Notes under the pieces: model-generated
Databases searched by the model: none
Seen by the model: the letters and a program-made list of their open reading frames with translations, nothing else
Told to the model about the DNA's origin: nothing
Translations under genes and position numbers: made by a program
In this document: positions 1 to 64,000 of the stretch, piece by piece
How positions within the stretch are numbered: the stretch's first letter is position 1
How the letters are laid out: every line of letters starts with the position of its first letter
Origin: Acidimicrobiales bacterium
GTDB taxonomy: Bacteria; Actinomycetota; Acidimicrobiia; Acidimicrobiales; JACDCH01
Reading direction: 5' to 3'
Length of the DNA: 64,000 nucleotides
Assembly: GCA_051000215.1 (NCBI GenBank)
Contig: JBPCON010000035.1
Coordinates: 7,852-71,851, forward strand

Positions 1-370
1 TCGCCGGAATCCAATGCAGCACGGCGCGGCTGTACGCGATGTCGAAGCTGCGCCGCGCGACGAGGGTCGTCAGCTGTTGCGCGGGTGCGGTGATGAAGGA
101 TTGGTTAGTCGCGGCCCTGGCCATCGCTTCGGCGACGAGGGACGGTTGGGGCTCGAGGCCGACCACCTCGCCGTCGGGCACGAGCGCAGCGATCGTGGCT
201 GTGAAGTCTCCGGAGCCGCACCCGATGTCGAGCACGCGATCGGTCGGGCGCAACGGCAACGTGGCGATGAACTCTGCGTCGTAGCGGCGGTGGTGCGCGG
301 TGTTCGCCGCGTACAAGGCGCCGTCCCAAGGCGCGAGACTGTCCAAATACTGAGAATGTTGATTCGCCAT
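1..370 (-). CDS. class I SAM-dependent methyltransferase (Tam-like), C-terminal part cut by the window edge
   Basis: Hand translation of the minus strand from ATG at 370 gives MANQHSQYLDSLAPWDGALY...DRVLDIGCGSGDFT (SAM motif I)...VGLEPQPSLV...RAVLHWIP. The frame stays open to position 1. It is absent from the ORF track because there is no stop in the window. Confidence 0.8.
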   Translation of the reverse strand, partial: MANQHSQYLDSLAPWDGALYAANTAHHRRYDAEFIATLPLRPTDRVLDIGCGSGDFTATIAALVPDGEVVGLEPQPSLVAEAMARAATNQSFITAPAQQLTTLVARRSFDIAYSRAVLHWIPA

Positions 371-444
371 GTGGACACCCTAGTACGCACCGCGCTGACA
401 ACGCCCTCACACACCGCTAACAATTGGCCGACAAGGTGGTGGAC

Positions 445-1062
445 ATGAAGAAGCTCATCGCAGCAACCGGCATCGTCGTGGCTCTCGGTACCGGCGCGTT
501 CGCGCTCAACACCGTGCTCCCCGCAGGCGCGCAATCCGACCCGGGCGCCTCGTCTGCTGCGCCGGGCGGGCACGACCGCGGCGCGCGCGCCAAAGCAGCC
601 CTCGACGGGCTCGTCGCCGACGGCACCCTCACCCAAGCCCAAGAGGACAAGGTCGTCGAGGCCCTGAAGAACGCTGCGCCCAAGGGTGGCAAGGGAGCTG
701 AGGGCCGTCGGCACGAGATCCTGGCCAAGGCGGTCGAGACATCGGCGCAGGCGTTGGGGATGTCGACCGATGACCTGAAGACCGAGCTCATGGGCGGAAA
801 GTCGGTGGCCGACGTCGCGACCGAGAAGGGTGTGCCGCTCGACACGGTCACCCAGGCCCTGACGAGCGCTGCGAACACCGCGATCGACAAGGCGGTCGCC
901 GACGGCAAGCTCACCCAGGAGCGCGCCGACGCCATGCGGGCGAAGCTCCCCGACGCGATCACCAAGTTCGAGAACGCGACACGCCACGACCACGGCGCTC
1001 ACCCCGGCCACGACTCGCAGTCCGGGTCGAACGACAGCTCGAGCAGCTCCACCAGCAGCTGA
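445..1062 (+). CDS. secreted hypothetical protein (signal peptide, repeated helical DG-x-LTQ modules, Ser-rich tail)
   Basis: MKKLIAATGIVVALGTGAFALNTVLPAGAQS is a signal-peptide-like N-terminus. AAGGTGG lies upstream of ATG 445. Internal repeats: DGTLTQAQEDKVVEAL / DGKLTQERADAMRAKL. Confidence 0.6.
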   Translation: MKKLIAATGIVVALGTGAFALNTVLPAGAQSDPGASSAAPGGHDRGARAKAALDGLVADGTLTQAQEDKVVEALKNAAPKGGKGAEGRRHEILAKAVETSAQALGMSTDDLKTELMGGKSVADVATEKGVPLDTVTQALTSAANTAIDKAVADGKLTQERADAMRAKLPDAITKFENATRHDHGAHPGHDSQSGSNDSSSSSTSS

Positions 1063-1110
1063 GAGCCGCAGCGGGCGCTTGGCGCTGACAAGCGTCAGTA
1101 GCCTGCAGCC

Positions 1111-2832
1111 ATGCCCCGCGTGCGCGTCGCGCTGTGCCAGATCAACACGATGGTCGGCGATCTCGATGGCAACATCGAGCACATCCTCTCCGCCTACGAA
1201 GAGGCGGAGGCCGCCGGCTGCGACCTCGCCGTGTTCCCCGAGCTGGCCCTCACCGGCTACCCGCCGGAAGACCTCCTGTTGCGTCCGGGTTTCGTCGCCG
1301 ACAACCTCGAGGCCCTCGAGAAGGTCGCAGCACGAACGGGCGCGTGCTCAGCGATTCTGGGCTTCGTCGACGCAGACCGCGACCTTCGCAACGCCGCGGC
1401 TGTCTGCGCCCACGGCAGCGTGGTCGGCCGCTATCACAAGCGGCTGCTGCCCAACTACGCAGTGTTCGACGAGCAGCGCTACTTCGCACCCGGTGTGTTG
1501 CCGATGTCGCTGTTCGAGATCGGTGGCGTGCGTGTCGGCGTGTCGATCTGCGAGGACGGCTGGAGCCCCGACGGGCCCGTCGCCGAGCAGGCCGCTGGCG
1601 GGGCGGAGCTCATCGTCAACCTGAACGCTTCGCCTTACTACGCGGGGCGGCTCTGCGAACGAGAGCGCATGCTCGCGACGAGGGCCGAGGACGCCGCGTG
1701 CGCCCTCGTGTACGTCAACCAGGTGGGAGGTCAGGACGAGCTCGTCTTCGACGGCGCCTCGCTCGTGTTCGACAGCGACGGCGAGATCGTCACGAGAGCG
1801 CCGCAGATGAAAGAAGCTGTTGTCGTCGTCGACCTCGAAGTGCAGCCCGTCTTCCGGAAGCGCCTGCTCGACCCGAGGGGGCGAGCCAGCGCTGACAGCC
1901 TGCCCGTCGTCGTCGTGACCACCGATCCCGCCGTTCATGACGGACCGGCTTTGCGACCGGCGCCGGCACCGACGCTCAGCCCAGCGCACGAGGTCTACGA
2001 GGCGATCGTGCTCGGCACGCGCGACTACGTCCGCAAGAACGGCTTCACCGATGTCGTGGTCGGGCTCTCGGGGGGCATCGACTCTTCGCTCGTCACCACG
2101 ATCGCCGTCGATGCCATCGGCGCCGAGCACGTGCACGCTGTCGCCCTCCCGAGCCGGTACTCGAGCGAGCACTCGATCACCGACGCCGAGCAGCTGTGCG
2201 CGAACCTCGGTGTCGAGCTCCGCACCATCGCGATCGAACCAGCCCACGCCGCGATGCTGGAGATGCTGGCACCGAGCTTCGAGGGGCTCAGCGAGGACGC
2301 GACCGAGGAGAACCTCCAGGGCCGCATCCGCGCCGCGGTGCTGATGGCCCTTGCCAACAAGCTGCGCTCATGGCTGGTGCTCATCTGCGGGAACAAGAGC
2401 GAGCTCGCTGTCGGCTACACGACGATCTACGGCGTCGACATGGCGGGCGGCTTCGCGCTCATCAAAGACGTCTACAAGACGCTCGTGTACGACCTCGCCC
2501 GCGACCGCAACGTGCGGGCCGGCCGCGATCTCATCCCGAGCAGCGTGCTCGTCAAAGCACCCTCGGCCGAGCTCCGTCCCGGCCAACGCGACGATCAGAG
2601 CCTCCCGCCTTACGACGTGCTCGACCCGATCCTCGCCGGCTACGTCGAACAAGACCTCACTCGCGGTGAGCTCGTCGCGGAGGGCTTCGACCCCGAGATC
2701 GTCGCCCGCATCACCCGCCTCGTCGACATGGCGGAGTGGAAGCGCCGGCAGGCTCCGATCGGCGTGCGCGTCACCCCCAAGGCCTTCGGGAAGGATCGAC
2801 GCCTTCCCATCACCAACGGCTACCGGGGCTGA
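1111..2832 (+). CDS. nadE: glutamine-dependent NAD+ synthetase
   Basis: N-terminal CN-hydrolase domain (VALCQINTMVGD...ELALTGYPPEDL...ICED) plus a C-terminal NAD synthetase PP-loop (GLSGGIDSS). 573 aa. Confidence 0.95.
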   Translation: MPRVRVALCQINTMVGDLDGNIEHILSAYEEAEAAGCDLAVFPELALTGYPPEDLLLRPGFVADNLEALEKVAARTGACSAILGFVDADRDLRNAAAVCAHGSVVGRYHKRLLPNYAVFDEQRYFAPGVLPMSLFEIGGVRVGVSICEDGWSPDGPVAEQAAGGAELIVNLNASPYYAGRLCERERMLATRAEDAACALVYVNQVGGQDELVFDGASLVFDSDGEIVTRAPQMKEAVVVVDLEVQPVFRKRLLDPRGRASADSLPVVVVTTDPAVHDGPALRPAPAPTLSPAHEVYEAIVLGTRDYVRKNGFTDVVVGLSGGIDSSLVTTIAVDAIGAEHVHAVALPSRYSSEHSITDAEQLCANLGVELRTIAIEPAHAAMLEMLAPSFEGLSEDATEENLQGRIRAAVLMALANKLRSWLVLICGNKSELAVGYTTIYGVDMAGGFALIKDVYKTLVYDLARDRNVRAGRDLIPSSVLVKAPSAELRPGQRDDQSLPPYDVLDPILAGYVEQDLTRGELVAEGFDPEIVARITRLVDMAEWKRRQAPIGVRVTPKAFGKDRRLPITNGYRG

Positions 2833-2915
2833 CCCGTCCCCCGAGTCGTCTTGACCGGCGGGTCAAGTCCGCGGGAGCCTCTGGCGAGACGGTGGCGCCG
2901 AGATCAGGGGGACTG

Positions 2916-3572
2916 ATGGCCGACCCGAAGAAGCCGCGAGCTGCGTTCGCACCCTGGGATCGGCGCGAGCTGCCCGGCGCGTTCACCGTCGAGGAGTCAG
3001 CCCGGCGCGTGGGGCACTACAAGTGGATCGAGATGAAGCTGTTCGAGGCGCTCGGCGGCTGGGTCGCGACGGTGCCGGAGCTCGACGTGAAGCTGCGTCT
3101 CGGCACGCACTGCTACCACCACGCTTGGCACTCCGAGCTCTGGCACAAGCGACTGCCCGAGCTGCGGGAGATGAACCCCGACCGCCTCGCGGTGCCAGCC
3201 AACGACGAGCTCGTCGCCTTCGTCTCGGCGCTGACCGAACCCGAGGCGCCAGAGCTCACCATCGAGAAGCTCGTCGGCGTCTACCGCGTGCTCGTCCCTC
3301 ACTTGATCTCTGCCTACACCTACCACCTGAACAACACCTCAACCATCACCGATGCACCGACCATGCGGTCGCTTCGCTTCGCCATCCAAGACGACCTCGA
3401 CGATTGGCGCGACGGCGAGCTGTTGATCCAGTCGTTGCTCGACACCGACGACGAGGTCGATCGGGCCGCCGCGCACCAAGCCAAGCTCGAGAAGCTGCTG
3501 TTGGCAGCGGGGGGCATCGCCGGCCCCGGCTCGATCGGCATCCAGCCAACAACCCAGGAGGCATCCCCGTGA
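2916..3572 (+). CDS. conserved hypothetical protein, possibly a degenerate ferritin-like helical bundle
   Basis: ATG at 2916 preceded by AGGGGGA. Helical and His/Glu-rich (HYKWIEMKLFEAL, HCYHHAWHSELWHKR). The stop overlaps the next start (GTGA at 3569). Confidence 0.6.
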   Translation: MADPKKPRAAFAPWDRRELPGAFTVEESARRVGHYKWIEMKLFEALGGWVATVPELDVKLRLGTHCYHHAWHSELWHKRLPELREMNPDRLAVPANDELVAFVSALTEPEAPELTIEKLVGVYRVLVPHLISAYTYHLNNTSTITDAPTMRSLRFAIQDDLDDWRDGELLIQSLLDTDDEVDRAAAHQAKLEKLLLAAGGIAGPGSIGIQPTTQEASP

Positions 3573-4402
3573 AGAAGATCTTCCCCGTCGAGGAGCTCGC
3601 TCGCGACGAGCGTTTCGTGCGCGTCAACATGATGGAACGGATGCAGGACGGACGCGATCCGGCACAATCGCGGTCGGCCACGCGCAGTGCGAAGCTGACC
3701 CCAGCGCGCTCGGACGCAGCGGACTCGGCGCGGGCCTTGATGCACGGGATCTTCGTCGGCGAGATTCAGGCGCTCGAGGGTGCAGGTCGTACGTGCTGGG
3801 ACTTCGAGACCGGCGGCGGCGCAGACGAGGCGCCATTCCAACTCAAGCTCGACATGGCAAGGCAGTGCTGGGACGAAGCCCGCCACTGCGAGATCTCGGT
3901 GAAGCTCTCCGACTGGATGGGCACCGAGCTCGGCGAGTTCTCGGAGTCGACCTTCCTCTACGAGGCAGCGTGCAACCCCGATCCGGTGCTGCGCCTCACC
4001 GGTGTCAACCGAGCGCTCGAGGGTCTCGCCATCGACGTCTTCAACACCATGAAGGAGTTCGGCGACCTCTCCGGCGATCCGGTGCTCGAGTTCTGCGAGG
4101 ACTGGATGCTCGCTGACGAGGTCACCCACGTGAAGATGGGCAGCGACTGGCTGCGCCGCCTCACCGAGACCGACCCTGATCGCCGCGAGCGCGCCCTCGA
4201 GTTCCAGCGCGTCGTCGACAAGCTCTTCAGCCTCGGTGGTTTCCGCGGCGAGGACGACGACAGCCCTGTGCGTCTCGCCCGACGCTTCCGCGAGCTCGCC
4301 GGCTTCGACACCGAGGAGATGGACGAGATCGCCGAGGTGAGCAGGCAGGCCAAAGAAGAGGTCATGGCGATGCGTGAGCAACGCTCGGTAGCCGACGCGT
4401 GA
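3569..4402 (+). CDS. ferritin-like di-iron protein (DUF455-like)
   Basis: GTG at 3569 preceded by AGGAGG. Two ExxH motifs (WDEARH, ADEVTH) plus paired Glu helices (EIQALEG, LEGLAID), as in di-iron carboxylate proteins. Confidence 0.7.
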   Translation: MKKIFPVEELARDERFVRVNMMERMQDGRDPAQSRSATRSAKLTPARSDAADSARALMHGIFVGEIQALEGAGRTCWDFETGGGADEAPFQLKLDMARQCWDEARHCEISVKLSDWMGTELGEFSESTFLYEAACNPDPVLRLTGVNRALEGLAIDVFNTMKEFGDLSGDPVLEFCEDWMLADEVTHVKMGSDWLRRLTETDPDRRERALEFQRVVDKLFSLGGFRGEDDDSPVRLARRFRELAGFDTEEMDEIAEVSRQAKEEVMAMREQRSVADA

Positions 4403-4959
4403 ACGTCGAGGTCTCGCCCGAGTCCTTCACGCTCGTCGACTACTCCGCTGAGGTCATCGGCGACATCGTGCAGGAGGTCGGGCGAGCGATCGGCATCGAC
4501 TCGCGTGTGACGGTCCGCGTCGAGGTCGACGAGAAGACGCCGCTCGGCAACTCCTCCCTCGAGTCCATCGACCCCGTAGTGATCTGGGTCGAGTCGGGGG
4601 CGCTCGAAGACTCCAAGCGGCCCCGCCAGCTGTCGACGATGGGCACGGCGACGGTGCTCGGGCTCCTCCTTGCGCGCGTGCGCGACAGGCTCGACCCCGC
4701 GTTCGGGGCTCCCGGGGAGGACAGCGCCCTGTCACCGGCGCACTTCACGGCGTGGGAGGTCTACGCAGCTGGCCGGGTCGTGCGCCTCGGCTACCGGGCC
4801 CACGACGACCGCCAGCGCCGCCTCTACCACTTCCGCATCCGTCACGGCTTCAGTGATGTCGGCGACGCCGTGTTCGACGAGCTCTGGACGCGCGACGGGC
4901 TGTGCTGGTCCGACATCACCGCGCTCAGCGACCGAGCAGCAGCAGCCGTCGCGGCCTGA
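4399..4959 (+). CDS. hypothetical protein, translationally coupled to the DUF455-like gene
   Basis: GTGA overlap at 4399-4402. Coding-like composition. No motif recognised. Confidence 0.55.
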   Translation: MNVEVSPESFTLVDYSAEVIGDIVQEVGRAIGIDSRVTVRVEVDEKTPLGNSSLESIDPVVIWVESGALEDSKRPRQLSTMGTATVLGLLLARVRDRLDPAFGAPGEDSALSPAHFTAWEVYAAGRVVRLGYRAHDDRQRRLYHFRIRHGFSDVGDAVFDELWTRDGLCWSDITALSDRAAAAVAA

Positions 4960-4972
4960 CCAAGCGGGGCGG

Positions 4973-5287
4973 CTACCTCAAGTCGTGGGCGCTGATGGGC
5001 TCGTACAGCTCGATCGCGGGGGGACCCGCTAGCAGACCGCGGCAGGCCTCGGCCATCTCGAGCATCTCGGGTGAGTCGAAGTGCGCCCGCTGGCTTGCTG
5101 CGTCGTCCCACTTCTGCACGATCAGATATCGTCCCGGGCTCGTCGCCGACGCGCAGAGGTCGATGTTGCGACAGCCCGGATGCCCACGGGAGACAACGAC
5201 GTACTTGGCAAGGATGGGCTGCAATGCGCTTGGTTCGGCGGCGTCGAGCACCATCGTCACCACGGTCAGCTCCACGTCGTCTGCCAC
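4973..5287 (-). CDS. antibiotic-biosynthesis-monooxygenase (ABM) domain protein
   Basis: C-terminal ~100 aa of ORF 4973..5446: ...LTVVTMVLDAAEPSALQPILAKYVVVSRGHPGCRNIDLCASATSPGRYLIVQKWDDAASQRAHFDSPEM, ABM/ferredoxin-like. Start set at GTG 5287; the start is uncertain. Confidence 0.6.
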   Translation of the reverse strand: MADDVELTVVTMVLDAAEPSALQPILAKYVVVSRGHPGCRNIDLCASATSPGRYLIVQKWDDAASQRAHFDSPEMLEMAEACRGLLAGPPAIELYEPISAHDLR

Positions 5288-5465
5288 CGACCCAACCGTA
5301 CCCTCAAGCAGGAACAGGGGCCCTGAGCAGCGAAAACAGTGCGAGGCGGCGGATCCCGAAGGCCAAACGCCGGTACTGGCAGGTTGGCAGCCTTGACCTT
5401 GCCAGTATCGTTCATACCGACCACGGCACCCCCCACAGCCAAGCAACCACCGAGGAGAAGTCGTC

Positions 5466-6404
<939 letters not shown>

Positions 6405-6412
6405 GCGAGGTC

Positions 6413-6850
6413 GTGTCCGATCGTGCCAACGCGCCCGATGGTTGGTGGCGTGAGTTCGTCGCGGCAACGCCCCCCAAGACCGCCAAGCTCGCGCTTGTCT
6501 CGAAGAGCGGCGCGCCGCTCGTTGCTCCTGTTTGGGTCGCGCTCGACGGCGACGACATCGTCTTCAACACCGCGGCCGGCTCGGCGAAGGGCCGCGCCAT
6601 CGCGCGCGATCCTCGGGTCGCGATCTGCTTCGACGACGAGCGGCCACCCTTCAGTTTCGTGCTCATCCACGGAACGGCGACGACGAGCGACGACCCCGAG
6701 GAGCTCAGCCGATGGGCTACGGAGATCGGCGGGCGCTACATGGGCGCGGCGCGCGCGCGGGAGTACGGTGCGCGCAACGGTGTCGAAGGCGAGCTCCTCG
6801 TGCGTGTGACCCCGACGAAGGTCATCACAGCGAGGGACATCGCCGACTGA
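6413..6850 (+). CDS. PPOX-class (pyridoxamine 5'-phosphate oxidase family) probable F420-dependent enzyme
   Basis: AKLALVSKSGAPLVAPVWVALDGDDIVFNTAAGSAKGRAIARDPRVAICFDDERPPFSFVLIHGTA is a split-barrel PPOX pattern. Confidence 0.7.
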   Translation: MSDRANAPDGWWREFVAATPPKTAKLALVSKSGAPLVAPVWVALDGDDIVFNTAAGSAKGRAIARDPRVAICFDDERPPFSFVLIHGTATTSDDPEELSRWATEIGGRYMGAARAREYGARNGVEGELLVRVTPTKVITARDIAD

Positions 6851-6897
6851 GCCCGCGGCACGGCTGCCGCGGCTGATCGCAGTGCTGGGGGGCGGGC

Positions 6898-8229
6898 GTG
6901 GTACAGACCGAGGAACCGGTGTTCGCGCCGGTGGTCGGCGGCGTGCCGACGGATTGGGAAGCGCCATCGGTCGGCGAGCCACCCGACATCGAGCCGGGCC
7001 GCGACCCTCGCTACTTGAGGATGCTGCTGTGGCTGCTGGTGTCGGCAGCGTTCTTCGAGGGCTACGACAGCTCGATCCTCGCTCTGTTGCTCCCCAACAT
7101 CCAGAGCACCTTCAGGGTCAGCGAGACGGTGCTCGGCCTCACTCGCATCCCGATCGAGCTCGGGCTGTTCGCCGCCTTCTTCGTCGCCCGCCTCTCCGAC
7201 CGGTTTGGGCGGCGCCCCATCCTGTTGTGGTCGGTTGTCGGTTACAAGATGTTCACCGCGTTGACGGCGTTGAGCTGGGACATCTGGTCGTTCGCCGGCT
7301 TCCAGTTCGCCAGCCGCGTCTTCCTCGGGGCCGAGTACGCGGTCGGCGTGACCATGATCGTCGAGGAGTACCCGACAACCGGCAGGGGACGCGCCCTCGG
7401 GACGCTGCTGACCTTCTCCGCGCTCGGCACGATCGCTGTTGGCTTGCTTCTGGGGCTCGGTGTGCAGGACGGGCCCCTCGAGTGGCGCGCCTTCTACTTG
7501 ATCGGCCTGGCCCCGCTCCTCGTGCTGTCGCTGTACCGCCGGCGCATCAAGGAGACCCGTCGCTTCGAGGCGGTGAAGGCGGGCCGGGTGACTGCCGACC
7601 CGCACCCGTCAATGCTCGAACCGTGGCGCGCCGAGCACCGGCGCAGCTTGCTCCTCGTCGGGCTCATGCACATGTTGCGCTCGATCCCCCTCTTCGGCTC
7701 CACCGCGTGGTGGGCCTTCTACGCCGAGCGCGAACGCGGCTTCTCCTCCGGAGAGGTTGCGGTGTTCATCATCTCGGCCTACGGCCTCGGCTGCGTCGGC
7801 TACTACGTCTGCGGTCGCGCGATGGAGCGCTTCGGTCGCCGGCCGACGGCGATGGTGTACTTCACGGGCGGCATCGCTTTTTCGATCCTGCTCTTCCAGG
7901 CTTCGTCGAAGCCGATCTCGTTCGTGGCACTGCTGCTCGCCGTGTTCTTCGGCCTTGGGATGAGCCCGGTGATGAGCGCGTTCGCCACCGAGCTGTTCCC
8001 GACGGAGATCCGCGGCCAGGCCGCGGCGTGGATCCGCAATGTCTTCGAGATCGCGGGCTACGTGTTCGGTCCTGCGCTTGTTGGCATCCTCGGTGATCAC
8101 AGCACGGGCGCCATAGGCAACATCGGCGACACCGTCTCGGTCTTGATGCTGTTGCAGGTGCCGACCCTGTGGCTCGTCTGGCGGTACTTGCCCGAGACGA
8201 AGGGGCGCCCGCTCGAGGCGATCGCGTGA
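6898..8229 (+). CDS. MFS transporter
   Basis: About 12 hydrophobic segments. MFS loop 2-3 motif (RLSDRFGRRPIL) and its repeat (GRAMERFGRRP). Confidence 0.85.
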   Translation: MVQTEEPVFAPVVGGVPTDWEAPSVGEPPDIEPGRDPRYLRMLLWLLVSAAFFEGYDSSILALLLPNIQSTFRVSETVLGLTRIPIELGLFAAFFVARLSDRFGRRPILLWSVVGYKMFTALTALSWDIWSFAGFQFASRVFLGAEYAVGVTMIVEEYPTTGRGRALGTLLTFSALGTIAVGLLLGLGVQDGPLEWRAFYLIGLAPLLVLSLYRRRIKETRRFEAVKAGRVTADPHPSMLEPWRAEHRRSLLLVGLMHMLRSIPLFGSTAWWAFYAERERGFSSGEVAVFIISAYGLGCVGYYVCGRAMERFGRRPTAMVYFTGGIAFSILLFQASSKPISFVALLLAVFFGLGMSPVMSAFATELFPTEIRGQAAAWIRNVFEIAGYVFGPALVGILGDHSTGAIGNIGDTVSVLMLLQVPTLWLVWRYLPETKGRPLEAIA

Positions 8230-8855
8230 GCGCAGGCGCAGGCTCTGCCCCGACCGCGACGGAGCTCGACGCCATGCGTCGACCGTTCGGGCGAGCGCTC
8301 GTCGCGGTCGCCATCTCGTTCGTACTGATCGGCGGGCTGATCGCCGCGTTCGGCACGGGCCGCGACAGGGCGGAGGGTGCAGCTGAGCGCTGGCTCACCG
8401 AGGTGGGCGACCTCACGCGTCGCGGTGTCGGCGTCGACGCCGCGACCTACGTCGATGTCCACGGCAATGCCGTCGCGGCAGCAGAGTTGTTGCCGCGCGC
8501 TGAGCTCGACGGCAAGAGCGCGTTCACCAGCCTCGAGGTCGGCAAGGCGGCCACCGCGACCGGCGGCGATGTCCGCGTGCCCTTCGTCGTGGAGTACCGC
8601 GCCCACGCAGACGGTGGCCCTACAAGTGTCGTCTCGACGCTGGTGCTCTCGCGTAACGCCGACGGTTGGCGCATCGTGCGCGTCGCTCCTCGCGCCGAGG
8701 GCGAACTGGTCCCGAGCGAAGGCGGCGCCGCTATTGCCAAGGCGCCCGTTGGCCTCTACGCCGGCGGTGCCGCCGTCGGGCTCGGGGTGACCCTCGCCTG
8801 CTCGTGGCTCATCCGCCGCACTCGAGCAGCCGAACCCGCCGTCCGCTCGGGCTGA
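8226..8855 (+). CDS. membrane-anchored hypothetical protein (N- and C-terminal TM helices)
   Basis: GTGA overlap with the MFS stop. TM helices ALVAVAISFVLIGGLIAAF and GGAAVGLGVTLACSWLI. Alternative start ATG 8274. Confidence 0.55.
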   Translation: MSAGAGSAPTATELDAMRRPFGRALVAVAISFVLIGGLIAAFGTGRDRAEGAAERWLTEVGDLTRRGVGVDAATYVDVHGNAVAAAELLPRAELDGKSAFTSLEVGKAATATGGDVRVPFVVEYRAHADGGPTSVVSTLVLSRNADGWRIVRVAPRAEGELVPSEGGAAIAKAPVGLYAGGAAVGLGVTLACSWLIRRTRAAEPAVRSG

Positions 8856-8874
8856 TCGAACGCAACCCCTGGGA

Positions 8875-9135
8875 TCAGAGGTGGGCTCGGGCGGCGTCTT
8901 GGACCGCGGCCACGATGGGATCCCAATCGGCGCCCGGTTGACGCACGACGGTGACGAAGTCGTTCATGCCGAAAACCGAGGCGACGCCTCCGGCAGCGAA
9001 GACCGCAGCCGCGAACGGGTGCGCCGCCGCATCCTGCACGGTCGTGACGTTGAAGCGCTCGGCGAGCGTCGTGTCGAGGGCGAACCTGGTGGCGTTGGGG
9101 TTGGGTGTCGGTGCTGGTGTGGCAGTGGCCATCAC
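8875..9135 (-). CDS. NifU N-terminal (Nfu_N) domain protein
   Basis: TPNPNATRFALDTTL...HPFAAAVFAAGGVASVFGMNDFVTVVRQPGADW matches the Nfu_N scaffold pattern. Confidence 0.7.
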   Translation of the reverse strand: MMATATPAPTPNPNATRFALDTTLAERFNVTTVQDAAAHPFAAAVFAAGGVASVFGMNDFVTVVRQPGADWDPIVAAVQDAARAHL

Positions 9136-9693
9136 TCAAGCGTTCCACGTGCAGATGACCGGGGTGCTCCTGTCGTCGCCGAGCCTGCTGAGCGTGGCTG
9201 GATCGAGCGCGAGGTGCGCCCCGAGGGCAGCGTCCTGGCCGAGCCAGCGCGACGCGAGCACGCGCAGCAGATGCCCATGCCCGAACGCGAGCACATCGCC
9301 GTCGGCGAGCCGCGCGCGTTCCACCACCCGATCCACCCGCGCTGAGACCTGCTCGATCGTCTCGCCCCCAGGCGCGCCGTCGCTCCAGAGCACCCAGTCG
9401 GGACGGTCGGCGCGGATGGCCGCGGTGGTCATGCCCTCGTAGTCGCCGTAGTCCCACTCACGGAGGTCGTCGTCGACGATCGCGTCGGCGAACCCCGCGA
9501 ACGCCGCCGTGGCGCGGGCTCGGCTGAGCGGCGACGTGAGCACGAGGCCGAAGGTTTGGTCGCGGAGGCGCCCGGCGAGCTCGACCGCATCGCGTCGACC
9601 CGCCTCGGTGAGCGCGATGTCCGTGTGACCCGTGTGCTGCCCTGAGCGCGACCACAGCGTCTCGCCGTGGCGCACCACCGTCAACGTGCTCAC
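9136..9693 (-). CDS. histidine phosphatase family protein (phosphoglycerate-mutase-like)
   Basis: The RHGE catalytic motif ([12 protein letters not shown]) follows directly after GTG 9693. A second His is in [13 protein letters not shown] overlap with the pgi stop. Confidence 0.8.
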
Positions 9694-11306
9694 GGCCTGT
9701 CGCGGTAGCGACGGATGAGCTCGGTGGTCGAGGAGTCGTGACCGCTCGGCGCAGGCCCGCGAGGGTCGAGCTCGGGGATGATGCGCTGGGCCAGGGCCTT
9801 GCCCAGCTCGACACCCCACTGATCGAAGCTGTTGATGCCCCAGATCGTGCCCTGCACGAACACCTTGTGTTCATAGAGGGCGACAAGCTGGCCGAGCACC
9901 GAGGGTGAGAGCTGCGGGGCGAGGATCGTCGTCGTCGGGCGGTTCCCGGGGAAGCTGCGGTGGGCGACGAGCTCGGCGGCGATGCCCTCGGCAGCCGCCT
10001 GCTCCTGTGTCTTTCCGAACGCCAGCGCCTCGCTCTGCGCGAAGAGGTTGGCCATGAGCAGGTCGTGGTGCTCGCCCACCTCGTGCGCCGGACGCAGGAA
10101 GCCGATCAGGTCCGATGGGACCACCGTCGTGCCTTGGTGGAGGAGCTGGTAGTACGCGTGCTGACCGTTGGTGCCGGGCGTGCCCCACACGATCGGACCG
10201 GTGTCGCATGCGACCGGAGCGCCGTCGAGGCTGACACGCTTGCCGTTCGACTCCATGTCGAGCTGCTGGAGGTAGGCAGGGAAGCGGGCCAGCTCATGGC
10301 TGTACGGCAACACCGCGTGGGTTTGGAGTCCGAACATGTTCCGGTACCAGATGCCGAGGAGCCCCATCACGACGGGCACGTTGCGCTCGAGCGCCGCGGT
10401 TCGGAAGTGGTCGTCCATCGCCTTGAACCCGGCGAGCAGCTCGCCGAAGCGCTCCCGTCCGATGGCGATCATGAGCGAAAGCCCGATCGCCGAGTCGAAC
10501 GAGTAGCGCCCGCCCACCCAGTCCCAGAACCCGAACATGTTGGCGGTATCGATGCCGAACTCCGCAACCTTCGCCTCGTTGGTCGACACCGCGACGAAGT
10601 GGCTCGCCACCGCGGCCTCGCCCAGCTCATCGACGAGCCACGCCCGCGCCGTGTGTGCGTTGGTGAGCGTCTCCAAGGTCGTGAACGTCTTCGACGCGAC
10701 GACGAAGAGCGTCGTCGCCGGGTCGAGGTCGTGGGTGGCTTCGTACACGTCGTCGCCGTCGACGTTCGATACGAACCTGCAGGTGATCGCCCTGTCGCTC
10801 CACGGGAGCAGCGCCTCGTACGCCATCGCTGGGCCGAGGTCGGATCCGCCGATGCCGATGTTGACGACGCTCGCGATGCGCTTGCCGGTGGCCCCGCGCC
10901 ACTCGCCGCTGCGCACGCGCTCGGCGAACGCTCCCATGCGATCGAGGACCGCGTGCACCTCTGCGACGACGTCTCGTCCGTCGACCATGAGCTTCTCGTC
11001 GCGAGACATGCGCAGCGCGACGTGCAACACAGCCCTGTCCTCTGTCGTGTTGAGGTGCTCGCCGCGGAACATCGCGTCGCGGCGTTCCTCGAGCCCAGCG
11101 GCGCGGGCGACATCGAGCAGCAGTCGAATCGTGTGCCCGGTAACCCGGTGCTTCGACCAGTCGACGTAGAGGTCGCCGGCCGCTCCGCACAGCCGGGTGC
11201 CTCGGTCGGGGTCATCGACGAACAGGTCGCGCAGGTGCACGTCGCCAACGTCGCCCCAGTGCGCCACGAGCGCGTCCCACGCCGGTGTCCCAACCGCGCC
11301 GACCAC
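9690..11306 (-). CDS. pgi: glucose-6-phosphate isomerase
   Basis: 538 aa. PGI signatures: [22 protein letters not shown], and the [20 protein letters not shown]-terminal signature. Confidence 0.95.
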
Positions 11307-12337
11307 TACTTCATCGCCTCCTCGACGACCTGCTTCTCGGCGTGGCCGCCGAACTGCTTGCGCATGGCCGACTGGAGCTTGTTCGCGTAGCGCCCGTTGC
11401 CCTGGCTCGCGAAGCGCGTGTAGAGGGCAGCGGTGAGCACCTCTGCGGGGACGCCGATCTCGACAGCTGCCTGCACGGTCCAGCGGCCCTCACCAGAATC
11501 GGACACGCGACCGTTGAACTCGTGCAGGTCGGGCGACTCGACCAGGGCCGCGGCGGTGAGGTCGAGCAGCCACGAGCCCACCACGCTGCCGCGGCGCCAG
11601 AGCTCCGCGACGGCAGGCACATCGATGTCGTACTTGTAGAAATCCGGGTGCTGAAGCGGCGCGGTCTCTGCGTCCTTGTCGTGGTCGCGGGTGCCGACGT
11701 CGGCATCGTTGAGGATGGCCAGGCCCTCCGCGTAGGCGGCCATGATCCCGTACTCGATCCCGTTGTGGACCATCTTCACGAAGTGCCCGGCTCCCGGCTG
11801 GCCACAGTGCAGCCAGCCGTGCTCCGCATCGACCGGATCACCGTCTCGACCGGGCGTGCGCAGCGCCGCCTCGACTCCCGGAGCGAGCGACGCGAAGATC
11901 GGGCGCAGACGTTCGACGGCCTCCTCTTCGCCCCCGACCATGAGGCAGTAGCCGCGGTCGAGGCCGAACACGCCGCCGGAGGTGCCGACGTCGACGTAGT
12001 GCACGCCGGTCGCCTGCAATCGCTCCGCCCGAGCGATGTCGTCGCGGTAGTAGCTGTTGCCGCCGTCGATGATGCAATCGCCGACGGCGAGGCGACGCTC
12101 GAGGTCGTCGAGGGTGGCATCGACGAAGGCCGCCGGCACCATGATCCAGATGTTGCGAGGCGCTTCGAGCTTCGCCACGAGATCGTCGAGGTCGGTCGCG
12201 CCGATCGCGCCCTGCGCTGCGAGCGCGGTGACCGCGTCGGGGCTGACGTCGTAGACCACGCATTCGTGCCCCGCGGCGAGCAGCCTCCGCACCATGTTCG
12301 CCCCCATCCGCCCGAGCCCGATCATGGCGAGCTGCAT
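11306..12337 (-). CDS. gnd: 6-phosphogluconate dehydrogenase, decarboxylating (short Gnd form)
   Basis: [19 protein letters not shown] Rossmann N-terminus, [14 protein letters not shown] signature. Start ATG 12337 preceded by GGGGA. The stop overlaps the pgi start (TAGTG). Confidence 0.9.
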
Positions 12338-12422
12338 CGCGTTCCCCTCTCGTCGGTTCAGCCTGAACCTAGCGACCGGAGTCACGGGGCATGACGGTCG
12401 GGCTCGTGGCTACGATGCCGCC

Positions 12423-12497
12423 ATGAAGAAGCTGCTGTTGCTCGTCATCCTCGGTGCCCTCGCGGCGTTCGCCGCCAAGAAGGTCCGGGCCGCGTAG
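12423..12497 (+). CDS. possible 24-aa single-TM micropeptide (MKKLLLLVILGALAAFAAKKVRAA)
   Basis: ATG-initiated hydrophobic mini-ORF flanked by Lys. It overlaps the 3' tail of the convergent HAD gene in antisense. No clear RBS. Confidence 0.25.
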   Translation: MKKLLLLVILGALAAFAAKKVRAA

Positions 12498-13395
12498 TGC
12501 CGGTCAGCGGGCGTCGCGACGGCGTCCGCTGACCGCGCTCCGCCACCACACGAGCGGGGGAGAAGCGGCGCAGAAGCCCCGACCCGGTCGGCGCTTGCAC
12601 GGGGGTGCCCGGGGCAAGCCGTCCGTGACGGTGCAGCCACCACCAGACCCCAACCCCAGCGCCGGCAGCGACGGCGGTTCCCCCCGCCACCCCGAGCGCC
12701 GGCCGGTAGGGAAGGCGATCGCGGAGCCTGACCTCGTTGGCGAAGGTGCGCACGTCCCACCCGCTCTCCTTGGCTCGGCGCGCCAACTCGCGATCGGGGT
12801 TGACCGCGACGGCGTGACCCACAGCCTCGAGCATCGGGATGTCGGTCGCGGAGTCGCTGTACGCGTACGAGCCGGCAAGGTCGATCTCGTCGCGCTCGGC
12901 GATCTCACGCATCGCGTCCGCCTTGGCCGGGCCGTAGCAGTAAAAGGCCATCACCCCGTTGTAGCGACCTTCCGCGTCGAGCTCGGTGCGTGTGCCGAGG
13001 TACGCGTCAACACCGAGGTAGTGGGCGAGGGGCGCCACGATCTCCTCTGGTGACGCCGACACGATGAAGATCTTGCGGCCGGCCTCGCGGTGTTCGCGCA
13101 TGAGCTCGAGCGCTTCGTCGTAGACGATCGGCTCCACCACCTCGGTGAGTGCCTGCTCCACGATCTCGCGAACCCTCGCCTGCTCCCAGCCCTTGGTCAA
13201 CGCCAGCACGGAGTCCTTCATGCGAGCCAGTCGGGCCTCGTCGGCGCCGAGGTAGAGGTACACCAGCTGGCCGTAGAGCGCGCGCAGGAGGAGCCATCGC
13301 GAGATGAGGCCCTCGCGGTAGAGGGGCTTGCCGAAGGCGACCATCGAGGCCTTGGCGATGACCGTTTTGTCGAGGTCGAAGAAGGCCGCCTCCAT
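12445..13395 (-). CDS. HAD-IB family hydrolase (SerB-like) with a C-terminal TM/basic tail
   Basis: The FFDLDKTV motif I is at the N-terminus. Also IVSASPEEIV and AYSDSATDIPMLE (motif IV). C-terminal hydrophobic segment GGTAVAAGAGVGVWWW. Confidence 0.85.
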   Translation of the reverse strand: MEAAFFDLDKTVIAKASMVAFGKPLYREGLISRWLLLRALYGQLVYLYLGADEARLARMKDSVLALTKGWEQARVREIVEQALTEVVEPIVYDEALELMREHREAGRKIFIVSASPEEIVAPLAHYLGVDAYLGTRTELDAEGRYNGVMAFYCYGPAKADAMREIAERDEIDLAGSYAYSDSATDIPMLEAVGHAVAVNPDRELARRAKESGWDVRTFANEVRLRDRLPYRPALGVAGGTAVAAGAGVGVWWWLHRHGRLAPGTPVQAPTGSGLLRRFSPARVVAERGQRTPSRRPLTGTTRPGPSWRRTPRGHRG

Positions 13396-13586
13396 CCGTT
13401 CGACCCTAACGGGGGCCCCGCGCCGACCGTCGCCTACCCCTTGTCGGCGTCACACGCGGTGCGTATGGTCATCTCGTCCGGCTCACCCCGGTCTTCGGCC
13501 CCTCGATCGTCGCCACCCGATCATCGAGCTGCGCCGCTCGCCTTCTCCCACCGGCCTGTCGTTCGCCGCGCCCGGGAGGCGTCAAC

Positions 13587-14264
13587 GTGTTGATCTGCTG
13601 CTGGTCCTGCAAGGGCGGTGCTGGCACGACCGTCGTCGCGAGCGCGCTGGCCCTCTCGCTCGCCCGGGTCAACCCACCCGGCGCGCTGATCGTCGACCTC
13701 GCTGGGGACGTGCCAGCGGTACTCGGGCTATCGGAGCGCCCCGACGACCCCGGTGTCGCCGGGTGGCTCGGCGCCGCGGAGAGCGCGGGCGCCGATGAGC
13801 TGGCGCGGCTCGAGGTGCCCGTCGGCCGAGGCCTGCGCCTGCTGTCTCGCGGCGACGGAGCGCTCTTGGCGAGCCGAGGCGAGCTGCTCGGCGCTGTGCT
13901 TGCAGCCGATCCGCGCCCCATCGTCGTCGACGCCGGCGTGCTCGCCCTGGCGGGTCGAGCACCAGGGCTCGGCGGCGAGGTCGCCATCACCCTCGCTGGC
14001 GCAGCATCGCGATCGCTGCTCGTGGTGCGGCCCTGCTTCCTCGCTGTGCGCCGTGCGCTGCGCGCCCCGGTGCGCGCCTCGGGCATCGTCGTGGTCGTCG
14101 AGGAGGGGCGAGCTCTCGCGGCCGTCGACGTGGAGGAGACGCTCGGGATCCCCGTGCTCGCGCAGGTCAAGGTGACCCCCCAGGTCGCGCGTGCCGTCGA
14201 CGCCGGCATCCTCGCGACTCGGTTGCCCCGGAGCCTCGAGCGCGACCTCAGTCATGCGGCTTGA
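13587..14264 (+). CDS. Ssd/CpaE(TadZ)-like ParA/MinD-fold protein of the Tad locus, degenerate P-loop
   Basis: GTG preceded by GGGAGG. The N-terminal WSCKGGAGTTVVASALA is a deviant Walker A with Thr in place of the GK[ST] Lys. It sits directly upstream of tadA. Confidence 0.75.
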   Translation: MLICCWSCKGGAGTTVVASALALSLARVNPPGALIVDLAGDVPAVLGLSERPDDPGVAGWLGAAESAGADELARLEVPVGRGLRLLSRGDGALLASRGELLGAVLAADPRPIVVDAGVLALAGRAPGLGGEVAITLAGAASRSLLVVRPCFLAVRRALRAPVRASGIVVVVEEGRALAAVDVEETLGIPVLAQVKVTPQVARAVDAGILATRLPRSLERDLSHAA

Positions 14265-15312
14265 ACCCGTTCGTGTTCGCGCGGCGTCCGCCGTCGGCCA
14301 GCCAGGTCCGCGGCTCGTCGGGCTCGGCCCACTCGACGCGCTCCTGGCAGACGCGGCGGTCTCGGAAGTGATGGTCAACGGCGCGGGCGCGGTGTGGGTC
14401 GAGCGCACCGGCTCGCTCGAGGAGACCGATGTCGTGCTCGATGTTGCCACCATTGATCATGTGCTCGAGCGGATCGTCGCACCGCTCGGCTTGCGCGTCG
14501 ACCGGACGAGCCCGCTCATCGACGCGCGGTTGCCCGATGGCTCACGCGTCAACGCGGTCGTGCCGCCGATCGCGATAGACGGACCGTGTCTCACCATCCG
14601 GCGGTTCGGCGCGAGGCCGGTGCCGCTCGATGAGCTGTGCCCGCCAGGGATCGCCGAGCTGCTCTCGTGGGCGGTGCGGGCCCGGGCGAACATCATCGTG
14701 AGCGGCGGCACAGGTGCAGGCAAGACCACGTTGCTCAACGCGCTCGCCGCGCGCATACCCGACGGTGAGCGCATCGTGACGGTCGAAGACGCGGCCGAGC
14801 TTCGTCTCCCCGCCCGCCACGTCGTGCGCCTCGAGGCACGTCCGGCCAACGCGGACGGGCTGGGCGCGGTCACGCTGCGGGCCCTGGTGCGCAACGCGCT
14901 GCGCATGCGCCCGGATCGCATCATCGTCGGCGAGTCGCGCGGTCCCGAGGCACTCGACGTCCTCCAAGCGATGAACACCGGCCATGAGGGGTCGCTCTCA
15001 ACGTGCCACGCCAACTCGCCGCCCGACGCGTTGCGGCGCCTCGAGACGATGGTCCTCATGGGCGACGTCGCCCTGCCCCTGGCCGCGGTTCGAGACCAGC
15101 TCGGGGCAGCGGTCGACCTCGTCGTGCACGTCGCGCGATCAGCTGCCGGCGGGCGCCGAGTCGTGGCGCTCGCCGAAGTCGCAGCCGAATGGGCTGGCGT
15201 CGGAGAGCGTGTGCGCTCGCTCGGCGACGCGGACGGGCTCCACCGGCTGCCCGTCCGCGCGGTTCGGATGCCCGGCGCGGCCCGTCCGGATCCGGCCTGG
15301 TTGGCGAGGTGA
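14254..15312 (+). CDS. tadA: CpaF/TadA-family type IV pilus/secretion ATPase
   Basis: Walker A VSGGTGAGKTTLLNAL, Asp box, Walker B RIIVGESRG, His box GHEGSLSTCHANS. Confidence 0.9.
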   Translation: MRLEPVRVRAASAVGQPGPRLVGLGPLDALLADAAVSEVMVNGAGAVWVERTGSLEETDVVLDVATIDHVLERIVAPLGLRVDRTSPLIDARLPDGSRVNAVVPPIAIDGPCLTIRRFGARPVPLDELCPPGIAELLSWAVRARANIIVSGGTGAGKTTLLNALAARIPDGERIVTVEDAAELRLPARHVVRLEARPANADGLGAVTLRALVRNALRMRPDRIIVGESRGPEALDVLQAMNTGHEGSLSTCHANSPPDALRRLETMVLMGDVALPLAAVRDQLGAAVDLVVHVARSAAGGRRVVALAEVAAEWAGVGERVRSLGDADGLHRLPVRAVRMPGAARPDPAWLAR

Positions 15313-16022
15313 CGGCCGTGCTTGCCGCTGCGCTGGCTGCCGGAGCGCTCCACGCTGTCGCGGCCGCTCGCCACTCCGATCTCCGCAACGCGGTCTCCAG
15401 TCGGCTCACTGCGCCACGCGCTCGGGGAATGCGTGCCCGCGCGCTGCCCTCGCCCTCGGCTTGGCGCGCCCGAAGCGAACGTCGCGCTTACGACCGAGCG
15501 TTGCCCGAGCTGCTCGAGGCCATCGCTCGTCATCTGCGCGGAGGAGCATCGCTTCGTGTCTCGGTCCTCGACGGGGCGACTGCGGTGCCGAGCGAGGTCG
15601 CCCTCGCGTTCGGCTCTCTCGCGGACGCGGCAGCGTCTGGTGCGCCGATCGTCGAAGCGGCACAAGGATGGGCACGCGCACGACCCGACGCCGGAACGAG
15701 GTTGGCCGCTGCCGCTCTCGCGCTTGGCGCAACGACGGGCGGCGCGCCTGCCCGATCACTCGATGCTGTCGCCGCGACGTTGCGCGACAGGCTCGCGCTG
15801 GCTGGCGAGGCCAGCGCTTCGAGTGCCCAGGCCCGCCTCTCCGCGGCGGTCGTCGGCGGCGCACCGCTCGCCTTCGCGGCGCTCGCCGCTGGCCTCGACG
15901 CGCACTCGGTGAGCTTCCTGTTCACGACGCCCCTGGGCGGCGCGTGCCTTGCGGGCGGCATCGGCCTCGACGCGCTCGGCTTGTGGTGGATGCGCCGCAT
16001 CGTCGAAGGCGTTGCGTTGTGA
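15309..16022 (+). CDS. tadB: TadB-like type II secretion system F-domain membrane protein
   Basis: GTGA overlap with tadA. N-terminal TM, soluble helical T2SSF-like middle, two C-terminal TM helices. Confidence 0.75.
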   Translation: MTAVLAAALAAGALHAVAAARHSDLRNAVSSRLTAPRARGMRARALPSPSAWRARSERRAYDRALPELLEAIARHLRGGASLRVSVLDGATAVPSEVALAFGSLADAAASGAPIVEAAQGWARARPDAGTRLAAAALALGATTGGAPARSLDAVAATLRDRLALAGEASASSAQARLSAAVVGGAPLAFAALAAGLDAHSVSFLFTTPLGGACLAGGIGLDALGLWWMRRIVEGVAL

Positions 16023-16720
16023 GGCCCGCGCTGCCCTGGCTGTGCGCCATCGCCGTGCTCATCGCGATCGGCCCGGGCCGAGGTGCCGGCAAGGCGAACG
16101 TGTCGCGAGCGCGCCGGGCGCCGCGATCATCTCGCAGCACCGCGCGTTGGGCAGCGCCGATCGCTGCCGCACTGCTCGCAGCGGCGCTCTCGCCGCCCCT
16201 GGCTCCCGTGGGCGCCGCTGCCATCCTCGGCCGTCGTCGATGGCGTCGGCGCGCCGATCAGCGGAGGCGCCAGAGCGAGGTCGTGGCTGAGCTTCCGGAG
16301 GTGATCGACCTCCTCGTCCTCGCTGTGGGCGCCGGCTGCAACGTGCGGTTCGCACTCGAGGCTGTCGCGCCGAGAGCACCGCCGCGCTTCGCCGCTGTCC
16401 TCGGTCTCACGCTGGAGCGAACGAATCGTGGCGAGCGCCTCGCCGACGCGCTCGTTGCAGCGGCGGTCTCGTTGGGCGAACCGGCGCGTGGCCTCGTCGC
16501 CGCGGTCGTGGCGTCGGAACGCTACGGCGCGGCGCTCTTGCCCGCGCTGGAGCGCCAGGCGGCCGAGGCCCGCGCAGAACGCAGAAGGCGAGCCGAAGAG
16601 GCCGCTCGTCGCCTGCCGGTCGCCCTGCTCTTCCCCTTGGTGCTGTGCGTGCTGCCCGCCTTTGGGTTGCTCACGCTCGTGCCCCTCGTCGCCGGCGCCC
16701 TCGGGTCGCTCGGCCGCTGA
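16019..16720 (+). CDS. tadC: TadC-like type II secretion system F-domain membrane protein
   Basis: GTGA overlap with tadB. Same topology. C-terminal LLFPLVLCVLPAFGLLTLVPLVAGAL. Confidence 0.75.
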   Translation: MRPALPWLCAIAVLIAIGPGRGAGKANVSRARRAPRSSRSTARWAAPIAAALLAAALSPPLAPVGAAAILGRRRWRRRADQRRRQSEVVAELPEVIDLLVLAVGAGCNVRFALEAVAPRAPPRFAAVLGLTLERTNRGERLADALVAAAVSLGEPARGLVAAVVASERYGAALLPALERQAAEARAERRRRAEEAARRLPVALLFPLVLCVLPAFGLLTLVPLVAGALGSLGR

Positions 16721-16745
16721 TCACCCTGCTGCCAAGGAGGCACCG

Positions 16746-16973
16746 TTGCTGTACCTCGTCCTCGTTATCCAGTCCCTACTCCACCACTGCAACCCCCGAC
16801 GTCATGCGATCGCGTTGCGTCGCGACGATCGCGGGCAGACCACAGCCGAGTACGCACTGGTATTGCTCGGCGCAGCGTCGGTCGCGCTCATCCTCGTGGC
16901 GTGGGCCGCGAAGTCCGGCAAGATCGCTGAGCTGTTCGATGCGGTGATCGACAGCATCGTCGGCAAGCTGTGA
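16746..16973 (+). CDS. Flp-type pilin precursor (DUF4244-like)
   Basis: Perfect AAGGAGG at 16734-16740, 5 nt before TTG 16746. Prepilin motif RG/QTTAEYALVLLGAASVALILV. Alternative start TTG 16815. Confidence 0.75.
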   Translation: MLYLVLVIQSLLHHCNPRRHAIALRRDDRGQTTAEYALVLLGAASVALILVAWAAKSGKIAELFDAVIDSIVGKL

Positions 16974-17371
16974 CCGCTGGCCGCGACCGGGGCCAAGCAA
17001 CGGTGGAGCTGGCGCTCGTGCTCCCCTTCCTCGCGCTGCTGCTGCTCCTCGTGGTCCAGGTCGGCCTGGTCGTTCGGGCGCAGATCCTCGTGACCAACGC
17101 AGCGCGCGAGGCTGCACGGGCTGCTGCCGTCGACCCCGATCCCGCTGCGGCAGGCCGGGCCGCGTCGGCGAGCACCACGCTCGACCCGCGCCGCCTCGCA
17201 GTTCACGTCCGCGAGCGGGGCGGGCCGGGTGCGTCGGTGCGGGTCGAGGTGCGCTACGACGCGCCGACGGAGCTTGCGCTGGTCGGTGCGCTGCTTCCCG
17301 ATGTGGAGCTCGTCGCGACGGCAACGATGCGGGTCGAGGTCGCGGCGGCGAGAGGCGCAGCTGCTGCATGA
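16970..17371 (+). CDS. TadE-like minor pilin / pilus assembly protein
   Basis: GTGA overlap with flp. The N-terminus RGQATVELALVLPFLALLLLLVVQVGL is the TadE-type motif. Confidence 0.8.
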   Translation: MTAGRDRGQATVELALVLPFLALLLLLVVQVGLVVRAQILVTNAAREAARAAAVDPDPAAAGRAASASTTLDPRRLAVHVRERGGPGASVRVEVRYDAPTELALVGALLPDVELVATATMRVEVAAARGAAAA

Positions 17372-17458
17372 TCGAGGTTTCCGACCCCCGCTCGGTTGCG
17401 AAACCTGAGCGGGGTGAATGCCAGCCCAGGAGCCTTCCCGTCTATCCTGACAAGACCC

Positions 17459-18301
17459 ATGGACATCGCCGTTGCCGCCCCTGCCGCGGTCCTGATCCTC
17501 CTCTTGGTCGCCTGGCAAGCAGCCCTGCTCGCCAAGACGCGGACCCTTCGGCGCGCCCAGCGCGAGGCGGCGTTGACCGCGCGGGCACACCTGATGGTCG
17601 GCGCTACTCGCCCGACCGACCCGTTCGCGCGCTTCGTCGACGTCCTCCGACGGCGGCGTTGGGCCCGCCGCGGGCTCTCGGGCGTCTCCGCCCTCGCGTT
17701 CATCGTGGCGATCGGGCTGATCGGCTTCCCCCTTTACACCAACTTCCTCCAGGACCGCATCCAACAGCGCCTGTCGCGCCAGCTCTCGAACCCTGATCTG
17801 AAGCAGGCCTACCTCGAGCGGCGCGTTGCGGAAGGCGACAGCTTGACGCGCATCCAGATCCCCTCGATCGACGTCGACGTCGTCGTGGTGGAGGGCACCG
17901 GCCCCGACGCCCTGCGCGCCGGGGCTGGCCACTACCGCAGCACGCCGTTGCCGTGTGAGAACGGGAACGTGGCCATCGCAGGGCACCGCACCACCTACGG
18001 GCGGCCCTTCGCGAACCTCGACCTCCTCGCAACCGGCGCGCAGATCACGCTCACGACGCCGATCGGCTCCTGCACCTACACGGTGAGCGCCGCGGCCCAA
18101 GGACGCAGCGCGCTCGATGACAAGGGCTCGGCGTTCGTCGTCGATCCCAGCGACATCGGGGTGGTTGCGAACTCATCGACTGCCATGCTCACCTTGACGA
18201 CGTGCCACCCGAAGGGCTCGGCAGCGAAGCGCCTCGTCGTGCAAGCTGCACTCGTTCCGAGCTCCGCCGCGCCCGCCCCCGCGCAAACAGGCGGCGCGTG
18301 A
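17459..18301 (+). CDS. class E-like sortase (transpeptidase) with an extra N-terminal TM segment
   Basis: Catalytic His (VAIAGHRTTYG), TLTTCHP Cys motif, Arg in AAKRLVVQA. TM anchor GVSALAFIVAIGLIGFPLY. Start ambiguous: TTG 17396, ATG 17459 or ATG 17594. Confidence 0.8.
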   Translation: MDIAVAAPAAVLILLLVAWQAALLAKTRTLRRAQREAALTARAHLMVGATRPTDPFARFVDVLRRRRWARRGLSGVSALAFIVAIGLIGFPLYTNFLQDRIQQRLSRQLSNPDLKQAYLERRVAEGDSLTRIQIPSIDVDVVVVEGTGPDALRAGAGHYRSTPLPCENGNVAIAGHRTTYGRPFANLDLLATGAQITLTTPIGSCTYTVSAAAQGRSALDDKGSAFVVDPSDIGVVANSSTAMLTLTTCHPKGSAAKRLVVQAALVPSSAAPAPAQTGGA

Positions 18302-19431
18302 TGCGCGGGCGGCTCCTCCTCGGTGCCGCGTTGGGCGCGTGTGCGATCGTGGCGATGGCACCGGCCGCGCAGGCGTACCCCAGCAATTGGTACGGAGGCT
18401 GGGACGACCCGCCAGGCGGTGCGTCGGCATATGTCTTCACGGACGGCGCTTCCCATGTCGTGAAAGGCGTCATCGGGCACAACGACTCTCGCCCGATCAC
18501 CGTCTACGGCAGCGTGTCGGGCGAGGCGCCGGCGGGCTGCGAGATGCCAAGGGGGTTCAACGACTTCAGCAACGTCGGCGGCCGCCTCGACCCGAAGGCG
18601 AACTACTTCACCATCGACCTCGCGCCGGAGTGCAACGGCACCTACACCCTCGCCGCATACGGCACGGTCGATTCCGATCCCTTTGTGGACGCCGACACGA
18701 GCCCGACGCACACAGCGACGGTCGACGTGAAGCGCCCCGCACCGGAGGTGTCGGGCGTCGCTGCGTCTGCGGGCACCGCTACCCGGTCGGTCGTCGTGTC
18801 GTGGGACTCCATCGCCGGGCCCGGCGACATGCCCAAGGATCTGACGGGGTTCATCGTCTCGCGCACCGACCAGGCGGGCCACACCACGACATTCGCTCCG
18901 GTCACCGATCCGAGCAGCACCTCGTTCGCCGACACCTCGGTTCCTGCCGCGGGGGGCACCTTCACCTATGCCGTCTCGGCCACCCGGTTCAACGTCGAGC
19001 CCTCGGCTGCTTCGCCCGCTGCGGTGATCAAGCTCGACAAGGCTGCCGACTCGCCGTCGACGACGGCGCCGGGCGACGGCACAGCCGTCGCCCCTGGAAC
19101 AGGAGCTGCCACGACGCCGGGCGCAGCGACAGGAGGGGCGAGGCGTAGCGGCGCCGCAACTCGCGGCGGGGCGACCGCGTCAACCCAGCCAGGCGAGCCC
19201 GACCCGGGCTTCGAGAGCGACCTTCCCTATGAAGCCGAGCCGGGCGCGGTGGCGTCGGCCCTGCCGAGCGGAGGGAGCGAAGGGGGCATCAACGTTGCCG
19301 GGGCGGGCATCTTGATCCCGTTCGCTGTTGCGCTCGTGCTCGCCGTGTGGGGCATGCACGTCTTGTACGTGACGAAGTCGGCGCGCGACGCAGACGACGC
19401 GCTGACCCTCCTACACCTCGAGTTCGAGTAG
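18301..19431 (+). CDS. secreted surface protein with an Fn3-like domain, a Pro/Ala/Gly/Thr linker and a C-terminal TM anchor
   Basis: ATG overlaps the sortase stop (TGATG). Signal peptide MRGRLLLGAALGACAIVAMAPAAQA/YP. Fn3-like VVVSWDSIAGPG...GFIVSRTD...FTYAVSAT. C-terminal LPSGG + hydrophobic helix + KSARD. Confidence 0.75.
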   Translation: MRGRLLLGAALGACAIVAMAPAAQAYPSNWYGGWDDPPGGASAYVFTDGASHVVKGVIGHNDSRPITVYGSVSGEAPAGCEMPRGFNDFSNVGGRLDPKANYFTIDLAPECNGTYTLAAYGTVDSDPFVDADTSPTHTATVDVKRPAPEVSGVAASAGTATRSVVVSWDSIAGPGDMPKDLTGFIVSRTDQAGHTTTFAPVTDPSSTSFADTSVPAAGGTFTYAVSATRFNVEPSAASPAAVIKLDKAADSPSTTAPGDGTAVAPGTGAATTPGAATGGARRSGAATRGGATASTQPGEPDPGFESDLPYEAEPGAVASALPSGGSEGGINVAGAGILIPFAVALVLAVWGMHVLYVTKSARDADDALTLLHLEFE

Positions 19432-21777
19432 GCGCTGCAGGAGCCGACGGGCCCCGGCCTTGTCGAGTGGCTCGTTCCAGTTGCCGCACTTGGGCGACTG
19501 CACGCACGACGGGCATCCTTCGACGCAGGCGCAGGTCGCCACCAGCTCGAGGGTGGCATGCAGCAGGCGCCCCGCCTCGGCGTAGCCGAGCTCAGCGATG
19601 CCGGCGCCGCCCGGGTAGCTGTCGTAGACGACGATGGTTGGCGTGCCGGTGTCGCCGTGTTGCACGCTCGACACGCCGCCGACGTCCCAGCGATCGCAGA
19701 TCGTGAACAGCGGCAACATGCCGATGGCGGCGTGCTCGACAGCATGCAGCGTCCCGGGCCATGCGGGCATGCGCAGCCCGGCATCACGCAGCACGCCCCG
19801 CTCGACCGTGAGCCAAAAGCCGCGGGTCGAGAGCGTGGTCGGTGGGAGCTCGAGCGCTTCGGCGGTGATGACCTCGCCCGTCGACGCGTTCTTGCGCTGG
19901 AAGCCGACGACCTGGGAGACGACCTCGAGTGAACCGAGCGAGACCGCAGCCAGCCCGAGGGCGCGGCAGGCGTCGACTTCGATGATGCGGAACTGCGCCT
20001 CGGTGCGCGCCAGCGTGTACTCGTCGGCTTCGCTGGGCTCGACGATTGCCACTCGGTCGTCGAGGTCGAGATCGGTGACCAGGTAGCCGGCGCCTTGGTG
20101 CACGTAGTGCGCGCCGGGATGAACGAGCTCGAAGGCGCGACCTTCGTCGACGGTGCCGACGAGTGAGCCGTCGGCGCGAGCGATGCGGTACTCGTGCGCC
20201 GAGCCCGTACGCAGCCCGACGCCATGGGCAGGGAATCCGCGGGCTGAGTAGAACGCTGTCGTGCGCGGGCGCTTGCGGTCGGGTGGACGGACCTTGAGGC
20301 GCTCGTCGCCCACCAGCGCGCGCACGCCCTCCTCGAGCAGGCCGGGCCACCATCGCTCGTCGGCGTGTGTCAAGGGATGCTCGAACGCAGCGCACGCTAG
20401 GTGCGGGAGCAACACGAAGGGGTTCGATGGGTTGATCACCGCCGGCTCCGGCGGCCGGGTGAAGACCTCGCTCGGGTGCGCGAGCAGCCACTGGTCGAGC
20501 TGGTCGTCGCCAGCGACGAGCACGGCCAACGACTCGCTCTGCTCGCGCCCCGCTCTCCCCATCTGCTGCCACATCGAGGCGATGGTGCCGGGGAAGCCGT
20601 CGAGCACGCATCCGTCGAGCCCGCCCACGTCGACGCCGAGCTCGAGCGCTGTCGTGGCCACCACGCCTCGCAGGCGACCACCGAAGAGTTCGGTCTCGAT
20701 CGCGCGACGTTCTTCCGGCAGGTAGCCGCCTCGGTAGGGGCGAACGGTGTCGGCCAGCTCGGGAGGCAGGCGCCGACGCACGTCCGCCGCGACCACCTCC
20801 GTGGCGCGTCGGCTGCGTGCGAAGCCGATGGTGCGATGTCCTGCGCGGATCAGCTCGGCGAGAAGGGAGGCGGTCTCGCTGTGGGCCGAGGCGCGTGCCC
20901 GGGTCGGGCGACCGACTCGGAGGCTCTCCTCGGCGCCATCGCAGGCGCGAGCGAGCCGCAGCGCCTCGGGCGGCCCGAAGCGGTCGTCGAGCAGCGGCGG
21001 GTTCCAGAGAGCGACGAGACGTTCGCCGCGTGGAGAACCGTCTGTGGTGATGGCCTCGACGGCGTCGCCCCACAACGCGGATGCGAGGTCGGCCGGATCG
21101 CCGATGGTGGCCGAGCACGAGACGAGCGTCGGGCCCGAGCCGTAGCACGCTGCCAATCGTCTGAGCCTGCGCAGGAGGTGCGCGACGTGCGTGCCGAAGA
21201 TGCCGCGGAACGTGTGGAGCTCGTCGAGGACCACGAAGCGCAGACGCATGAGGAACGTCGCCCAACGTGCGTGGTGGGGGAGAAGCGCGCAGTGGAGCAT
21301 CTCGGGGTTGGTGAGCACGACGTTGGCGTGTCGTCGCACCCACGCTCGCTCCTCGGGGCTCGAGTCGCCGTCATAGCAGGCCGCGACAACCCCCGGGAGC
21401 TGCAGTGAGGTCAGCGCGCGCAGCTGGTCGTGGGCCAGAGCCTTGGTCGGAAAGACGAGCAGCGCTGTGCCAGGACGGACCGGGTCGGCCACGGCCTCGC
21501 CGATGGCCAGCTGGTAGCACAGCGACTTGCCTGAGGCGGTGCCCGTTGTGATCGCGACGCAACGCCGGGCACGCACCCGATCGATGGCATCGGCCTGGTG
21601 CGACCACAGGCCGCCGGGAGGCACGGCGCGGGCGACGCCGTCTGGCAGCGCGCGGGCGAGCGAGCCGCCAAGCGCTGGCCGGGCCGGGATGCGCTCCAAG
21701 TGCACGAGACGACCATCGCCGCCGAGCGTGCCGAGGATGTCCTCGAACGTCGGGGCGTGCACGCCAAGGGCAACCAT
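19411..21777 (-). CDS. DEAD/DEAH-box helicase with a C-terminal DUF1998 zinc-ribbon ('helicase/secretion neighbourhood' helicase, MrfA/Rv3649-like)
   Basis: Motif I TGTASGKS, motif II VLDELH, motif VI. C-terminal Cys cluster CACVEGCPSCVQSPKCGNWNE. Confidence 0.9.
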   Translation of the reverse strand: MVALGVHAPTFEDILGTLGGDGRLVHLERIPARPALGGSLARALPDGVARAVPPGGLWSHQADAIDRVRARRCVAITTGTASGKSLCYQLAIGEAVADPVRPGTALLVFPTKALAHDQLRALTSLQLPGVVAACYDGDSSPEERAWVRRHANVVLTNPEMLHCALLPHHARWATFLMRLRFVVLDELHTFRGIFGTHVAHLLRRLRRLAACYGSGPTLVSCSATIGDPADLASALWGDAVEAITTDGSPRGERLVALWNPPLLDDRFGPPEALRLARACDGAEESLRVGRPTRARASAHSETASLLAELIRAGHRTIGFARSRRATEVVAADVRRRLPPELADTVRPYRGGYLPEERRAIETELFGGRLRGVVATTALELGVDVGGLDGCVLDGFPGTIASMWQQMGRAGREQSESLAVLVAGDDQLDQWLLAHPSEVFTRPPEPAVINPSNPFVLLPHLACAAFEHPLTHADERWWPGLLEEGVRALVGDERLKVRPPDRKRPRTTAFYSARGFPAHGVGLRTGSAHEYRIARADGSLVGTVDEGRAFELVHPGAHYVHQGAGYLVTDLDLDDRVAIVEPSEADEYTLARTEAQFRIIEVDACRALGLAAVSLGSLEVVSQVVGFQRKNASTGEVITAEALELPPTTLSTRGFWLTVERGVLRDAGLRMPAWPGTLHAVEHAAIGMLPLFTICDRWDVGGVSSVQHGDTGTPTIVVYDSYPGGAGIAELGYAEAGRLLHATLELVATCACVEGCPSCVQSPKCGNWNEPLDKAGARRLLQRLLELEV

Positions 21778-21882
21778 CCCGGCATCGTAGGCCTTGCATC
21801 GGTGTAGTTACAGGGGTGGAAGTCGCCAGATCGAGCGTCCGGTAGACGCCTGGACACTGGGCTCGCGAGGTAATGTCGCCCG

Positions 21883-22230
21883 GTGGTCGATCTCGGTGTC
21901 GTCGTCGACGAACGCGCAGGATGGGCCGTTGTGGCCGTCAGTGGCGAGATCGACATGGCGACGGCGCCAGCGCTTCGAGAGCGTCTCCACGTGCTGCTCA
22001 GCGGTGGCGCCTCGAACATCATCATCGACCTCGACGGTGTGGGTTTCCTCGACTCGACCGCCCTGGGCGTGCTGGTCGGCACGATGAAGCGAGCCCGAGC
22101 TGTCGGCGGCGACGTTCGCCTCGTCTGCACCCAGCCGCGGGTGGCAAAAGTGCTCGAGATCACCCGTCTCGATCAGGCGTTCAGCACGTTCACGTCGGTC
22201 GAAGGAGCGCTCGAGGCTTCGGGGCTGTAG
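21883..22230 (+). CDS. STAS-domain anti-sigma-factor antagonist (BldG/RsbV-like)
   Basis: AVVAVSGEIDMATAPALRERL...IIDLDGVGFLDSTALGVLVG is a SpoIIAA-type fold with the phosphorylatable Ser in the DST context. Confidence 0.85.
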   Translation: MVDLGVVVDERAGWAVVAVSGEIDMATAPALRERLHVLLSGGASNIIIDLDGVGFLDSTALGVLVGTMKRARAVGGDVRLVCTQPRVAKVLEITRLDQAFSTFTSVEGALEASGL

Positions 22231-22685
22231 TGCCTGGCCTCGACGACAGCGTCGAGCTCGAGCTGCCGGCTCGTCCCGAGTACCTGGCGGTGGTCCGCTC
22301 GGTGGTGACGGAGGTGGCAGAAGCCGCTTCGTCGCTGCCAGCAGCGCGCATCGACGACCTTCGACTCGCCGTCACCGAGGCGTGCGCCAACGCCATCGAC
22401 GCAACGCGACGGTCCTCTGGCAGCCACATCAACTTGCGCTGTGAGCTCGACGGCGCGGGTGTCGTCGTCGAGGTCCACGACGCTGCAGGGGGCTTCGACC
22501 CCGATGCGTTGGTCCCGCACCCGCCCGTGACGAAGCCCGACCGGTTGAAGTTCGAACGCGGCTTGGGCGTCCCGCTCATGCGGGCGCTCGCCGACGAGGT
22601 CACGTTTCGCCAAGAGCGCGGGGGTACGACCGTGCGGCTCGTGGTCGGCGTCGGCAGCCGCCCCCGTGAGCGCGGAACGCTGTGA
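22230..22685 (+). CDS. anti-sigma regulatory factor, HATPase_c Ser kinase (RsbW/ApgA-like)
   Basis: TAGTG junction with the STAS gene. N-box-like LAVTEACANAI; G-box region GLGVPLMRALADEV. Confidence 0.8.
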   Translation: MPGLDDSVELELPARPEYLAVVRSVVTEVAEAASSLPAARIDDLRLAVTEACANAIDATRRSSGSHINLRCELDGAGVVVEVHDAAGGFDPDALVPHPPVTKPDRLKFERGLGVPLMRALADEVTFRQERGGTTVRLVVGVGSRPRERGTL

Positions 22686-22705
22686 GCTGAGACCTCGCTC
22701 AGCTC
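22684..22705. terminator. candidate bidirectional hairpin between convergent genes
   Basis: GAGCTGAG-acctcg-CTCAGCTC perfect 8-bp stem (9 bp with the flanking T:A). It spans both stop codons. There is no U-tract. Confidence 0.4.
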
Positions 22706-23306
22706 AGGTGCTGAAGCTGCTGTAGAGCGAAGACAGCGACGACAGGTAGCTGCTGAAGCTGTCGGAGTCGAAGCTGAAGTCGGTGCTGGAGTCCGAGCTG
22801 GAGTCCGAGCTGGAGTCCGATGAGCTGGAACTCTTCTTCTTGCTGGAGCTGCTCGAGTCTGAGCTGTCGGTCGAACCGGAGCTGTCGCTCGAGGTGTCGA
22901 GCGCGATGCCGCACTCCTTCTTCGAGTAGGCGTTCACGTTGTCGGCAGCCTCTTTGACCTTGTCCGCACCGCCGCTCGCCTTTTCGTACGCGTCGCGCTG
23001 CTTCTTCGTATCGTTGCCTGCGGCCTTCAGCGCCTTGACGAGGTCGTCGAAGTATGAGGCGACAGTCTTCATGTCGTCTTTGATCTCGCTCGGCGCCTTG
23101 GCCGCGAGATCCTTGATGAGCGAGTTCTCCGAGTCGAGCGCCTTCGGGTCGGAATCGCTGAAGGCGTTGTCGAAGCCGCCGCTCTTCTCGTCGGCGGTCT
23201 TGACGGCAGCGCAGAAGGATCCCTTGCTCGCGCTGCTCCCTCCCCCACAGGCCGAGAGGGCGACCATGAACAGACCTGCTACGAGCAAACCCAGGGTCCT
23301 TCGCAC
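22704..23306 (-). CDS. lipoprotein with a Lys-rich helical body and an extreme Ser/Asp-rich C-terminal tail
   Basis: GTG preceded by AAGGAG. Lipobox LFMVALSAC. The tail of about 65 aa is mostly Ser (SSDSSGSTDSSDSSSSSKKKSSSSSDSSSDSSSDSS...). Confidence 0.75.
   Translation of the reverse strand: MRRTLGLLVAGLFMVALSACGGGSSASKGSFCAAVKTADEKSGGFDNAFSDSDPKALDSENSLIKDLAAKAPSEIKDDMKTVASYFDDLVKALKAAGNDTKKQRDAYEKASGGADKVKEAADNVNAYSKKECGIALDTSSDSSGSTDSSDSSSSSKKKSSSSSDSSSDSSSDSSTDFSFDSDSFSSYLSSLSSLYSSFST
22785..22820. repeat. perfect 12-nt tandem repeat x3 (GCTGGAGTCCGA) inside the Ser/Asp tail coding region
   Basis: Read directly: 22785-22796, 22797-22808 and 22809-22820 are identical. They encode the (SDSS)n-type repeat on the minus strand. 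Confidence 0.9.
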
Positions 23307-23447
23307 CGTGCACGCTCCTTCTCGGCAGCAGTGACTGCCGCACCACCGTTCCCGGTCGAGCCCCGCGCTCGCCTCCGGATCAGCGCCGTCGCGCGATCAG
23401 GAGCGACGTTAGTTGAGGTTGCGACGCAACCGGGCGGAATCGCGAGG

Positions 23448-23891
23448 TCAGCTCCGGGGGCCGAGCTCGGACAGGTCCGAGGCCGGCGCATCGATCTTGC
23501 AGGTGTTCGCGAGGTAGGTGCCGACCGCCGCGACGTCACTTGGCGCGGCGCCCAGCACGTCGAGCGCTTTTGATGCGGCATCCGGATCGCGGGGAGCGAT
23601 CGTCGCGAGTTGGTGCACGTAGCTCACGAAGGACGGCCACTTGTCGGCAATCGCAGCTGGGGGGACGAGCCCGTCGATCCGCTCTGCTACCCGGGCGACC
23701 CCGCGAGGGTCGGTGAGCGCGTTGCCACTCAACCCGGCCACGATGCCGCGCGCCGAGTCGCAGAACGACGCAGCGTCGTCGCCCCACGAAGCTGCCCCCG
23801 ATCCGCTGCTCCCACCGCAGGCTCCGAGCCCGACGACGATCCCGACGAGGGCTGCCACGGCCCAACCTCGGCAGCGGCGCGAACCGCTCAC
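23448..23891 (-). CDS. lipoprotein, paralogue of 22704..23306 without the Ser-rich tail
   Basis: GTG 23891 overlaps the fadE-like stop (GTGA). Lipobox VVGLGAC. Shares GGSS.S...SFC near the N-terminus and a C-terminal Cys (NTCKID vs KECGIA) with its neighbour. Confidence 0.65.
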
Positions 23892-25105
23892 GCCCACTTG
23901 CGCAGCTCCCTGCGCGCGACGACACCGCGATGCACCTCGTCGGGGCCGTCGGCGAGGCGCAGCGTGCGCACGTGGGCATAGGCGAGCGAGAGCCCGAAGT
24001 CGGGTCCGACCCCGCCAGCGCCATGAGCTTGGATCGCGTGGTCGAGCACGCGCAGCGCCATCAGCGGCACAGCGACTTTGATGCCGGACACCTCCGTGCG
24101 CGCCGCTTTGTTGCCCTGCGAGTCCATCAGCCATGCCGAGTAGAGCGTGTAGAGCCGGGCCTGATCGATCTCGATGCGGGCATCGGCGATCCATTCCTGG
24201 ATCACGCCCTGCTCGCTGAGCGCGCGGCCGAACGCCTCGCGTCCGGAGACCCGCACGCACATCGCCTCGAGCGCGCGCTCGGCCACTCCGATCGTGCGCA
24301 TGCATTGGTGGATGCGCCCGGGCCCGAGCCGGGCCTGCGCGATCGCGAACCCGCCGCCCTCCTCACCGAGCACGCTCGAAGCCGGAACGCGCACGTTGTC
24401 GAACGTGATCTCGCAATGGCCCTCACGGTCGACGTAACCGAAGACCTCGAGGTTGCGCACGATCGTGACGCCCGGGGTGTCGACGGGCACGAGGACCATC
24501 GACTGCTGGAGGTGCCTCGAAGCTCCAGGGTCGGTCTTGCCCATGAGGATGAAGATCTTGCAGCGCGCCGAAGCCGCGCCGGAGATCCACCACTTGCGAC
24601 CGTTGATCACGTAGTCGTCGCCTTCGCGCTCGATGCGACACGCGATGTTCGTCGCGTCGCTCGACGCGACGGCTGGCTCGGTCATCGCGAACGCGGATCG
24701 GATCTCCCCTTCGAGCAAGGGCTGCAGCCACCGCTCCTGTTGCTCGGACGTCCCGAACATGGTGAGGATCTCCATGTTCCCCGTGTCGGGTGCCGAGCAG
24801 TTGCACGCCTCGCTGGCGAGCCCCGATCGGCCCATGATCTCTGCCAGAGGCGCGTAGTCGAGGTTGGACAGGCCTTCCGTCCACTCGGTCTTGTGCGGGA
24901 GGAACAGGTTCCACAGCCCGCGCCGCTTCGCCTCGGCCTTGAGGTCTTCGATCACAGCCGGGTGGTGGTGCGGGTCACCCGAACGGCGCATCTGCTCTGC
25001 GTAGATCGACTCGGCCGGGTACACGTGGTCGTCCATGAAGGCGAGCAACTCTCCTTGGAGGCGCTGCGCGGTGGCCGACAAGGCGAAGTCCATGGCTCGG
25101 GACAC
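23888..25105 (-). CDS. acyl-CoA dehydrogenase (FadE2/ACAD10-like)
   Basis: 405 aa. [21 protein letters not shown], the QAHGAGG C-terminal signature, and the catalytic-base region. Confidence 0.9.
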
Positions 25106-25119
25106 TACGTTGCCGTGCC

Positions 25120-25815
25120 ATGGCCGTGACCTACGCCCTCGACAGCTCGGTTGCCGTCATCACCATCGACGACGGCAAGGCCAACGCGTACTCCCATGAG
25201 GTGCTCGCCGGCCTGCGCGACGCCCTCGATCGCGCGGAACGGGAGGCAAAGGCGGTGTTGCTCGTCGGGCGCGAGGGGCGGTTCTCCGCTGGGTTCGACC
25301 TGGCCGTCATGACGGCCGGACCCGAGCCGATGCGTGCCCTCGTCGTCGACGGTGCCCGCACGCTCGCGCGGCTCTTCACCTTCCCTCTCCCCGTGATCGC
25401 GGCCTGCACCGGCCACGCGCTGGCTGCCGGCGCGCTCGTGCTGCTCACGGCCGACCATCGGATCGCAGCCGATGGCCCCTACAAGATCGGCCTCAACGAG
25501 GTGGCCATCGGCATGCCGTTGCCCCGGTTCGCTGTGGAGCTCGCCCGCTACCGGATGCCGCCGTCACAGCTCGACTTCGCGTTGCTCGGGCAGGTCTTCG
25601 ACCCAGCCGGCGCTGCCGCCGCGGGCTATGTCGATCGCGTCGTCGACCCGGCCGACCTGCTTGCTGAGGCGGCTGGCACCGCGCAGCGCTACGCGCAGCT
25701 GCGCAGTGGCGCTGTCGCCAGAACGAAGCAGGCTGCGCGGGGCGCGATCGCTCAGGAGATCCTCGACACCGTCGAAGCCGACATGGCATCAATGAGCGCC
25801 CCATCCCCCGGCTGA
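25120..25815 (+). CDS. enoyl-CoA hydratase/isomerase (crotonase) family protein
   Basis: [12 protein letters not shown]...[12 protein letters not shown]...[11 protein letters not shown] are oxyanion-hole motifs. Confidence 0.85.
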
Positions 25816-25857
25816 TCGCAAGGGCCAGGTCTTGACACGACGGGACGCCGTCCGCCC

Positions 25858-28509
25858 ATGCTGGATTTCATGCCCAAGCCGCTCGTGATCGTCGAGTCGC
25901 CAGCCAAGGCCCGCACCATCGCGGGGTTCCTTGGCCGCGATTTCACGGTGCTGGCGTCAATGGGCCATGTCCGCGACCTGCCTTCGAAGGGGCTTTCGGT
26001 CGACGTCGACGACGACTTCAAGGTCGTCTACGAGGTGAGCCCTCGCAAGAAGGAGGTCATCGCCCAGCTGCGCGCTGCGCTCAAGGATGCCGACGAGCTG
26101 TACCTCGCAACCGACGAGGACCGCGAGGGCGAGGCCATCTCCTGGCACCTCCTCGAGATCCTCAAGCCCAAGGTGCCGGTCAAGCGGATGGTCTTCCACG
26201 AGATCACCCGCCAGGCGATCCAGCATGCGGTCGACAACCACCGCGACGTCGATCTCGGTCTCGTCGACGCGCAGGAGAGCCGTCGCATCGTCGACAGGTT
26301 GTACGGCTACCCGATCTCCGAGGTGTGCTGGCGCAAGATACGGCCGCGCCTGTCGGCAGGGAGGGTGCAATCGCCTGCGGTGCGCCTCGTCGTCGAACGC
26401 GAGCGCGAGCGGATGGCGTTCGTCGCTGCTTCGTACTGGAATCTGTCCGCAGCGTTCTCCACGACGCCAGCTTTCAGTGCCGGGCTCGTGGCCATCGAGG
26501 GGCGGCGGGTCGCGCAGGGCAAGGACTTCGACTCCGACGGCCATGCCGAGCGCGAGGACATCGCCGTGCTCGACGAGACGACAGCGACACAGCTCGTCGC
26601 TGCTCTGGCCGGCGCGCAGTACTCGGTGCGCAGCGTGGAGACGAAGCCGTACTCATCACGGCCCAAGCCCCCGTTCATCACCTCGACGTTGCAGCAGGTC
26701 GGCGGAAGCCGCCTGCGGATGACGGCGCGCCAGGTCATGAGCGTTGCACAGGGCCTCTACGAACGCGGCTACATCACGTACATGCGCACCGACTCGACGA
26801 CGTTGAGCGCGGCAGCGATCTCTGCGGCACGCCAGTCGATCGAGCGGCGCTTCGGGCGCGAATACTTGCTCGACCAACCACGCACCTACGCCAAGAAGGC
26901 GAAGAACGCGCAAGAGGCCCACGAGGCGATCCGCCCAGCGGGCGACGCATGGAAGGCGCCTGACGAGCTGCGCCGCGAGCTCAGCGGCGAAGACCTTCGT
27001 CTCTACGAGCTCATCTGGCAGCGCACGCTCGCTTCGCAGATGCCCGACGCAACAGGCTCCACGGTTAGCGCTCGCCTGGTGGCGTCGACCGATGCTGACG
27101 TCGAGACCGAGTGGGCCGCTTCGGGGACGACGATCACCTTCCCCGGTCACCGTGCCGTGTACGGGTTCGCTGGCGACGACTCGGCGACCGAGGGCGACGC
27201 CGACAGCGCCAAGCTGCCGCCGCTCGCAGAGGGCGACGTGCTCCCCGCCCCCGACCTCGCAGCCGACGGTCACACCACCCAGGCGCCCCCTCGGTACACC
27301 GAGGCAACCCTGGTGAAAGCCCTCGAGGACAAGGGCATCGGCCGCCCGTCGACCTACGCGTCGATCATGCAGACCATCCAGGATCGCGAGTACGTCTGGA
27401 AGAAGGGCCAGGCTCTTGTGCCGACCACGGATGCCTTCGCGGTGGTCACCCTGCTCGAGCGCAACTTCAGCCAACTCGTCGACTACGAGTTCACCGCTCG
27501 CATGGAAGACGATCTCGACGAGATCGCGGGGGGCCGCGCGCAGCGGGTTCCCTGGCTTCGCAAGTTCTGGTTCGGCAACGGCACACCCGGCGTGAAGACG
27601 CTCGTTGCCGAAGCCATCGAGCATGCCGACCCGGTTGAGATCAACGCCATCCCCATCGGCAAGGACGAGATGGGCGTCGAGGTCGTCGTACGCAACGGCA
27701 AGTACGGCCCCTATGTGAAGCGCGGCGAGGACACGGCGTCGCTTCCGCCCGACCTCCCCCTCGACGAGCTCACGGTCGACCGAGCGCTCGAGTTGCTCGA
27801 TGCGCCGAAAGGCGACGAGCCGATCGGCGTCGAGCCAGCGTCGGGTCTGCCGGTGTTCGCGAAGAACGGACGCTTCGGTCCCTACGTCGCGCTCGGAGAC
27901 ACCGAGTCGTTGCCGGCCGGCGCGAAGCCGAAGATGGCATCGCTCTTCAAGACGATGGACCTCGCGACCATCACGCTCGACGACGCACTGCGATTGCTTT
28001 CCCAGCCTCGCGTTGTGGGCGCTGACCCGAGCGACAACGCGGAGATCACCGCGCAGAACGGCCGCTACGGGCCTTACATCGCCAAGGGTAAAGAAACGCG
28101 CTCGTTGCAGGACGAGGAGCAGATCTTCTCGATCGGGCTCGAGGAGGCGCTGCTCGTCCTCGCACAACCGAAGTACGGCGCGAAGCGAGCCCCGGCCCCG
28201 CCGCTGAAGGAGCTCGGCAACGATCCGGTGACGGGCGAGCCCATCGTGTTGAAGGACGGGCGCTTCGGTCCCTACGTGACCGATGGCATGAGCAACGCGT
28301 CGCTGCGCAAGGGCGACAGCATCGAGAACGTCACCCCCGAACGCGCAGCCGAGCTGCTCGTGCTGCGTCGCGAGTACGACGCGACGAACCCCAAGAAGAA
28401 GAAGGCGCCAGCCAAGAAAAAGGCAACGGGGAAGAAGGCCGCGGCGAAAAAGGCCGCGCCGAGGAAGGGGGCTGCGAAGAAGCGGCCCGTGTCGCGGGAG
28501 CAGGCGTAA
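25858..28509 (+). CDS. topA: DNA topoisomerase I with a Lys-rich C-terminal tail
   Basis: TOPRIM LVIVESPAKARTI, active-site region YITYMRTDS, repeated C-terminal GRFGPYV modules, terminal KKKKAPAKKKATGKKAAAKKAA. Confidence 0.95.
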   Translation: MLDFMPKPLVIVESPAKARTIAGFLGRDFTVLASMGHVRDLPSKGLSVDVDDDFKVVYEVSPRKKEVIAQLRAALKDADELYLATDEDREGEAISWHLLEILKPKVPVKRMVFHEITRQAIQHAVDNHRDVDLGLVDAQESRRIVDRLYGYPISEVCWRKIRPRLSAGRVQSPAVRLVVERERERMAFVAASYWNLSAAFSTTPAFSAGLVAIEGRRVAQGKDFDSDGHAEREDIAVLDETTATQLVAALAGAQYSVRSVETKPYSSRPKPPFITSTLQQVGGSRLRMTARQVMSVAQGLYERGYITYMRTDSTTLSAAAISAARQSIERRFGREYLLDQPRTYAKKAKNAQEAHEAIRPAGDAWKAPDELRRELSGEDLRLYELIWQRTLASQMPDATGSTVSARLVASTDADVETEWAASGTTITFPGHRAVYGFAGDDSATEGDADSAKLPPLAEGDVLPAPDLAADGHTTQAPPRYTEATLVKALEDKGIGRPSTYASIMQTIQDREYVWKKGQALVPTTDAFAVVTLLERNFSQLVDYEFTARMEDDLDEIAGGRAQRVPWLRKFWFGNGTPGVKTLVAEAIEHADPVEINAIPIGKDEMGVEVVVRNGKYGPYVKRGEDTASLPPDLPLDELTVDRALELLDAPKGDEPIGVEPASGLPVFAKNGRFGPYVALGDTESLPAGAKPKMASLFKTMDLATITLDDALRLLSQPRVVGADPSDNAEITAQNGRYGPYIAKGKETRSLQDEEQIFSIGLEEALLVLAQPKYGAKRAPAPPLKELGNDPVTGEPIVLKDGRFGPYVTDGMSNASLRKGDSIENVTPERAAELLVLRREYDATNPKKKKAPAKKKATGKKAAAKKAAPRKGAAKKRPVSREQA

Positions 28510-28536
28510 CCCGGGGCGCCGGTAGCCTCGCCCCCG

Positions 28537-30198
28537 ATGGTCGAACCAGCACCCGAGCGGGTCTCGGCCGCCTCAGACGGTGACGACTTGACGATCGTGT
28601 CGCTCCCGACGTTCCGCGAAGGTTCACAAGAGCCGGCAGCTGAGCGGGAGCGCTTGAAGCAGCGCCTGTTCGGCGACACCGGATTCTTCTCGCTCTGGGT
28701 TGCGCAGGTCGTCTCCGCGCTCGGCGACTGGCTCGGGTTCCTCGCCATCACGGTGCTCGCCATCGAGGTCGGTGCCGGGGCAGGGGGCGCGGCTGTGGGC
28801 CTCGTGATGAGCGCCCGGATCATTCCCGGCTTCTTCATGGCGCCGATGGCCGGGGTGATGATCGACCGGTGGGATCGCAAGAAGGTGATGGTCACCTGCG
28901 ACCTGTCGCGGGCTGTCGTGATCGCGTTGCTGCCGTTCGTGCGCAGCGTGGCTGGCCTCGTGCTCGCCAGCTTGTTGCTCGAGATCTGCACGCTCCTGTG
29001 GTCGCCGGCGAAGGAGGCGACCGTGCCGAACCTCGTTCCCGCCGACAAGCTGACCAACGCCAACTCGCTGAGCCTCGCTGCGGCATACGGCACGTTCCCT
29101 GTCGCGGCGGTGGTGTTCGCGTTCCTCGCAACGATCGCCAAGTGGGTCGGCGGCATCGACGCGCTCAGCTTCCTCAAGACCGACCAGGAGGCGCTCGCCT
29201 TCTACTTCGACATGGCGTCGTTCCTCACCTCGGCGCTTCTCATCAGCCGGCTCACCATCCTCGACACCGCTCGACGCGAGCGGGTCAAGAAGAAGGCGGC
29301 AGCCAGCGACAAGCGGATCGACTTCACCCAGACGTTCCACGAGCTGAAGGAGGGGTGGCACTTCATCTTCGTCAATCCGATCGTCCGCTCGGTCAACCTC
29401 GGGCTCGCGACTGGGCTGATCGGCGGAGGCATGGTCGTCCCGCTCGGATCGATCTTCTCCCGCGACGTCCTCAACGCCGGCGCCGCCGGCTATGGCGTGT
29501 TCATCACCTGCTTGGGGTTCGGGGTCGCAGCCGGTGTCGTCGCACTTTCGTTCGGTCAGAAGTTCTTGCCCAAGGCGCGCATCTTCGAGCTCTCGCTCCT
29601 TGGCGGGGGTGGCTCCCTCATCGGTGCGGCGTCGATGTCGTCGCTCGGGCCTGCGGGGTTGTTCGTTTTCTGCCTCGGTGTGTGCGCCGGCGGCGTCTAC
29701 GTCGTGGGTTTCACGTTGCTGCACGAGCACGTCGACGACGAGCTGCGCGGCCGCATCTTCGCTGCGCTCTACACGCTCGTGCGCCTCTGCCTGCTGATCG
29801 CCTTCGCTGTCGGACCGTTCCTTGCCGAGGCCGCCGATCGCCTGTCGGCGCGCTACTTGACCGATCGGAACCTGCAACTCCCCGGCGACCACTTCATCTA
29901 CGTGCCCGGTGTGCGGATCACGTTGTGGTTCGCGGGCGCGATCATCCTCGTCGCGTGTGGTGTTGCCACGTGGTCGCTGCGCTCGGGCGAGCCGCTGCGG
30001 CACCAAGATGGCGACGGTGTCGTGGGCGCGCCGGCCGCAGATCCCGGACCGGGAGAAGCGGTCGACGCGCTCGAGGTCGAAGGCGAGGTGGCGAGCACCC
30101 AGGGTGCGGCAGCGATGGTGCACGACGGCGCGCGTAACGGAACCGCCGGCGACGGCGAGGCCACGCGCGACCCAGACCAGACGGCGGGACTCGGGTAG
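28537..30198 (+). CDS. MFS transporter (MFS_3/enterobactin-exporter-like) with a long acidic C-terminal tail
   Basis: About 12 TM segments. GVMIDRWDRKKVM is the loop 2-3 motif. Confidence 0.8.
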   Translation: MVEPAPERVSAASDGDDLTIVSLPTFREGSQEPAAERERLKQRLFGDTGFFSLWVAQVVSALGDWLGFLAITVLAIEVGAGAGGAAVGLVMSARIIPGFFMAPMAGVMIDRWDRKKVMVTCDLSRAVVIALLPFVRSVAGLVLASLLLEICTLLWSPAKEATVPNLVPADKLTNANSLSLAAAYGTFPVAAVVFAFLATIAKWVGGIDALSFLKTDQEALAFYFDMASFLTSALLISRLTILDTARRERVKKKAAASDKRIDFTQTFHELKEGWHFIFVNPIVRSVNLGLATGLIGGGMVVPLGSIFSRDVLNAGAAGYGVFITCLGFGVAAGVVALSFGQKFLPKARIFELSLLGGGGSLIGAASMSSLGPAGLFVFCLGVCAGGVYVVGFTLLHEHVDDELRGRIFAALYTLVRLCLLIAFAVGPFLAEAADRLSARYLTDRNLQLPGDHFIYVPGVRITLWFAGAIILVACGVATWSLRSGEPLRHQDGDGVVGAPAADPGPGEAVDALEVEGEVASTQGAAAMVHDGARNGTAGDGEATRDPDQTAGLG

Positions 30199-30788
30199 TG
30201 GCGCTGATCGCGTTCGAAGGCGGCGACGCCAGCGGGAAGTCGACCCAGGCGCGGATCCTCGCGGAGCGCCTCGGCGCGCTGTTGACCCACGAACCTGGCG
30301 CGACGCCAGCCGGCGCAGAGCTGCGACGTGTCGCGCTCGATCCCGCCTTCGACCTCGTCCCCCGGGCCGAGGCACTCGTCATGGCCGCCGATCGCGCCCA
30401 GCACGTCGCAAAGGTGATCGCCCCTGCGCTGGCTGCCGGCCGCCACGTCGTGACCGACCGGTACCTCTACTCCTCGCTCGCGTACCAGGGTCATGGCCGC
30501 CAGCTACCGGTGGAAGAGGTGCTCGCCCTCTCGAGGTTCGCAGGCGCTCCTGAGGCCGATCTCGTCGTCCTCCTCGCGGTGGCGCCCGCTACCCGAGCGA
30601 CGCGCCTCGGCCATGACCTCGATCGCATCGAGGCCGGCGGCGTCGCGCTCCACGAGCGCATCGACTCGGGCTTCCGCATCCTTGCGGCCGGCGACCCCGA
30701 GCGGTGGCTCATCGTCTCTGCGCTCGGCGGGGTGGAAGAAGTCGCGGCGCGGATCTGGGATGGTGTTGCGCCGCGGTTGTCGCGGTGA
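30198..30788 (+). CDS. tmk: dTMP (thymidylate) kinase
   Basis: IAFEGGDASGKSTQ P-loop and the DRY motif (TDRYLYSSLAYQG). TAGTG junction with the upstream gene. Confidence 0.9.
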   Translation: MALIAFEGGDASGKSTQARILAERLGALLTHEPGATPAGAELRRVALDPAFDLVPRAEALVMAADRAQHVAKVIAPALAAGRHVVTDRYLYSSLAYQGHGRQLPVEEVLALSRFAGAPEADLVVLLAVAPATRATRLGHDLDRIEAGGVALHERIDSGFRILAAGDPERWLIVSALGGVEEVAARIWDGVAPRLSR

Positions 30789-31885
30789 CCTCAGTTCCGG
30801 CGACGATCGACCCGTGGGCCGACGTGATCGGTCAGCCACATGCTGTCGCAGCCCTGCAGGCGGCGGCGAGCTCGGGGCCGGTGCACGCGTACCTGCTGCT
30901 CGGCCCGAGAGGATCGGGTGCCCGTCAGTTGGCGCGCGCGTTCGCCGCGGTGCTGCTGAGCGCGGACCTGTCGCCGGTCGACGCTGCGCGCGCTGTGCGC
31001 CTCGCGCTCACGGAGAAGCACCCCGACCTCCATGTCTATGAGCGACAGGGCTCGTCGATCCAAAAGGACCAGATCGACGACATCATCAAGGAGGCCAGCC
31101 GCTCGGCCGTCGAGGCGCAACGGAAGGTCCTCGTCCTGCTGGATCTCGACCTCGCAGCGCCGTTCCAGGGGCCGCGACTCCTCAAGACCATCGAGGAGCC
31201 GCCGGCTTCGACCATGTTCGTCGTGACCGCCGAGTCGATGCCCCCAGAGCTTGTGCCCATCGCGTCGCGCTGCGTGCGCATCGAACTCGACCCCGTGCCG
31301 GTGCAAGCCGTTGTGGCTGCGCTCGTCGCGGAGGGCTGCTCACCCGAACGGGCGCAGGAGGTGGCGGTCGCAGCCGCGGGCGACCTGGACCGGGCTCGGC
31401 TGCTGGCATCCGATGAGCGCTTCTCGTTGCGGCGCGAGGCGTGGTACGAAGCGCCACACCTGCTCGACGGCAATGGCGCGACGGTCTGGCGCCTCACGAC
31501 GGCGCTGCGCTCGATGATCGACGACGCGCAAGCGCCGCTCGACGTTCGCAACGCGCGGGAGCTCGCCGAGCTCGACGAGCGCATCGCGCGCTACGGCGAG
31601 CGCGGAGCGGGACGCCGCGAGCTCGCAGAGCGACAGAAACGCGCTGTGCGCCGTCACCGCACCGACGAGTTGCGCTTCGGTCTGGCCACGCTCGCAGCGC
31701 GCTACCGCGATGAGCTGGCTTCGGGTCGCGCGCCAGGTGCACACGCCCACCCACTCCTCGCGGCGATTGCCGCGATCGACGACGCAAACGAGGCGCTCAT
31801 CCGCAACCCGAGCGAGGCGCTCGTGCTGCACGCGCTCCTCTTGCAGCTTCCAACGATCGCCCACCTCCCCTCCACCTCCGCCTGA
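30785..31885 (+). CDS. holB: DNA polymerase III delta' subunit
   Basis: GTGA overlap with tmk. HAYLLLGPRGSGARQLARAFA P-loop-like clamp-loader motif; LLKTIEEPP. Confidence 0.85.
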   Translation: MTSVPATIDPWADVIGQPHAVAALQAAASSGPVHAYLLLGPRGSGARQLARAFAAVLLSADLSPVDAARAVRLALTEKHPDLHVYERQGSSIQKDQIDDIIKEASRSAVEAQRKVLVLLDLDLAAPFQGPRLLKTIEEPPASTMFVVTAESMPPELVPIASRCVRIELDPVPVQAVVAALVAEGCSPERAQEVAVAAAGDLDRARLLASDERFSLRREAWYEAPHLLDGNGATVWRLTTALRSMIDDAQAPLDVRNARELAELDERIARYGERGAGRRELAERQKRAVRRHRTDELRFGLATLAARYRDELASGRAPGAHAHPLLAAIAAIDDANEALIRNPSEALVLHALLLQLPTIAHLPSTSA

Positions 31886-31967
31886 TCCGCCCGCCCGTCG
31901 AGGTCGCCTTGAGCCCCAGAACGGGCTGGCCGGACCTCGCCAGACGGCTGCTACCGTTCGCGCTCCC

Positions 31968-32043
31968 GCCCGGGTAGCTCAGTCGGCAGAGCAGCTCACT
32001 CGTAATGAGCAGGTCAAGGGTTCGATTCCCTTCTCGGGCTCCA
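31968..32043 (+). tRNA. tRNA-Thr (anticodon CGT), CCA encoded
   Basis: Hand-folded cloverleaf. Acceptor GCCCGGG/CTCGGGC, D arm GCTC-AGTCGGCA-GAGC, anticodon arm GCTCA-CTCGTAA-TGAGC, T arm AAGGG-TTCGATT-CCCTT, discriminator T, CCA. Confidence 0.93.
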
Positions 32044-32411
32044 GCCTCCGTGGCAGGTCAGTGGGGCACCGGCCGCGCCTTTGGGGGGGCCACATCCAGC
32101 ACGTCCCCGACTCGGCGGAGGCCGGCCGGTTCCTGGCGCAGTTCGAGCGCATCGCCTGCACCCAGGATCGCGTCTCGGGTTCGGGATCGCGCTCCCGACC
32201 GTGGAACGCATTCGTTGAAGGGCGTCCCGGATGCGTGGCAGGTCTACGCGGTCGACGACTGATAACACGGCGCGTGCTTGCTAACGCGAGCCCGCGCCCG
32301 ATTGCCCTGATGGGCGCTCGTGCCGCCACTGACGTCATGAGCGCACGGTCTGCCGATTGCAAATAAGAGACACTTGTTCCATATATAAGTTGTATCGGGT
32401 ACCATCCAGCG

Positions 32412-33035
32412 GTGGACTTCGTCCGACCGGTCCAAGCAGTCATCCCCGGCGCACAAGGGCGGATCCTGGCGGTCCTCGCCCAGACGACCGCAGAGCTGAA
32501 CCTTCGGACGATCGCTCGGCTCTCGGGCGTCAGCGTCGCGCAGGCCTCGCGGGTGCTGCCGCCGCTCGTCGAGCTCGGGATCATCGAGCGACGAGACGTG
32601 CCGCCCTCGGCGCAGTTCCGCTATGTCCACGAGCACCTCGCGGCGCGGGCCGTGAGCTTCTTGGTGGACGCAGGGCGAACTGTGGTGGAGGAGCTGCGCC
32701 GCACGGCCACCGAGATCAAGCCGTTGCCGGCGAGCGTGATCGTCTTCGGCTCGTTCGCACGCCGAGAGGCCGACGCCACAAGCGACATCGACGTCGTAGT
32801 CGTCCGGCCGCGGACCATCGACGAGGACCAGGCGCGATGGCGCGCGTCCCTCGATTGTTGGCGTGACGGTGCGCAGCGCCTGACGGGCAATCGGATCGAG
32901 ATCGTCGAGGTCAGCGAAGTGGACTTCGCGCGGTTGCTGCGGAGCCGCAAGCCGTTCTGGCTCGACGTGCAACGCGACGGCATCGTGCTCGCCGGCAGGA
33001 GCCTCGACGCGCTGAAGGGTCGCCGCAGTGCCTAG
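32412..33035 (+). CDS. MNT-type nucleotidyltransferase (antitoxin-like) with an N-terminal winged-helix DNA-binding domain
   Basis: wHTH (LNLRTIARLSGVSVAQASRVLPPLVELGII) plus the minimal NTase motif FGSFARREADATSDIDVVVV. GTG start downstream of an AT-rich patch. Confidence 0.75.
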   Translation: MDFVRPVQAVIPGAQGRILAVLAQTTAELNLRTIARLSGVSVAQASRVLPPLVELGIIERRDVPPSAQFRYVHEHLAARAVSFLVDAGRTVVEELRRTATEIKPLPASVIVFGSFARREADATSDIDVVVVRPRTIDEDQARWRASLDCWRDGAQRLTGNRIEIVEVSEVDFARLLRSRKPFWLDVQRDGIVLAGRSLDALKGRRSA

Positions 33036-33435
33036 GCCTGCGCGCACGCGAGCCGTCAGCGCGGCGCACGTGCGCGGCTACGTGCGCAAGGCCGAGGAGT
33101 ACGTCGCGGCCGCAGCCAGTGAGCTGGCGGCGGGCCGGACCATCGCCGCGACGAGCCTGGCCATCCACGCCGCGATCAACGCGGCCGACGCTGTTACTGG
33201 GGCCCGGCTCGGCAAGCGCAGCGCCGGCGAGGACCACGACCAAGTGCTCGGGTTGCTGCGGGATGCCGGCAAGGACGGCGCTGAGGTCGAGCGCAACCTG
33301 GAGAGGCTGCTCCCGCTCAAGACCAAGGCCGAGTACGAGCCCGACGACATCCCGAAGGCCGAGGCGACAAGGGCCGTCGAGCGCGCGCAGCGCTGCGTTG
33401 CGGTCGCTCGGGCGGTGGCGAGCGCGCAAACGTGA
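33028..33435 (+). CDS. HEPN-domain protein (toxin-like partner of the MNT)
   Basis: 8-nt overlap with the MNT gene. All-helical, 135 aa, with an R-x5-H motif (KRSAGEDH), as in the HEPN Rx4-6H RNase site. Confidence 0.65.
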   Translation: MPRPARTRAVSAAHVRGYVRKAEEYVAAAASELAAGRTIAATSLAIHAAINAADAVTGARLGKRSAGEDHDQVLGLLRDAGKDGAEVERNLERLLPLKTKAEYEPDDIPKAEATRAVERAQRCVAVARAVASAQT

Positions 33436-33514
33436 CACGCGCGTCATGGCGCGCTCATGGCGTGCGCGTGCGGGTAGCGGCTGATACGACATTGCGTCGT
33501 ACATTGGGGCGGCC

Positions 33515-34873
33515 ATGACGAGCGATACGCCGGGGCGAAGCGCCGAAGAGCTCGCCGAGGCCGCGGGCACCACGAGCGAAGCGGTGCGGTCGTGGGCGGA
33601 GGCAGGGCTGCTCGGCGGGGCAGAACCGTTCGCAGACGTCGACCTCGAGCGGGCTCGGTTGCTGGAGTACGCATCGCGTCGTGGCGTGTCGACGTCCCAG
33701 CTCCTCGCTGTGAGTGTTGAGCAAGGCGACATCGTGGGGCAGTTCGTCGAAATGATCGTCGGCGCGCACCCTCGCGTCGGGCACACGCTCGACGACGCGG
33801 CAGCCCTGGCGGGGCTCAGCCCAGAACAACTCGAGCGCCTGTGGGTCGCAGCGGGCCTCTCCGAGCAGAGCGAGGCCTATGCCGAGGACGTCGAAGCCTT
33901 GCGATCGTTCGGCGTGACACTCGATGCGGGCCTGCCGGAAGAGGCGCTCGGCCAACTCCTGCGCGTCTACACCGACGCACTGGGACGTGTCGCCGAGGCG
34001 GAGAGCCGCCTGTTCCACTTCTACGTGCACGATCGGCTCCGTCGCGAGGGCCTTCGAGGGACCGCCCTCGCCGAGGCCGTGAGCCCGATCAGCGACACCC
34101 TCCGTGCTCTGAACGAGCCGGCCCTGCGCTACTTCCACCACAAGGCCTTCCAGCGCGCCCTGCGCGATGACTTCGTTGTGCACGCGACCGACGACGCCCA
34201 AGGGCTGTCAGGAACCGTTGGCACCGCGGAGCGAGCGGTCGTCTTCGTGGATCTTGCCGGCTTCACGCCGCTCACCGATTCGATGGGTGACGAAGCTGCT
34301 GCAGGTCTGATCGAGCAGTTCTCGCTCATCGTGCGCAGGGTCGCCGTCGGACACGATGGAAGGATCGTCAAGCAGATCGGTGACGCGTTCATGGTCGTGT
34401 TCGCGGATCCGGCGCCTGCGGTGTCCTTCGGGTTGGACGTCGAGGACGCGGTGCGCGCCGAGCCTCGGTTCCCGGCTGTGCGCGTCGGCGTGCATGCCGG
34501 TCCTGTGCTCTACCGCGAGGGGGACTTCGTCGGCGCCAACGTCAACCTGGCGGCGCGCGTCACCTCGCTTGCCTCGGCCCACGAGCTCATCGTGACCAGC
34601 GCCGTCGCACTCGCGGTGGGCCACGACCCGGATATCGAGGTCGACGATCTCGGACCGCAAACGCTCAAGGGTGTGGCGCAGGACGTGCCACTTCATCGGC
34701 TGCGCCGCCGAGGCACGATCGAGGTGCGTCCCGTCGACCCGGTCTGCCGCATGGAGCTCGACCCCGCTGAGCGCAACCCTTCGAGGGACCACATGGGGCG
34801 CCAGTTCCTGTTCTGCTCCGATACGTGCGCACGGCGCTTCGACGACGACCCTGCCCGGTACGCGTTGGGATGA
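33515..34873 (+). CDS. class III adenylate/guanylate cyclase with N-terminal MerR-like HTH repeats and a C-terminal YHS/TRASH metal-binding domain
   Basis: HTH-like AEELAEAAGTTSEAVRSWAEAGLL. Cyclase core AVVFVDLAGFTPLTD...KQIGDAFMVVF...GVHAGPV...GANVNLAARV. C-terminal VDPVCRMEL...FLFCSDTCARRF. Confidence 0.8.
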   Translation: MTSDTPGRSAEELAEAAGTTSEAVRSWAEAGLLGGAEPFADVDLERARLLEYASRRGVSTSQLLAVSVEQGDIVGQFVEMIVGAHPRVGHTLDDAAALAGLSPEQLERLWVAAGLSEQSEAYAEDVEALRSFGVTLDAGLPEEALGQLLRVYTDALGRVAEAESRLFHFYVHDRLRREGLRGTALAEAVSPISDTLRALNEPALRYFHHKAFQRALRDDFVVHATDDAQGLSGTVGTAERAVVFVDLAGFTPLTDSMGDEAAAGLIEQFSLIVRRVAVGHDGRIVKQIGDAFMVVFADPAPAVSFGLDVEDAVRAEPRFPAVRVGVHAGPVLYREGDFVGANVNLAARVTSLASAHELIVTSAVALAVGHDPDIEVDDLGPQTLKGVAQDVPLHRLRRRGTIEVRPVDPVCRMELDPAERNPSRDHMGRQFLFCSDTCARRFDDDPARYALG

Positions 34874-34981
34874 GGCCTGCCCTCGACGTCGTCGAACGAC
34901 GTGGGCTGGCTTCGAGGCCTATCTGTACGACAGTCTGTCGTCGAGCGCCGTCGATCGATTCAACTCCCGGAGGGAACCCGC

Positions 34982-35500
34982 ATGAACAACAAGCTCCTCG
35001 TCGCAGCTCTCGCTGCGCTCGGCACCCTCCTCGCCGCCTGTGGTAGCGGCAGCTCGACGGCGACGAACTCGGGCGGGAGCGCGTCGAGCAAAGACGTCGC
35101 CATCGAGATGCGCGACATCGCGTACTCGCCGACGACGCTCTCGGTGAAGAAGGGCGCCACCATCATGTTCACGTTTCACAACGCGGGCGCGATCGTTCAC
35201 GAGGCCCTCATCGGCGACGACGCTGCTCAGCAGGCGCACGCCAAACAGATGGCGTCGAGCAGCAGCGAACCAGCTGGCAGCGGCGCGTCCACCGACGGCA
35301 GCATGGGGGGAATGGGGCACGACTCGAGCAGCGCGGCGAGCGGCATGCACGACGCGTCGAGCAGCGACTTCGTGACCGTCGACCCCGGCGACTCCGCAAC
35401 GCTGAGCCACACCTTCGACTCCGGCGGCACGTTCATCATCGGCTGCCACGAACCCGGCCACTACGAAGCCGGCATGAAGGTCACCGTCACGGTGAGCTGA
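34982..35500 (+). CDS. cupredoxin-fold (type 1 copper-like) lipoprotein with a Met/His/Ser-rich insertion
   Basis: GGAGGG RBS. Lipobox LLAACG. Candidate Cu ligands: His in IVHEALIGD and C-x4-H-x4-M in GCHEPGHYEAGM. Insert: GSMGGMGHDSSSAASGMHD. Confidence 0.75.
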   Translation: MNNKLLVAALAALGTLLAACGSGSSTATNSGGSASSKDVAIEMRDIAYSPTTLSVKKGATIMFTFHNAGAIVHEALIGDDAAQQAHAKQMASSSSEPAGSGASTDGSMGGMGHDSSSAASGMHDASSSDFVTVDPGDSATLSHTFDSGGTFIIGCHEPGHYEAGMKVTVTVS

Positions 35501-35510
35501 AGGCCAAGCC

Positions 35511-35867
35511 ATGAACATGCGACGACCCATGGGATCGCTCGAGGCGGATGTGCTGGAACAGCTCTGGGCTCACCTCGACGGGATCACGCCTGGCGAGATA
35601 CTCGACGAACTCGGTTCGGGGCTCGCCTACACGACGATCACCACCATCCTGACCCGGTTGGCGGCCAAGGGCTTCGCTGAGCGGGATCGACGAGGCCGCG
35701 GGTTCGTCTACCGGCCGGCGATCACCGAGGCCGATCTGGCTGCGAGAAGGATGGGCGCGGCTCTGGACCGCACGCACGACCGCAACGCGGCGCTGGCGAG
35801 GTTCGTGGGGAAGCTGTCGTCGAAGGACGAGCGGCTGCTGCGGGCCCTGCTCGAACGCGAAGGCTGA
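35511..35867 (+). CDS. BlaI/MecI/CopY-family transcriptional repressor
   Basis: LEADVLEQLW...ITPGEILDEL...YTTITTILTRLAAKGF..R...GRGFVYRP is a winged-helix penicillinase-repressor pattern. Confidence 0.85.
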   Translation: MNMRRPMGSLEADVLEQLWAHLDGITPGEILDELGSGLAYTTITTILTRLAAKGFAERDRRGRGFVYRPAITEADLAARRMGAALDRTHDRNAALARFVGKLSSKDERLLRALLEREG

Positions 35868-35872
35868 TCGCG

Positions 35873-36763
35873 GTGTCTCTGACGTTGTGGCTGCCGCTTG
35901 GCGTCGCTGTGCTGGCCGGGCTGTCAGCCGCGCGCCTGCAACGCTGCCTGCCGCCGCACGTGTCGACGCTGGTGCTCACCGTCACCGCGATCGCCAGCGC
36001 CCTCGCCGTCGCGTGGGGGCTGGCCATCGTCGCGTTCGGGTTCGTCGTTCAGGTGCCAACGGTCGCGGACTGGGCCGGCTGGTGCCACCTTGCACTACCG
36101 GGTGACGATCGGGTCCCGACCCCGGTTGGGATGCTCAGCCTCGTCGCTCTGGCCGTCGCCGCGACGCGGGCCTGGCGTTGGGACCATCGCGTCGCACGCC
36201 TCACGTCGGCGTTGTCGGGGTACGCCGGGCCAGTCGAGATCTTGTCCATGAGCGAACCCACCGCGTTCGCCGTGCCTGGCAGACCGGGTCACATCGTCGT
36301 CTCGCGGGCGCTGCTCGACTGCCTGGACGACACCGACCAGGCGGTCCTGTTCGCGCACGAGCGGGCCCACCTCGATCTGCGCCATCACCGCTACGTTCAC
36401 CTCGCTGATCTCGCTGCAGCGGCCGTTCCGATCTTGAAACCCATCGCCGAACAAGTGCGCTACGCGACCGAACGGTGGGCCGACGAGGTCGCGGTCCGCG
36501 CCGTGGGCGACCGCTCCACCGTTGCCCACGCCATCGCCCGGGCGGCCCTCGCCGTCACCAGCGCACCGCCTCCTCTGGCGTTGGGCATCGACGGCCAGGT
36601 CGTGGCCCGCGTCGAGGCCCTGCTCGAACCGCGCCGCACCACAGCGTGGTTCACCGCAGGATCAGCTGCGGCGCTCGCGACAGCTGTGGTCCTGGTGCTG
36701 GCAAGCTCGACGGTGCAGCTTCACCATTTCGTTGCGTACGCGGCGCACGTCTGTCGGCTGTAG
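35873..36763 (+). CDS. M56-family (BlaR1-like) membrane metalloprotease/sensor
   Basis: Multiple TM helices, the HExxH motif FAHERAHL, and a downstream E in ERWADE. It lies immediately after the BlaI-like gene. Confidence 0.8.
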   Translation: MSLTLWLPLGVAVLAGLSAARLQRCLPPHVSTLVLTVTAIASALAVAWGLAIVAFGFVVQVPTVADWAGWCHLALPGDDRVPTPVGMLSLVALAVAATRAWRWDHRVARLTSALSGYAGPVEILSMSEPTAFAVPGRPGHIVVSRALLDCLDDTDQAVLFAHERAHLDLRHHRYVHLADLAAAAVPILKPIAEQVRYATERWADEVAVRAVGDRSTVAHAIARAALAVTSAPPPLALGIDGQVVARVEALLEPRRTTAWFTAGSAAALATAVVLVLASSTVQLHHFVAYAAHVCRL

Positions 36764-36831
36764 CCCTCGCGGTGGCGACGGCAGAAGTTCTCGCGCGCGG
36801 AAGTGCGCAGCACTCCCGAAACGAACCACTA

Positions 36832-38070
36832 CTAGCGGCCGTTGGTCGACCAGTGCCATGGCTCGCTCGGGAGGTTGCTGAAGCCGAAGCGCCCGGCATT
36901 GGCAGCCAACCACTGGTAGCCGGCACTCCCGCTGCGCAGCACCGTGGCCCCTTCGGTGAAGTCGATGGCGACACCCTGCTCATGCATCGACGTCCCGGCC
37001 CGGGCAGTCGGGGGCGAGCAGGCGCCGGGGGGACTGTTGATCGGGTCGGGGCAGTTCCGGTTGCGCAGCGCTTGTTGCTGGCGCGGGTCGCGATACCCCG
37101 AACCTCCGAGACTGACACCGCTGGCATCGGCCGCGTCGAGGAGCCGGGCGAGCTGATCGGCGATCGAGCTGGCCACGGTGATGCCCCGAACGGTGGTGAG
37201 TGGGAAGTCAGCCACAGGCACTGGCCCACCCCTGCTTGCGCCGGCCGGGGCCCGCGCTGCGAGCGCGGCCTCTTGCTGCGCGATCTGCGCCGACAGGTTC
37301 CGATCGAGCGACTCGAGCCCGGCGGCCTCAGCCAGACGTTGGTCGAGTCGGTTCTGCACCTGCGTGCCGTAAGCGCTCTGCTGGACTCGCGCGGCGCGCA
37401 CCTGGCTGGTGCGTTGCTGGGACTCAGCGCGTTTCGCCTCGGCGGTGGCGGCTGCGGCCTCGGCCGTCGTCCGCTGTCGTTCTGTGTCGTCCTCGGCCGC
37501 GCGCAACGAGTCGAAGACCTGCGTCTGCTTCGCGCTCTGAAAGCCGATGTACGCCTGTCGGAGGAAGCTGGCTTGCGCTTCGGTGCCCTCGCCGCCACTC
37601 GATGCCGCCTGCTGGGCAGCGTCGCCACCGACATACGCCTCGACCGCGATCGAACGAAGCTCCCCGCGGATCTGCACGACCCGGGCCGCTGCCGCCGCTG
37701 CCTCGGCGCGAGCTGTCGAGGCCTGGAGCTCGGCTTGCTTGGCCGCGAAGGTGGCATCTGACAGCGAAGCCTCCTGACCGGCGACGTTGGCCTGGAGGTC
37801 GGCGAGGGCCTGCTGCACTGAGGCGGCGTCAGCCTCGAGGGCGTTGACGTCCTGCGCTGCGGTGGCCTTCTGCTGGCGGACCTGCTCGCGCTGTTGCTTG
37901 GGATCTTGCTGCGCTCCGACACTGGGCCCGAATGCCAGCGCGAGCATCGTCACCGCCGCAGTCACAGCGGCAGTGGCGGCAGGGACGCGACGATGGGCAA
38001 GCACGGGCGACGGCGACCTCGGCTCATGGGGACCGCCGGCCGGCGGACACGCGAGAGACACGAACGACAT
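36832..38070 (-). CDS. secreted coiled-coil protein with a C-terminal M15B (VanY-type) D,D-carboxypeptidase domain
   Basis: Signal-like AATAAVTAAVTMLALAFGPSVGAQQ. Long Ala/Gln/Glu coiled coil. SMHEQGVAID (SxHxxGxAxD) and EPWHW metal-ligand motifs. Start ATG 38070 is uncertain. Confidence 0.75.
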   Translation of the reverse strand: MSFVSLACPPAGGPHEPRSPSPVLAHRRVPAATAAVTAAVTMLALAFGPSVGAQQDPKQQREQVRQQKATAAQDVNALEADAASVQQALADLQANVAGQEASLSDATFAAKQAELQASTARAEAAAAAARVVQIRGELRSIAVEAYVGGDAAQQAASSGGEGTEAQASFLRQAYIGFQSAKQTQVFDSLRAAEDDTERQRTTAEAAAATAEAKRAESQQRTSQVRAARVQQSAYGTQVQNRLDQRLAEAAGLESLDRNLSAQIAQQEAALAARAPAGASRGGPVPVADFPLTTVRGITVASSIADQLARLLDAADASGVSLGGSGYRDPRQQQALRNRNCPDPINSPPGACSPPTARAGTSMHEQGVAIDFTEGATVLRSGSAGYQWLAANAGRFGFSNLPSEPWHWSTNGR

Positions 38071-38124
38071 ATGACCGTAACACGACGGCTTCGCCTCTAC
38101 GACACGCCGTCGTAGCATCGTCCG

Positions 38125-38991
38125 ATGTCGACGCTGCGGAGATCTCCCGTGCTCGCGTTCCTGGATTACAGCCCGATCGTGAAGCTCCACCTCGGCCCGC
38201 TCGCGATGTCCCCGCACGCCCTCGGGATCGTCTTCGGGTTCCTCGCCGGCGCCTGGCTCGTGCGTCCAGCGATGCGCCGAAGGGGCATCGCCGATGACCA
38301 GCTCTACGACTGCCTCTCCCGCGCCGCACTCGGCGCCATCGTCGGCGCGCGTCTCGCGTACGTCATCAACCACCTTGGCGAATACAGCGGACATCCGCTC
38401 GACGCGTTCGCGATCTGGAAGGGGGGCATCTCCCTTCTCGGGGGAATCTTCGGCGCCGTCCTCGCCGCCTATCCGCTGATGCGCCGCTACCGGCTGGCGT
38501 TCCTGCCGATGATGGACGCGGCCGCACCGGGCCTCGCTCTCGGGATCCTTCTCGGTCGGGTCGGCGACCTCGTGGTCGGCGACCACCTCGGCAAGCCAAC
38601 CGACTTCGCACTCGGCTTCCGGTGCACCGGCGCCGACAGCGCGTCACCCTGCGTGGCACCGATCGGCCACGCAGTGCACCTGCCCGCCCTCTACGATCTC
38701 GTTTCCGTCAGCGTCCTGCTCGTCGTGCTGTGCATGCTCGGCCGCCGACGTTGGGCCGATGGATTCCTGATCGTGTTCTTCGCTGTCTGGTACGGCACCG
38801 GGCGCTTCATCGAAGACTTCTTTCGCATCGACGTCACGCACGGCACCGGCCTGACGGGGAGCCAGTGGACGTCGATCGTGTCGGTCGTCGTCGGCGTGGT
38901 GTTGCTCGTGCGACTTGCTCGCCGGGGCGCAGTCGCTGAACCTGTCAGCGAGGCCGACGCTCAGCTCGACACGCCGGCAACGCAGACCTGA
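38125..38991 (+). CDS. lgt: prolipoprotein diacylglyceryl transferase
   Basis: Lgt signatures: AIWKGGISLLGGIFGA, GILLGRVGDLVVGDHLGKPT, YGTGRFIEDFFR. Confidence 0.9.
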   Translation: MSTLRRSPVLAFLDYSPIVKLHLGPLAMSPHALGIVFGFLAGAWLVRPAMRRRGIADDQLYDCLSRAALGAIVGARLAYVINHLGEYSGHPLDAFAIWKGGISLLGGIFGAVLAAYPLMRRYRLAFLPMMDAAAPGLALGILLGRVGDLVVGDHLGKPTDFALGFRCTGADSASPCVAPIGHAVHLPALYDLVSVSVLLVVLCMLGRRRWADGFLIVFFAVWYGTGRFIEDFFRIDVTHGTGLTGSQWTSIVSVVVGVVLLVRLARRGAVAEPVSEADAQLDTPATQT

Positions 38992-39031
38992 CCCGCTGCT
39001 CACCGTCACACCCCGTAGCGAAGATGCGGGC

Positions 39032-39292
39032 ATGAGCACGATGGATGTCGAGACCGACTGGCAGTCGCTGGCGGCGTGCACGGGTGCCGACCCCGACCTC
39101 TTCTTTCCCGATCGAGGCGAGCTCGCACTCGCGGCCAAGGTCGTGTGTGCTGTGTGCCCCGTTCGCGAGCAGTGCCTCGCCCATGCTTTGGTCTTTCACG
39201 AGGACCACGGCGTGTGGGGTGGCACGACGCCAACGGAGCGGCGCCGGCTCCGCCGGCCTCGCGCACGGCACTTGCGCCTCTCCGCCCGGTAA
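39032..39292 (+). CDS. WhiB-family Fe-S transcriptional regulator
   Basis: Four Cys (AAC...CAVCPVREQC) and the GVWGG turn followed by a basic tail. Confidence 0.9.
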   Translation: MSTMDVETDWQSLAACTGADPDLFFPDRGELALAAKVVCAVCPVREQCLAHALVFHEDHGVWGGTTPTERRRLRRPRARHLRLSAR

Positions 39293-39369
39293 CGCCCCCG
39301 CGGCGAACGGATCCGTCAAACATCGCGCCCCGCGCTCCCCAGGGGCGACGATCGAGCGAAGATCGTGAG

Positions 39370-40104
39370 ATGGCCGACGCCGAGGAACCGGAACGAGCCA
39401 GGGCCATCGGGCGCCGGACCATGCTCGGCGCGCTCGTTGCCACCACCGGCGGGATCCTGTTCGGGGCCCGCATCCAGGAGGCCCTGCAGCGCGTCCTGCT
39501 CCCGATCACGCTGCGCGACCCGACCGGGTTGTCCGATCTGTTGCCGGTCGCCGGGCGCTTTCGCATCTACTCGGTCACCGGCGATCTGCCCAGTCGCTCC
39601 GACGCCGACTACCGCCTCGGCGTCGACGGGCTCGTGGCTCGCCAGCTCAGCCTCACCATGCCCGACCTCCGCGAGCGCCTGCCCCAGACCGAGCTGCACC
39701 GCGACTTCCAGTGCGTGACGGGTTGGCGGGTCTTCGACGTCGCGTGGGCGGGCGTGCGGCTCTCGAGCGTCCTCGACGAGGCTGAGGTCGGGCCGGCGGC
39801 CACGCACGTCGTGCTGCATTCCTTCGACGGCGAGTACACCGAGACGCTCACGCTCGAGCAGGCCCGTCGCGACGACGTCCTCGTTGCCCACACGCTCGAG
39901 GGCGCCAACCTCTCGAGCGAGCACGGCGGGCCCGCCCGCCTCTTCGTCGCGCCAATGTACGGGTACAAGTCGTTGAAGTGGCTCGAGCGCATCGAGGTGG
40001 TCGATCACCTCGAGGGCAATGGCGGCTACTGGGAAGATCTGGGCTACGACCGCGACGCCTGGGTCGGCGCGAGCAACGGCGGAAACCAGAACCCGACGTC
40101 GTGA
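39370..40104 (+). CDS. molybdopterin-dependent oxidoreductase (sulfite oxidase / MsrP-YedY fold), Tat-type leader
   Basis: RRTMLGALVATTGG is Tat-like. HRDFQCVTGWRV..WAGVRL and GGPARLFVAPMYGYKSLKWL are Moco-domain motifs. Confidence 0.8.
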   Translation: MADAEEPERARAIGRRTMLGALVATTGGILFGARIQEALQRVLLPITLRDPTGLSDLLPVAGRFRIYSVTGDLPSRSDADYRLGVDGLVARQLSLTMPDLRERLPQTELHRDFQCVTGWRVFDVAWAGVRLSSVLDEAEVGPAATHVVLHSFDGEYTETLTLEQARRDDVLVAHTLEGANLSSEHGGPARLFVAPMYGYKSLKWLERIEVVDHLEGNGGYWEDLGYDRDAWVGASNGGNQNPTS

Positions 40105-40805
40105 CTCAGACCCGTCGAGCTGCGCCAGCAGAGGTCCACCGCCTCGACGGCGCGACCCGCATCGTGCATTGGGTGGCCGCAGCGCTCGTGCTCACCATGG
40201 TGGTCACCGGCACCATCCTCTACGTCGGGCAGCTCGAGGCGATGGTCGGGCGAAGGGCCTTGTTGGCGCGTGTCCACGTGTGGAGCGGAATCGCGCTCGT
40301 GGCCCTCGCGGCGCTCACCGCGGTTGCCCGCCCCGTCACAGCAGGATTGCGGGCCGAGCTCGCTGACCTCGGCCGGTGGACGCCTTCCGATCGACGGTGG
40401 CTGCGCGCTCGCACCCGCACGACACCGGCTGGCAAGTACAACGGCGGCCAGAAGGCGGCGACGGCGGCGATCGGCGCGCTGCTGCTCGCTCAAGTGCTCA
40501 CCGGCTCGGTCATGCACTGGAACGAGCCGTTCCCCGATGCGTGGCGGACGGGCGCGACCTTCGTGCACGACTGGGCATACCTCGGCCTCGCAGCTCTCAT
40601 CATCGGCCACGTGGTGCGCGCCATCGGCGAGCCGCCGCTGTTGCACGCGATCGTGCGCGGCAGCGTGCCGCGTTGGTGGGCCGAGAAGGAGCGCCCCGGC
40701 TGGCTCGCCGAGGTCGACGACTCCGAAGCTCAGTGGCCGAGCGGATCAACCCGGTTTGACCATGAACGCGCGAGGCTCAGCGGCCCGCAGGAACCTCAGG
40801 GCTGA
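40101..40805 (+). CDS. membrane cytochrome b (b561 / formate-dehydrogenase-gamma-like) partner
   Basis: GTGA overlap with the Moco enzyme. Four TM helices with conserved His (IVHWV, VHVWSG, VMHWN, FVHDW). Confidence 0.75.
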   Translation: MTQTRRAAPAEVHRLDGATRIVHWVAAALVLTMVVTGTILYVGQLEAMVGRRALLARVHVWSGIALVALAALTAVARPVTAGLRAELADLGRWTPSDRRWLRARTRTTPAGKYNGGQKAATAAIGALLLAQVLTGSVMHWNEPFPDAWRTGATFVHDWAYLGLAALIIGHVVRAIGEPPLLHAIVRGSVPRWWAEKERPGWLAEVDDSEAQWPSGSTRFDHERARLSGPQEPQG

Positions 40806-40975
40806 CGGCGCCCGCCGCGCACGAGCGCGACGGCGAAGACGATGAGCACGGCGCCGAAGACCGACCAGATCGCGTGCCCCGTCATGAACGAGCCCCTGAC
40901 GACACCGATGCCCTGGAACACCCACACGACGCCGAGCAAGCCGACGAGCACACCGGCGATCAAGCGAGGCCTCAT
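40796..40975 (-). CDS. small two-TM membrane protein (59 aa)
   Basis: Hand translation: MRPRLIAGVLVGLLGVVWVFQGIGVVRGSFMTGHAIWSVFGAVLIVFAVALVRGGRRQP. Strong GC3 bias. It falls below the ORF-track length cutoff. Confidence 0.55.
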   Translation of the reverse strand: MRPRLIAGVLVGLLGVVWVFQGIGVVRGSFMTGHAIWSVFGAVLIVFAVALVRGGRRQP

Positions 40976-41070
40976 CGCAGCATTGAAGCAGCCGCTCGCC
41001 CCTGCAATGGGTCATGACTACGGTGCACGCACCGGTGGAGCCGATCGGCCCACCAGGATCGGAGGAGCCC

Positions 41071-42261
41071 GTGAGCAACCGCACGTTCGTGATCGGCGTC
41101 GGCATGACGAAGTTCGAGAAGCCCGGTTCGAAGGATTGGGACTACCCCGACATGGGCAAGGAGGCCGGCACGTTGGCCCTCGCCGACGCCGGCATCGACT
41201 ACAGCGACATCGAGTCTGCGTTCATCGGCTACTGCTACGGCGACTCCACGGCCGGGCAGCGGGCCCTCTACGAGCTCGGGCTCACCGGCATCCCCGCGGT
41301 GAACGTCAACAACAACTGCTCGACAGGGAGCACAGCGCTTTTCCTCGCTCGCAAGTTCGTGCAGGGCGGGCTGGCGGACTGCGCGCTCGCCCTCGGGTTC
41401 GAGAAGATGGAGAAGGGCAGCCTCGGTCTCAAGTTCCCGGACCGGGCCACTCCGATGGACAAGCACTTCAAGGGCATGGTCGACAAGCGCGGCTTCGTCT
41501 CCGCGCCGCCCGCGGCGCAGATGTTCGGCAACGCAGGCCGCGAGTACATGGAGCGCTACGGCGTGTCCGCCGAGTCGTTCGCCAAGATCGGGGAGAAGAA
41601 CCACCGCCATTCGGTGAACAACCCGTACTCGCAGTTCCAGGACGAGTACTCGCTGCAGGACATCCTCGACTCACCGATGGTCTACGACCCCCTCACCAAG
41701 TTGCAGTGCTGCCCGACATCGGACGGTGGGGCAGCCGCGGTGATCGCGAGCGAGCGCTTCGTCGAGGATCACGGGCTCTGGGGCCAGGCCGTCGAGATCG
41801 CTGGGCAGGCGATGACGACCGACTTCGAGTCTTCGTTCGACGGGAGCGACATGAGCCTCGTCGGGGTGCACATGACGCGGGCCGCCGCGCAACAGGCATA
41901 CGACGAGTCGGGCCTCGGCCCGGAAGACGTGCAGGTGATCGAGCTCCACGATTGCTTCAGCGCGAACGAGCTCGTCACCTACGAAGGGCTCGGGCTGTGC
42001 GAGCCGGGCAAGGCCGGCACCCTCATCGACGACGGGGCCGTCACCTACGGCGGCCAGTGGGTTGTCAACCCCTCGGGCGGGCTCATCTCCAAGGGCCACC
42101 CGCTTGGGGCCACCGGCCTCGCGCAGTGCAGCGAGCTCACGTGGCAGCTGCGCGGCACGGCCGACAAGCGCCAGGTGCCCGATGTCAAGGCAGCCTTGCA
42201 GCACAACCTGGGGCTCGGCGGCGCGGCCGTCGTCACGGTGTACACGAAGGCCCTCGCGTAG
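41071..42261 (+). CDS. SCPx-type thiolase-like lipid-transfer protein
   Basis: GGAGGAG upstream of GTG 41071. [26 protein letters not shown] (active-site Cys), [11 protein letters not shown]. Confidence 0.85.
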
Positions 42262-43181
42262 TGGGCGGACTCGAGGGGCGGATCGTCGTCATCACGGGCG
42301 GGGGTCGGGGCATCGGCCGCGAACACGCGCTCCTCTTGTCGTCGCTCGGCGCCAAGGTGGTCATCAACGACCTCGGCGGCGGGCCGGACGGAAGCGGCGT
42401 CGATGTGAGCGCGGCCCAATCGGTGGCCGACGAGGTCATCGCGCTGGGTGGCGAGGCCGTGGCGAGCACCGACAGCGTCACCTCGTTCGACGGTGCCAAG
42501 TCGATCGTCGACACCGCCGTCGAGGCATTCGGCGATCTCAACGTCGTCGTCAACAACGCTGGCATCCTGCGCGACCGCATGCTCGTCTCCATGACCGAGC
42601 AGGAGTTCGACGACGTCGTTGCCGTGCACATGAAGGGCACCTTCAACGTCAGCCACCACGCCGCCGCGTACTGGCGCGATCAGGTCAAGGCCGGCAACGG
42701 CGGCGATCGAGCCATCGTCAACACAGCATCGGGTGCCGGGTTGCATGGCAACATCGGCCAGACCAACTACGCCGCTGCCAAGGCAGGCATCGCCGCGATG
42801 ACCATCGTCGCGTCGCTCGAGCTCGAGCGTTACGGCGCGCGTGCCAACTGCATCGCTCCGATCGCCCGCACGCGGCTCACGTTGCAGACACCCGGCATGG
42901 GCGATGCCATGGCGGCGCCGGTGTTCGATCCGGAGAACATCTCACCGGTGGTGGCCGTCCTCGCAGCAGCCGACTGCCCCTTCAACGGGCAGGTGTTCTC
43001 GGTCTACGGCGGAACGGTCGGCATCTATGCGGGCTGGTCGATCGCCGAGGAGATCACCGCAGAGGATCGGTGGTCCTTCGAGAAGCTGCAGACGGCGATG
43101 GCGGGTTTGCCGCGGAGCGTGGCGGTCACCAGTCAGACGGAGGCCCTGATGAGGTCGGTGAGCGGAGCTCCGCGACCCTGA
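42261..43181 (+). CDS. SDR-family oxidoreductase (MFE-2 / 3-hydroxyacyl-CoA dehydrogenase-like)
   Basis: TGGGRGIGRE Rossmann motif, NNAGILRD, YAAAKAG (YxxxK). TAGTG junction. Confidence 0.85.
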   Translation: MGGLEGRIVVITGGGRGIGREHALLLSSLGAKVVINDLGGGPDGSGVDVSAAQSVADEVIALGGEAVASTDSVTSFDGAKSIVDTAVEAFGDLNVVVNNAGILRDRMLVSMTEQEFDDVVAVHMKGTFNVSHHAAAYWRDQVKAGNGGDRAIVNTASGAGLHGNIGQTNYAAAKAGIAAMTIVASLELERYGARANCIAPIARTRLTLQTPGMGDAMAAPVFDPENISPVVAVLAAADCPFNGQVFSVYGGTVGIYAGWSIAEEITAEDRWSFEKLQTAMAGLPRSVAVTSQTEALMRSVSGAPRP

Positions 43182-44446
43182 TGGCTCTAGCCGACGTCGA
43201 CCTTCTCGACCTCGATCGCTGGGCGCGAGACGGTGCGCCGCACGCGTGGTTCCACGAGCTGCGGCGCGAGGCGCCAGCGTGGCGGCACCCCTCACCGGAC
43301 GGCGGGCGCGGCTTCTGGGTGATCACGGGCTACGACGATGTGGTGGCCCTCGGTCGCTGCCCGCACGTGCTGTCGTCCGACCAGGACAACGGGGGTGTCA
43401 CCGGGCTGGGTCCAGGCGATGAGCTGCAGGCGGTGTTCGACAAGACCCTCGCCGATCTCAACGTCGGTGGCCGCGCAGCGTCTGACGCGGCGAAGCACCT
43501 GCTCACACTCGACCCGCCCGAGCACACCGCCTACCGCAAGATCGTCAACAAGGGCTTCACACCTCGGATGATCGGCTTGCTCGAAGGGAGGGTCAGCGAG
43601 CTCCTCGACGACCTGCTCGATCGTCACGCGCGAGGCGAGGCCTTCGACCTCGTGCCCAACGTCTCGATGCCGCTCCCGATCCACGTCATCGCCGAGATGA
43701 TCGGCGCACACCCCGACGACCATGGCGATCTGGTGCGATGGAGCAACGAGGCCATTGCCAGCACCGACCCCGAGTACTCGAGCGGCCCTGGCTCGCAGCT
43801 CAACGCGGTCATGCACCTCGTGCAGTACTTCAGCGGGCTGCGCGCCGAGCACGAGGCGCACCCCGCCGGCGACCTCATCACCACGCTGCTCGACGCCGAG
43901 GTCGACGGCGAAGCCCTCACCAACGCGCGTTTCATGCTGTTCCTGATCCTGCTCACCGCTGCGGGCAACGAGACGACACGCACTGCCATCAGTCACTGCG
44001 TGCTCGAGCTGGCGCGACATCCCGAGCAATGGCATCGGCTCAAGGACGATCCCGGCCTCATCCCTGCAGCCGTCGAGGAGCTGCTGCGCTACGCGTCGCC
44101 GGTCATGTACTTCCGCCGCAACGCGCTCGAGGCGATGGAGCTCGCGGGGTCGAGCGTCGAGCCAGGCGACATCGTCACGCTCTGGTACATCGCTGCCAAC
44201 CGCGACGAGGCCCAATTCGACGCCCCCGATCATTTCGACGTCGGACGCACACCGAACCCTCAGATCGCGTTCGGTGGTGGCGGCCCACACTTCTGCCTCG
44301 GCGCATCGCTCGCCCGCCTCGAGGTGCGGGTGCTGCTCGAGGCCCTCGTCGAGCGCTACGACTCCATCGAGCTCGCGGGACCGTTCGAGCGTGTGCGTTC
44401 GAACTTCATCCAAGGCATCAAGCACCTGCCCGTGGTCCTCTCCTGA
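43181..44446 (+). CDS. cytochrome P450
   Basis: AGNETT (I-helix), EELLRY (ExxR), heme loop FGGGGPHFCLGASLAR. TGATG junction. Confidence 0.92.
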   Translation: MALADVDLLDLDRWARDGAPHAWFHELRREAPAWRHPSPDGGRGFWVITGYDDVVALGRCPHVLSSDQDNGGVTGLGPGDELQAVFDKTLADLNVGGRAASDAAKHLLTLDPPEHTAYRKIVNKGFTPRMIGLLEGRVSELLDDLLDRHARGEAFDLVPNVSMPLPIHVIAEMIGAHPDDHGDLVRWSNEAIASTDPEYSSGPGSQLNAVMHLVQYFSGLRAEHEAHPAGDLITTLLDAEVDGEALTNARFMLFLILLTAAGNETTRTAISHCVLELARHPEQWHRLKDDPGLIPAAVEELLRYASPVMYFRRNALEAMELAGSSVEPGDIVTLWYIAANRDEAQFDAPDHFDVGRTPNPQIAFGGGGPHFCLGASLARLEVRVLLEALVERYDSIELAGPFERVRSNFIQGIKHLPVVLS

Positions 44447-44473
44447 CTGTCGAAGTGAAGGTGCAGGTCTGAC

Positions 44474-45493
44474 GTGCACGCATCCAACGATCTGCCGCGG
44501 CTCGAAGCAACGCTGCGCGACGCCTTTGCTGCGTTGGAGGGTCGCGGCTGGGGGCGGGGCGACATACGACATGCTCTCGTCAAACTCGTTGATCGCCGGC
44601 AGGTCGCTCTGTTCGACGCGCTCGTCGTGCTCCCAGGCGAAGGCGCCGGTCTCGAGGCGTGGGCGCGACACAACGGCCTCGCTCTCGACAGAGTCGCGAC
44701 CATGGCGCGCACGCTGCACGCGCTGCTTACGAGGCTGCCCCGACTCGCGCCCGATCACGCTGCCTCGTCGCCGGCCGGCAACATCGACGTAGCGGTCCTC
44801 GAGCGGGTGCGCGCTCTGTTGTCTAAGGCTGAGTCGACGACGTTCGAGGCCGAAGCCGACGCCCTGAGCGCGAAGGCGCAGGAGATGATGGCAAAGCATT
44901 CGATCGATCGCGCGCTGCTGGAGGGGCGCGCCGTGAGCGGTGCGACAGTGGCGACGCGTCGATTCCTCATCGAGGATCCGTATGCCAGGGCACGGTTCAC
45001 GCTCTTGAGCGAGGTGGCCAGAGCGTGCGGCTGCGATGCCGTGCTGCTCGAGCCGCTCGGCATCGCCAACGTCTTCGGCTTCGGTGATGACTTGACAGCG
45101 GTCGACCTCCTCTACACATCCCTGCTTGTTCAGGCGAGCACAGCGGTCGCCGCGGCGCGGCCGCCCGGGCGGCGCGCAGCCTCGCAGTTGGCCGCGTTCC
45201 GGCGGGCCTTTCTCGTGGCGTTCGCGCAGCGCGTCGGGCTACGCTTGACTGCTGTTCGCAGCGACGCTGTCCACGAGGCGCAAATCGCGCACGGCGACAG
45301 CATCCTGCCGGTGCTCGCGAACCGGCGGTCGCTCGTCGAGGCGCACATGGTGCAAGCCGCGCCCAACTCGCGCCGGATGTCACAACGTCTCAGCGACGCC
45401 GGTGGCTACCAGGCCGGCCAGTCGGCTGGTGACCGGGCGACGTTCAGCCACCAGGCGACTCTCGCCGGGGGACAGCGGGCGCTCGGCGAGTAG
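44474..45493 (+). CDS. DUF2786-domain hypothetical protein
   Basis: RVRALLSKAESTTFEAEADALSAKAQEMMAKHSIDRA is the characteristic DUF2786 helix pair. Confidence 0.65.
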   Translation: MHASNDLPRLEATLRDAFAALEGRGWGRGDIRHALVKLVDRRQVALFDALVVLPGEGAGLEAWARHNGLALDRVATMARTLHALLTRLPRLAPDHAASSPAGNIDVAVLERVRALLSKAESTTFEAEADALSAKAQEMMAKHSIDRALLEGRAVSGATVATRRFLIEDPYARARFTLLSEVARACGCDAVLLEPLGIANVFGFGDDLTAVDLLYTSLLVQASTAVAAARPPGRRAASQLAAFRRAFLVAFAQRVGLRLTAVRSDAVHEAQIAHGDSILPVLANRRSLVEAHMVQAAPNSRRMSQRLSDAGGYQAGQSAGDRATFSHQATLAGGQRALGE

Positions 45494-45511
45494 TCCCGTG
45501 ACGCGGGCGCG

Positions 45512-46711
45512 TCAGATCACGCCGTCGGCTCGGAGCGTCGCGCGCTCCTCGTCGCTGAGGCCGAGGACGTCACCGAGCACCTCGTCGTTGTGCTCGCCGA
45601 GCGTCGGCCCGACCCAGCGGACCGAACCGGGGGTGGCCGACAGCTTCGGCATCACGTTCTGCATCGGAAACGGGCCGAGCGTCGGATGAGGGAGGGTCAC
45701 GAGCGCATCCCGAGCTGCGAAGTGCGGGTCGGCGAGCATCTCGGGCACGCGATAGATCTTCCCTGTTGGCACTGCGTGTTCGATCAACACCGCCTCGAGC
45801 GCCGCCGCGTCGAGCGTGGCGGTCCACGCCGCGATGTGCTCGTCGAGCTCGGCTTGGTGCTGGCCGCGAGCGGTGTGCGTTGCGAACCGCGGGTCGACGC
45901 CGAGCTCAGGCACGCCCATCGCTTCGGCCAGCCGCTTGAACACCGTGTCCTGGTTGCCGGCGATGAGCACCATGAGCCCGTCTCTCGTCGGGTACACGTT
46001 GGACGGCGCGACGTTGGGAAGGATCGACCCCGTCCGCTCGCGCGTGTAGCCCCCGAGCACGTACTCGGGGACGAGCGACTCCATGACGTTGAGCACGGCT
46101 TCGTAGAGCGCCGAGTCGACCACTTGCCCGCGGCCACCGTTGGCAGCACGAGCGTGGATGGCGACGAGCCCGCCAAGCGCGGCGTAGGTGCCAGCGAGCG
46201 TGTCGCCGAGGGAGATGCCCGGCCGCGATGGAGGCGCGGACGGGTCGCCCGACACGTGACGCAACCCACCCATGGCCTCTCCGATCGCGCCGTAGCCCGG
46301 CTGCGACGCGTACGGACCGGTCTGGCCGAAGCCCGTGACGCGGATCAGCACGAGCCCCGGGTTCTGCGCGGAAAGCTCTTCGTAGGAGAGGCCCCACCGC
46401 TCGAGCGTGCCGGGCCGGAAGTTCTCGACCACGACGTCGGCTGTGGCGGCGAGGTCGCGCGCGATGTGCTGTCCAGCGGAGGTGCGCAGGTCGCAGGTGA
46501 CCGACTTCTTGTTGCGAGCGACGACGGGCCACCACAGCGACAGACCGTGGGGCTTTTCGCGGCCCCACTCACGCATCGGGTCGCCGACGCCGGGAGGCTC
46601 GAGCTTGATGACCTCGGCGCCGAAGTCGCCGAGCAGCTGGCCGCAGAACGGCCCAGCGAGCAGCGTCCCCATCTCGATGACGCGGATGTCTGCGAGTGGG
46701 AGGTCGGCCAC
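45512..46711 (-). CDS. CaiB/BaiF family III CoA-transferase (alpha-methylacyl-CoA racemase-like)
   Basis: From GTG 46711: LADIRVIEMGTLLAGPFCGQLLGDFGAEVIKLEPP, then ...ENFRPG..., GYGAIGEAMGG. Confidence 0.85.
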   Translation of the reverse strand: MADLPLADIRVIEMGTLLAGPFCGQLLGDFGAEVIKLEPPGVGDPMREWGREKPHGLSLWWPVVARNKKSVTCDLRTSAGQHIARDLAATADVVVENFRPGTLERWGLSYEELSAQNPGLVLIRVTGFGQTGPYASQPGYGAIGEAMGGLRHVSGDPSAPPSRPGISLGDTLAGTYAALGGLVAIHARAANGGRGQVVDSALYEAVLNVMESLVPEYVLGGYTRERTGSILPNVAPSNVYPTRDGLMVLIAGNQDTVFKRLAEAMGVPELGVDPRFATHTARGQHQAELDEHIAAWTATLDAAALEAVLIEHAVPTGKIYRVPEMLADPHFAARDALVTLPHPTLGPFPMQNVMPKLSATPGSVRWVGPTLGEHNDEVLGDVLGLSDEERATLRADGVI

Positions 46712-46760
46712 CCCCGCGGTCCTAGCATGAGCCACCCGGTTCAGGTGAGGAGCGGCGCTG

Positions 46761-47675
46761 ATGGCTGGTCGAGCAGTGCAGATCGTCGAGGTCTCGCCGC
46801 GCGACGGTCTCCAAGCCGAAGACATCGTGCTCGAGACCGACGTGAAGCTCGCCCTCATCGAGCGCGCTGTCGCCGCGGGGGTGCGCCGCATCGAGGTGTG
46901 CTCGTTCGTCAACCCGAAGCGGGTCCCACAGATGGCCGACGCCGAGGCGGTCCTCGCTGGCCTTCCGGGGGGCGCGGGGCGCGACGACGTCACCTACATA
47001 GGTCTGGTGCTCAACCGGCGCGGCTTCGAGCGCGCAGCCGAGGCCGGCATGCGCGAGATCAACGTCGTCGCGGTCACAACCGACACGTTCGCCCAACGCA
47101 ACCAGGGCACCACATCGGCCGGGACCATCGACGCGTTCGCGGAGATCGCTGCGTTGGCCACCGAGGCCGGCATCCGCCCGACGCTCACCATCTCCGCAGC
47201 GTTCGGCTGTCCCTATGAGGGCGAGGTGCCGGTCGCCCGCCTGGTCGAGGTGGCGCGCCAAGTGGTCGACGCCGGCGCAGCCGAAGTCGCGCTCGCCGAC
47301 ACCATCGGTGTCGCGGCGCCCTCTGACGTGATCGAACGCGTCGAGGCCGTGCACCCGGTCCTCGGTGGGGCGTCGTTGCGCGCCCACTTCCACAACACAC
47401 GCAACACGGGGATCGCCAACGCCTACGCAGCCGTAGAGGCCGGGGTGGCCGCGCTCGACGCCAGCTTGGGCGGGGTGGGCGGCTGCCCGTTCGCCCCCAA
47501 CGCAACGGGCAACATCGCGACCGAAGACCTTGCGTACATGCTCGACCGCATGGGGGTCGCAACGGGCCTCGACCTCGCAGCGCTCGTCGCGACTGTCCCC
47601 TGGCTCGAGGAGCAGCTCGGCATCCGCGCGCCCGGCCTCCTCGCCAAGGCCGGCCTGTTCCCCGGCTCGAGCTGA
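46761..47675 (+). CDS. hydroxymethylglutaryl-CoA lyase
   Basis: VEVSPRDGLQ, the SFVNPKRVPQMAD motif, DTIGVAAP, HFHNTRNTGIAN. Confidence 0.9.
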   Translation: MAGRAVQIVEVSPRDGLQAEDIVLETDVKLALIERAVAAGVRRIEVCSFVNPKRVPQMADAEAVLAGLPGGAGRDDVTYIGLVLNRRGFERAAEAGMREINVVAVTTDTFAQRNQGTTSAGTIDAFAEIAALATEAGIRPTLTISAAFGCPYEGEVPVARLVEVARQVVDAGAAEVALADTIGVAAPSDVIERVEAVHPVLGGASLRAHFHNTRNTGIANAYAAVEAGVAALDASLGGVGGCPFAPNATGNIATEDLAYMLDRMGVATGLDLAALVATVPWLEEQLGIRAPGLLAKAGLFPGSS

Positions 47676-47703
47676 GCCGCCCATCCGCTCGTCGTGAGCG
47701 GGG

Positions 47704-49392
47704 CTAGGACGCTGCGCCGCCGCGGAGGAGCCGGCCGGGGAGCGGTCCTGAGCTCGGCCCGACGTCGTGACCGTCGCGGCGGATGACGGTGCCGTTGACG
47801 ACCACCGCGTCGATGCCGAACGCGTCGGAGACAAGGCGCTCGGCGCCGCCGGGCTGGTCGGCAACGCGCCGCAACGGCGAGCAGCCGATGGTCGCTGCAT
47901 CGAAGACGACGACGTCGGCTGGTCGCGAGACGGCCAAGCGACCCCGGTCGGTGATGCCGAAGATGTCGGCGGTCTCGCTCGTGAGCTTGCGCACCGCCTC
48001 CTCGAGCGTGAGCGCCCGCCGCTCGCGCACCCAGCGCGAGAGGAGGTGGGTGGAGAAGCACGCGTCGCACAACTGGCTTGCGTGAGCGCCGGCATCGGAG
48101 AGCCCGAGCATGGTGTGAGGGTCCGTGAGCAGCACCTCCACCGCATCCTCGTCCCAGTTCAGCGCCGCCATGCGGAACCGAGCGGTGAGACCTGACTCGA
48201 GCGCGAGGTCGAGCACGAGATCGCTCGGGTCGACGCAGCGCTCCTCGGCGAGCTCCGCCACGTTTCGCTCCTGCAGTGATCGATCCGCGGGAAGCCACGA
48301 CACCACGGTGCGCTCCCAGCTGCCTCCGAGCACACCGGCGCGTCCCGAGGCGAGGCGCTCCTTGAGCTCGGCGCGCCATGCGGGGTCGGTGTAGATCGCA
48401 ACCTTGGCATCGTCGTCGAGTGCCGAGGAGATGGGTTGGAACGTCCGCATGCTCTCGAAGGGGAATGGCTGGGCCATCGTGAACTCGAAGTTCAGCGGCC
48501 GGCAGCTGACCTGGGGGTGCACGGGCACGCCGTCGTCGAGGATCTGCGACGAAAGGTCGAGCATGACCTTCCACATGTCGGGCCCGCCGGCGCCTGCGAG
48601 CAGCGCGGTCCACGAGATCGGCCGGCCCGTCGCCTCCGCGATGCTGCGCATCTCGTCGAAGAGCAGCCCGCGGCCGAGGGTTGCCTGCATGATCCCGCGG
48701 CCGGCTTCACCGAGCGCGCCGGCGATCGTGGCGATCTCCTCGGTGGTGCTCAGGCGGCTGGGGACAGGGCGCCCCGCATAGCCGACGTGGGTGTCGGACT
48801 TCGACGTCGCGAATCCGACGGCCCCAGCCTCGAGCGCCTCGCGCACAGCTGCGCGCATCGTCGCGATCTCCTCGGGAGTGGCCTCGCGCTCGGTCGAATC
48901 CTCGCCAAGGACGTTGAGGCGCAGCGGGGTGTGCCCGATCATGGCTGCGACGTTGATGGCCGATCCACTGGCCTCGATCGCGTCGAGGTACTCGGGGAAG
49001 GACTCGAAGCCCCAGTCGTCGCCGAGACCAGCGCGGAGGGCGGCGGCGTCCATCCCCTCGACCTTCTCGAGCGTGCGGACGATCAGGTCGCGGTGCGCGC
49101 GTTTCGTCGGCGCCACGCCGAAGCCGCAGTTGCCCATCACCACCGTCGTCACGCCATGCCACGGCGAGACGCTGAGGTCGCGGTCCCACAGGATCTGCGC
49201 GTCGTAGTGGGTGTGGATGTCGACGAAGCCTGGGCTGACGATGCGCCCCGTCGCGTCGATGCTGGCGTCCGCGTCGTCGGGCGCCGCGCCGAGGGCCACG
49301 ACCTTGCCGTCCTTGATGCCAACGTGGCCGGGGTAGCCGGCCCGGCCGGTTCCGTCGACGATGGTGCCACCGGTGATCTTGAGGTCGTACAT
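47704..49392 (-). CDS. N-acyl-D-amino-acid deacylase (D-aminoacylase) family amidohydrolase
   Basis: ITGGTIVDGTG...SPGFVDIHTHYD metal-binding motif. 562 aa. Confidence 0.85.
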   Translation of the reverse strand: MYDLKITGGTIVDGTGRAGYPGHVGIKDGKVVALGAAPDDADASIDATGRIVSPGFVDIHTHYDAQILWDRDLSVSPWHGVTTVVMGNCGFGVAPTKRAHRDLIVRTLEKVEGMDAAALRAGLGDDWGFESFPEYLDAIEASGSAINVAAMIGHTPLRLNVLGEDSTEREATPEEIATMRAAVREALEAGAVGFATSKSDTHVGYAGRPVPSRLSTTEEIATIAGALGEAGRGIMQATLGRGLLFDEMRSIAEATGRPISWTALLAGAGGPDMWKVMLDLSSQILDDGVPVHPQVSCRPLNFEFTMAQPFPFESMRTFQPISSALDDDAKVAIYTDPAWRAELKERLASGRAGVLGGSWERTVVSWLPADRSLQERNVAELAEERCVDPSDLVLDLALESGLTARFRMAALNWDEDAVEVLLTDPHTMLGLSDAGAHASQLCDACFSTHLLSRWVRERRALTLEEAVRKLTSETADIFGITDRGRLAVSRPADVVVFDAATIGCSPLRRVADQPGGAERLVSDAFGIDAVVVNGTVIRRDGHDVGPSSGPLPGRLLRGGAAS

Positions 49393-49485
49393 CAGTCGTC
49401 CCCCACCGGGAGGTCGGGCTTGCTCGCTGTCGCGGTCACCGTTCCCCCGTGCTCGAACCGTCCTCGCACCGGATGGTAGGCGTCA

Positions 49486-50139
49486 TCAGTGTTTCTGCAG
49501 CTTCAACCGCGCCTGGCAGACGCCGTCGAGCCCTGCCGCGACGAAGCCCACGATGTCGTCGAGCTCGGCTCGGCGCACCCCGGGGGCATGGCCCAGCAGT
49601 TGGATGAGCGCTGTTGTCGCCGTTCGCCACTGCTTGAGCACGTACGCCTTCGACAAGCCGGGGTACAGGCTCGCGACGACCCGCTCGAAGCGCACCTCGG
49701 GGCTGTCGGGACCGAAGCCGACCTGTTCGATGCGCTCGTCGCGCACCAGCACCATCTCGCCCACGATCTGCAACCAACGCCGCCCGGTCGTCGCGTCGAG
49801 CGCGAGCAGCTCGATGAACGGTTCGGCGAGCGCTGAAACCACAGCGAGCGCATCGGCGTGGTCTGCCAACTCGATGTCCGCGAGCAGCTGCGCGCTCCGC
49901 GCCTGCACCGCGGCACCCCGGCGCGCGATGACTGCCGCGATCAGCCGATCCTTCGAGCCGAAGTGGTAGTGAACCGCTGCTGGCGCGAGCCCCGCGGCAG
50001 CGTTGATCGAGCGGATCGAGGCACCTTCGACCCCGAGCTCGGCAAAGAGCTCTTCCGCAGCGTCCATGAGCTGGTGACGCGTCTCGATGCCATCGCTGCG
50101 CTTGGCTTCGCCTTGTCGCCCCCTGATCGTGTGTGCCAT
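49486..50139 (-). CDS. TetR/AcrR-family transcriptional regulator
   Basis: The HTH TRHQLMDAAEELFAELGVEGASIRSINAAAGLAPAAVHYHFGSKDRL is near the N-terminus. Start ATG 50139 was chosen; alternatives lie up to 50178. Confidence 0.85.
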   Translation of the reverse strand: MAHTIRGRQGEAKRSDGIETRHQLMDAAEELFAELGVEGASIRSINAAAGLAPAAVHYHFGSKDRLIAAVIARRGAAVQARSAQLLADIELADHADALAVVSALAEPFIELLALDATTGRRWLQIVGEMVLVRDERIEQVGFGPDSPEVRFERVVASLYPGLSKAYVLKQWRTATTALIQLLGHAPGVRRAELDDIVGFVAAGLDGVCQARLKLQKH

Positions 50140-50184
50140 CTCGAAAGGATGCATCGACTGGGAGCAGAAGTCGAGCATCTACTT

Positions 50185-50198
50185 CGATCAACTGATCG
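50185..50198. promoter_or_regulatory. candidate TetR operator palindrome in the divergent TetR/LLM intergenic region
   Basis: CGATCA-AC-TGATCG perfect inverted repeat. A second inverted repeat, TCGACT-N9-AGTCGA, lies just upstream (about 50154-50174). Confidence 0.35.
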
Positions 50199-50233
50199 TT
50201 GCACTCGATCGGGAGGTGGCGTATGGTCCCGCC

Positions 50234-51442
50234 ATGGAGTTCGGGATATTCATGCAGGGCTACGTCCCTGGTCCGGCGGCCCACGACACCGAGAGCGAGC
50301 ACGCAGCGCTTCACGACGAGGTCGATCTCGCCATCCACGCCGACAAGAACGGATGGAAGTACGCGTGGGTCACCGAGCACCACGCGCTCACCGAGTACAG
50401 CCACATCTCCTCGAGCGAGGTGTTCCTCGGCTACCTGGCGCACGCCACCGAGCGCATCCACCTCGGCTCGGGCATCTTCAACATGAGCCCCCGGGTCAAC
50501 CACCCTGTCCGCAACGCCGAGCGCATCACCATGCTCGACCACTTGAGCAACGGACGCTTCGAGCTGGGCACGGGCCGAGGCGCGGGCAGCCACGAGATCG
50601 CAACGTTCAACATCAAGGACTCGGGCTCGACGCGAAGCGAGTGGGACGAGGTCATCAAGGAGCTCCCCCGCATGTGGGAGGAGCGCGACTACACGTTCCA
50701 GGGTGAGCACTTCAGCCTCGACACGCCGCACAACATCCTGCCGAAGCCATACGGCAAGGGGCACCCGCCGATCTGGGTTGCGTGCGGCAGCCCGCCGACG
50801 TTCGCCAAGGCGGGAACGCTGGGCATCGGTGCCCTTGGCTTCAACTTCTCGCCGATCTACTCGCTGCAGCCCCAGATCGACTCCTACAAGGAGGGCATCG
50901 CAGGGTGCACGGAGCCGCTCGGGCAGTTCGTGAACGACAACGTGATGGTCACCAACGCCGTCGTGTGCATGGAAGACCGCGAGCACGCTCGTGCGATCGT
51001 GCTCCGCGAGTGCCGCGACTACCTCACGACGCTCGTGTGCCTCTACCACGACACGATCCCCAAGCCCGACCACGCGCGGGTCTGGCCCGAGCCTCCCCGT
51101 GGGCTCGACGAGTCGACGATCGATTGGGCGATCGAGAACGGCAGCTTGCTGTGTGGCAACCCAGAGGAGGTCTGCCACCAGCTCGAGGCCTACGCCAAGG
51201 TCGGCGTCGACCAACTCGTGTTCGGCGTCCCCGGCGACATGGTCAGCCACGACGAAGCCATCGAGAACCTCGAGACGTTTGGACAGCAGGTGATCCCCGA
51301 GTTCGACAAGGACCCGGTGCACCGCACGACGCGCATGCGCGAGACCGCCGTCCCCAAGTACAAGCCGTTCAACGCCGAGCCGCCCGCGATCGAGACGGTC
51401 TACGACCGGGCCCGGGTTGTCGCCAGGGATGTCCGCCTGTAG
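50234..51442 (+). CDS. LLM-class (luciferase-like) flavin/F420-dependent oxidoreductase
   Basis: MEFGIFMQG...YAWVTEHH...LSNGRFELGTGRG...FGQQVIPEF. Confidence 0.85.
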   Translation: MEFGIFMQGYVPGPAAHDTESEHAALHDEVDLAIHADKNGWKYAWVTEHHALTEYSHISSSEVFLGYLAHATERIHLGSGIFNMSPRVNHPVRNAERITMLDHLSNGRFELGTGRGAGSHEIATFNIKDSGSTRSEWDEVIKELPRMWEERDYTFQGEHFSLDTPHNILPKPYGKGHPPIWVACGSPPTFAKAGTLGIGALGFNFSPIYSLQPQIDSYKEGIAGCTEPLGQFVNDNVMVTNAVVCMEDREHARAIVLRECRDYLTTLVCLYHDTIPKPDHARVWPEPPRGLDESTIDWAIENGSLLCGNPEEVCHQLEAYAKVGVDQLVFGVPGDMVSHDEAIENLETFGQQVIPEFDKDPVHRTTRMRETAVPKYKPFNAEPPAIETVYDRARVVARDVRL

Positions 51443-51504
51443 AAAGCAGGGCATACCGAGAACGTCGAGTGTCGATACGCGCCGCGGGCGCGAGGAGGGT
51501 GGAG

Positions 51505-53133
51505 ATGCGCGCAGCGCTTCGTGATCCGGAGATCCTGCATCGGCGCCGCTGGCTCACGCTGCTCGTGCTGTGCATCAGCCTCATCGTCATCACGCTCGAC
51601 AACACGATCCTCAACGTCGCGCTGCCGACGTTGGCCAAGCCACTGGCTCAGGGCGGGTTGGCGGCGTCGTCGAGCCAGCTCCAGTGGACCGTCGACGCCT
51701 ACACGATCGTGTTCGCCGGGCTGCTGCTCACGGCAGGGAGCTTGGGGGATCGTTTCGGGCGCTACCGAGGCCTCGCCATCGGGCTCACGATCTTCGGCAT
51801 CGGCTCCCTGGCCTCGTCCTTCGCTGGCTCGGCCAACGTGTTGATCGCCACTCGAGCGCTCATGGGCGTCGGCGGCGCGTTCATCATGCCGTCGACCCTG
51901 TCGATCCTCACCAACGTCTTCACCGATCCGGCCGAGCGCGGCAAGGCGATCGGCATCTGGGCTGGCGTGTCGGCGCTCGGCATCGGTCTGGGCCCCATCA
52001 GCGGCGGGACCTTGCTGAGCCACTTCTGGTGGGGCTCGGTGTTCCTCGTCAACGTGCCGATCGTGATCGCGGGTCTCGTGCTCGGCTTCTTGCTCGTCCC
52101 CGAGTCACGCGATCCCTCGAAGCCCCGGCTCGACCCTCTCGGAGCCGCGCTCTCGATCGGAGGTTTGACCGCGGTGCTGTGGGCGGTCATCGAGGCACCG
52201 TCGCACGGTTGGAGCTCTGTCGAGGTTCTCCTTGCGTTCGTCGTTGGCGCGGTCATCCTCGGCTCGTTCTTCGCGTGGGAGCTGCACACCGATCACCCGA
52301 TGCTCGACATGCACTTCTTCGAGAACCCTCGCTTCACCGCAGCGAGCGGCGCGATCACCCTGACGTTCTTCGCGCTCTTCGGAACGCTGTTCCTGCTGAC
52401 CCAATACCTGCAGTCGGTGCTCGACTACTCGACCGTCGAGGCCGGCGCCGTGCTGTTGCCCCAAGCCGCAACGCTGATGGTGTGCGCGCCGCTGTCGAAC
52501 GTGTGGGTGCAACGCTTCGGCAACAAGCGCGTCGTGACGACCGGGCTTCTCATCGTCTCGGCTTCGCTTTTCGGGTTTCTCCTCTTCACGCCAGAGAGCA
52601 GCGTGCTCACCGTCATCAGCGTCTCGATGGTCATGGGCATCGGGATGGCCAACATCATGGCTCCCGCGACCGACTCCATCATGGGGTCGTTGCCCCGGGC
52701 GAAGGCCGGTGTCGGCTCGGCGGTCAACGACACGACGCGCCAGGTCGGCGGAGCCGTCGGGGTCGCTGTGCTCGGCTCGCTCCTGTCGAGCCGCTACAGC
52801 AGCGCGGTCACCGACAAGCTCGGCGCGGGGTTCGACGCGAAGCTCCTCGGCCCCGTGAAGCAGGGGGTTGGCCAAGCCGTCGGCATCGGGCGTTCGGTGC
52901 CAGGAGGCGACGCCATCGTCGACGCTGCTCGCGAGGCCTTCGTCGGGGGCATGCACGTCGCTGCCGTCGTTGCGGCGTGCGTGACGCTGATCGCCGCCGC
53001 CGGTGTTGCGAAGTGGCTGCCCGCAAGGCCCCGCGACGACGAGATCGTCAACGCCGTGCGAGGCGAGGCGCCGCCGAGCACCCCCACTGGCGAGCCCGCT
53101 GCAGGGGAGCTCGTGGGCGAGCCCGCGAGCTGA
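51505..53133 (+). CDS. MFS transporter, DHA2 (EmrB/QacA-like, 14-TMS) drug:H+ antiporter family
   Basis: LDNTILNVALPT, WTVDAYTIVFAGLLLTAGSLGDRFGR motif, about 14 hydrophobic segments. Confidence 0.88.
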   Translation: MRAALRDPEILHRRRWLTLLVLCISLIVITLDNTILNVALPTLAKPLAQGGLAASSSQLQWTVDAYTIVFAGLLLTAGSLGDRFGRYRGLAIGLTIFGIGSLASSFAGSANVLIATRALMGVGGAFIMPSTLSILTNVFTDPAERGKAIGIWAGVSALGIGLGPISGGTLLSHFWWGSVFLVNVPIVIAGLVLGFLLVPESRDPSKPRLDPLGAALSIGGLTAVLWAVIEAPSHGWSSVEVLLAFVVGAVILGSFFAWELHTDHPMLDMHFFENPRFTAASGAITLTFFALFGTLFLLTQYLQSVLDYSTVEAGAVLLPQAATLMVCAPLSNVWVQRFGNKRVVTTGLLIVSASLFGFLLFTPESSVLTVISVSMVMGIGMANIMAPATDSIMGSLPRAKAGVGSAVNDTTRQVGGAVGVAVLGSLLSSRYSSAVTDKLGAGFDAKLLGPVKQGVGQAVGIGRSVPGGDAIVDAAREAFVGGMHVAAVVAACVTLIAAAGVAKWLPARPRDDEIVNAVRGEAPPSTPTGEPAAGELVGEPAS

Positions 53134-53141
53134 CGAAAGGC

Positions 53142-54413
53142 TCAGGCTGGTTCGAGGGCGAGTGGGTCCTCGGCGAGGGCTGAGGGGAGAGGCGCGACAG
53201 GCAGTCGGCGGCCCGCGATGACCCCGATGCCGGCGGCCACGAGGCAGGCGACGCCGCCGAGTGCGGTGCCAACCCGCGCGCCCCAGACATCACACACCGC
53301 GCCGAGCAGGGGGCCGCCGATCGGGGTCGAGCCGAGGAAGACCATGGCTTGAAGCGCCAACACCCGTCCTCGCATCTCCGGCGCGGCACGAACCTGCACG
53401 ATGGCTGTCGCGGCGGTGAGGAACGCGATGCTCGTCACCCCGACGAAGACCGAGACCGGGAAGGCCAAGGCCAACGACGGCACGGCCGCGAGCGTCAGCA
53501 TCGCCGCGCCGAAGCCGACGGATGCGACGACCAGGTCGTGCACGTGGATCGCTTTGCGACGCGCCGTGGCCAACGCCCCGATCAGCGAGCCGATGCTGAT
53601 CACCGAGAACAAGAGCGTGAACGTGCCGTCGTCACCGTTGAAGGTGCGCTCGACGAACAGGGGCATCACGACGGAGAAGTTGAAGGCGAGGGTGCCGATG
53701 ACCGCCATCATCACGAGAGGGATCCAGAGGTCAGGCACGGTGCGGACGTAGCGCAAGCCCTCGCGCACCTGCCCTCTGTGACGCGGGGTGACCGGAGGAC
53801 GGCGCAGCTTCGTCGGGTCGATCAGCCAGAGGCACACGAGCACCGCGATGTAGGAGAGGCCGTCGACGGTGAAGCACCAACCGAAGCCCACCGTGTGGGC
53901 CAGCAGACCTGCCAGCGCCGGGCCGAAGATGCGCGAGCTCGTCATCTGCGCGCTGTTGAGGCTCACTGCGTTCTGCATGTCCTCTTCTTCGACCATCTCG
54001 ACGACGAACGCTCTTCGCGCCGGGTTGTCGAACGCGAGCGTGCACCCGCCAGCCACAGCGACGGCGTAGATCGCCCAGACAGGCGGGTCGCCAGTGAAGG
54101 CGAGCGCTGCCATCGCGAACGACTGCGCCATGGCAAAGGTCTGCACGATGAGAAGCAGACGCCTCTTGTCCGAGCGGTCGGCTACGAGACCTGCCCACGC
54201 GCCGAAGAGGAGCACAGGGGCGAACTGGCACGCCGCCAGCACGCCGACGGCGACGCCGTTGCCGGTGAGGTGCAGCACCAGCAACGTCTGGGCCACCAAC
54301 GTGAGCCAGTTCCCTATTTGAGAGATGAGCTGCCCGCCGAAGAAGAGCCGAAAGTTCCTGGTGCCGAGCGAGCGGAACGTCTCCCTCGTCGCGCCCTTGA
54401 ACCGATCGACCAT
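53142..54413 (-). CDS. MFS transporter (MFS_3 / EntS-like)
   Basis: About 12 TM segments. GLVADRSDKRRLL is the loop 2-3 motif. Confidence 0.85.
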   Translation of the reverse strand: MVDRFKGATRETFRSLGTRNFRLFFGGQLISQIGNWLTLVAQTLLVLHLTGNGVAVGVLAACQFAPVLLFGAWAGLVADRSDKRRLLLIVQTFAMAQSFAMAALAFTGDPPVWAIYAVAVAGGCTLAFDNPARRAFVVEMVEEEDMQNAVSLNSAQMTSSRIFGPALAGLLAHTVGFGWCFTVDGLSYIAVLVCLWLIDPTKLRRPPVTPRHRGQVREGLRYVRTVPDLWIPLVMMAVIGTLAFNFSVVMPLFVERTFNGDDGTFTLLFSVISIGSLIGALATARRKAIHVHDLVVASVGFGAAMLTLAAVPSLALAFPVSVFVGVTSIAFLTAATAIVQVRAAPEMRGRVLALQAMVFLGSTPIGGPLLGAVCDVWGARVGTALGGVACLVAAGIGVIAGRRLPVAPLPSALAEDPLALEPA

Positions 54414-54417
54414 GACG

Positions 54418-54438
54418 ATAGGTTACCAAGTTACCTAT
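54418..54438. promoter_or_regulatory. AT-rich imperfect palindrome immediately upstream of the MFS gene start
   Basis: ATAGGTTACCAAGTTACCTAT: arms ATAGGT/ACCTAT are perfect, with an inner GGTTACC/AGTTACC direct repeat. It lies 5 nt from the start codon (minus strand). Confidence 0.35.
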
Positions 54439-54457
54439 ATTCTGCACCCGGCGCGGG

Positions 54458-55693
54458 CTATCCCGAAGTAGTGAGCACAGCCCAGGCATCGCCGAAGAGA
54501 TCGCCGACGGCGTCAGGACTCGCGGCGCGCTGGACAACGTCGATGGCCCGCTGGCCTTCCTCGGCGACGGCGTGGCGCGCAGCTTGTTCGAGCTCGACGG
54601 CTTCGTCCCAGGGGCCCGAAGGAGCAAACCGTTCGAGATCGTCGATCGCGTAGTTCAGATGCGAGACGGCGTGTTGGGCGGCGTCGACAGGGGCCTCGAC
54701 CGTGCTGGCCCAGGCATCGTCGACGACACCGATCGTTCGCTCGCTCGGCGAAGGTGGCGCCACCACGAGCAGGTCGTCGCGCTGCACGACGACAGCGGCG
54801 AGGTTGGCCAGTGCCAGCGTTTCGTCGTCGAAGTACTCCCCGTGACCGACAGCGGTACCCGTCGCCAGGCGCGTCGCGCCGAACCGCGGATCGCTCGGGT
54901 CGCGGCCGAAGGCTTCGCTGAGGGCGACGGGATCGAACGGCGCTCGCTCGGCATACACGTGCACATCCGGCGCGGCCAGCTCGGTCACGTTCTCGGCCTG
55001 CACCCCAGGGCTGCCGACGAGCACGACGTCATCGACGCGCATCCCCGAGCGAAGGCCGTTTGCGGCGACGAGAGACCCATAGCTGTGGGCCACGACGGTC
55101 ACCGATGCGTCATCGCGAAGGGGCAGGTTCGCCACGAAGCTCGAAAGCGCCATGCCGCCGGCAGCCGCATCGTCGTCCAGCAGCACGTCGAGTGGCCCCG
55201 GGGCGTCGTAGCCGAGCCAGGCGACGACGGCGACGTCGTCTCGCCCGTCGAGCGCACGCGCCGCGTCGAAGAGCCGACGAGCGCGGGGCACAAGCGTGGC
55301 TGCTTCGTTTGCAACGGTCGTCCCCATGCCGGGTACGACGATGGCGATGTGAGTGGCTCGTTCGAGGTCGCCGAAGACCTCGATGGCGTTCGTATGACCG
55401 CCGGCTTCGGTGAGCACGCGTGGCTCCGCGGTGCTCGCGGATGCGCCGGCGCGCTCGAACGCGACTCCGACCGCCGCGGCCCAGGAGTCGAGCGAAGCGC
55501 CGGTTCGCTCGTGGCAGCGGATGGCTGCGGCGAGCTCTCGCAAGGCGGTCTCGGCCGGGAGTCCCGAGAGGGTCATGGCGTCGGCCGCGTCCTCCAGCCG
55601 GCTGCTCGCCATGGTGAGCCGCGCCCCGCGATCAGGGCTGCTGCGGCCGATGGCGGCCAGGTGCTCGGGTACTGCCGCACAGCGCACGGTCAT
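54458..55693 (-). CDS. DUF1023-type alpha/beta hydrolase with helical N- and C-terminal extensions
   Basis: Core THIAIVVPGMGT...VAWLGYDAP...TVVAHSYGSLVA (nucleophile elbow)...VLVGSPG. About 100-aa helical N-terminal region. Confidence 0.8.
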   Translation of the reverse strand: MTVRCAAVPEHLAAIGRSSPDRGARLTMASSRLEDAADAMTLSGLPAETALRELAAAIRCHERTGASLDSWAAAVGVAFERAGASASTAEPRVLTEAGGHTNAIEVFGDLERATHIAIVVPGMGTTVANEAATLVPRARRLFDAARALDGRDDVAVVAWLGYDAPGPLDVLLDDDAAAGGMALSSFVANLPLRDDASVTVVAHSYGSLVAANGLRSGMRVDDVVLVGSPGVQAENVTELAAPDVHVYAERAPFDPVALSEAFGRDPSDPRFGATRLATGTAVGHGEYFDDETLALANLAAVVVQRDDLLVVAPPSPSERTIGVVDDAWASTVEAPVDAAQHAVSHLNYAIDDLERFAPSGPWDEAVELEQAARHAVAEEGQRAIDVVQRAASPDAVGDLFGDAWAVLTTSG

Positions 55694-55741
55694 CTCGTCT
55701 CCCCTGTTTCGGCCGGCTGTTGTCTCCTATCATGCAGTTCC

Positions 55742-58700
55742 ATGTCTATCCATGTCTCAGCGACTCGGATCCGCCTCGCGGTTGCCGGACCCGGGTTTGC
55801 CAGCGACGTCGTCCTCGACATGCGAGGGGGCAACCCCGACGTGGGCGAGCTGCTCGCCGTTGTGGCCCCCGACATCGAGGCGGTCGGTCTCGTCGTCGAC
55901 GGCGGGTTCGTGCCAGCGGCGCGAGCGTTGCGAGATGCCGGGCTGCACGACGGCGCGCTCGTCGAGGTGGCCACGGCGCGACGAGCGGCCCGCCCCTCGA
56001 GTGCCGCTGGGCGTTCGGGTGCGCTCGTCGTGGTGGAGGGCCTCGACGCTGGTCGCCGCATCGCGATCAGCCCGGGAACCCACATCGTCGGCCGCGGCGC
56101 AGCGCTCGACTTGAGGCACCCCAGCGTGTCGCGCGAGCACGCCGCTCTTGTCGTGGGCGCTTCCGGGTCGGTCGCGATCGGCGACCTGGGCTCGCGCAAC
56201 GGCACGTGGCGCGGCCGGCGCGCGATCGGGCGGCCACTCGAGCCGCTCGCCCCGGGCGAGCTCGTGCGGATCGGCGCGCTCGACATCGCGGTGCGTGCCG
56301 CGCGCGGCGATGACCGGCCGCTCCGAGTCGAGCGACCGCACGCCGCGACCACACCGTTCAATCGTCAACCTCGTCCCGCGCCGGATGTCGAGCTCGCCGC
56401 CATCGTGACGCTCCCCGCGCCGCCGAGGGCACCTTCCAACCACACCCCGTTCTCGGTCGCCGCCTTTGCCCTCCCGCTGCTGCTCGCTGTGCTGCTGGTG
56501 AAGCTCGCCGGCAACCCCACCTTCGCCCTGTTCGCGCTGCTCAGCCCGGTGATGATCGCCTCGACGGCGATCGAGCAGCGCCGGCGCGGGGCGCGCATGG
56601 GACGGCGGGCTGCTGCTGGCCGTCGCAGCGATCTCGTTGCTCTCGCATCTGCGCTCGAGGCGTCCATGAGCGCGGAGCGCGACAGGAGGTTGGGTGCGCT
56701 GCCGGACTTGGCGGAGGTCACCCGGTGGGCTTGCGCACCGAGTGTGCGGCTCTGGGAGCGACGCGGCGTGCACGGCGACTTCCTACGCGTGCGCGCTGGC
56801 ACCGGCGACGTGCCCTGGCTTCCCTCGCTCGATGGGCCGAGCAGCGCCCATGCCGAAGACGTCGAGTCGATCCTGGCGAGCCATCGTCGTCTCGTCGACG
56901 TCCCACTCGAGCTCGACCTGAGCGCTGGTGGCGCAGTCGGAGTTGTCGGCGACCGCGCTGCCGCGCTCGCGGTTGCACGCGGCATCGTTGTGCAAGCAGC
57001 GGTTCATCAGGGACCGGCTGATCTCGCGATCGCGGTCCTGACCGCTGACGAAGCCGATCGCGACTGGGAGTGGGCGAAGTGGCTGCCCCACACCCGAGCA
57101 GTGGGCGGTGTGGCGTTGCTGGCACGCGGGCGAACCGAGGCAGCTGCCATAGCCGAAGCGCTCGTGGCGGCGGGGAGCGCACCACTTCACCCGAACGCTC
57201 TGGTCGTCGTCGACGGAGAGCAGCTCCTCGAGGGGCGCCGCTCACCGGTGCGCGCGCTGCTGCAGGGACGCGCCGCCCTTTCAGGCATCGTGGTCGCGGC
57301 GTCGCTCGACCGCCTGCCAGCGGCGTGCACGGCGGTGATCGAGCTGCGAGGCCCTGATGGACTCGCGATGCTGCGGGGTGCACGCGGCGACCGCACGTCG
57401 ATGTTGGTTTCAGGCTGCGCGCTCGACGTCGCTCGCGATTGCGCGCGGCACCTCGCGCGGTTCGACGATCCCGAGCTCGAGGCCACAGGCGCGGGGCTCC
57501 CGAGCGACGTTTCGCTCCTCGAGCTCGTCTCGCCGCCCGATCAACCCCTCGCCCTCGCCATCATCGATTCTTGGGCCGGCGCCGGAATCGACGCCAGGCC
57601 TTGCGCGCTGCTCGGGGTCGGCCTCGACGGCGTGATCGGGGTCGACCTCGACCACGACGGCCCCCACGCGCTGATCGCAGGGACGACAGGCTCCGGGAAG
57701 AGCGAGCTCCTCCGCAGCCTCGTTGCTGGCCTCGCCGCCCGCCTCCCGCCGGAGCAGCTGAACTTCCTCCTCATCGACTTCAAAGGAGGCGCGGCGTTCG
57801 ACGCGTGCGCCCGGCTCCCTCACTGCGTCGGCCTCGTCACCGACCTCGACGAACACCTCGCCGAACGGGCGCTGCGTTGCTTGGAAGCCGAGCTTCGTCA
57901 TCGCGAGCTGCTGCTGAGATCGTGCGCGGCGGCCGACCTCGGTGCCTACCGGCGCGCCAACGGAGTCGGCGCACTGCCCCGCCTCGTCGTTGTCGTCGAT
58001 GAGTTCGCGACGCTGAAGGCTGAGGTGCCCGGGTTCATCGACGCTCTCGTGGGTGTCGCGCAACGGGGCCGGTCGCTCGGTGTGCATCTCGTGCTCGCGA
58101 CGCAACGCCCAGCAGGCGCGGTGAGCGACAACATCCGAGCCAACACCGGGCTACGCATCGCTCTGCGTGTGCACGACGCGGCCGACGCCACCGATGTGAT
58201 CGGCGACGCCGCGGCTGCAGCGATCCCGCGGGCTCGACCAGGGCGCGCCGTGGTGCGATTCGGACCGGGCGAGCTCGTCGCGATGCAGACGGCGCGGATC
58301 ACTGGCGTGCCGTTCGGCGCGACCGACGCGTCGATCGTCATCACGCCGTTCGCCTTCGGATCCGGCGACCGACGAGCATCGAGCGTGGAGGGCGATGGCG
58401 CGACCGACCTCGACGCCTTGGTCGGCGCGTGCTGCGACGCGTTCGAAGTCAGCGGAGCACCGCTGCCGCGGCGACCCTGGACGGAGCCGTTGCCAGTCGA
58501 GCTCGACCTCGACGACCCTGAGCTGGCAACGCCAACACCGGCCAGCGACGACATCGTGTTCGCCTTGGCCGATGACCCGGACAGCCAGCGGCGCCACCCG
58601 CACGCTTGGCGGTTGCGCGACGGCAACCTGCTCGTGTGGGGGATCGGCGGGAGCGGCACGAGCACGGTCCTCGCTTCCATCGCGCTCGCCGCGGCCGCGC

Positions 58701-59947
58701 GCACTTCTCCTGCGAGGTTGCACATGTACGTGATCAGCCACGGGGCCGGGGAGCTCGCGGTCCTCGGGGAGCTTGCGCACTGCGGTGGCGTCGTCGAAGC
58801 AGCGGATCGAGAGCGTGAGGTGCGGACGTTGCGAATGCTGCGCGCTGAGCTCGCAAGGCGGCGATCGTTGCGCGGCGAGCAGAGGGAGGAGCTGCCGAGG
58901 CTGCTGTTGTTGCTCGACGGCTACTCAGGGTTCGCAGCCGAGCGCGCCGACGCGGCGGGCATGGCCGTACTTGATGACCTGCTGCGGGTGTTCGCCGACG
59001 GGAACGAGGTCGGCATCCACGTCGCCATCACCGCAGATCGCGTCGGTGCCGTGCCTGTTGCGGTCAGCTCCCTCGCCCGCCAGCGCCTGCTGCTTCGCTT
59101 GGCCGATGCCCACGACTACGGCCTTGCCGGGGTGGCGGGGCGGGCCTTGCCGCGCTTTGCGCCGGGTCGGGGCATCGATGCCGAGAGCGGTCGAGTCGTT
59201 CAAGTCGCCCAGCCGCGAGGTGGGCTCGACGCCGCAGTGCGGGCGATCGCGGACCGTGCTCGGTCTGCGCCGCGGGCTCGCGGTGGGCCGTCGCCGATCG
59301 GAGTGCTCCCGAGCCTCGTCGGCCACCGCGACGTCATCGGGGCGGCGCGTGTTGGCTCGCGCCCATGGCTGCTGCCCATAGGAATCGGCGAACGGACCCT
59401 GCGCCCGGCCGGCTTCGAGCTGTACGAGGGCGAGCACGCGCTGGTCGCCGGGCCGCCCCGGTCGGGGCGCAGCAGCGCGCTCATGGCCGTCGCGAGAGCG
59501 TTCGCCAGCGCGGTGCCCGACGGTCGCATCGTCGCGATCGCCGGACCACGATCGCCGCTCGGCGCGTGGCCCGGCGCGCTGCGCACAACCGACGCAGCAC
59601 AGGCTGTCTCAGGGCTCGCGGCGCGCGCGGGCCCGACGCTGCTGCTCGTCGACGATGCCGAACTGGTCGAGGATCCGACGGGCGTGCTCGCAGCCCTGCT
59701 CACCCAGCAGCACGCCGACCTCGTGATCGTGGCCGCAGGTCGGGCTGAGACGCTGCGTACGGCGTACGGCCATTGGACCAGAGGGCTGCGCCGCTCGAAG
59801 CTCGGCGTGTTGCTGCAGCCGGACACCGACCTCGACGGTGAGCTCATCGGCCGCGTGTTGCCTCGTCGCTCGCCTGTCGTGCTCTCCGCTGGGCGCGGGT
59901 GGCTCAGCGGTGGCGGCGAGCTGGAGGTCGTGCAGCTCGCCACTTGA
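55742..59947 (+). CDS. EssC/EccC-like type VII secretion FtsK/SpoIIIE-family ATPase: ubiquitin-like N-domain + FHA + 2 TM + three P-loop domains
   Basis: FHA: HIVGRG..SVSREHA..LGSRNGT. TM: FSVAAFALPLLLAVLLV / FALFALLSPVMIA. D1: PHALIAGTTGSGKSELL with VVVVDEF. D2: GIGGSGTS. D3: GPPRSGRS. 1401 aa from ATG 55742. Confidence 0.88.
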   Translation: MSIHVSATRIRLAVAGPGFASDVVLDMRGGNPDVGELLAVVAPDIEAVGLVVDGGFVPAARALRDAGLHDGALVEVATARRAARPSSAAGRSGALVVVEGLDAGRRIAISPGTHIVGRGAALDLRHPSVSREHAALVVGASGSVAIGDLGSRNGTWRGRRAIGRPLEPLAPGELVRIGALDIAVRAARGDDRPLRVERPHAATTPFNRQPRPAPDVELAAIVTLPAPPRAPSNHTPFSVAAFALPLLLAVLLVKLAGNPTFALFALLSPVMIASTAIEQRRRGARMGRRAAAGRRSDLVALASALEASMSAERDRRLGALPDLAEVTRWACAPSVRLWERRGVHGDFLRVRAGTGDVPWLPSLDGPSSAHAEDVESILASHRRLVDVPLELDLSAGGAVGVVGDRAAALAVARGIVVQAAVHQGPADLAIAVLTADEADRDWEWAKWLPHTRAVGGVALLARGRTEAAAIAEALVAAGSAPLHPNALVVVDGEQLLEGRRSPVRALLQGRAALSGIVVAASLDRLPAACTAVIELRGPDGLAMLRGARGDRTSMLVSGCALDVARDCARHLARFDDPELEATGAGLPSDVSLLELVSPPDQPLALAIIDSWAGAGIDARPCALLGVGLDGVIGVDLDHDGPHALIAGTTGSGKSELLRSLVAGLAARLPPEQLNFLLIDFKGGAAFDACARLPHCVGLVTDLDEHLAERALRCLEAELRHRELLLRSCAAADLGAYRRANGVGALPRLVVVVDEFATLKAEVPGFIDALVGVAQRGRSLGVHLVLATQRPAGAVSDNIRANTGLRIALRVHDAADATDVIGDAAAAAIPRARPGRAVVRFGPGELVAMQTARITGVPFGATDASIVITPFAFGSGDRRASSVEGDGATDLDALVGACCDAFEVSGAPLPRRPWTEPLPVELDLDDPELATPTPASDDIVFALADDPDSQRRHPHAWRLRDGNLLVWGIGGSGTSTVLASIALAAAARTSPARLHMYVISHGAGELAVLGELAHCGGVVEAADREREVRTLRMLRAELARRRSLRGEQREELPRLLLLLDGYSGFAAERADAAGMAVLDDLLRVFADGNEVGIHVAITADRVGAVPVAVSSLARQRLLLRLADAHDYGLAGVAGRALPRFAPGRGIDAESGRVVQVAQPRGGLDAAVRAIADRARSAPRARGGPSPIGVLPSLVGHRDVIGAARVGSRPWLLPIGIGERTLRPAGFELYEGEHALVAGPPRSGRSSALMAVARAFASAVPDGRIVAIAGPRSPLGAWPGALRTTDAAQAVSGLAARAGPTLLLVDDAELVEDPTGVLAALLTQQHADLVIVAAGRAETLRTAYGHWTRGLRRSKLGVLLQPDTDLDGELIGRVLPRRSPVVLSAGRGWLSGGGELEVVQLAT

Positions 59948-60002
59948 CAACGGCCGGAGATGATCGAAACTGCATGAGACATCACCGAATCCAGGAGCAA
60001 CC

Positions 60003-60281
60003 ATGAGCGTACGCACCGTCGCCGACCCTCTCGCGAAGGACGCGGTCACCCACCTGCGATCCACCCTCGCCGGCGGGTTCCTCGAGACCATCCAGCAGGT
60101 GGTGCGCGACGGGGAGACGCTGAGCCGCCCCGATCTCTGGGACGGCCCGCGGGCCATCCAGTTCCGCCAGAGCTGGCCAGAGCTCCGAGGCGCGCTGCAA
60201 AACGCCCACTCCGACCTGACCGAGCTGGCCGGCTCGATCGACGCCATCACCACAGCGATCATGCACGCCGGTGGCGCGTGA
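60003..60281 (+). CDS. WXG100-family (Esx-like) small secreted protein
   Basis: AGGAG RBS 5 nt before the ATG. 92 aa with two predicted helices around a central W-D-G (PDLWDGPRA). Confidence 0.75.
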   Translation: MSVRTVADPLAKDAVTHLRSTLAGGFLETIQQVVRDGETLSRPDLWDGPRAIQFRQSWPELRGALQNAHSDLTELAGSIDAITTAIMHAGGA

Positions 60282-60565
60282 CCGTCGAGCGCCAGTTCGC
60301 AGCGCTCGCCGCGACGGAGGCGGCGTGCGCATGCCGATCGGCGGCGGGCGCGTTGCGCGCGGACGCCGCGGATCGAGCCGTCGTGGCGGCACCCGCCCTC
60401 GGCTCGTGGCAGGGCCCTCACCGTGCGACGTTCGACGATGCGGTCGATTTGCTCGCGAGAGCCTCAGGCAGGCTGGAGCGCGCTGGGCTGGCGCTGGCAG
60501 CAGCGCTCGACGACGCCGCGGTGAGGGCCGCTGGCCCGGGCGCCGGGGTGACGAGCGGCTGGTGA
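60278..60565 (+). CDS. WXG100-like partner protein (divergent, Ala-rich)
   Basis: GTGA overlap with the upstream esx-like gene. 95 aa with a central W-Q-G (LGSWQGPHRA). Helical Ala/Leu/Arg composition. Confidence 0.55.
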   Translation: MTVERQFAALAATEAACACRSAAGALRADAADRAVVAAPALGSWQGPHRATFDDAVDLLARASGRLERAGLALAAALDDAAVRAAGPGAGVTSGW

Positions 60566-61593
60566 GAATCCCATCCACGGTGCCCGGCTACGTGCTCGGC
60601 GCGCCGCTCGGCCGTCGAGTCTGGTCGGCGAGACCAGCCGGCGGAGGCGACCCCCTTGCCATCAAGTTGCCGGGGCAAACCGCCGGCACAGCGCGTCGCG
60701 AGGCAGCGGCGCTCGCCGCTGTACGACACCCGAACCTGGTCAGGGTCCTCGACGTCGTCGACACTCCAGCGGGTCCTGCGCTGGTGTTCGCTCGGGCAGC
60801 GTGCACCTTGGCCGAACACGTTGCTCGATGCGGGACCCTGCCGCCGGGGGAGGTGGTCACCATCGGCTCCGCCGTCGCGGGTGCGCTCGCTGCGCTGCAT
60901 CGGCACGGGCTCGTGCACGGCGACGTCCACCCAGCCAACGTGCTCATCGCGCCGGACGGGACGCCGCTGCTCGCCGACCTCGAGCTCGCGGGTCCGCCAG
61001 CCGCGCCGGCAGCAATGACACCTGGGTTCGTCGCGCCCGAAGTGGCAGCCGGGGGCTGCGTGACCGCGAGCGCCGACCAGTGGGCACTTGCGGTCACGTG
61101 CAACGCTGCGCTCGACGAGGCAGTTCCCGAGCCGCTGCTCACCGCGCTCGAGGTCGCGATGGCGCCGTCGCCGACCGAGCGCTTCGCCGACGTCGAGGTC
61201 TTCGCTGCCGAGCTCCGTCGCGCGTGCACGCCGGCCCGACTCGCGCTGGCGGACAACTCGAGTCATCGGGCGCCGACCGGCCGAGGTGCTCGCGCGCTGA
61301 TGCGCAGCAGGTCGACCATCGCAGTCCCCACCACCCGGCGCTTCGGCCCGCGGCCCCCGCCGCGGACACGAGAGTCGCGTCGTCGAAGGCCGCTTTCGGG
61401 AGTCGCGCTGATCGCCGTAGCGGCTTCGGCAGGCGTCGGCGGTGTGCTGGTGCTACGAGCTCATGTTGGCGCCGCCCCGGAGCCGGCTGCGTGCGCGGCA
61501 CCAGCTCAGTTCGGCGACCGCTTCGACCCCGGCCGCGTGCCGATCATCGTGCGCACTGAGGGCGGATGCGACGCGGTAGCGACCCGGCGGTAG
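60562..61593 (+). CDS. membrane-anchored Hanks-type Ser/Thr protein kinase (divergent, non-RD)
   Basis: GTGA overlap. LAIK Lys, E in REAAALA, catalytic loop [11 protein letters not shown] in place of DFG, APE (FVAPE), DQWALA. C-terminal [21 protein letters not shown] plus a ~50-aa ectodomain. Confidence 0.75.
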
Positions 61594-61604
61594 GGTCGCC
61601 GGTG

Positions 61605-62228
61605 ATGGCGGATCAGTCGACGTTCGCTGCGCAAGCGATGCCCTTCATGGACTCGCTCTTCGCTGCTGCGATGCGCATGACACGCAATCGAGCCGACGCA
61701 GAGGACCTCGTGCAGGAGACGTTCCTCAAGGCGTACCGCGGCTTCGGCGGGTTCGAGGAGGGCACGAACCTCAAAGCCTGGCTCTACCGCATCCTCACCA
61801 ACACCTACATCAACACCTACCGCGCCAAGAAGCGCCGTCCCGAGGAGTCCGACCTCGACGACGTCGAGGACCTCTACCTGTACCGCAAGCTGTCATCGGG
61901 CGATGCAGCGGCGTTGGGACGTAGCGCCGAGGACGAGCTCTTCGAGCGCTTCACCGACGATGAGGTGAAGGGCGCGGTCGAGGCGCTCCCCGAGCAGTTC
62001 CGCATGGCCGTGCTGCTCGCCGACATCGAGGGTTTCTCGTACAAGGAGATCGCCGAGATCCTCGACATCCCGATCGGCACGGTGATGTCGAGGTTGCACC
62101 GGGGAAGAAAGGGCCTGCAGAAGCGGTTGTGGGAGTTCGCCACCCGGGAGGGCCTGATCACCGGGGACGCCACCGATGAGGCCGAACACGACGAGGTCCC
62201 CGCTGCAGCCGATGCAACGGGGACGTGA
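61605..62228 (+). CDS. sigH: ECF sigma factor, SigH/SigR type
   Basis: Region 2 [17 protein letters not shown]...[12 protein letters not shown]. Region 4 [26 protein letters not shown]. Followed by a ZAS anti-sigma gene. Confidence 0.88.
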
Positions 62229-62242
62229 GGGCGACAAGACAA

Positions 62243-62521
62243 ATGGCAGGACACGAGTGCGACGACGCGCTGCACACGATGTACCACTTCCTCGACGGGG
62301 AGCTGACCGAGGATCGACGTGCCCAGATCCAGGCGCACATCGAGGCGTGCCCGCCGTGCTTCGAGGGCTTCGACTTCGAGGCCGAGCTACGCCAGGTGAT
62401 CGCCAAGCGGTGCTACGAGGAGGTGCCGGAGGCGCTCCGCACCCGTATCGCCAGCGCGATCGACCACGAGCGGTTGCATCCGAGCGACGCGCCGAGCGAC
62501 TCTTCGAGACCCGACTCGTAG
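62243..62521 (+). CDS. rsrA: zinc-associated anti-sigma factor, RsrA/RshA type (mycothiol-system anti-SigR-like)
   Basis: N-terminal C (GHECDD) plus the H-x3-C-x2-C motif (HIEACPPC). Confidence 0.85.
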   Translation: MAGHECDDALHTMYHFLDGELTEDRRAQIQAHIEACPPCFEGFDFEAELRQVIAKRCYEEVPEALRTRIASAIDHERLHPSDAPSDSSRPDS

Positions 62522-62551
62522 CGGTTCCACCCGTCACCCTACGATCGTCTC

Positions 62552-62689
62552 ATGGTGCTCTCCGCCGTCGTCTGGCACTGGTGGCTCGGTGTGTTCTTGT
62601 TCCTGGCATCGCTCGGGATCCTCGTCGCGACCCTTGTTGGCTATCTCGTCAAGGTGCAGGCGCCGAAGTACCCCAAGAAGCGCTCGTGA
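62552..62689 (+). CDS. small hydrophobic protein (45 aa), possibly leaderless
   Basis: Hand translation: MVLSAVVWHWWLGVFLFLASLGILVATLVGYLVKVQAPKYPKKRS. A TACGAT -10-like hexamer ends 6 nt before the ATG. Confidence 0.45.
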   Translation: MVLSAVVWHWWLGVFLFLASLGILVATLVGYLVKVQAPKYPKKRS

Positions 62690-62741
62690 ATCGGCGTCGC
62701 CGTCAGAGCGCGCCTTCGATGTCGGACCGCTAGGCGAACCC

Positions 62742-63812
62742 GTGCCCGAACCGATCGACTGGGACGTCGCACGTCGCATCGCGGTGCGGGTCGGCGGCCG
62801 CGACCCGTTCGCATCGTCGTACCACTACGAGTCGCTCGGCCCCGATTTCGACGAGCTGACAGCTGAGGCTGAGGAGCTCGTCGCCACAGCCACCGGTTTG
62901 CGCTCGCTGGCCGGGCCGGCCCGCGCCCGGGTCACCGATCGAGCCGGTTGGGTCTCGGCCAACATCGCATCGTTCTCGCGGTTGCTGCGCCCCGTCACCG
63001 ACAAGCTCGGTGAGCGCATGACCGGCCCAACAGCCTTCGTCGCATCCAAGGCCACCGGCGCAGAAGTCGGAGCGCTCCTCGGGTGGATGAGCACGAGGGT
63101 GCTCGGCCAGTACGACCTGTTGATCATCGAGGACGAAGACCCTGAGGATCAGGACGTCGTCTACTACGTGGGGCCCAACGTGCTCGCGCTCGAGAAGCGC
63201 TTCGCGTTCCCGCCGCGCCAGTTCCGCTTGTGGCTGGCGCTGCACGAGGTGACCCACCGGGCGCAGTTCACCGGTGTGCCGTGGATGCGGGCCCACTTCC
63301 TCGGGCTGGTCGAGCAGAGCATGTCGATGGTTGATCCCGACCCGAAGCGCTTCCTCGAAGCGCTTCGAAGGATCCTCGACGGCATCCGTGAAGGTCGCAG
63401 CCCGCTCGAAGACGGCGGACTTCCCGCGCTCTTCGCCAGCCCGGAGCAGGCGGTCGTGCTCCAGCAGGTCGGCGGGCTGATGAGCCTCCTCGAAGGGCAT
63501 GGCGACGTCACGATGGACCGAGCAGGCGCGGGGCTGATCCCGTCGTCAGACCGCTTCAGCCGCGTGCTGCGCCAGCGCCGCCAGACAGCGAGACCGCTCG
63601 CCAAGGTGGTGCAGCGACTCATCGGGCTCGAGGCGAAGATGAACCAGTACGAGCAGGGCGAACGGTTCATAGCGGCCGTCGAAGCGGTCGGCGGCCCCGA
63701 ACTCCTCAACATGGCGTTCGTCGCCCCCGACCTGTTGCCGACGCTCGCAGAGATCAGGTCGCCCGCAGAGTGGGTTGCGCGAGTGCAGGTGCCGACTTCG
63801 ACGGTCGCCTAG
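62742..63812 (+). CDS. zincin-like metalloprotease (DUF2342 family)
   Basis: IDWDVARRIA N-terminus and the HExxH motif LALHEVTHRAQF. The start GTG 62742 is uncertain. Confidence 0.75.
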   Translation: MPEPIDWDVARRIAVRVGGRDPFASSYHYESLGPDFDELTAEAEELVATATGLRSLAGPARARVTDRAGWVSANIASFSRLLRPVTDKLGERMTGPTAFVASKATGAEVGALLGWMSTRVLGQYDLLIIEDEDPEDQDVVYYVGPNVLALEKRFAFPPRQFRLWLALHEVTHRAQFTGVPWMRAHFLGLVEQSMSMVDPDPKRFLEALRRILDGIREGRSPLEDGGLPALFASPEQAVVLQQVGGLMSLLEGHGDVTMDRAGAGLIPSSDRFSRVLRQRRQTARPLAKVVQRLIGLEAKMNQYEQGERFIAAVEAVGGPELLNMAFVAPDLLPTLAEIRSPAEWVARVQVPTSTVA

Positions 63813-63829
63813 TGGTCGTTTCGGAAGCG

Positions 63830-64000
63830 CTACTGAGCTGAGTCGTCGGTTCGCCGGCGCAACCGGCGCGACGCGAACGCTGCGGCGAGGAGGAGCGCCG
63901 GAGCGACGACATCCAGCTGGCCTCCCGTCGCGGGAAGCGTGCTCGCGCCTCGTTCGGACGACGCCGATGCTGCCGGTGCCGCCACAGCCGGAGCGTCCTC
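63830..64000 (-). CDS. C-terminus of an LPXTG (LPATG) cell-wall-anchored surface protein, N-terminal part outside the window
   Basis: Hand translation of the minus strand: ...ERGASTLPATGGQLDVVAPALLLAAAFASRRLRRRTDDSAQ*. This is LPATG, a hydrophobic helix and a basic tail. Stop TAG at 63830-63832. Confidence 0.7.
   Translation of the reverse strand, partial: EDAPAVAAPAASASSERGASTLPATGGQLDVVAPALLLAAAFASRRLRRRTDDSAQ

Follow-up and report, generated by a model that had tools for sequence, protein, structure and literature searches.

A probable compact type VII-like export module of ATPase, WXG100-like proteins and membrane kinase in an Acidimicrobiales bacterium

The gene cluster examined here lies in a 64-kb stretch of Acidimicrobiales DNA (the window) and raises the question of whether an FtsK/SpoIIIE-type ATPase, two small WXG100-like proteins and a membrane kinase form a type VII secretion system (T7SS) of their own. 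All five genes named in a preliminary description of the locus were found in their places. A DUF1023/Abhydrolase_8 serine hydrolase gene (54458..55693, minus strand, 411 aa; Pfam E=7e-36) is transcribed divergently from the gene for an EssC/EccC/TsxC-like T7SS ATPase (55742..59947, plus strand, 1401 aa). The 48 bp between them (55694..55741) are presumed to be a shared promoter region; because a scan of this interval found no sigma-70-like consensus, its promoter role is an inferred one. Downstream on the plus strand are the ORFs for small protein 1 (60003..60281, 92 aa, with the motif LWDGP), a divergent WXG100-type candidate (TsxA/EsxA-like), and for the WXG100-like small protein 2 (60278..60565, 95 aa, with the motif SWQGP), followed by the gene for a bitopic membrane Hanks-type kinase (60562..61593, 343 aa; Pkinase E=3e-19). 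An AGGAG ribosome-binding site is located 7 nt upstream of the ATG of small protein 1 at 60003, and GTGA overlaps connect the two small ORFs and then the second small ORF with the kinase gene, which begins at 60562. None of the five ORFs is disrupted, the last three are chained and translationally coupled, and no further ORF is present between or beside the five genes. The flanking genes, given earlier as two MFS exporters and sigH-rsrA, matched the Pfam families MFS_1, MFS_3, ECF sigma and zf-HC2 anti-sigma.

The ATPase was compared with Pfam and NCBIfam models. Its domain order is ubiquitin-like, single FHA, two transmembrane (TM) helices, D0, D1, D2 and D3. Pfam assigns residues 115-178 to FHA (E=1.2e-8) and also matches the protein to FtsK_SpoIIIE (E=1e-50). 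The EssC model scored 441 bits (E=9e-132, residues 293-1254), EccCa 338 bits and EccCb 282 bits, and the best-scoring NCBIfam model was T7_EssCb_Firm. All three scores are under the cutoffs of these families, which are 778 bits for the EssC equivalog (TIGR03928), 509 bits for EccCa and 347 bits for EccCb. The preliminary description had raised a conjugative TraB/FtsK DNA translocase as another identity for this protein; this was rejected, since TraB (cutoff 800) gave 28 bits and FtsK (cutoff 1566) 60 bits, far under the 441 bits of the EssC model. The protein has what is generally expected of a T7SS core ATPase, namely a membrane anchor, an FtsK/SpoIIIE ATPase with D0-D3, and three P-loop modules.

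The three modules differ in their motor sites. D1 is the only one with canonical Walker A and Walker B motifs (GTTGSGKS, residues 647-654, and VVVVDEF, residues 749-755; 57680..58006, plus strand), and these are invariant in the family. The D2 P-loop (GIGGSGTS, residues 967-974; 58640..58663, plus strand) is without the Walker lysine, and the D3 P-loop (GPPRSGRS, residues 1237-1244; 59450..59473, plus strand) has arginine in place of lysine. Because the Walker lysine is replaced, the D2 site is probably non-catalytic, and the motif of D3 suggests that it is probably a binding or regulatory module. The triple P-loop ATPase described earlier was therefore recovered with its three modules, FHA domain and two TM helices, and with D1 alone being canonical. 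The degenerate state of D2 and D3 is consistent with a different reading of the locus, in which the FHA-FtsK-like ATPase and the kinase serve in signalling at the membrane, in the cell envelope or in DNA handling, and the WXG-like proteins are intracellular regulators, as has been suggested for some WXG100/BldB-type proteins of Streptomyces. DNA transport is also known from FtsK/SpoIIIE ATPases, and this ATPase does have weak matches to the TraB and FtsK models (28-60 bits). Against this, the EssC/EccC models score 280-440 bits across D0-D3. The architecture of two TM helices followed by D0-D3 is T7SS-specific, which also argues against a non-export device.

At its N-terminus the ATPase has a beta-grasp domain of ubiquitin-like type (residues ~9-78; 55766..55975, plus strand), which was found by AF2 modelling and by profile. 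In the AF2 model this domain has the order beta-beta-alpha-beta-beta...beta at pLDDT >90, and the ubiquitin-like and FHA part of the protein has a pLDDT of 86.5. The family profile of the domain matches SAMP2 (PDB 2l32, E=7.6e-5); PF21965 was matched by 5 of 18 orthologues and YukD weakly by 2 of 18 (E=0.04). No separate EsaB/YukD gene was found at the locus, which has instead this fused beta-grasp domain with a sequence link to SAMP2-type domains. The FHA domain that follows (residues 93-185; 56018..56296, plus strand) has its phosphothreonine (pThr) set of Arg118, Ser130, His133 and Asn153 intact. Across 20 homologues R118, S130 and H133 do not vary, N153 is at least 90% conserved, and the best Foldseek matches of the FHA model are the pThr-binding FHA domains of GarA/OdhI, FhaA and Rv1747. 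The earlier premise tied FHA-bearing ATPases to Firmicutes and took actinobacterial EccC to be without FHA; it was not supported, since FHA is present on the T7SS ATPase in nearly all of 80 actinobacterial loci (species-level genomes from across Actinomycetota). The two TM helices (residues 237-257 and 261-277; 56450..56572, plus strand; from hydrophobicity and sequence) coincide in position with the TM helix pair known from EssC/TsdC (PMC11217815, supplement).

Whether the small proteins belong to the WXG100 family depends on the level of comparison. Each alone, the small ORFs of the window fall under the WXG100 thresholds (E about 0.04), and this weak score is another point for the non-export reading. 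At the family level, the profile of small protein 1 matches B. anthracis EsxB (PDB 4j41, E=1.5e-4) with the WxG aligned, and 15 of 18 orthologues match PF06013. The sequence of this protein has a central W-D-G-P...A..FR..W and a conserved C-terminal tail, I..AGG. It adjoins the ATPase in 59 of 86 loci, is found in 14-16 of the 21 closest loci, and has 185 cluster representatives among 1.84 billion proteins. Small protein 2 is a second, fast-evolving WXG100-like protein (W-x-G...FD; 39% identity to its counterpart in locus L001) whose orthologues match WXG100 in 4 of 9 cases and WXG100_2 in 4 of 9, and whose profile matches EsxA/ESAT-6 at E 0.008-0.06. Relatives of small protein 2 are found elsewhere upstream of Rhs toxins, or as the N-terminus of Rhs toxins. 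With the support lying solely at the level of the families, both proteins appear to be WXG100-type, and the WXG100-family neighbours expected of a T7SS core are present at that level. Together with the triple ATPase, this WXG100-like pair upholds the earlier view of the locus as having a T7SS-type core.

Candidate cargo is a second line of evidence for export. In the hydrolase, residues 9-84 form an N-terminal helical hairpin, residues 92-302 the alpha/beta-hydrolase core and residues 316-409 an extension of three helices at the C-terminus. Its catalytic triad, Ser204/Asp254/His284, occupies columns that are invariant in 36 homologues, and Foldseek matches of its AF2 model (pLDDT 88.9) are esterases and monoglyceride lipases. 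Neither a signal peptide nor a TM helix was found in the protein, Pfam detected no WXG or LXG sequence signature in the N-terminal hairpin, and the YxxxD in the C-terminal helix is not conserved. Four other loci (L022, L026, L031 and L059) encode a homologous hydrolase domain directly after the ATPase, behind an N-terminal extension of ~230-270 aa, and among these extensions the WXG profile of small protein 1 matched that of L059 only. In P0151, T7SS_signal/WXG100 is fused to Abhydrolase_8, and in sister loci Rhs toxins carry N-terminal domains like small protein 2. The hydrolase, which is leaderless and has an intact triad and helical hairpin extensions, is probably exported cargo and not a core part. 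Of the gene set whose recurrence was to be checked, the ATPase, WXG and kinase genes recur together; DUF1023 is an occasional neighbour that adjoins the ATPase in 6 of 86 loci.

In sister loci the ATPase has Rhs polymorphic toxins and enzymes fused to WXG or T7SS_signal domains as neighbours. Proteins of these kinds are typically exported by T7SS, and their presence there speaks against a signalling or DNA-handling device. The ECF sigma/anti-sigma neighbour is conserved and could hint at a signalling context, but this synteny is confined to the three closest relatives. Taken with the domain architecture and the model scores, the reading of the locus as something other than an exporter is improbable.

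The kinase has a cytoplasmic kinase domain (residues ~5-190), a Thr-rich linker, one TM helix (residues 280-298; nt 61399-61455) and a C-terminal tail of 45 residues that is predicted to be outside. Its motifs are atypical, with a degenerate G-loop (GAPLGRRV), HGDVHPAN for HRDxKxxN and DLE for DFG; the catalytic-loop lysine is absent and the Lys/Glu/Asp/Asn/Asp residues are kept. No match to the YukC family was found for this kinase. By analogy of topology it may be a counterpart of EssB/TsxD. The identity to its nearest orthologue, in L001, is just 36%, and since this low identity is combined with degenerate motifs, phospho-control by the window kinase is uncertain. The kinase may be mostly a scaffold, because its motifs are eroded in the lineage of the window.

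The shortened kinase with its atypical motifs, and the fast evolution of both kinase and small protein 2, might also be those of a decaying, non-functional relic of a fuller T7SS that has lost its partners. We regard this as very improbable. The five ORFs show translational coupling and no disruption, the FHA pocket and the D1 motifs are invariant, and the arrangement is kept in L001, which is identical in synteny although its ATPase is just 59% identical. At 83% identity to its L001 orthologue, small protein 1 is conserved as well as the housekeeping-like sigma factor and clearly better than the ATPase. In L002 the unit is rearranged yet kept together. More widely, the ATPase has > 800 homologues, and the unit of ATPase, WXG and kinase genes recurs in 14-16 of 21 related loci, all from different species, of which the closest relatives of the window are Acidimicrobiales; this recurrence speaks against a chance grouping. 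The genes for the ATPase, small protein 1 and the kinase stay linked in many Actinomycetota. In 15 of the 21 closest loci a kinase gene is no more than 8-10 kb away from the ATPase gene, and the earlier view of the kinase as a dedicated component is supported, with the kinase being a conserved partner of the ATPase.

The membrane partners were searched for in the window and in related loci. No EccB, EccD, EccE or mycosin was found by Pfam in the ~40 window ORFs (64 kb) or in related loci. EssB/YukC, EssA and EsaA likewise had no Pfam match in the ~40 window ORFs and were found in none of the related loci. A gene like that for TsdI, a large Ig-like envelope protein with a Sec signal and a TM helix at its C-terminus, was found neither in the ~40 largest window ORFs nor in the 21 closest loci, by a Pfam-only scan that a Pfam-less gene could escape. 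No TsdH-like small TM ORF is present beside the five genes or conserved in related loci, a result that leaves room for a poorly conserved one elsewhere. In all, the window and the 21 related loci gave no polytopic or envelope-spanning partner (EccB/D/E, EsaA/EssA, TsdH/TsdI). The locus had been described as lacking all canonical membrane partners; among the ORFs searched this holds for the EccB/D/E, mycosin and EsaA/EssA/EssB genes, but it is overstated in general, as two "missing" partners appear to be present in altered form, one as the fused ubiquitin-like domain, possibly of EsaB/YukD type, and the other as a kinase with an EssB-like topology.

The absence of such subunits can be read in two ways. 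The genes may be real T7SS parts that are unable to export by themselves and borrow membrane components (EccB/D/E-like, TsdH/I-like or other) encoded elsewhere, or that supply another T7SS with an accessory or alternative motor. Further membrane subunits, either EccB/D/E or EssA/EssB/EsaA, are needed in every T7SS whose structure has been studied (PMC11217815), and the inspection for partners covers 64 kb of the genome. In sister subgroups of the ATPase family, conserved envelope proteins are encoded close to the ATPase: c20 (~945 aa, with a signal/lipoprotein-like N-terminus) and c21 (~440 aa, with an N-terminal TM helix) in Winkia, Arthrobacter, Rothia and Alloscardovia, and DUF58 and transglutaminase membrane proteins in group B. 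However, the c20 and c21 HMMs had no match in the window, no gene family besides the kinase and small protein 1 recurs within 8-10 kb of the ATPase in the 21 closest loci, and the ubiquitin-like domain and EssB-like partner come within the module itself. The D1 score is ~230 for mycobacterial EccC against 400-440 for EssC-type ATPases, and simple paralogy to a canonical ESX system is for this reason unlikely. Dependence on unlinked partners is, in our estimate, rather unlikely. The other reading, which we likewise consider rather unlikely, is that the ubiquitin-like-FHA-ATPase and the single-pass kinase are the sole membrane components and form with the WXG pair a self-sufficient minimal type VII exporter. 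The ATPase oligomer would be the channel, the ubiquitin-like domain and kinase would replace EsaB/EssB, and no EccB/D/E-, EsaA- or TsdI-type subunit would take part; such an exporter would be a separate T7SS subtype that is widespread in Acidimicrobiia, Solirubrobacterales, Actinoplanes and relatives.

With or without further partners, the favoured reading, in which we have a measured degree of confidence, is that the locus encodes a compact module for type VII-like export, belonging to a subtype outside the published T7SSa-j scheme and closest in logic to the kinase-linked T7SSd/e. In this proposal the ATPase would oligomerise in the membrane, with D1 powering export, and the two WXG proteins would pair as a hairpin heterodimer. 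The C-terminal tail of small protein 1 would dock on the ATPase at its degenerate D3/D2 modules, in the way that EsxB docks on EccC, and either this docking would gate the motor or the WXG pair itself would be exported. The kinase would sit beside the ATPase in the manner of EssB/TsxD, and the FHA domain would read phosphothreonines of the Thr-rich juxtamembrane linker of the kinase, made by the kinase itself or by another one, such that the pThr-FHA contact switches assembly or activity. The fused ubiquitin-like domain would stand in for EsaB/YukD or for the ubiquitin-like domain of EccD, and the leaderless esterase/lipase-like DUF1023 enzyme, with helical hairpins at both sides, would be the likely cargo.

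If the module is self-sufficient, it would be the smallest known T7SS, with two membrane proteins, and attractive for asking which channel truly translocates in type VII secretion. The translocation channel of T7SSb is still debated. If it depends on unlinked partners, it would be one more entry in an already diverse T7SS catalogue. The fused ubiquitin-like domain would represent a third supply route for a near-universal T7SS element, besides the free EsaB/YukD and the EccD domain, and the fusion hints that the ubiquitin-like module acts directly at the ATPase N-terminus. The pairing of an FHA domain whose pThr pocket is intact with a dedicated kinase encoded beside it makes phospho-regulation of T7SS assembly simple to test by genetics. 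The DUF1023 hydrolases, a family of unknown function, are flagged as likely T7SS cargo.

The novelty of the locus has to be judged against systems published recently. Garrett, Higginson & Palmer (2024) defined the kinase- and FHA-containing T7SSc-j, with T7SSd being actinobacterial; T7SSc/d/e/j carry a kinase and FHA, and TsxD has an EssB-like topology (PMC11217815). In a 2026 preprint, Wang et al. reported FHA-EccC fusions under kinase control and a kinase -> pThr -> FHA control of Esx (PMC13622651). The label of an undescribed system is therefore not supported, and the cluster is better regarded as a variant of the recently described kinase-linked T7SS subtypes than as a wholly new system. 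The family extends kinase-linked T7SS to Acidimicrobiia and to many soil and aquatic Actinomycetota outside the current T7SSa-j scheme.

T7SSa/ESX of Mycobacteriales and Streptomyces shares with the window the actinobacterial host, a heterologous WXG100 gene pair directly linked to the ATPase, and a ubiquitin-like domain within a membrane core subunit, which is EccD there and the ATPase here. It differs in that EccC is without an FHA domain, that the window has no EccB/D/E or mycosin, that the EccCa and EccCb scores are under cutoff (338 < 509; 282 < 347), and that the window D1 is much closer to EssC-type ATPases than to EccC. In the Esr-Esx threat-sensing pathway of Actinomycetales, a Ser/Thr kinase and an FHA output control Esx, as is proposed for this locus, and the FHA protein EsrG is reported to be fused to EccC in many cases (PMC13622651). 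In contrast, the window locus has the kinase and ATPase-fused FHA only, genes for MoxR, vWA, a beta-propeller sensor (EsrA) and a phosphatase being absent from it, and that pathway is reportedly near-confined to the class Actinomycetes (PMC13622651), whereas the closest relatives of the window are Acidimicrobiales. T7SSg (Acetivibrio/Paenibacillus) has a similarly short parts list of two WXG100 proteins, a ubiquitin-like protein, an ATPase and one further protein (PMC11217815); unlike the window, its TsgC is without FHA, its ubiquitin-like protein is separate, it has no kinase, and its host is a Firmicute.

T7SSb/Ess of Bacillota has in common with the window an FHA-bearing triple ATPase, a ubiquitin-like component, a WXG100 substrate and a bitopic membrane partner whose cytoplasmic domain has a kinase fold and, in T7SSb, binds the FHA domains of EssC. 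However, the window ATPase at 441 bits is far under the 778-bit EssC cutoff, EssC has two FHA domains without a pThr pocket where the window has one with the pocket intact, the ubiquitin-like module is fused here and is the separate EsaB there, the window kinase-fold partner keeps Lys/Glu/Asp/Asn/Asp and has no YukC-family match, and EssA and EsaA were not found in the window.

The nearest comparison is with T7SSd (TsdA/C/D/H/I; hosts Olsenella and Bifidobacterium) and its Firmicute sister T7SSe (PMC11217815). T7SSd differs from the window in having TsdH/TsdI, of which no such gene was found in the window or related loci, and in having one WXG gene and not two. The window ATPase is shorter (1401 vs 1563 aa) and has an N-terminal ubiquitin-like domain, a component that T7SSd reportedly does not have in any form (PMC11217815); the window ubiquitin-like HMM found nothing at the N-terminal end of the TsdC reference from O. 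uli. The window kinase has an ectodomain of merely 45 aa and atypical motifs. D1 scores against OCR-derived reference sequences are similar for EssC, TscC, TsdC, TseC, TsfC and TsgC, and give no specific TsdC placement. The FHA domain, on the other hand, links them: the pThr motif GR/SxxH/NG is kept in the N-terminal FHA of the T7SSd membrane ATPase as in the window ATPase, and the window-family FHA HMM matches TsdC and TseC (E about 1e-12 to 1e-14, with 1e-12 for TsdC). T7SSd and the window also share an Actinomycetota host and a single-pass membrane Ser/Thr kinase with an N-terminal cytoplasmic kinase domain. In both T7SSd and T7SSe, as in the window, WXG100 gene(s) adjoin the ATPase, there being two in T7SSe and in the window, and Rhs toxins and "reverse" lipases are candidate cargo.

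[quoted passage not shown] These domain identities, and the linkage of the genes, are direct observations. The 1401-aa ATPase (55742-59947, + strand) matches Pfam FHA (residues 115-178) and FtsK_SpoIIIE, and has two hydrophobic helices (residues 237-257 and 261-277) and three P-loops. Its best NCBIfam models were type VII ATPases, namely EssC (441 bits, E=9e-132, residues 293-1254), EccCa (338 bits) and EccCb (282 bits), all under the equivalog cutoffs. The DNA translocase models FtsK and TraB reached 60 and 28 bits; by these scores the ATPase does not group with such translocases, and a conjugative TraB/FtsK identity was ruled out.

A 20-sequence alignment of the ATPase family showed that D1 is the sole canonical one of the three P-loop modules (D1-D3), with GTTGSGKS and the Walker B DEF all invariant. 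The D2 P-loop, GGSGT(S/T), has no Lys, and in that of D3, GPxRSGRS, the Lys is changed to Arg. D1 of all loci scored near-equally against EssC, TscC, TsdC, TseC, TsfC and TsgC and low against EccC; as the references were OCR-transcribed from Fig. S2 of Garrett et al. and may contain OCR errors, this comparison would mark the ATPases solely as not mycobacterial-EccC-like.

Residues 1-230 of the ATPase were modelled by AlphaFold2 with a pLDDT of 86.5, and a beta-grasp ubiquitin-like domain (approximately residues 9-78, pLDDT >90) was predicted N-terminal to the FHA domain. The profile of this domain matched ubiquitin-like SAMP2 (PDB 2l32, E=7.6e-5). Of 18 orthologues scanned, five matched PF21965 and two, weakly, YukD, with single weak matches to further ubiquitin families. 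The ubiquitin-like element that had been thought missing is thus predicted to be present as a fusion to the N-terminus of the motor ATPase. In Foldseek searches, the FHA domain superposed on the genuine phosphothreonine readers GarA/OdhI, FhaA and Rv1747, and its residues Arg118, Ser130, His133 and Asn153 are conserved in the 20-sequence alignment.

Small protein 1 (92 aa) starts at the ATG at 60003, with an AGGAG site 7 nt 5′ of it, and is linked in a chain with small protein 2 (95 aa) and the kinase by two GTGA overlaps. Taken alone, neither of the small proteins passed the WXG100 thresholds (E about 0.04), but at the family level the WXG100 assignment held. PF06013 was matched by 15 of 18 small protein 1 orthologues, and their profile matched B. 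anthracis EsxB (PDB 4j41, E=1.5e-4) with the WxG motifs aligned, as well as other Esx proteins. For small protein 2, four of nine orthologues matched WXG100 and four of nine WXG100_2, and the profile matched EsxA/ESAT-6 at E 0.008-0.06, which is weaker than for small protein 1 but consistent. Both small ORFs are, judging from these profiles, probable divergent WXG100 proteins. When the ORFs near 85 related ATPase genes were searched iteratively, 59 loci proved to have relatives of small protein 1, which share a central W-D-G-P..A..FR..W motif and a C-terminal tail, I..AGG. Searched exhaustively, a set of 1.84 billion representatives yielded 185 relatives, nearly all of 90-95 aa, with some forming the N-terminal domain of 330-680-aa proteins.

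In other loci, relatives of small protein 2 are found immediately 5′ of Rhs toxins or as the N-terminal part of these toxins. Because the copies are fused to or precede such toxins, our data suggest that small protein 2 serves polymorphic toxins as a module for targeting or as an adaptor. Large Rhs/YD-repeat toxins that carry a small protein 2-related N-terminal domain or are preceded by a stand-alone copy were seen beside the ATPase in sister loci (L numbers denote related loci from other genomes around homologous ATPase genes): L003 14143-18927, L011 11966-16633, L014 14119-19233, L017 11549-17155, L019 1-4943, L024 1-4315 and L028 16064-22381.

The 343-aa kinase (Pkinase, E=3e-19) has one TM helix (residues 280-298) followed by just 45 residues. 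It retains the beta3 Lys, alphaC Glu, catalytic Asp, Asn and DxG Asp, and the label of pseudokinase was for this reason not adopted; its deviations are a degenerate G-loop, HGDVHPAN and DLE. Judging from these motifs, it appears to be an atypical kinase of uncertain activity and not a proven pseudokinase. Among the T7SS-linked relatives, DFG is kept in L002, L004, L006 and L007, and the catalytic-loop Lys (HGD/HAD-V-K-P-A-N) in L004, L006 and L007, with L002 having HGDVTAAN. Of the 120 database homologues nearest to it, 94 have HGDV[S/T]PxN together with DLG, and DP[A/V] replaces APE in most of the 40 homologues inspected. These database homologues (proteins P0243-P0360) constitute a large actinobacterial kinase family without the catalytic-loop lysine. 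In terms of topology, the kinase resembles EssB/YukC, which in T7SSb is the pseudokinase bound to the FHA domains of EssC (PMC11217815), and also the TscD/TsdD kinases of newer subtypes. This topology suggests that the EssB-like component, thought to be missing, is present in another form.

The Abhydrolase_8/DUF1023 hydrolase (Pfam E=7e-36) is transcribed divergently, 48 bp upstream of the ATPase. Its AlphaFold2 model (pLDDT 88.9) consists of an N-terminal helical hairpin, an alpha/beta-hydrolase core that matches feruloyl esterases and monoglyceride lipases (Foldseek), and three C-terminal helices. Ser204, Asp254 and His284 do not vary across 36 homologues, and no signal peptide or TM segment was found in the protein. 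The hydrolase adjoins the ATPase in only six of 86 loci. In four of these six (L022, L026, L031 and L059) it lies behind a 230-270-aa N-terminal extension that starts right 3′ of the ATPase gene; only the extension of L059 matched the small protein 1 profile. One database homologue combines T7SS_signal/WXG100 with Abhydrolase_8. These features would fit a role of the hydrolase as cargo, like that of the T7SS lipases, whose helical targeting domains are discussed in PMC11217815. A YxxxD motif (YAIDD) in its C-terminal helix was rejected as a signal since it is not conserved in orthologues. A literature search for DUF1023/PF06259 with T7SS found no paper linking them.

The preliminary description held that the membrane partners of known systems are lacking. 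A Pfam scan of about 40 ORFs of the 64-kb window (the five described above, ten in the flanks and twenty other large ones) found no EccB, EccD, EccE, mycosin, EsaA, EssA, EssB/YukC or free YukD, so this absence stood for the window, but it was overstated with respect to the fused ubiquitin-like domain and the EssB-like kinase. In addition, HMMs of the two envelope proteins of a sister subgroup (~945 and ~440 aa) had no match in the window. The main rival explanation, that the module relies on unlinked membrane partners, has to be weighed against these two elements carried by the module itself, and we consider it unlikely. That the module is a self-sufficient T7SS of two membrane proteins appears doubtful. 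We favor, as reasonably probable, a compact T7SS-like exporter. By analogy with T7SSa, T7SSb and the cited papers, D1 would drive transport, and the WXG pair would dock on the degenerate D2/D3 via the conserved tail of small protein 1. Phosphothreonines of the membrane kinase, or close to it, would be read by the FHA domain, which would thereby control assembly or activity, and the DUF1023 enzyme would be cargo.

More than 800 homologues of the ATPase were found, almost all annotated merely as 'FtsK/SpoIIIE domain-containing', in Acidimicrobiales (best 59%), Actinoplanes, Pseudonocardiaceae, Solirubrobacteraceae, Egibacteraceae, Chloroflexota and Dormibacteraeota. When the ORFs of the loci were clustered by all-against-all homology, the ATPases formed two groups with several neighbourhood types. 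In the subgroup of the window (21 loci), no families other than the kinase, present in 15 loci, and WXG protein 1, in 14-16, recurred within 8-10 kb; small protein 2 was present in nine loci and Rhs toxins in some. The gene order of L001 repeats that of the window exactly, and in L002 the WXG-WXG-kinase block is intact but inverted. Identity between the window and L001 was 83% for WXG protein 1, equal to that of the neighbouring sigma factor, and 59% for the ATPase, 57% for the hydrolase, 39% for small protein 2 and 36% for the kinase. An Acidimicrobiia subgroup has the WXG gene upstream and no kinase, and the second ATPase group is linked to DUF58/transglutaminase or Tad pilus genes.

In the Winkia/Arthrobacter/Rothia/Alloscardovia subgroup, two extra envelope proteins are encoded (~945 and ~440 aa), both uncharacterised. 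These proteins are conserved, belong to no Pfam family convincingly, and are encoded directly upstream of the FHA-ATPase in L012 (2560-5397 and 5398-6657), L017-L020, L024, L025 and L028, and their hosts also include Paeniglutamicibacter, Microlunatus and Friedmanniella. The larger has a signal- or lipoprotein-like N-terminus and no Pfam match, and the smaller has a TM helix at its N-terminus and matches Peripla_BP_1 at a borderline level only. The pair is a candidate for envelope components of another T7SS variant, or for a local form of TsdI/TsdH.

The flanks are as originally described, with MFS_1 and MFS_3 on one side and an ECF sigma factor and zf-HC2 anti-sigma factor on the other (Pfam). 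The MFS_1 gene lies within 50782-53133 (+; Pfam match at residues 263-660), and a 537-aa ORF in another frame (51570-53183, +) was rejected as a misleading call, with a GC3 of only 0.51 and no Pfam match. MFS_3 transporters ('transmembrane secretion effector', EntS-like) adjoin or are near the module in the window (53142-54413, -; 28510-30198, +) and its two closest relatives (L001 7399-8661; L002 4112-5677), which is probably inherited synteny. Downstream of the module, the three closest genomes share the order sigma factor, anti-sigma factor, tiny ORF and Zincin_2 metallopeptidase (window 61566-63812, +; L001 16038-17634; L002 17149-19409). The listed sigma start at 61566 overlaps the kinase stop at 61593 by 28 nt, and the true start may therefore be further downstream. 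A promoter and terminator consensus scan of 54.3-62.6 kb, uninformative at 70% GC, found neither a promoter in the 48 bp between the hydrolase and ATPase genes nor a terminator 3′ of the kinase. Elsewhere, the window encodes an adenylate/guanylate cyclase with a fused YHS metal-binding domain (33485-34873, +), and a 535-aa ORF without a Pfam match (43292-44899, -) that may be no real gene because it overlaps a DUF2786 gene on the opposite strand. About 40 kb upstream of the module is a Tad/type IV pilus-like pair of genes (13410-15312, +) for a P-loop protein resembling ParA/TadZ and an ATPase of the T2SSE CpaF/TadA type (E=7e-55), followed by a sortase (17372-18301, +) and a 436-aa ORF without a Pfam match (18121-19431, +). 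Tad homologues (T2SSE, SAF/RcpC-like) lie directly beside the FHA-ATPase in eight loci (L006, L007, L044, L045, L056, L063, L075 and L079), which echoes the T7SSg/h-Tad adjacency reported for Firmicutes.

The premise that an FHA-bearing ATPase is of the Firmicute type, and with it the claim of an undescribed system, fall because of two papers. Garrett, Higginson & Palmer 2024 (PMC11217815) described T7SSc-j, in which kinases, phosphatases and FHA proteins are frequent, and which include T7SSg, a short five-part system. In Schaalia, Esx is under a kinase to phosphothreonine to FHA pathway, and the FHA output protein is in many cases fused to EccC (Wang et al. 2026 preprint, PMC13622651). Our scan of one genome per species points the same way, with FHA in the ATPases of nearly all 80 loci, including those of Streptomyces, Arthrobacter, Microbacterium, a Mycobacterium, Winkia, Rothia and Alloscardovia; the genera of these loci had no matches in the paper supplements searched. 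The actinobacterial T7SSd has, besides a WXG100 protein and a membrane kinase, an ATPase whose FHA domain keeps its pThr motifs intact, plus TsdH and the large TsdI, and it lacks a ubiquitin-like protein (PMC11217815). In contrast, the window type has two WXG genes, a minimal kinase ectodomain and, among the window ORFs scanned with Pfam, no TsdH or TsdI, and its ATPase carries a fused ubiquitin-like domain; the O. uli TsdC reference was matched by our HMM of the FHA domain but not by that of the ubiquitin-like domain. The ubiquitin-like element is the free EsaB/YukD in T7SSb and a fold within EccD in T7SSa (PMC11217815), whereas in the window it is fused to the motor.

What the first reader, a model, noticed from the sequence alone, without database searches (positions are those of the whole stretch)
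55742..56299. Canonical phosphothreonine-binding FHA plus a ubiquitin-like N-domain on the T7SS ATPase, with a kinase in the same operon
**FHA domain.** Residues ~94-186 read THIVGRGAALDLRHPSVSREHAALVV...IGDLGSRNGTWRG. All classic FHA pThr-contact positions are present: GR, S-x-x-H and NG.

**N-terminal domain.** The first ~75 aa (IRLAVAGPGFASDVVLDMRGGNPDVGELLAVV...RALRDAGLHDGALVEV) follow the pattern of YukD/EsaB/EccD-N ubiquitin-like beta-grasp domains. That pattern is a strand, a hydrophobic helix, then '...L.DAGL.DGA.V.V'.

**Operon context.** The last gene of the operon is a membrane Ser/Thr kinase.

**Inference.** Secretion could be gated by kinase-dependent phosphorylation that is read by the ATPase's own FHA domain. 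Fusing the ubiquitin-like module, a separate protein or EccD domain in known systems, would help explain the missing partner genes.
Basis: partly seen in the sequence, partly recalled or inferred. Interest (0 to 1): 0.65.

Follow-up and report, generated by a model that had tools for sequence, protein, structure and literature searches.

The report
Ubiquitin-like plus FHA head on T7SS ATPase
The motor ATPase of a very small type VII-like protein-export cluster, in an uncultured soil or sediment actinobacterium, begins with a ubiquitin-shaped domain fused to a phosphothreonine-reading FHA domain and shares an operon with a membrane kinase; this layout recurs in a few hundred related proteins, but I found no description of it in the papers I searched.

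Summary

- **Gene.** Window 55742-59947 (+) encodes a 1401-aa EccC/EssC-type ATPase.
- **FHA domain.** Residues 93-186 are a true FHA domain: Pfam 35.7 bits against a cutoff of 20.7, and Foldseek TM about 0.8 to GarA, OdhI, FhaA and MDC1. G117-R118, S130-x-x-H133 and N153-G154 are all in place. The full signature is kept in 49 of 65 family sequences.
- **N-terminal domain.** Residues 8-82 are predicted as a beta-grasp (AlphaFold2 pLDDT 82.5). Nearly all of the top 50 PDB matches are ubiquitin-like domains, including EccD3. Membership of the YukD Pfam family is not shown by sequence.
- **Operon.** Two WXG100-like genes and a 343-aa membrane kinase follow. These three genes are joined by GTGA start/stop overlaps.
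- **Kinase.** It is atypical (HGD, Lys to His, DLE, degenerate Gly loop) and most resembles PknI. Related Rothia, Rathayibacter and Solirubrobacterales loci carry canonical kinases beside the same ATPase.
- **Spread.** The N-domain profile finds 239 protein clusters, almost always at residues 1-73. The full-length hits are about 1400 aa.

Phosphorylation-gated T7SS with FHA-bearing ATPases was already proposed (T7SSc/d/e, Garrett and Palmer 2024). The ubiquitin-like domain fused onto the ATPase appears undescribed. I rate it a new variant of a known kind, of moderate interest.

The parts
55742..59947 (+). 1401-aa EccC/EssC-type T7SS ATPase gene. Domain order: ubiquitin-like, FHA, two transmembrane helices, stalk/DUF, three FtsK/SpoIIIE P-loop domains.
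   Evidence: ORF and start. Pfam FtsK_SpoIIIE E 1.1e-50. NCBIfam EssC 441 bits, EccCa 338 bits, EccCb 282 bits, all below their cutoffs. PDB: T. curvata EccC 250 bits, B. subtilis YukB 193 bits.
55763..55987 (+). N-terminal ubiquitin-like beta-grasp domain (residues 8-82).
   Evidence: AlphaFold2 pLDDT 82.5, pTM 0.71, beta-grasp order of elements. Foldseek matches are nearly all ubiquitin-like domains, including EccD3. The profile finds 239 clusters, almost all at protein residues 1-73.
56018..56299 (+). FHA domain (residues 93-186) with G117-R118, S130-x-x-H133, S151-x-N153-G154-T155.
   Evidence: Pfam FHA 35.7 bits. PDB alignments. Foldseek TM about 0.8 to pThr-binding FHA domains. Signature conserved in 49 of 65.
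56357..56374 (+). Juxtamembrane motif F-N-R-Q-P-R (residues 206-211). It is the family's counterpart of the Y/F-x-R-S-P-R motif that precedes the first transmembrane helix in EssC-type ATPases.
   Evidence: R208, P210 and R211 are invariant in 10 relatives and 82-95% conserved in 65. The comparison is with the alignment in the supplement of PMC11217815.
56441..56575 (+). Two predicted transmembrane helices (about residues 234-278).
   Evidence: Hydropathy scan.
57680..57703 (+). Walker A of ATPase domain 1 (GTTGSGKS, residues 647-654). Walker B LVVVVDE starts at residue 748. Domains 2 and 3 are degenerate (GIGGSGTS starts at residue 967).
   Evidence: Motif scan. Pfam FtsK_SpoIIIE best stretch 634-791.
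60003..60281 (+). WXG100-like protein 1 (92 aa, central W-D-G), with an AGGAG ribosome-binding site upstream.
   Evidence: Sequence. It is 42% identical to a Rathayibacter neighbour gene that matches Pfam WXG100 at E 0.0013. It has no Pfam hit of its own.
60278..60565 (+). WXG100-like protein 2 (95 aa, central W-Q-G). Its start overlaps the stop of protein 1 (GTGA).
   Evidence: Sequence. Sub-threshold Pfam matches to EspC (E 0.013) and WXG100 (E 0.043) span the whole protein.
60562..61593 (+). 343-aa membrane-anchored Hanks-type kinase or pseudokinase. Kinase-like domain at about residues 8-225, a Thr/Ser/Arg-rich linker, a transmembrane helix at 279-300, and an extracytoplasmic tail of about 40 aa. 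Its start overlaps the stop of WXG2 (GTGA).
   Evidence: Pfam Pkinase 69.8 bits. Best PDB relative is PknI. Start codon and overlap. Transmembrane helix and motifs.
54458..55693 (-). Divergently transcribed 411-aa Abhydrolase_8 (PF06259) protein with helical N- and C-terminal extensions and no signal peptide. It is a possible substrate. Its link to the system is unproven, and it is not conserved in related loci.
   Evidence: Pfam 123.9 bits. Sequence. No homologue in the related loci.

Best explanation
Window 55742-56299 encodes the cytoplasmic N-terminal head of the motor ATPase of a compact type VII-like secretion system of Actinomycetota.

**What the head is.** It is a ubiquitin-like beta-grasp domain fused in cis to a single FHA domain that keeps a complete phosphothreonine pocket. 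It is followed by the juxtamembrane FNRxPR motif, two transmembrane helices, a stalk/DUF region and three FtsK-type ATPase domains.

**Proposed mechanism.**
1. (Inferred by analogy with the B. subtilis YukB-YukC-YukD core unit, PMC12637312.) The fused ubiquitin-like domain does in cis what YukD/EsaB or the EccD N-domain do in trans. It packs against the FHA domain and the ATPase's DUF region and fixes the position of the FHA domain.
2. (Inferred.) The FHA domain docks the co-encoded membrane kinase or a protein that kinase phosphorylates. The most likely target is a pThr in the kinase's Thr-rich juxtamembrane linker. Assembly or activation of the ATPase, and hence export of the two WXG100-like proteins and any cargo, would then depend on threonine phosphorylation.

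**Shown here.** The domain identities, the operon structure, the conservation of the pThr pocket, and the conservation of the kinase neighbourhood.

**Inferred.** Every binding and regulatory step.

My confidence in the anatomy is about 0.85 and in the phospho-dependent mechanism about 0.45. The figure given is a blend.
For: - **FHA identity and pocket residues:**
- **Pocket conservation:** signature kept in 49 of 65 family sequences. In the phospho-independent EssC FHA domains of T7SSb, the GR and SxxH motifs are conserved in 0% and NG in 21% (Table S1 of PMC11217815).
- **Ubiquitin-like fold:**
- **Fusion is a stable family trait:** 239 clusters at E <= 1e-3 in 1.84 billion representatives, nearly all with the domain at residues 1-73. 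Full-length members are 1339-1497 aa.
- **ATPase is EccC/EssC-type:**
- **Operon:** the start/stop overlaps WXG1/WXG2 and WXG2/kinase are both GTGA.
- **Kinase next to the orthologous ATPase:** Rothia (9 loci, directly downstream), Rathayibacter L005, and Solirubrobacterales L002, L003 and L018. All are full Pkinase matches of 155-174 bits.
- **Secretion context in relatives:** related loci carry a true WXG100 (79.7 bits) and a WXG/T7SS_signal protein.
- **Structural precedent:** YukD is held between the YukB FHA domains and the DUF region, and the YukC pseudokinase dimer sits on the tip of FHA2 (PMC12637312).
Against: - The window's kinase lacks the HRD Arg, the catalytic-loop Lys, the FG of DFG and a proper Gly loop. 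It most resembles PknI, so it may not phosphorylate anything.
- It is only 27% identical over about 145 residues to the canonical kinases of related loci, so orthology is doubtful.
- The ubiquitin-like domain is not detectably a YukD-family member. There is no Pfam hit. hhalign against EccD N-domains gives P 0.0039 and probability 8.5%.
- The relative position of the two domains is not reliably modelled (pTM 0.46 for residues 1-215).
- The two WXG100-like proteins do not reach Pfam thresholds.
- No pore-forming membrane partner was found.
- Nothing was tested biochemically.
Confidence: 0.55

Rival explanations
1. Phosphorylation-independent scaffold. As in T7SSb, the FHA domain simply binds the N-lobe of a catalytically dead membrane pseudokinase (an EssB/YukC analogue). 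The ubiquitin-like domain is a structural brace, and there is no phospho-switch.
For: The window kinase has degenerate catalytic motifs and resembles PknI. Its topology (N-terminal kinase-like domain, one transmembrane helix, short outside tail) is that of EssB/YukC and of TshM in T7SSh (PMC11217815). The YukC dimer binds the tip of YukB FHA2 without phosphorylation (PMC12637312).
Against: The pThr-contact residues are strongly conserved in this family, whereas EssC has lost them. Related loci carry fully canonical kinases. The window kinase keeps the beta3 Lys, the alphaC Glu, the catalytic Asp and Asn and the Mg-binding Asp. It has no Pfam match to the YukC family at E < 0.01.
Confidence: 0.22
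2. The FHA domain reads a phosphothreonine made by some other kinase, or one sitting on substrates or adaptors. It would then control substrate choice or hierarchy rather than assembly, and the adjacent kinase would have a separate role, for example envelope sensing.
For: Bacterial FHA domains commonly integrate signals from several Hanks kinases (general knowledge of FhaA, GarA and Rv1747). In Schaalia a kinase/FHA pathway next to the Esx genes controls which substrates are exported (PMC13622651). Locus L018 has a second FHA-encoding stretch beside its kinase.
Against: The kinase gene's start overlaps the stop of the second WXG gene in the window. The kinase neighbourhood is conserved across three orders. 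Both point to a dedicated pair.
Confidence: 0.15
3. The N-terminal 80 residues are not a ubiquitin-like domain. They would be a degenerate first FHA domain, as in EssC/TsdC, or a poorly modelled segment.
For: The best Foldseek E-value is only 1.9e-3. There is no significant sequence-family match. The alignment behind the model is shallow, at 12 sequences.
Against: Two independent AlphaFold2 runs give the same beta-grasp order, with pLDDT 72-92 across the domain. Nearly all top structural matches are ubiquitin-like. Sub-threshold sequence hits are also beta-grasp families: ISG15, SAMP2, ThiS, YukD, Rad60-SLD and ubiquitin. About 75 residues is too short for an FHA fold. The domain profile scores no more than 4 bits on the N-termini of TsdC, TseC and EssC.
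Confidence: 0.05
4. The ATPase is not a secretion motor but an FtsK/TraB-like DNA translocase carrying a regulatory FHA domain.
For: Public records name family members only 'FtsK/SpoIIIE domain-containing protein'. All NCBIfam T7SS equivalog cutoffs are missed.
Against: The protein has three tandem P-loop domains and two N-terminal transmembrane helices. EssC, EccCa and EccCb models match at E 1e-132, 1e-100 and 7e-84, against FtsK at 7e-17 and TraB at 7e-7. The best solved relatives are EccC and YukB. WXG100-like genes are adjacent here, and true WXG100 and T7SS_signal proteins are present in relatives.
Confidence: 0.03

Closest known systems
T7SSb core unit YukB(EssC)-YukD(EsaB)-YukC(EssB) of Bacillus subtilis (cryo-EM, PMC12637312; PDB 9QKS)
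   Same: It has the same three kinds of part: an FtsK-type membrane ATPase with an N-terminal FHA region, a ubiquitin-like module that contacts it, and a single-pass membrane protein with an N-terminal kinase fold. YukB is the second-best solved relative of the ATPase (193 bits).
   Different: Here the ubiquitin-like module is fused to the ATPase in place of the first FHA domain. There is one FHA domain, not two, and it keeps the pThr pocket that EssC has lost. The kinase-like protein matches Pkinase rather than the YukC family and has almost no extracellular domain. No EsaA, EssA or YueB/YueC equivalents were found.
T7SSd and T7SSe (TsdC/TseC ATPase plus TsdD/TseD kinase; Garrett and Palmer 2024, PMC11217815)
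   Same: T7SSd is an actinobacterial system with an FHA-bearing ATPase whose GR/SxxH/NG motifs are conserved, a membrane Ser/Thr kinase in the cluster, and WXG100 proteins. Those authors already proposed phosphothreonine control.
   Different: TsdC and TseC (about 1560-1570 aa) have a first FHA-like domain where this protein has the ubiquitin-like domain. The N-domain profile does not match them. T7SSd is reported to have no ubiquitin-like component at all. The single-pass TsdH and the 1654-aa TsdI have no counterpart in the window. The window kinase lacks the long helical outside region.
T7SSa/ESX: EccD N-terminal ubiquitin-like domain contacting the EccC DUF region
   Same: A ubiquitin-like domain is fused to a core membrane component and contacts the ATPase. 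The ATPase body is closest to actinobacterial EccC (T. curvata EccC 250 bits; EccCa plus EccCb 620 bits against EssC 441 bits). EccD3 appears among the structural matches of the N-domain.
   Different: The fusion partner here is the ATPase itself, not a polytopic membrane protein (12 transmembrane helices according to PMC1779556). EccC has no FHA domain. EccB, EccD, EccE and MycP were not found in the window. EccD N-domains match Pfam YukD at 66-94 bits, and this domain does not.
Threonine-phosphorylation control of type VI secretion (PpkA/TagE kinase with Fha/TagH) and FHA-regulated transporters such as Rv1747 (general knowledge; the T6SS case is cited in PMC11217815)
   Same: The logic is the same: a membrane Hanks kinase phosphorylates a Thr that an FHA domain of the export machine reads, and this switches assembly or activity.
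   Different: These are unrelated machines. Here the FHA domain is part of the motor ATPase and is paired with a ubiquitin-like domain.
TshM of T7SSh (PMC11217815)
   Same: It is a small kinase-like protein with a single C-terminal transmembrane helix and no extracellular domain, encoded in a T7SS cluster.
   Different: T7SSh is found in Bacillota. Its ATPase lacks FHA domains and it has a separate ubiquitin-like TshB.

Membership tests
FHA domain, phosphothreonine-binding type (Pfam PF00498) | Profile match above the curated threshold | tested here: met
   35.7 bits against a cutoff of 20.7, residues 115-178.
FHA domain, phosphothreonine-binding type (Pfam PF00498) | Conserved pThr-contact residues: Gly-Arg, Ser-x-x-His, (Ser/Thr)-x-Asn-Gly | tested here: met
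   G117-R118, S130-H133 and S151/N153-G154 align with those of FhaA, GarA and CT664. They are invariant in 10 relatives, and the full signature is in 49 of 65.
FHA domain, phosphothreonine-binding type (Pfam PF00498) | Beta-sandwich FHA fold | tested here: met
   The AlphaFold2 model matches MDC1, OdhI, GarA and FhaA with target TM 0.72-0.83 and E about 1e-6. This is a prediction, not an experiment.
FHA domain, phosphothreonine-binding type (Pfam PF00498) | Binds a phosphothreonine peptide | not testable with these tools
   Needs ITC or pull-down with pThr peptides.
YukD/EsaB/EccD-N ubiquitin-like family (Pfam PF08817) | Ubiquitin-like beta-grasp fold | tested here: met
   pLDDT 82.5, pTM 0.71 and beta-grasp order. 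The top 50 Foldseek matches are nearly all ubiquitin-like domains, with EccD3 at ranks 37 and 42.
YukD/EsaB/EccD-N ubiquitin-like family (Pfam PF08817) | Match to the YukD profile | tested here: not met
   No Pfam hit for the window domain even at E <= 10, and the best of 10 family members reaches YukD at E 0.045. EccD N-domains from T7SSa loci score 66-94 bits on the same model.
YukD/EsaB/EccD-N ubiquitin-like family (Pfam PF08817) | Profile-profile similarity to EccD N-domains | tested here: inconclusive
   hhalign gives P 0.0039 and probability 8.5%, with 67 columns aligned over the full domain in the expected register.
YukD/EsaB/EccD-N ubiquitin-like family (Pfam PF08817) | Physically associated with a T7SS ATPase | tested here: met
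   It is fused to the ATPase, at residues 1-73 of about 1400-aa ATPases across the family.
EccC/EssC type VII secretion ATPase | Two N-terminal transmembrane helices, a stalk/DUF region and three FtsK/SpoIIIE P-loop domains | tested here: met
   Pfam FtsK_SpoIIIE E 1e-50. Walker motifs at 647 and 748 (domain 1), 967 and 1054 (domain 2) and a Walker B-like run at 1300 (domain 3), with transmembrane helices at 234-278. Best PDB relatives are EccC and YukB.
EccC/EssC type VII secretion ATPase | Reaches the NCBIfam equivalog cutoffs (EssC, EccCa, EccCb) | tested here: not met
   441 against 778.4, 338.3 against 509.15 and 282.2 against 346.55. It is a divergent subfamily.
EccC/EssC type VII secretion ATPase | WXG100 substrate genes adjacent | tested here: inconclusive
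   Two 92-95-aa ORFs with a central W-x-G lie directly downstream, but their Pfam matches are sub-threshold or absent. Related loci carry a true WXG100 at 79.7 bits and a WXG/T7SS_signal protein.
T7SSd (Garrett and Palmer 2024) | ATPase with FHA pThr motifs conserved, plus a membrane Ser/Thr kinase in the cluster | tested here: met
T7SSd (Garrett and Palmer 2024) | TsdC-type N-terminus (first FHA-like domain) and no ubiquitin-like component | tested here: not met
   The window has a ubiquitin-like domain there. The N-domain profile gave no reportable match to the TsdC N-terminus copied from the paper's supplement, and at most 4 bits to TseC and EssC.
T7SSd (Garrett and Palmer 2024) | TsdH (small single-pass protein) and TsdI (about 1650 aa, signal peptide, Ig-like repeats, C-terminal transmembrane helix) | tested here: not met
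   No ORF of that size or type lies next to the cluster. The neighbours are an alpha/beta hydrolase, MFS transporters and SigH/RsrA.
T7SSa (ESX) | EccB, EccD, EccE and MycP encoded with EccC | tested here: not met
   None was found among the window ORFs scanned with Pfam. Not every ORF of the window was scanned.
Hanks-type Ser/Thr protein kinase, active | Pkinase profile match | tested here: met
   69.8 bits against a cutoff of 31.7, but only profile positions 43-193 of 263.
Hanks-type Ser/Thr protein kinase, active | Complete catalytic motifs (Gly loop, VAIK Lys, alphaC Glu, HRD-x-K-x-x-N, DFG, APE) | tested here: inconclusive
   Present: AIK Lys, alphaC Glu, catalytic Asp, Asn, Mg-binding Asp and APE. 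Altered: the Gly loop (GAPLGR), HGD, Lys to His, and DLE. Activity cannot be judged from sequence.

The most novel reading that the evidence does not exclude
This protein family (Rothia, Rathayibacter, Enteractinococcus, Paeniglutamicibacter, Solirubrobacterales, Acidimicrobiales, Nitriliruptoraceae and this sediment organism) would define a T7SS subtype outside the published T7SSa-j scheme.

In that subtype the otherwise near-universal ubiquitin-like component has been fused in cis onto the motor ATPase, directly ahead of a phosphothreonine-competent FHA domain, and a dedicated membrane kinase switches the motor on.

The fusion would be independent, 'Rosetta-stone' evolutionary evidence for the ubiquitin-like/FHA/ATPase contact seen in the B. 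subtilis cryo-EM structure. The system in this window would be close to a minimal T7SS: an ATPase, two WXG100-like proteins and a kinase.
Probability: 0.4. Interest if true: 0.65.

Novelty: new variant of a known kind. Interest (0 to 1): 0.5.

Why it matters
**A further case of where the ubiquitin-like part sits.** A ubiquitin-like protein or domain accompanies almost every known T7SS subtype, and its absence from T7SSd was called surprising (PMC11217815). Its role as the keystone that positions the ATPase's FHA domains was resolved structurally only in 2025 (PMC12637312). A natural fusion of a ubiquitin-like domain to an FHA domain at the N-terminus of the ATPase, conserved in a few hundred sequence clusters, supports that contact from an independent direction. 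It also shows a third way the module can be supplied: free, on EccD, or on the ATPase.

**A testable phospho-switch.** The FHA domain here keeps its phosphothreonine pocket and travels with a kinase. That makes the family a clean test bed for the open question of whether some T7SS are switched by threonine phosphorylation. Culturable members exist (Rothia mucilaginosa, Rathayibacter).

**A small parts list.** The very small gene set also bears on what a minimal T7SS needs.

**Annotation gap.** Public records call these proteins only 'FtsK/SpoIIIE' or 'FHA domain-containing', so these secretion systems are currently invisible in genome annotation.

Tried and rejected
- **First homologue search.** The search with residues 1-341 returned only 2 proteins, apparently because low-complexity words swamped the word filter. 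Searching with alignments built from related genome loci worked.
- **Wrong reading frame.** I first scanned ORF 51570-53183, which gave no Pfam hit. The real gene there is an MFS transporter in another frame.
- **Crude gene caller.** My GC3-based caller put the kinase on the wrong strand and missed the hydrolase. I replaced it with cross-genus conservation of ORFs.
- **Window system as T7SSd.** Rejected. The TsdC N-terminus is not matched by the N-domain profile, and TsdH and TsdI are absent.
- **Free-standing ubiquitin-like proteins.** The many short (40-130 aa) hits of the N-domain profile look like contig-end or frameshifted fragments of the ATPase, with out-of-frame tails. I found no evidence for a stand-alone version.
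- **Conserved Thr as a phosphosite.** The family has Thr in 86% of sequences at window position 33, where the window has Asp. It sits at the start of the helix and reads as an N-cap, so I did not pursue it. T203 before FNRxPR is Thr in only 60%.
- **Profile search of PDB with the N-domain.** Only sub-threshold ubiquitin-like hits (ISG15 at E 0.18, SAMP2 at E 0.36) and no YukD or EccD.
- **Transcription evidence.** None found: only metagenomic DNA runs hold the sequence. The promoter and terminator scan was uninformative.

Full report
**What is at the coordinates**

The window is high-GC (about 69%). The sequence is held almost completely by a sediment metagenome run and in part by soil and other sediment runs, so the source is an uncultured organism.

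Position 55742 is the ATG of a 1401-codon ORF that ends at 59947, and position 56299 is codon 186. The longer stop-to-stop ORF starting at 54572 is not the gene. In 65 aligned family members the start Met aligns with window residue 10, and the only nearby start codons are this ATG and a GTG 27 codons upstream.

**The ATPase**

Pfam finds FtsK_SpoIIIE at E 1e-50. NCBIfam models match as follows: EssC at E 9e-132, EccCa at 1e-100 and EccCb at 7e-84. All three fall below the curated cutoffs.

The best solved relatives are Thermomonospora EccC (250 bits) and B. subtilis YukB (193 bits).

The protein has two predicted transmembrane helices at about residues 234-278. ATPase domain 1 has an intact Walker A/B pair (GTTGSGKS starting at residue 647, LVVVVDE starting at 748). 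Domains 2 and 3 are degenerate.

It is therefore a divergent EccC/EssC-type T7SS motor.

**The FHA domain**

- Pfam FHA scores 35.7 bits against a cutoff of 20.7, over residues 115-178.
- phmmer against PDB aligns residues 89-185 with the phosphothreonine-binding FHA domains of CT664, FhaA/Rv0020c, GarA and OdhI. G117-R118, S130-R-E-H133 and S151-R-N153-G154-T155 fall in the canonical columns.
- An AlphaFold2 model of residues 1-215 matches MDC1, OdhI, GarA and FhaA FHA structures with target TM 0.72-0.83.
- These residues are invariant in 10 relatives. The complete GR/SxxH/NG signature is kept in 49 of 65 sequences of the wider family.

This part of the finding is confirmed.

**The N-terminal domain**

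Residues 1-88 were modelled alone, with 12 aligned sequences. The result is pLDDT 82.5 and pTM 0.71. The order of elements is strand 8-16, strand 19-27, helix 34-41, strands 47-52 and 55-58, a short helix, then strand 72-78. That is the beta-grasp order, and the longer model gave the same order.

Foldseek against PDB returns almost only ubiquitin-like domains in its top 50: SUMO, UBL domains, ubiquitin and UBX-L. EccD3 of ESX-3 is at ranks 37 and 42. The scores are modest (best E 1.9e-3, TM 0.55-0.66).

By sequence the domain belongs to no curated family.
- Pfam gives no hit for the window. Single family members reach ThiS (E 0.027), YukD (0.045), Rad60-SLD (0.053) and ubiquitin (0.25).
- A profile search of PDB gives only sub-threshold ISG15 and SAMP2 matches.
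- I took EccD N-domains from the T7SSa loci fetched. They match Pfam YukD at 66-94 bits.
- Profile-profile comparison with those domains aligns the whole domain in the expected register, but only at P 0.0039 and probability 8.5%.

My reading is that the ubiquitin-like fold is well supported as a prediction, while YukD-family membership is not shown.

**The operon**

- A 92-aa ORF with a central W-D-G starts 56 bp after the ATPase stop, behind an AGGAG ribosome-binding site (60003-60281).
- A 95-aa ORF with a central W-Q-G follows (60278-60565).
- A 343-aa kinase gene follows that (60562-61593).

The start/stop overlaps WXG1/WXG2 and WXG2/kinase are both GTGA, which is the usual sign of translational coupling.

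The first small protein is 42% identical to a Rathayibacter neighbour gene that matches WXG100 at E 0.0013. The second has sub-threshold full-length matches to EspC (E 0.013) and WXG100 (E 0.043).

**The kinase**

It matches Pkinase at 69.8 bits, but only over profile positions 43-193. It has one transmembrane helix at residues 279-300 and an outside tail of about 40 aa.

- Kept: the beta3 Lys (AIK), the alphaC Glu, the catalytic Asp and Asn, the Mg-binding Asp and APE.
- Altered: HGD instead of HRD, His for the catalytic-loop Lys, DLE for DFG, and a degenerate Gly loop.

Its best solved relative is M. tuberculosis PknI. Activity cannot be decided from sequence.

**Surroundings**

Upstream and divergent lies an Abhydrolase_8 protein with helical extensions. 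Beyond it are two MFS transporters. Downstream are SigH, RsrA and a DUF2342 protein.

Pfam scans of about 30 further ORFs across the window found only housekeeping and metabolic genes. No EccB, EccD, EccE, MycP, EssB or EsaA was found.

**Relatives**

A genome scan found orthologous ATPases in several groups:
- Solirubrobacterales MAGs, at 45-49% identity;
- Rathayibacter, at 39-42%;
- Rothia, at 36%;
- an Acidimicrobiales MAG.

Those read in full carry the same ubiquitin-like/FHA/FNRPPR head.

An HMM of the N-domain alone, searched against 1.84 billion representative proteins, finds 239 clusters at E <= 1e-3 and 38 at E <= 1e-10. In nearly all of them the domain sits at residues 1-73. Full-length members are 1339-1497 aa. 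The short hits look like fragments. Named members are called only 'FtsK/SpoIIIE domain-containing' or 'FHA domain-containing' (Enteractinococcus, Paeniglutamicibacter).

A canonical Ser/Thr kinase (Pkinase 155-174 bits, 650-720 aa, one transmembrane helix, an outside domain) lies beside the ATPase in three groups:
- all nine Rothia loci with enough flank, directly downstream;
- Rathayibacter L005;
- Solirubrobacterales L002, L003 and L018.

Solirubrobacterales loci also carry a true WXG100 (79.7 bits) and a 503-aa WXG/T7SS_signal protein.

Rothia and Rathayibacter share two further upstream genes with no Pfam match. One encodes a 934-1013-aa lipoprotein-like protein. The other encodes a 434-476-aa membrane-anchored protein.

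**Comparison with what is known**

Garrett and Palmer (PMC11217815) describe T7SSa to T7SSj.
- In T7SSc/d/e a membrane kinase is encoded in the cluster. In T7SSd/e the ATPase FHA motifs are conserved (GR 98-100%, SxxH 98-99%, NG 90%, against 0, 0 and 21% in EssC).
- They proposed control by threonine phosphorylation.
- They also note that T7SSd, the actinobacterial subtype, surprisingly has no ubiquitin-like component.

The window's system is not T7SSd.
- TsdC (1563 aa) has a first FHA-like domain at its N-terminus, and the N-domain profile does not match it.
- TsdH and TsdI are absent from the window.

The 2025 cryo-EM structure of B. subtilis YukB-YukC-YukD shows YukD gripped between the YukB FHA domains and the DUF region. 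It also shows the YukC pseudokinase dimer bound to the tip of FHA2 (PMC12637312).

Iyer and colleagues state that actinobacterial YukD-like domains are always fused to the 12-helix membrane protein (PMC1779556).

In four literature searches I found no description of a ubiquitin-like domain fused to the ATPase.

**Mechanism proposed**

The shown facts are the domain identities, the fusion, its conservation, the conserved pThr pocket, the operon coupling and the conserved kinase neighbourhood.

By analogy with the YukB-YukC-YukD unit, I infer two steps:
1. The cis ubiquitin-like domain braces the FHA domain against the DUF region.
2. The FHA pocket reads a phosphothreonine, most likely on the kinase's own Thr-rich juxtamembrane linker (residues about 226-276). 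Motor assembly or activity, and so WXG100-type export, would then depend on kinase signalling.

The main rival is a phosphorylation-independent scaffold of the T7SSb kind. The degenerate motifs of the window's kinase favour it. The conservation of the pThr pocket and the canonical kinases of related loci argue against it.

**Verdict**

This is a new variant of a known kind of system.

The phospho-gating idea is published. The new element is the cis-fused ubiquitin-like domain on a pThr-competent, FHA-bearing T7SS ATPase, in a widespread but unannotated actinobacterial family with a very small gene set.

Interest is moderate.

Noticed in passing
L005:1760-5865 and L007:1105-5573: Rathayibacter and Rothia share two conserved genes directly upstream of the ubiquitin-like/FHA ATPase. 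One encodes a 934-1013-aa protein with a lipoprotein-like signal (LLAGC / SSCS) and a long Ala/Ser/Thr-rich helical body. The other encodes a 434-476-aa membrane-anchored protein. Neither has a Pfam match. They may be subtype-specific T7SS components. They are absent from the window and from the Solirubrobacterales loci.
   Followed up: partly
window 54458-55693 (-): An Abhydrolase_8 (PF06259) protein is transcribed divergently from the ATPase. If both first start codons are used, the intergenic gap is only 48 bp. It has helical extensions of about 95 aa at the N-terminus and about 100 aa at the C-terminus and no signal peptide. It could be a T7SS cargo, but it is not conserved in related loci.
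   Followed up: partly
window 61566-62521: A SigH-type ECF sigma factor and its mycothiol-type anti-sigma factor RsrA follow the kinase gene directly. The first possible ATG of the sigma ORF (61566) lies inside the end of the kinase gene. A later Met at about 61605 would avoid the overlap. A regulatory link to the secretion operon is possible but untested.
   Followed up: no
P0195, P0252, P0228, P0239 (hits): A minority of proteins carrying the same N-terminal ubiquitin-like domain have a degenerate second domain without GR/SxxH/NG. The family therefore contains both pThr-competent and apparently phospho-blind versions, which would make a natural comparison set.
   Followed up: partly
window residue 33 of the ATPase (about nt 55838-55840): The residue at the start of the ubiquitin-like helix is Thr in 86% of family members but Asp in the window protein. 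I read it as a helix N-cap. A phosphosite with a phosphomimetic replacement cannot be excluded.
   Followed up: no
L018:13094-13387: A second FHA-encoding stretch lies beside the kinase gene in one Solirubrobacterales locus. This suggests an extra FHA protein in that version of the system.
   Followed up: no
window 13587-15312: A T2SSE-family (Tad/CpaF-like) secretion ATPase gene lies about 40 kb from the T7SS-like cluster. Garrett and Palmer noted Tad pilus genes directly beside T7SSg/h, but here the distance is large and I suggest no link.
   Followed up: no
window 55742-61593: The ATPase and kinase genes have GC3 of about 0.80 and GC1 of about 0.79, against GC3 of 0.87-0.92 in neighbouring genes. 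This may reflect the Ala/Arg/Gly-rich composition, or a different history for the cluster.
   Followed up: no
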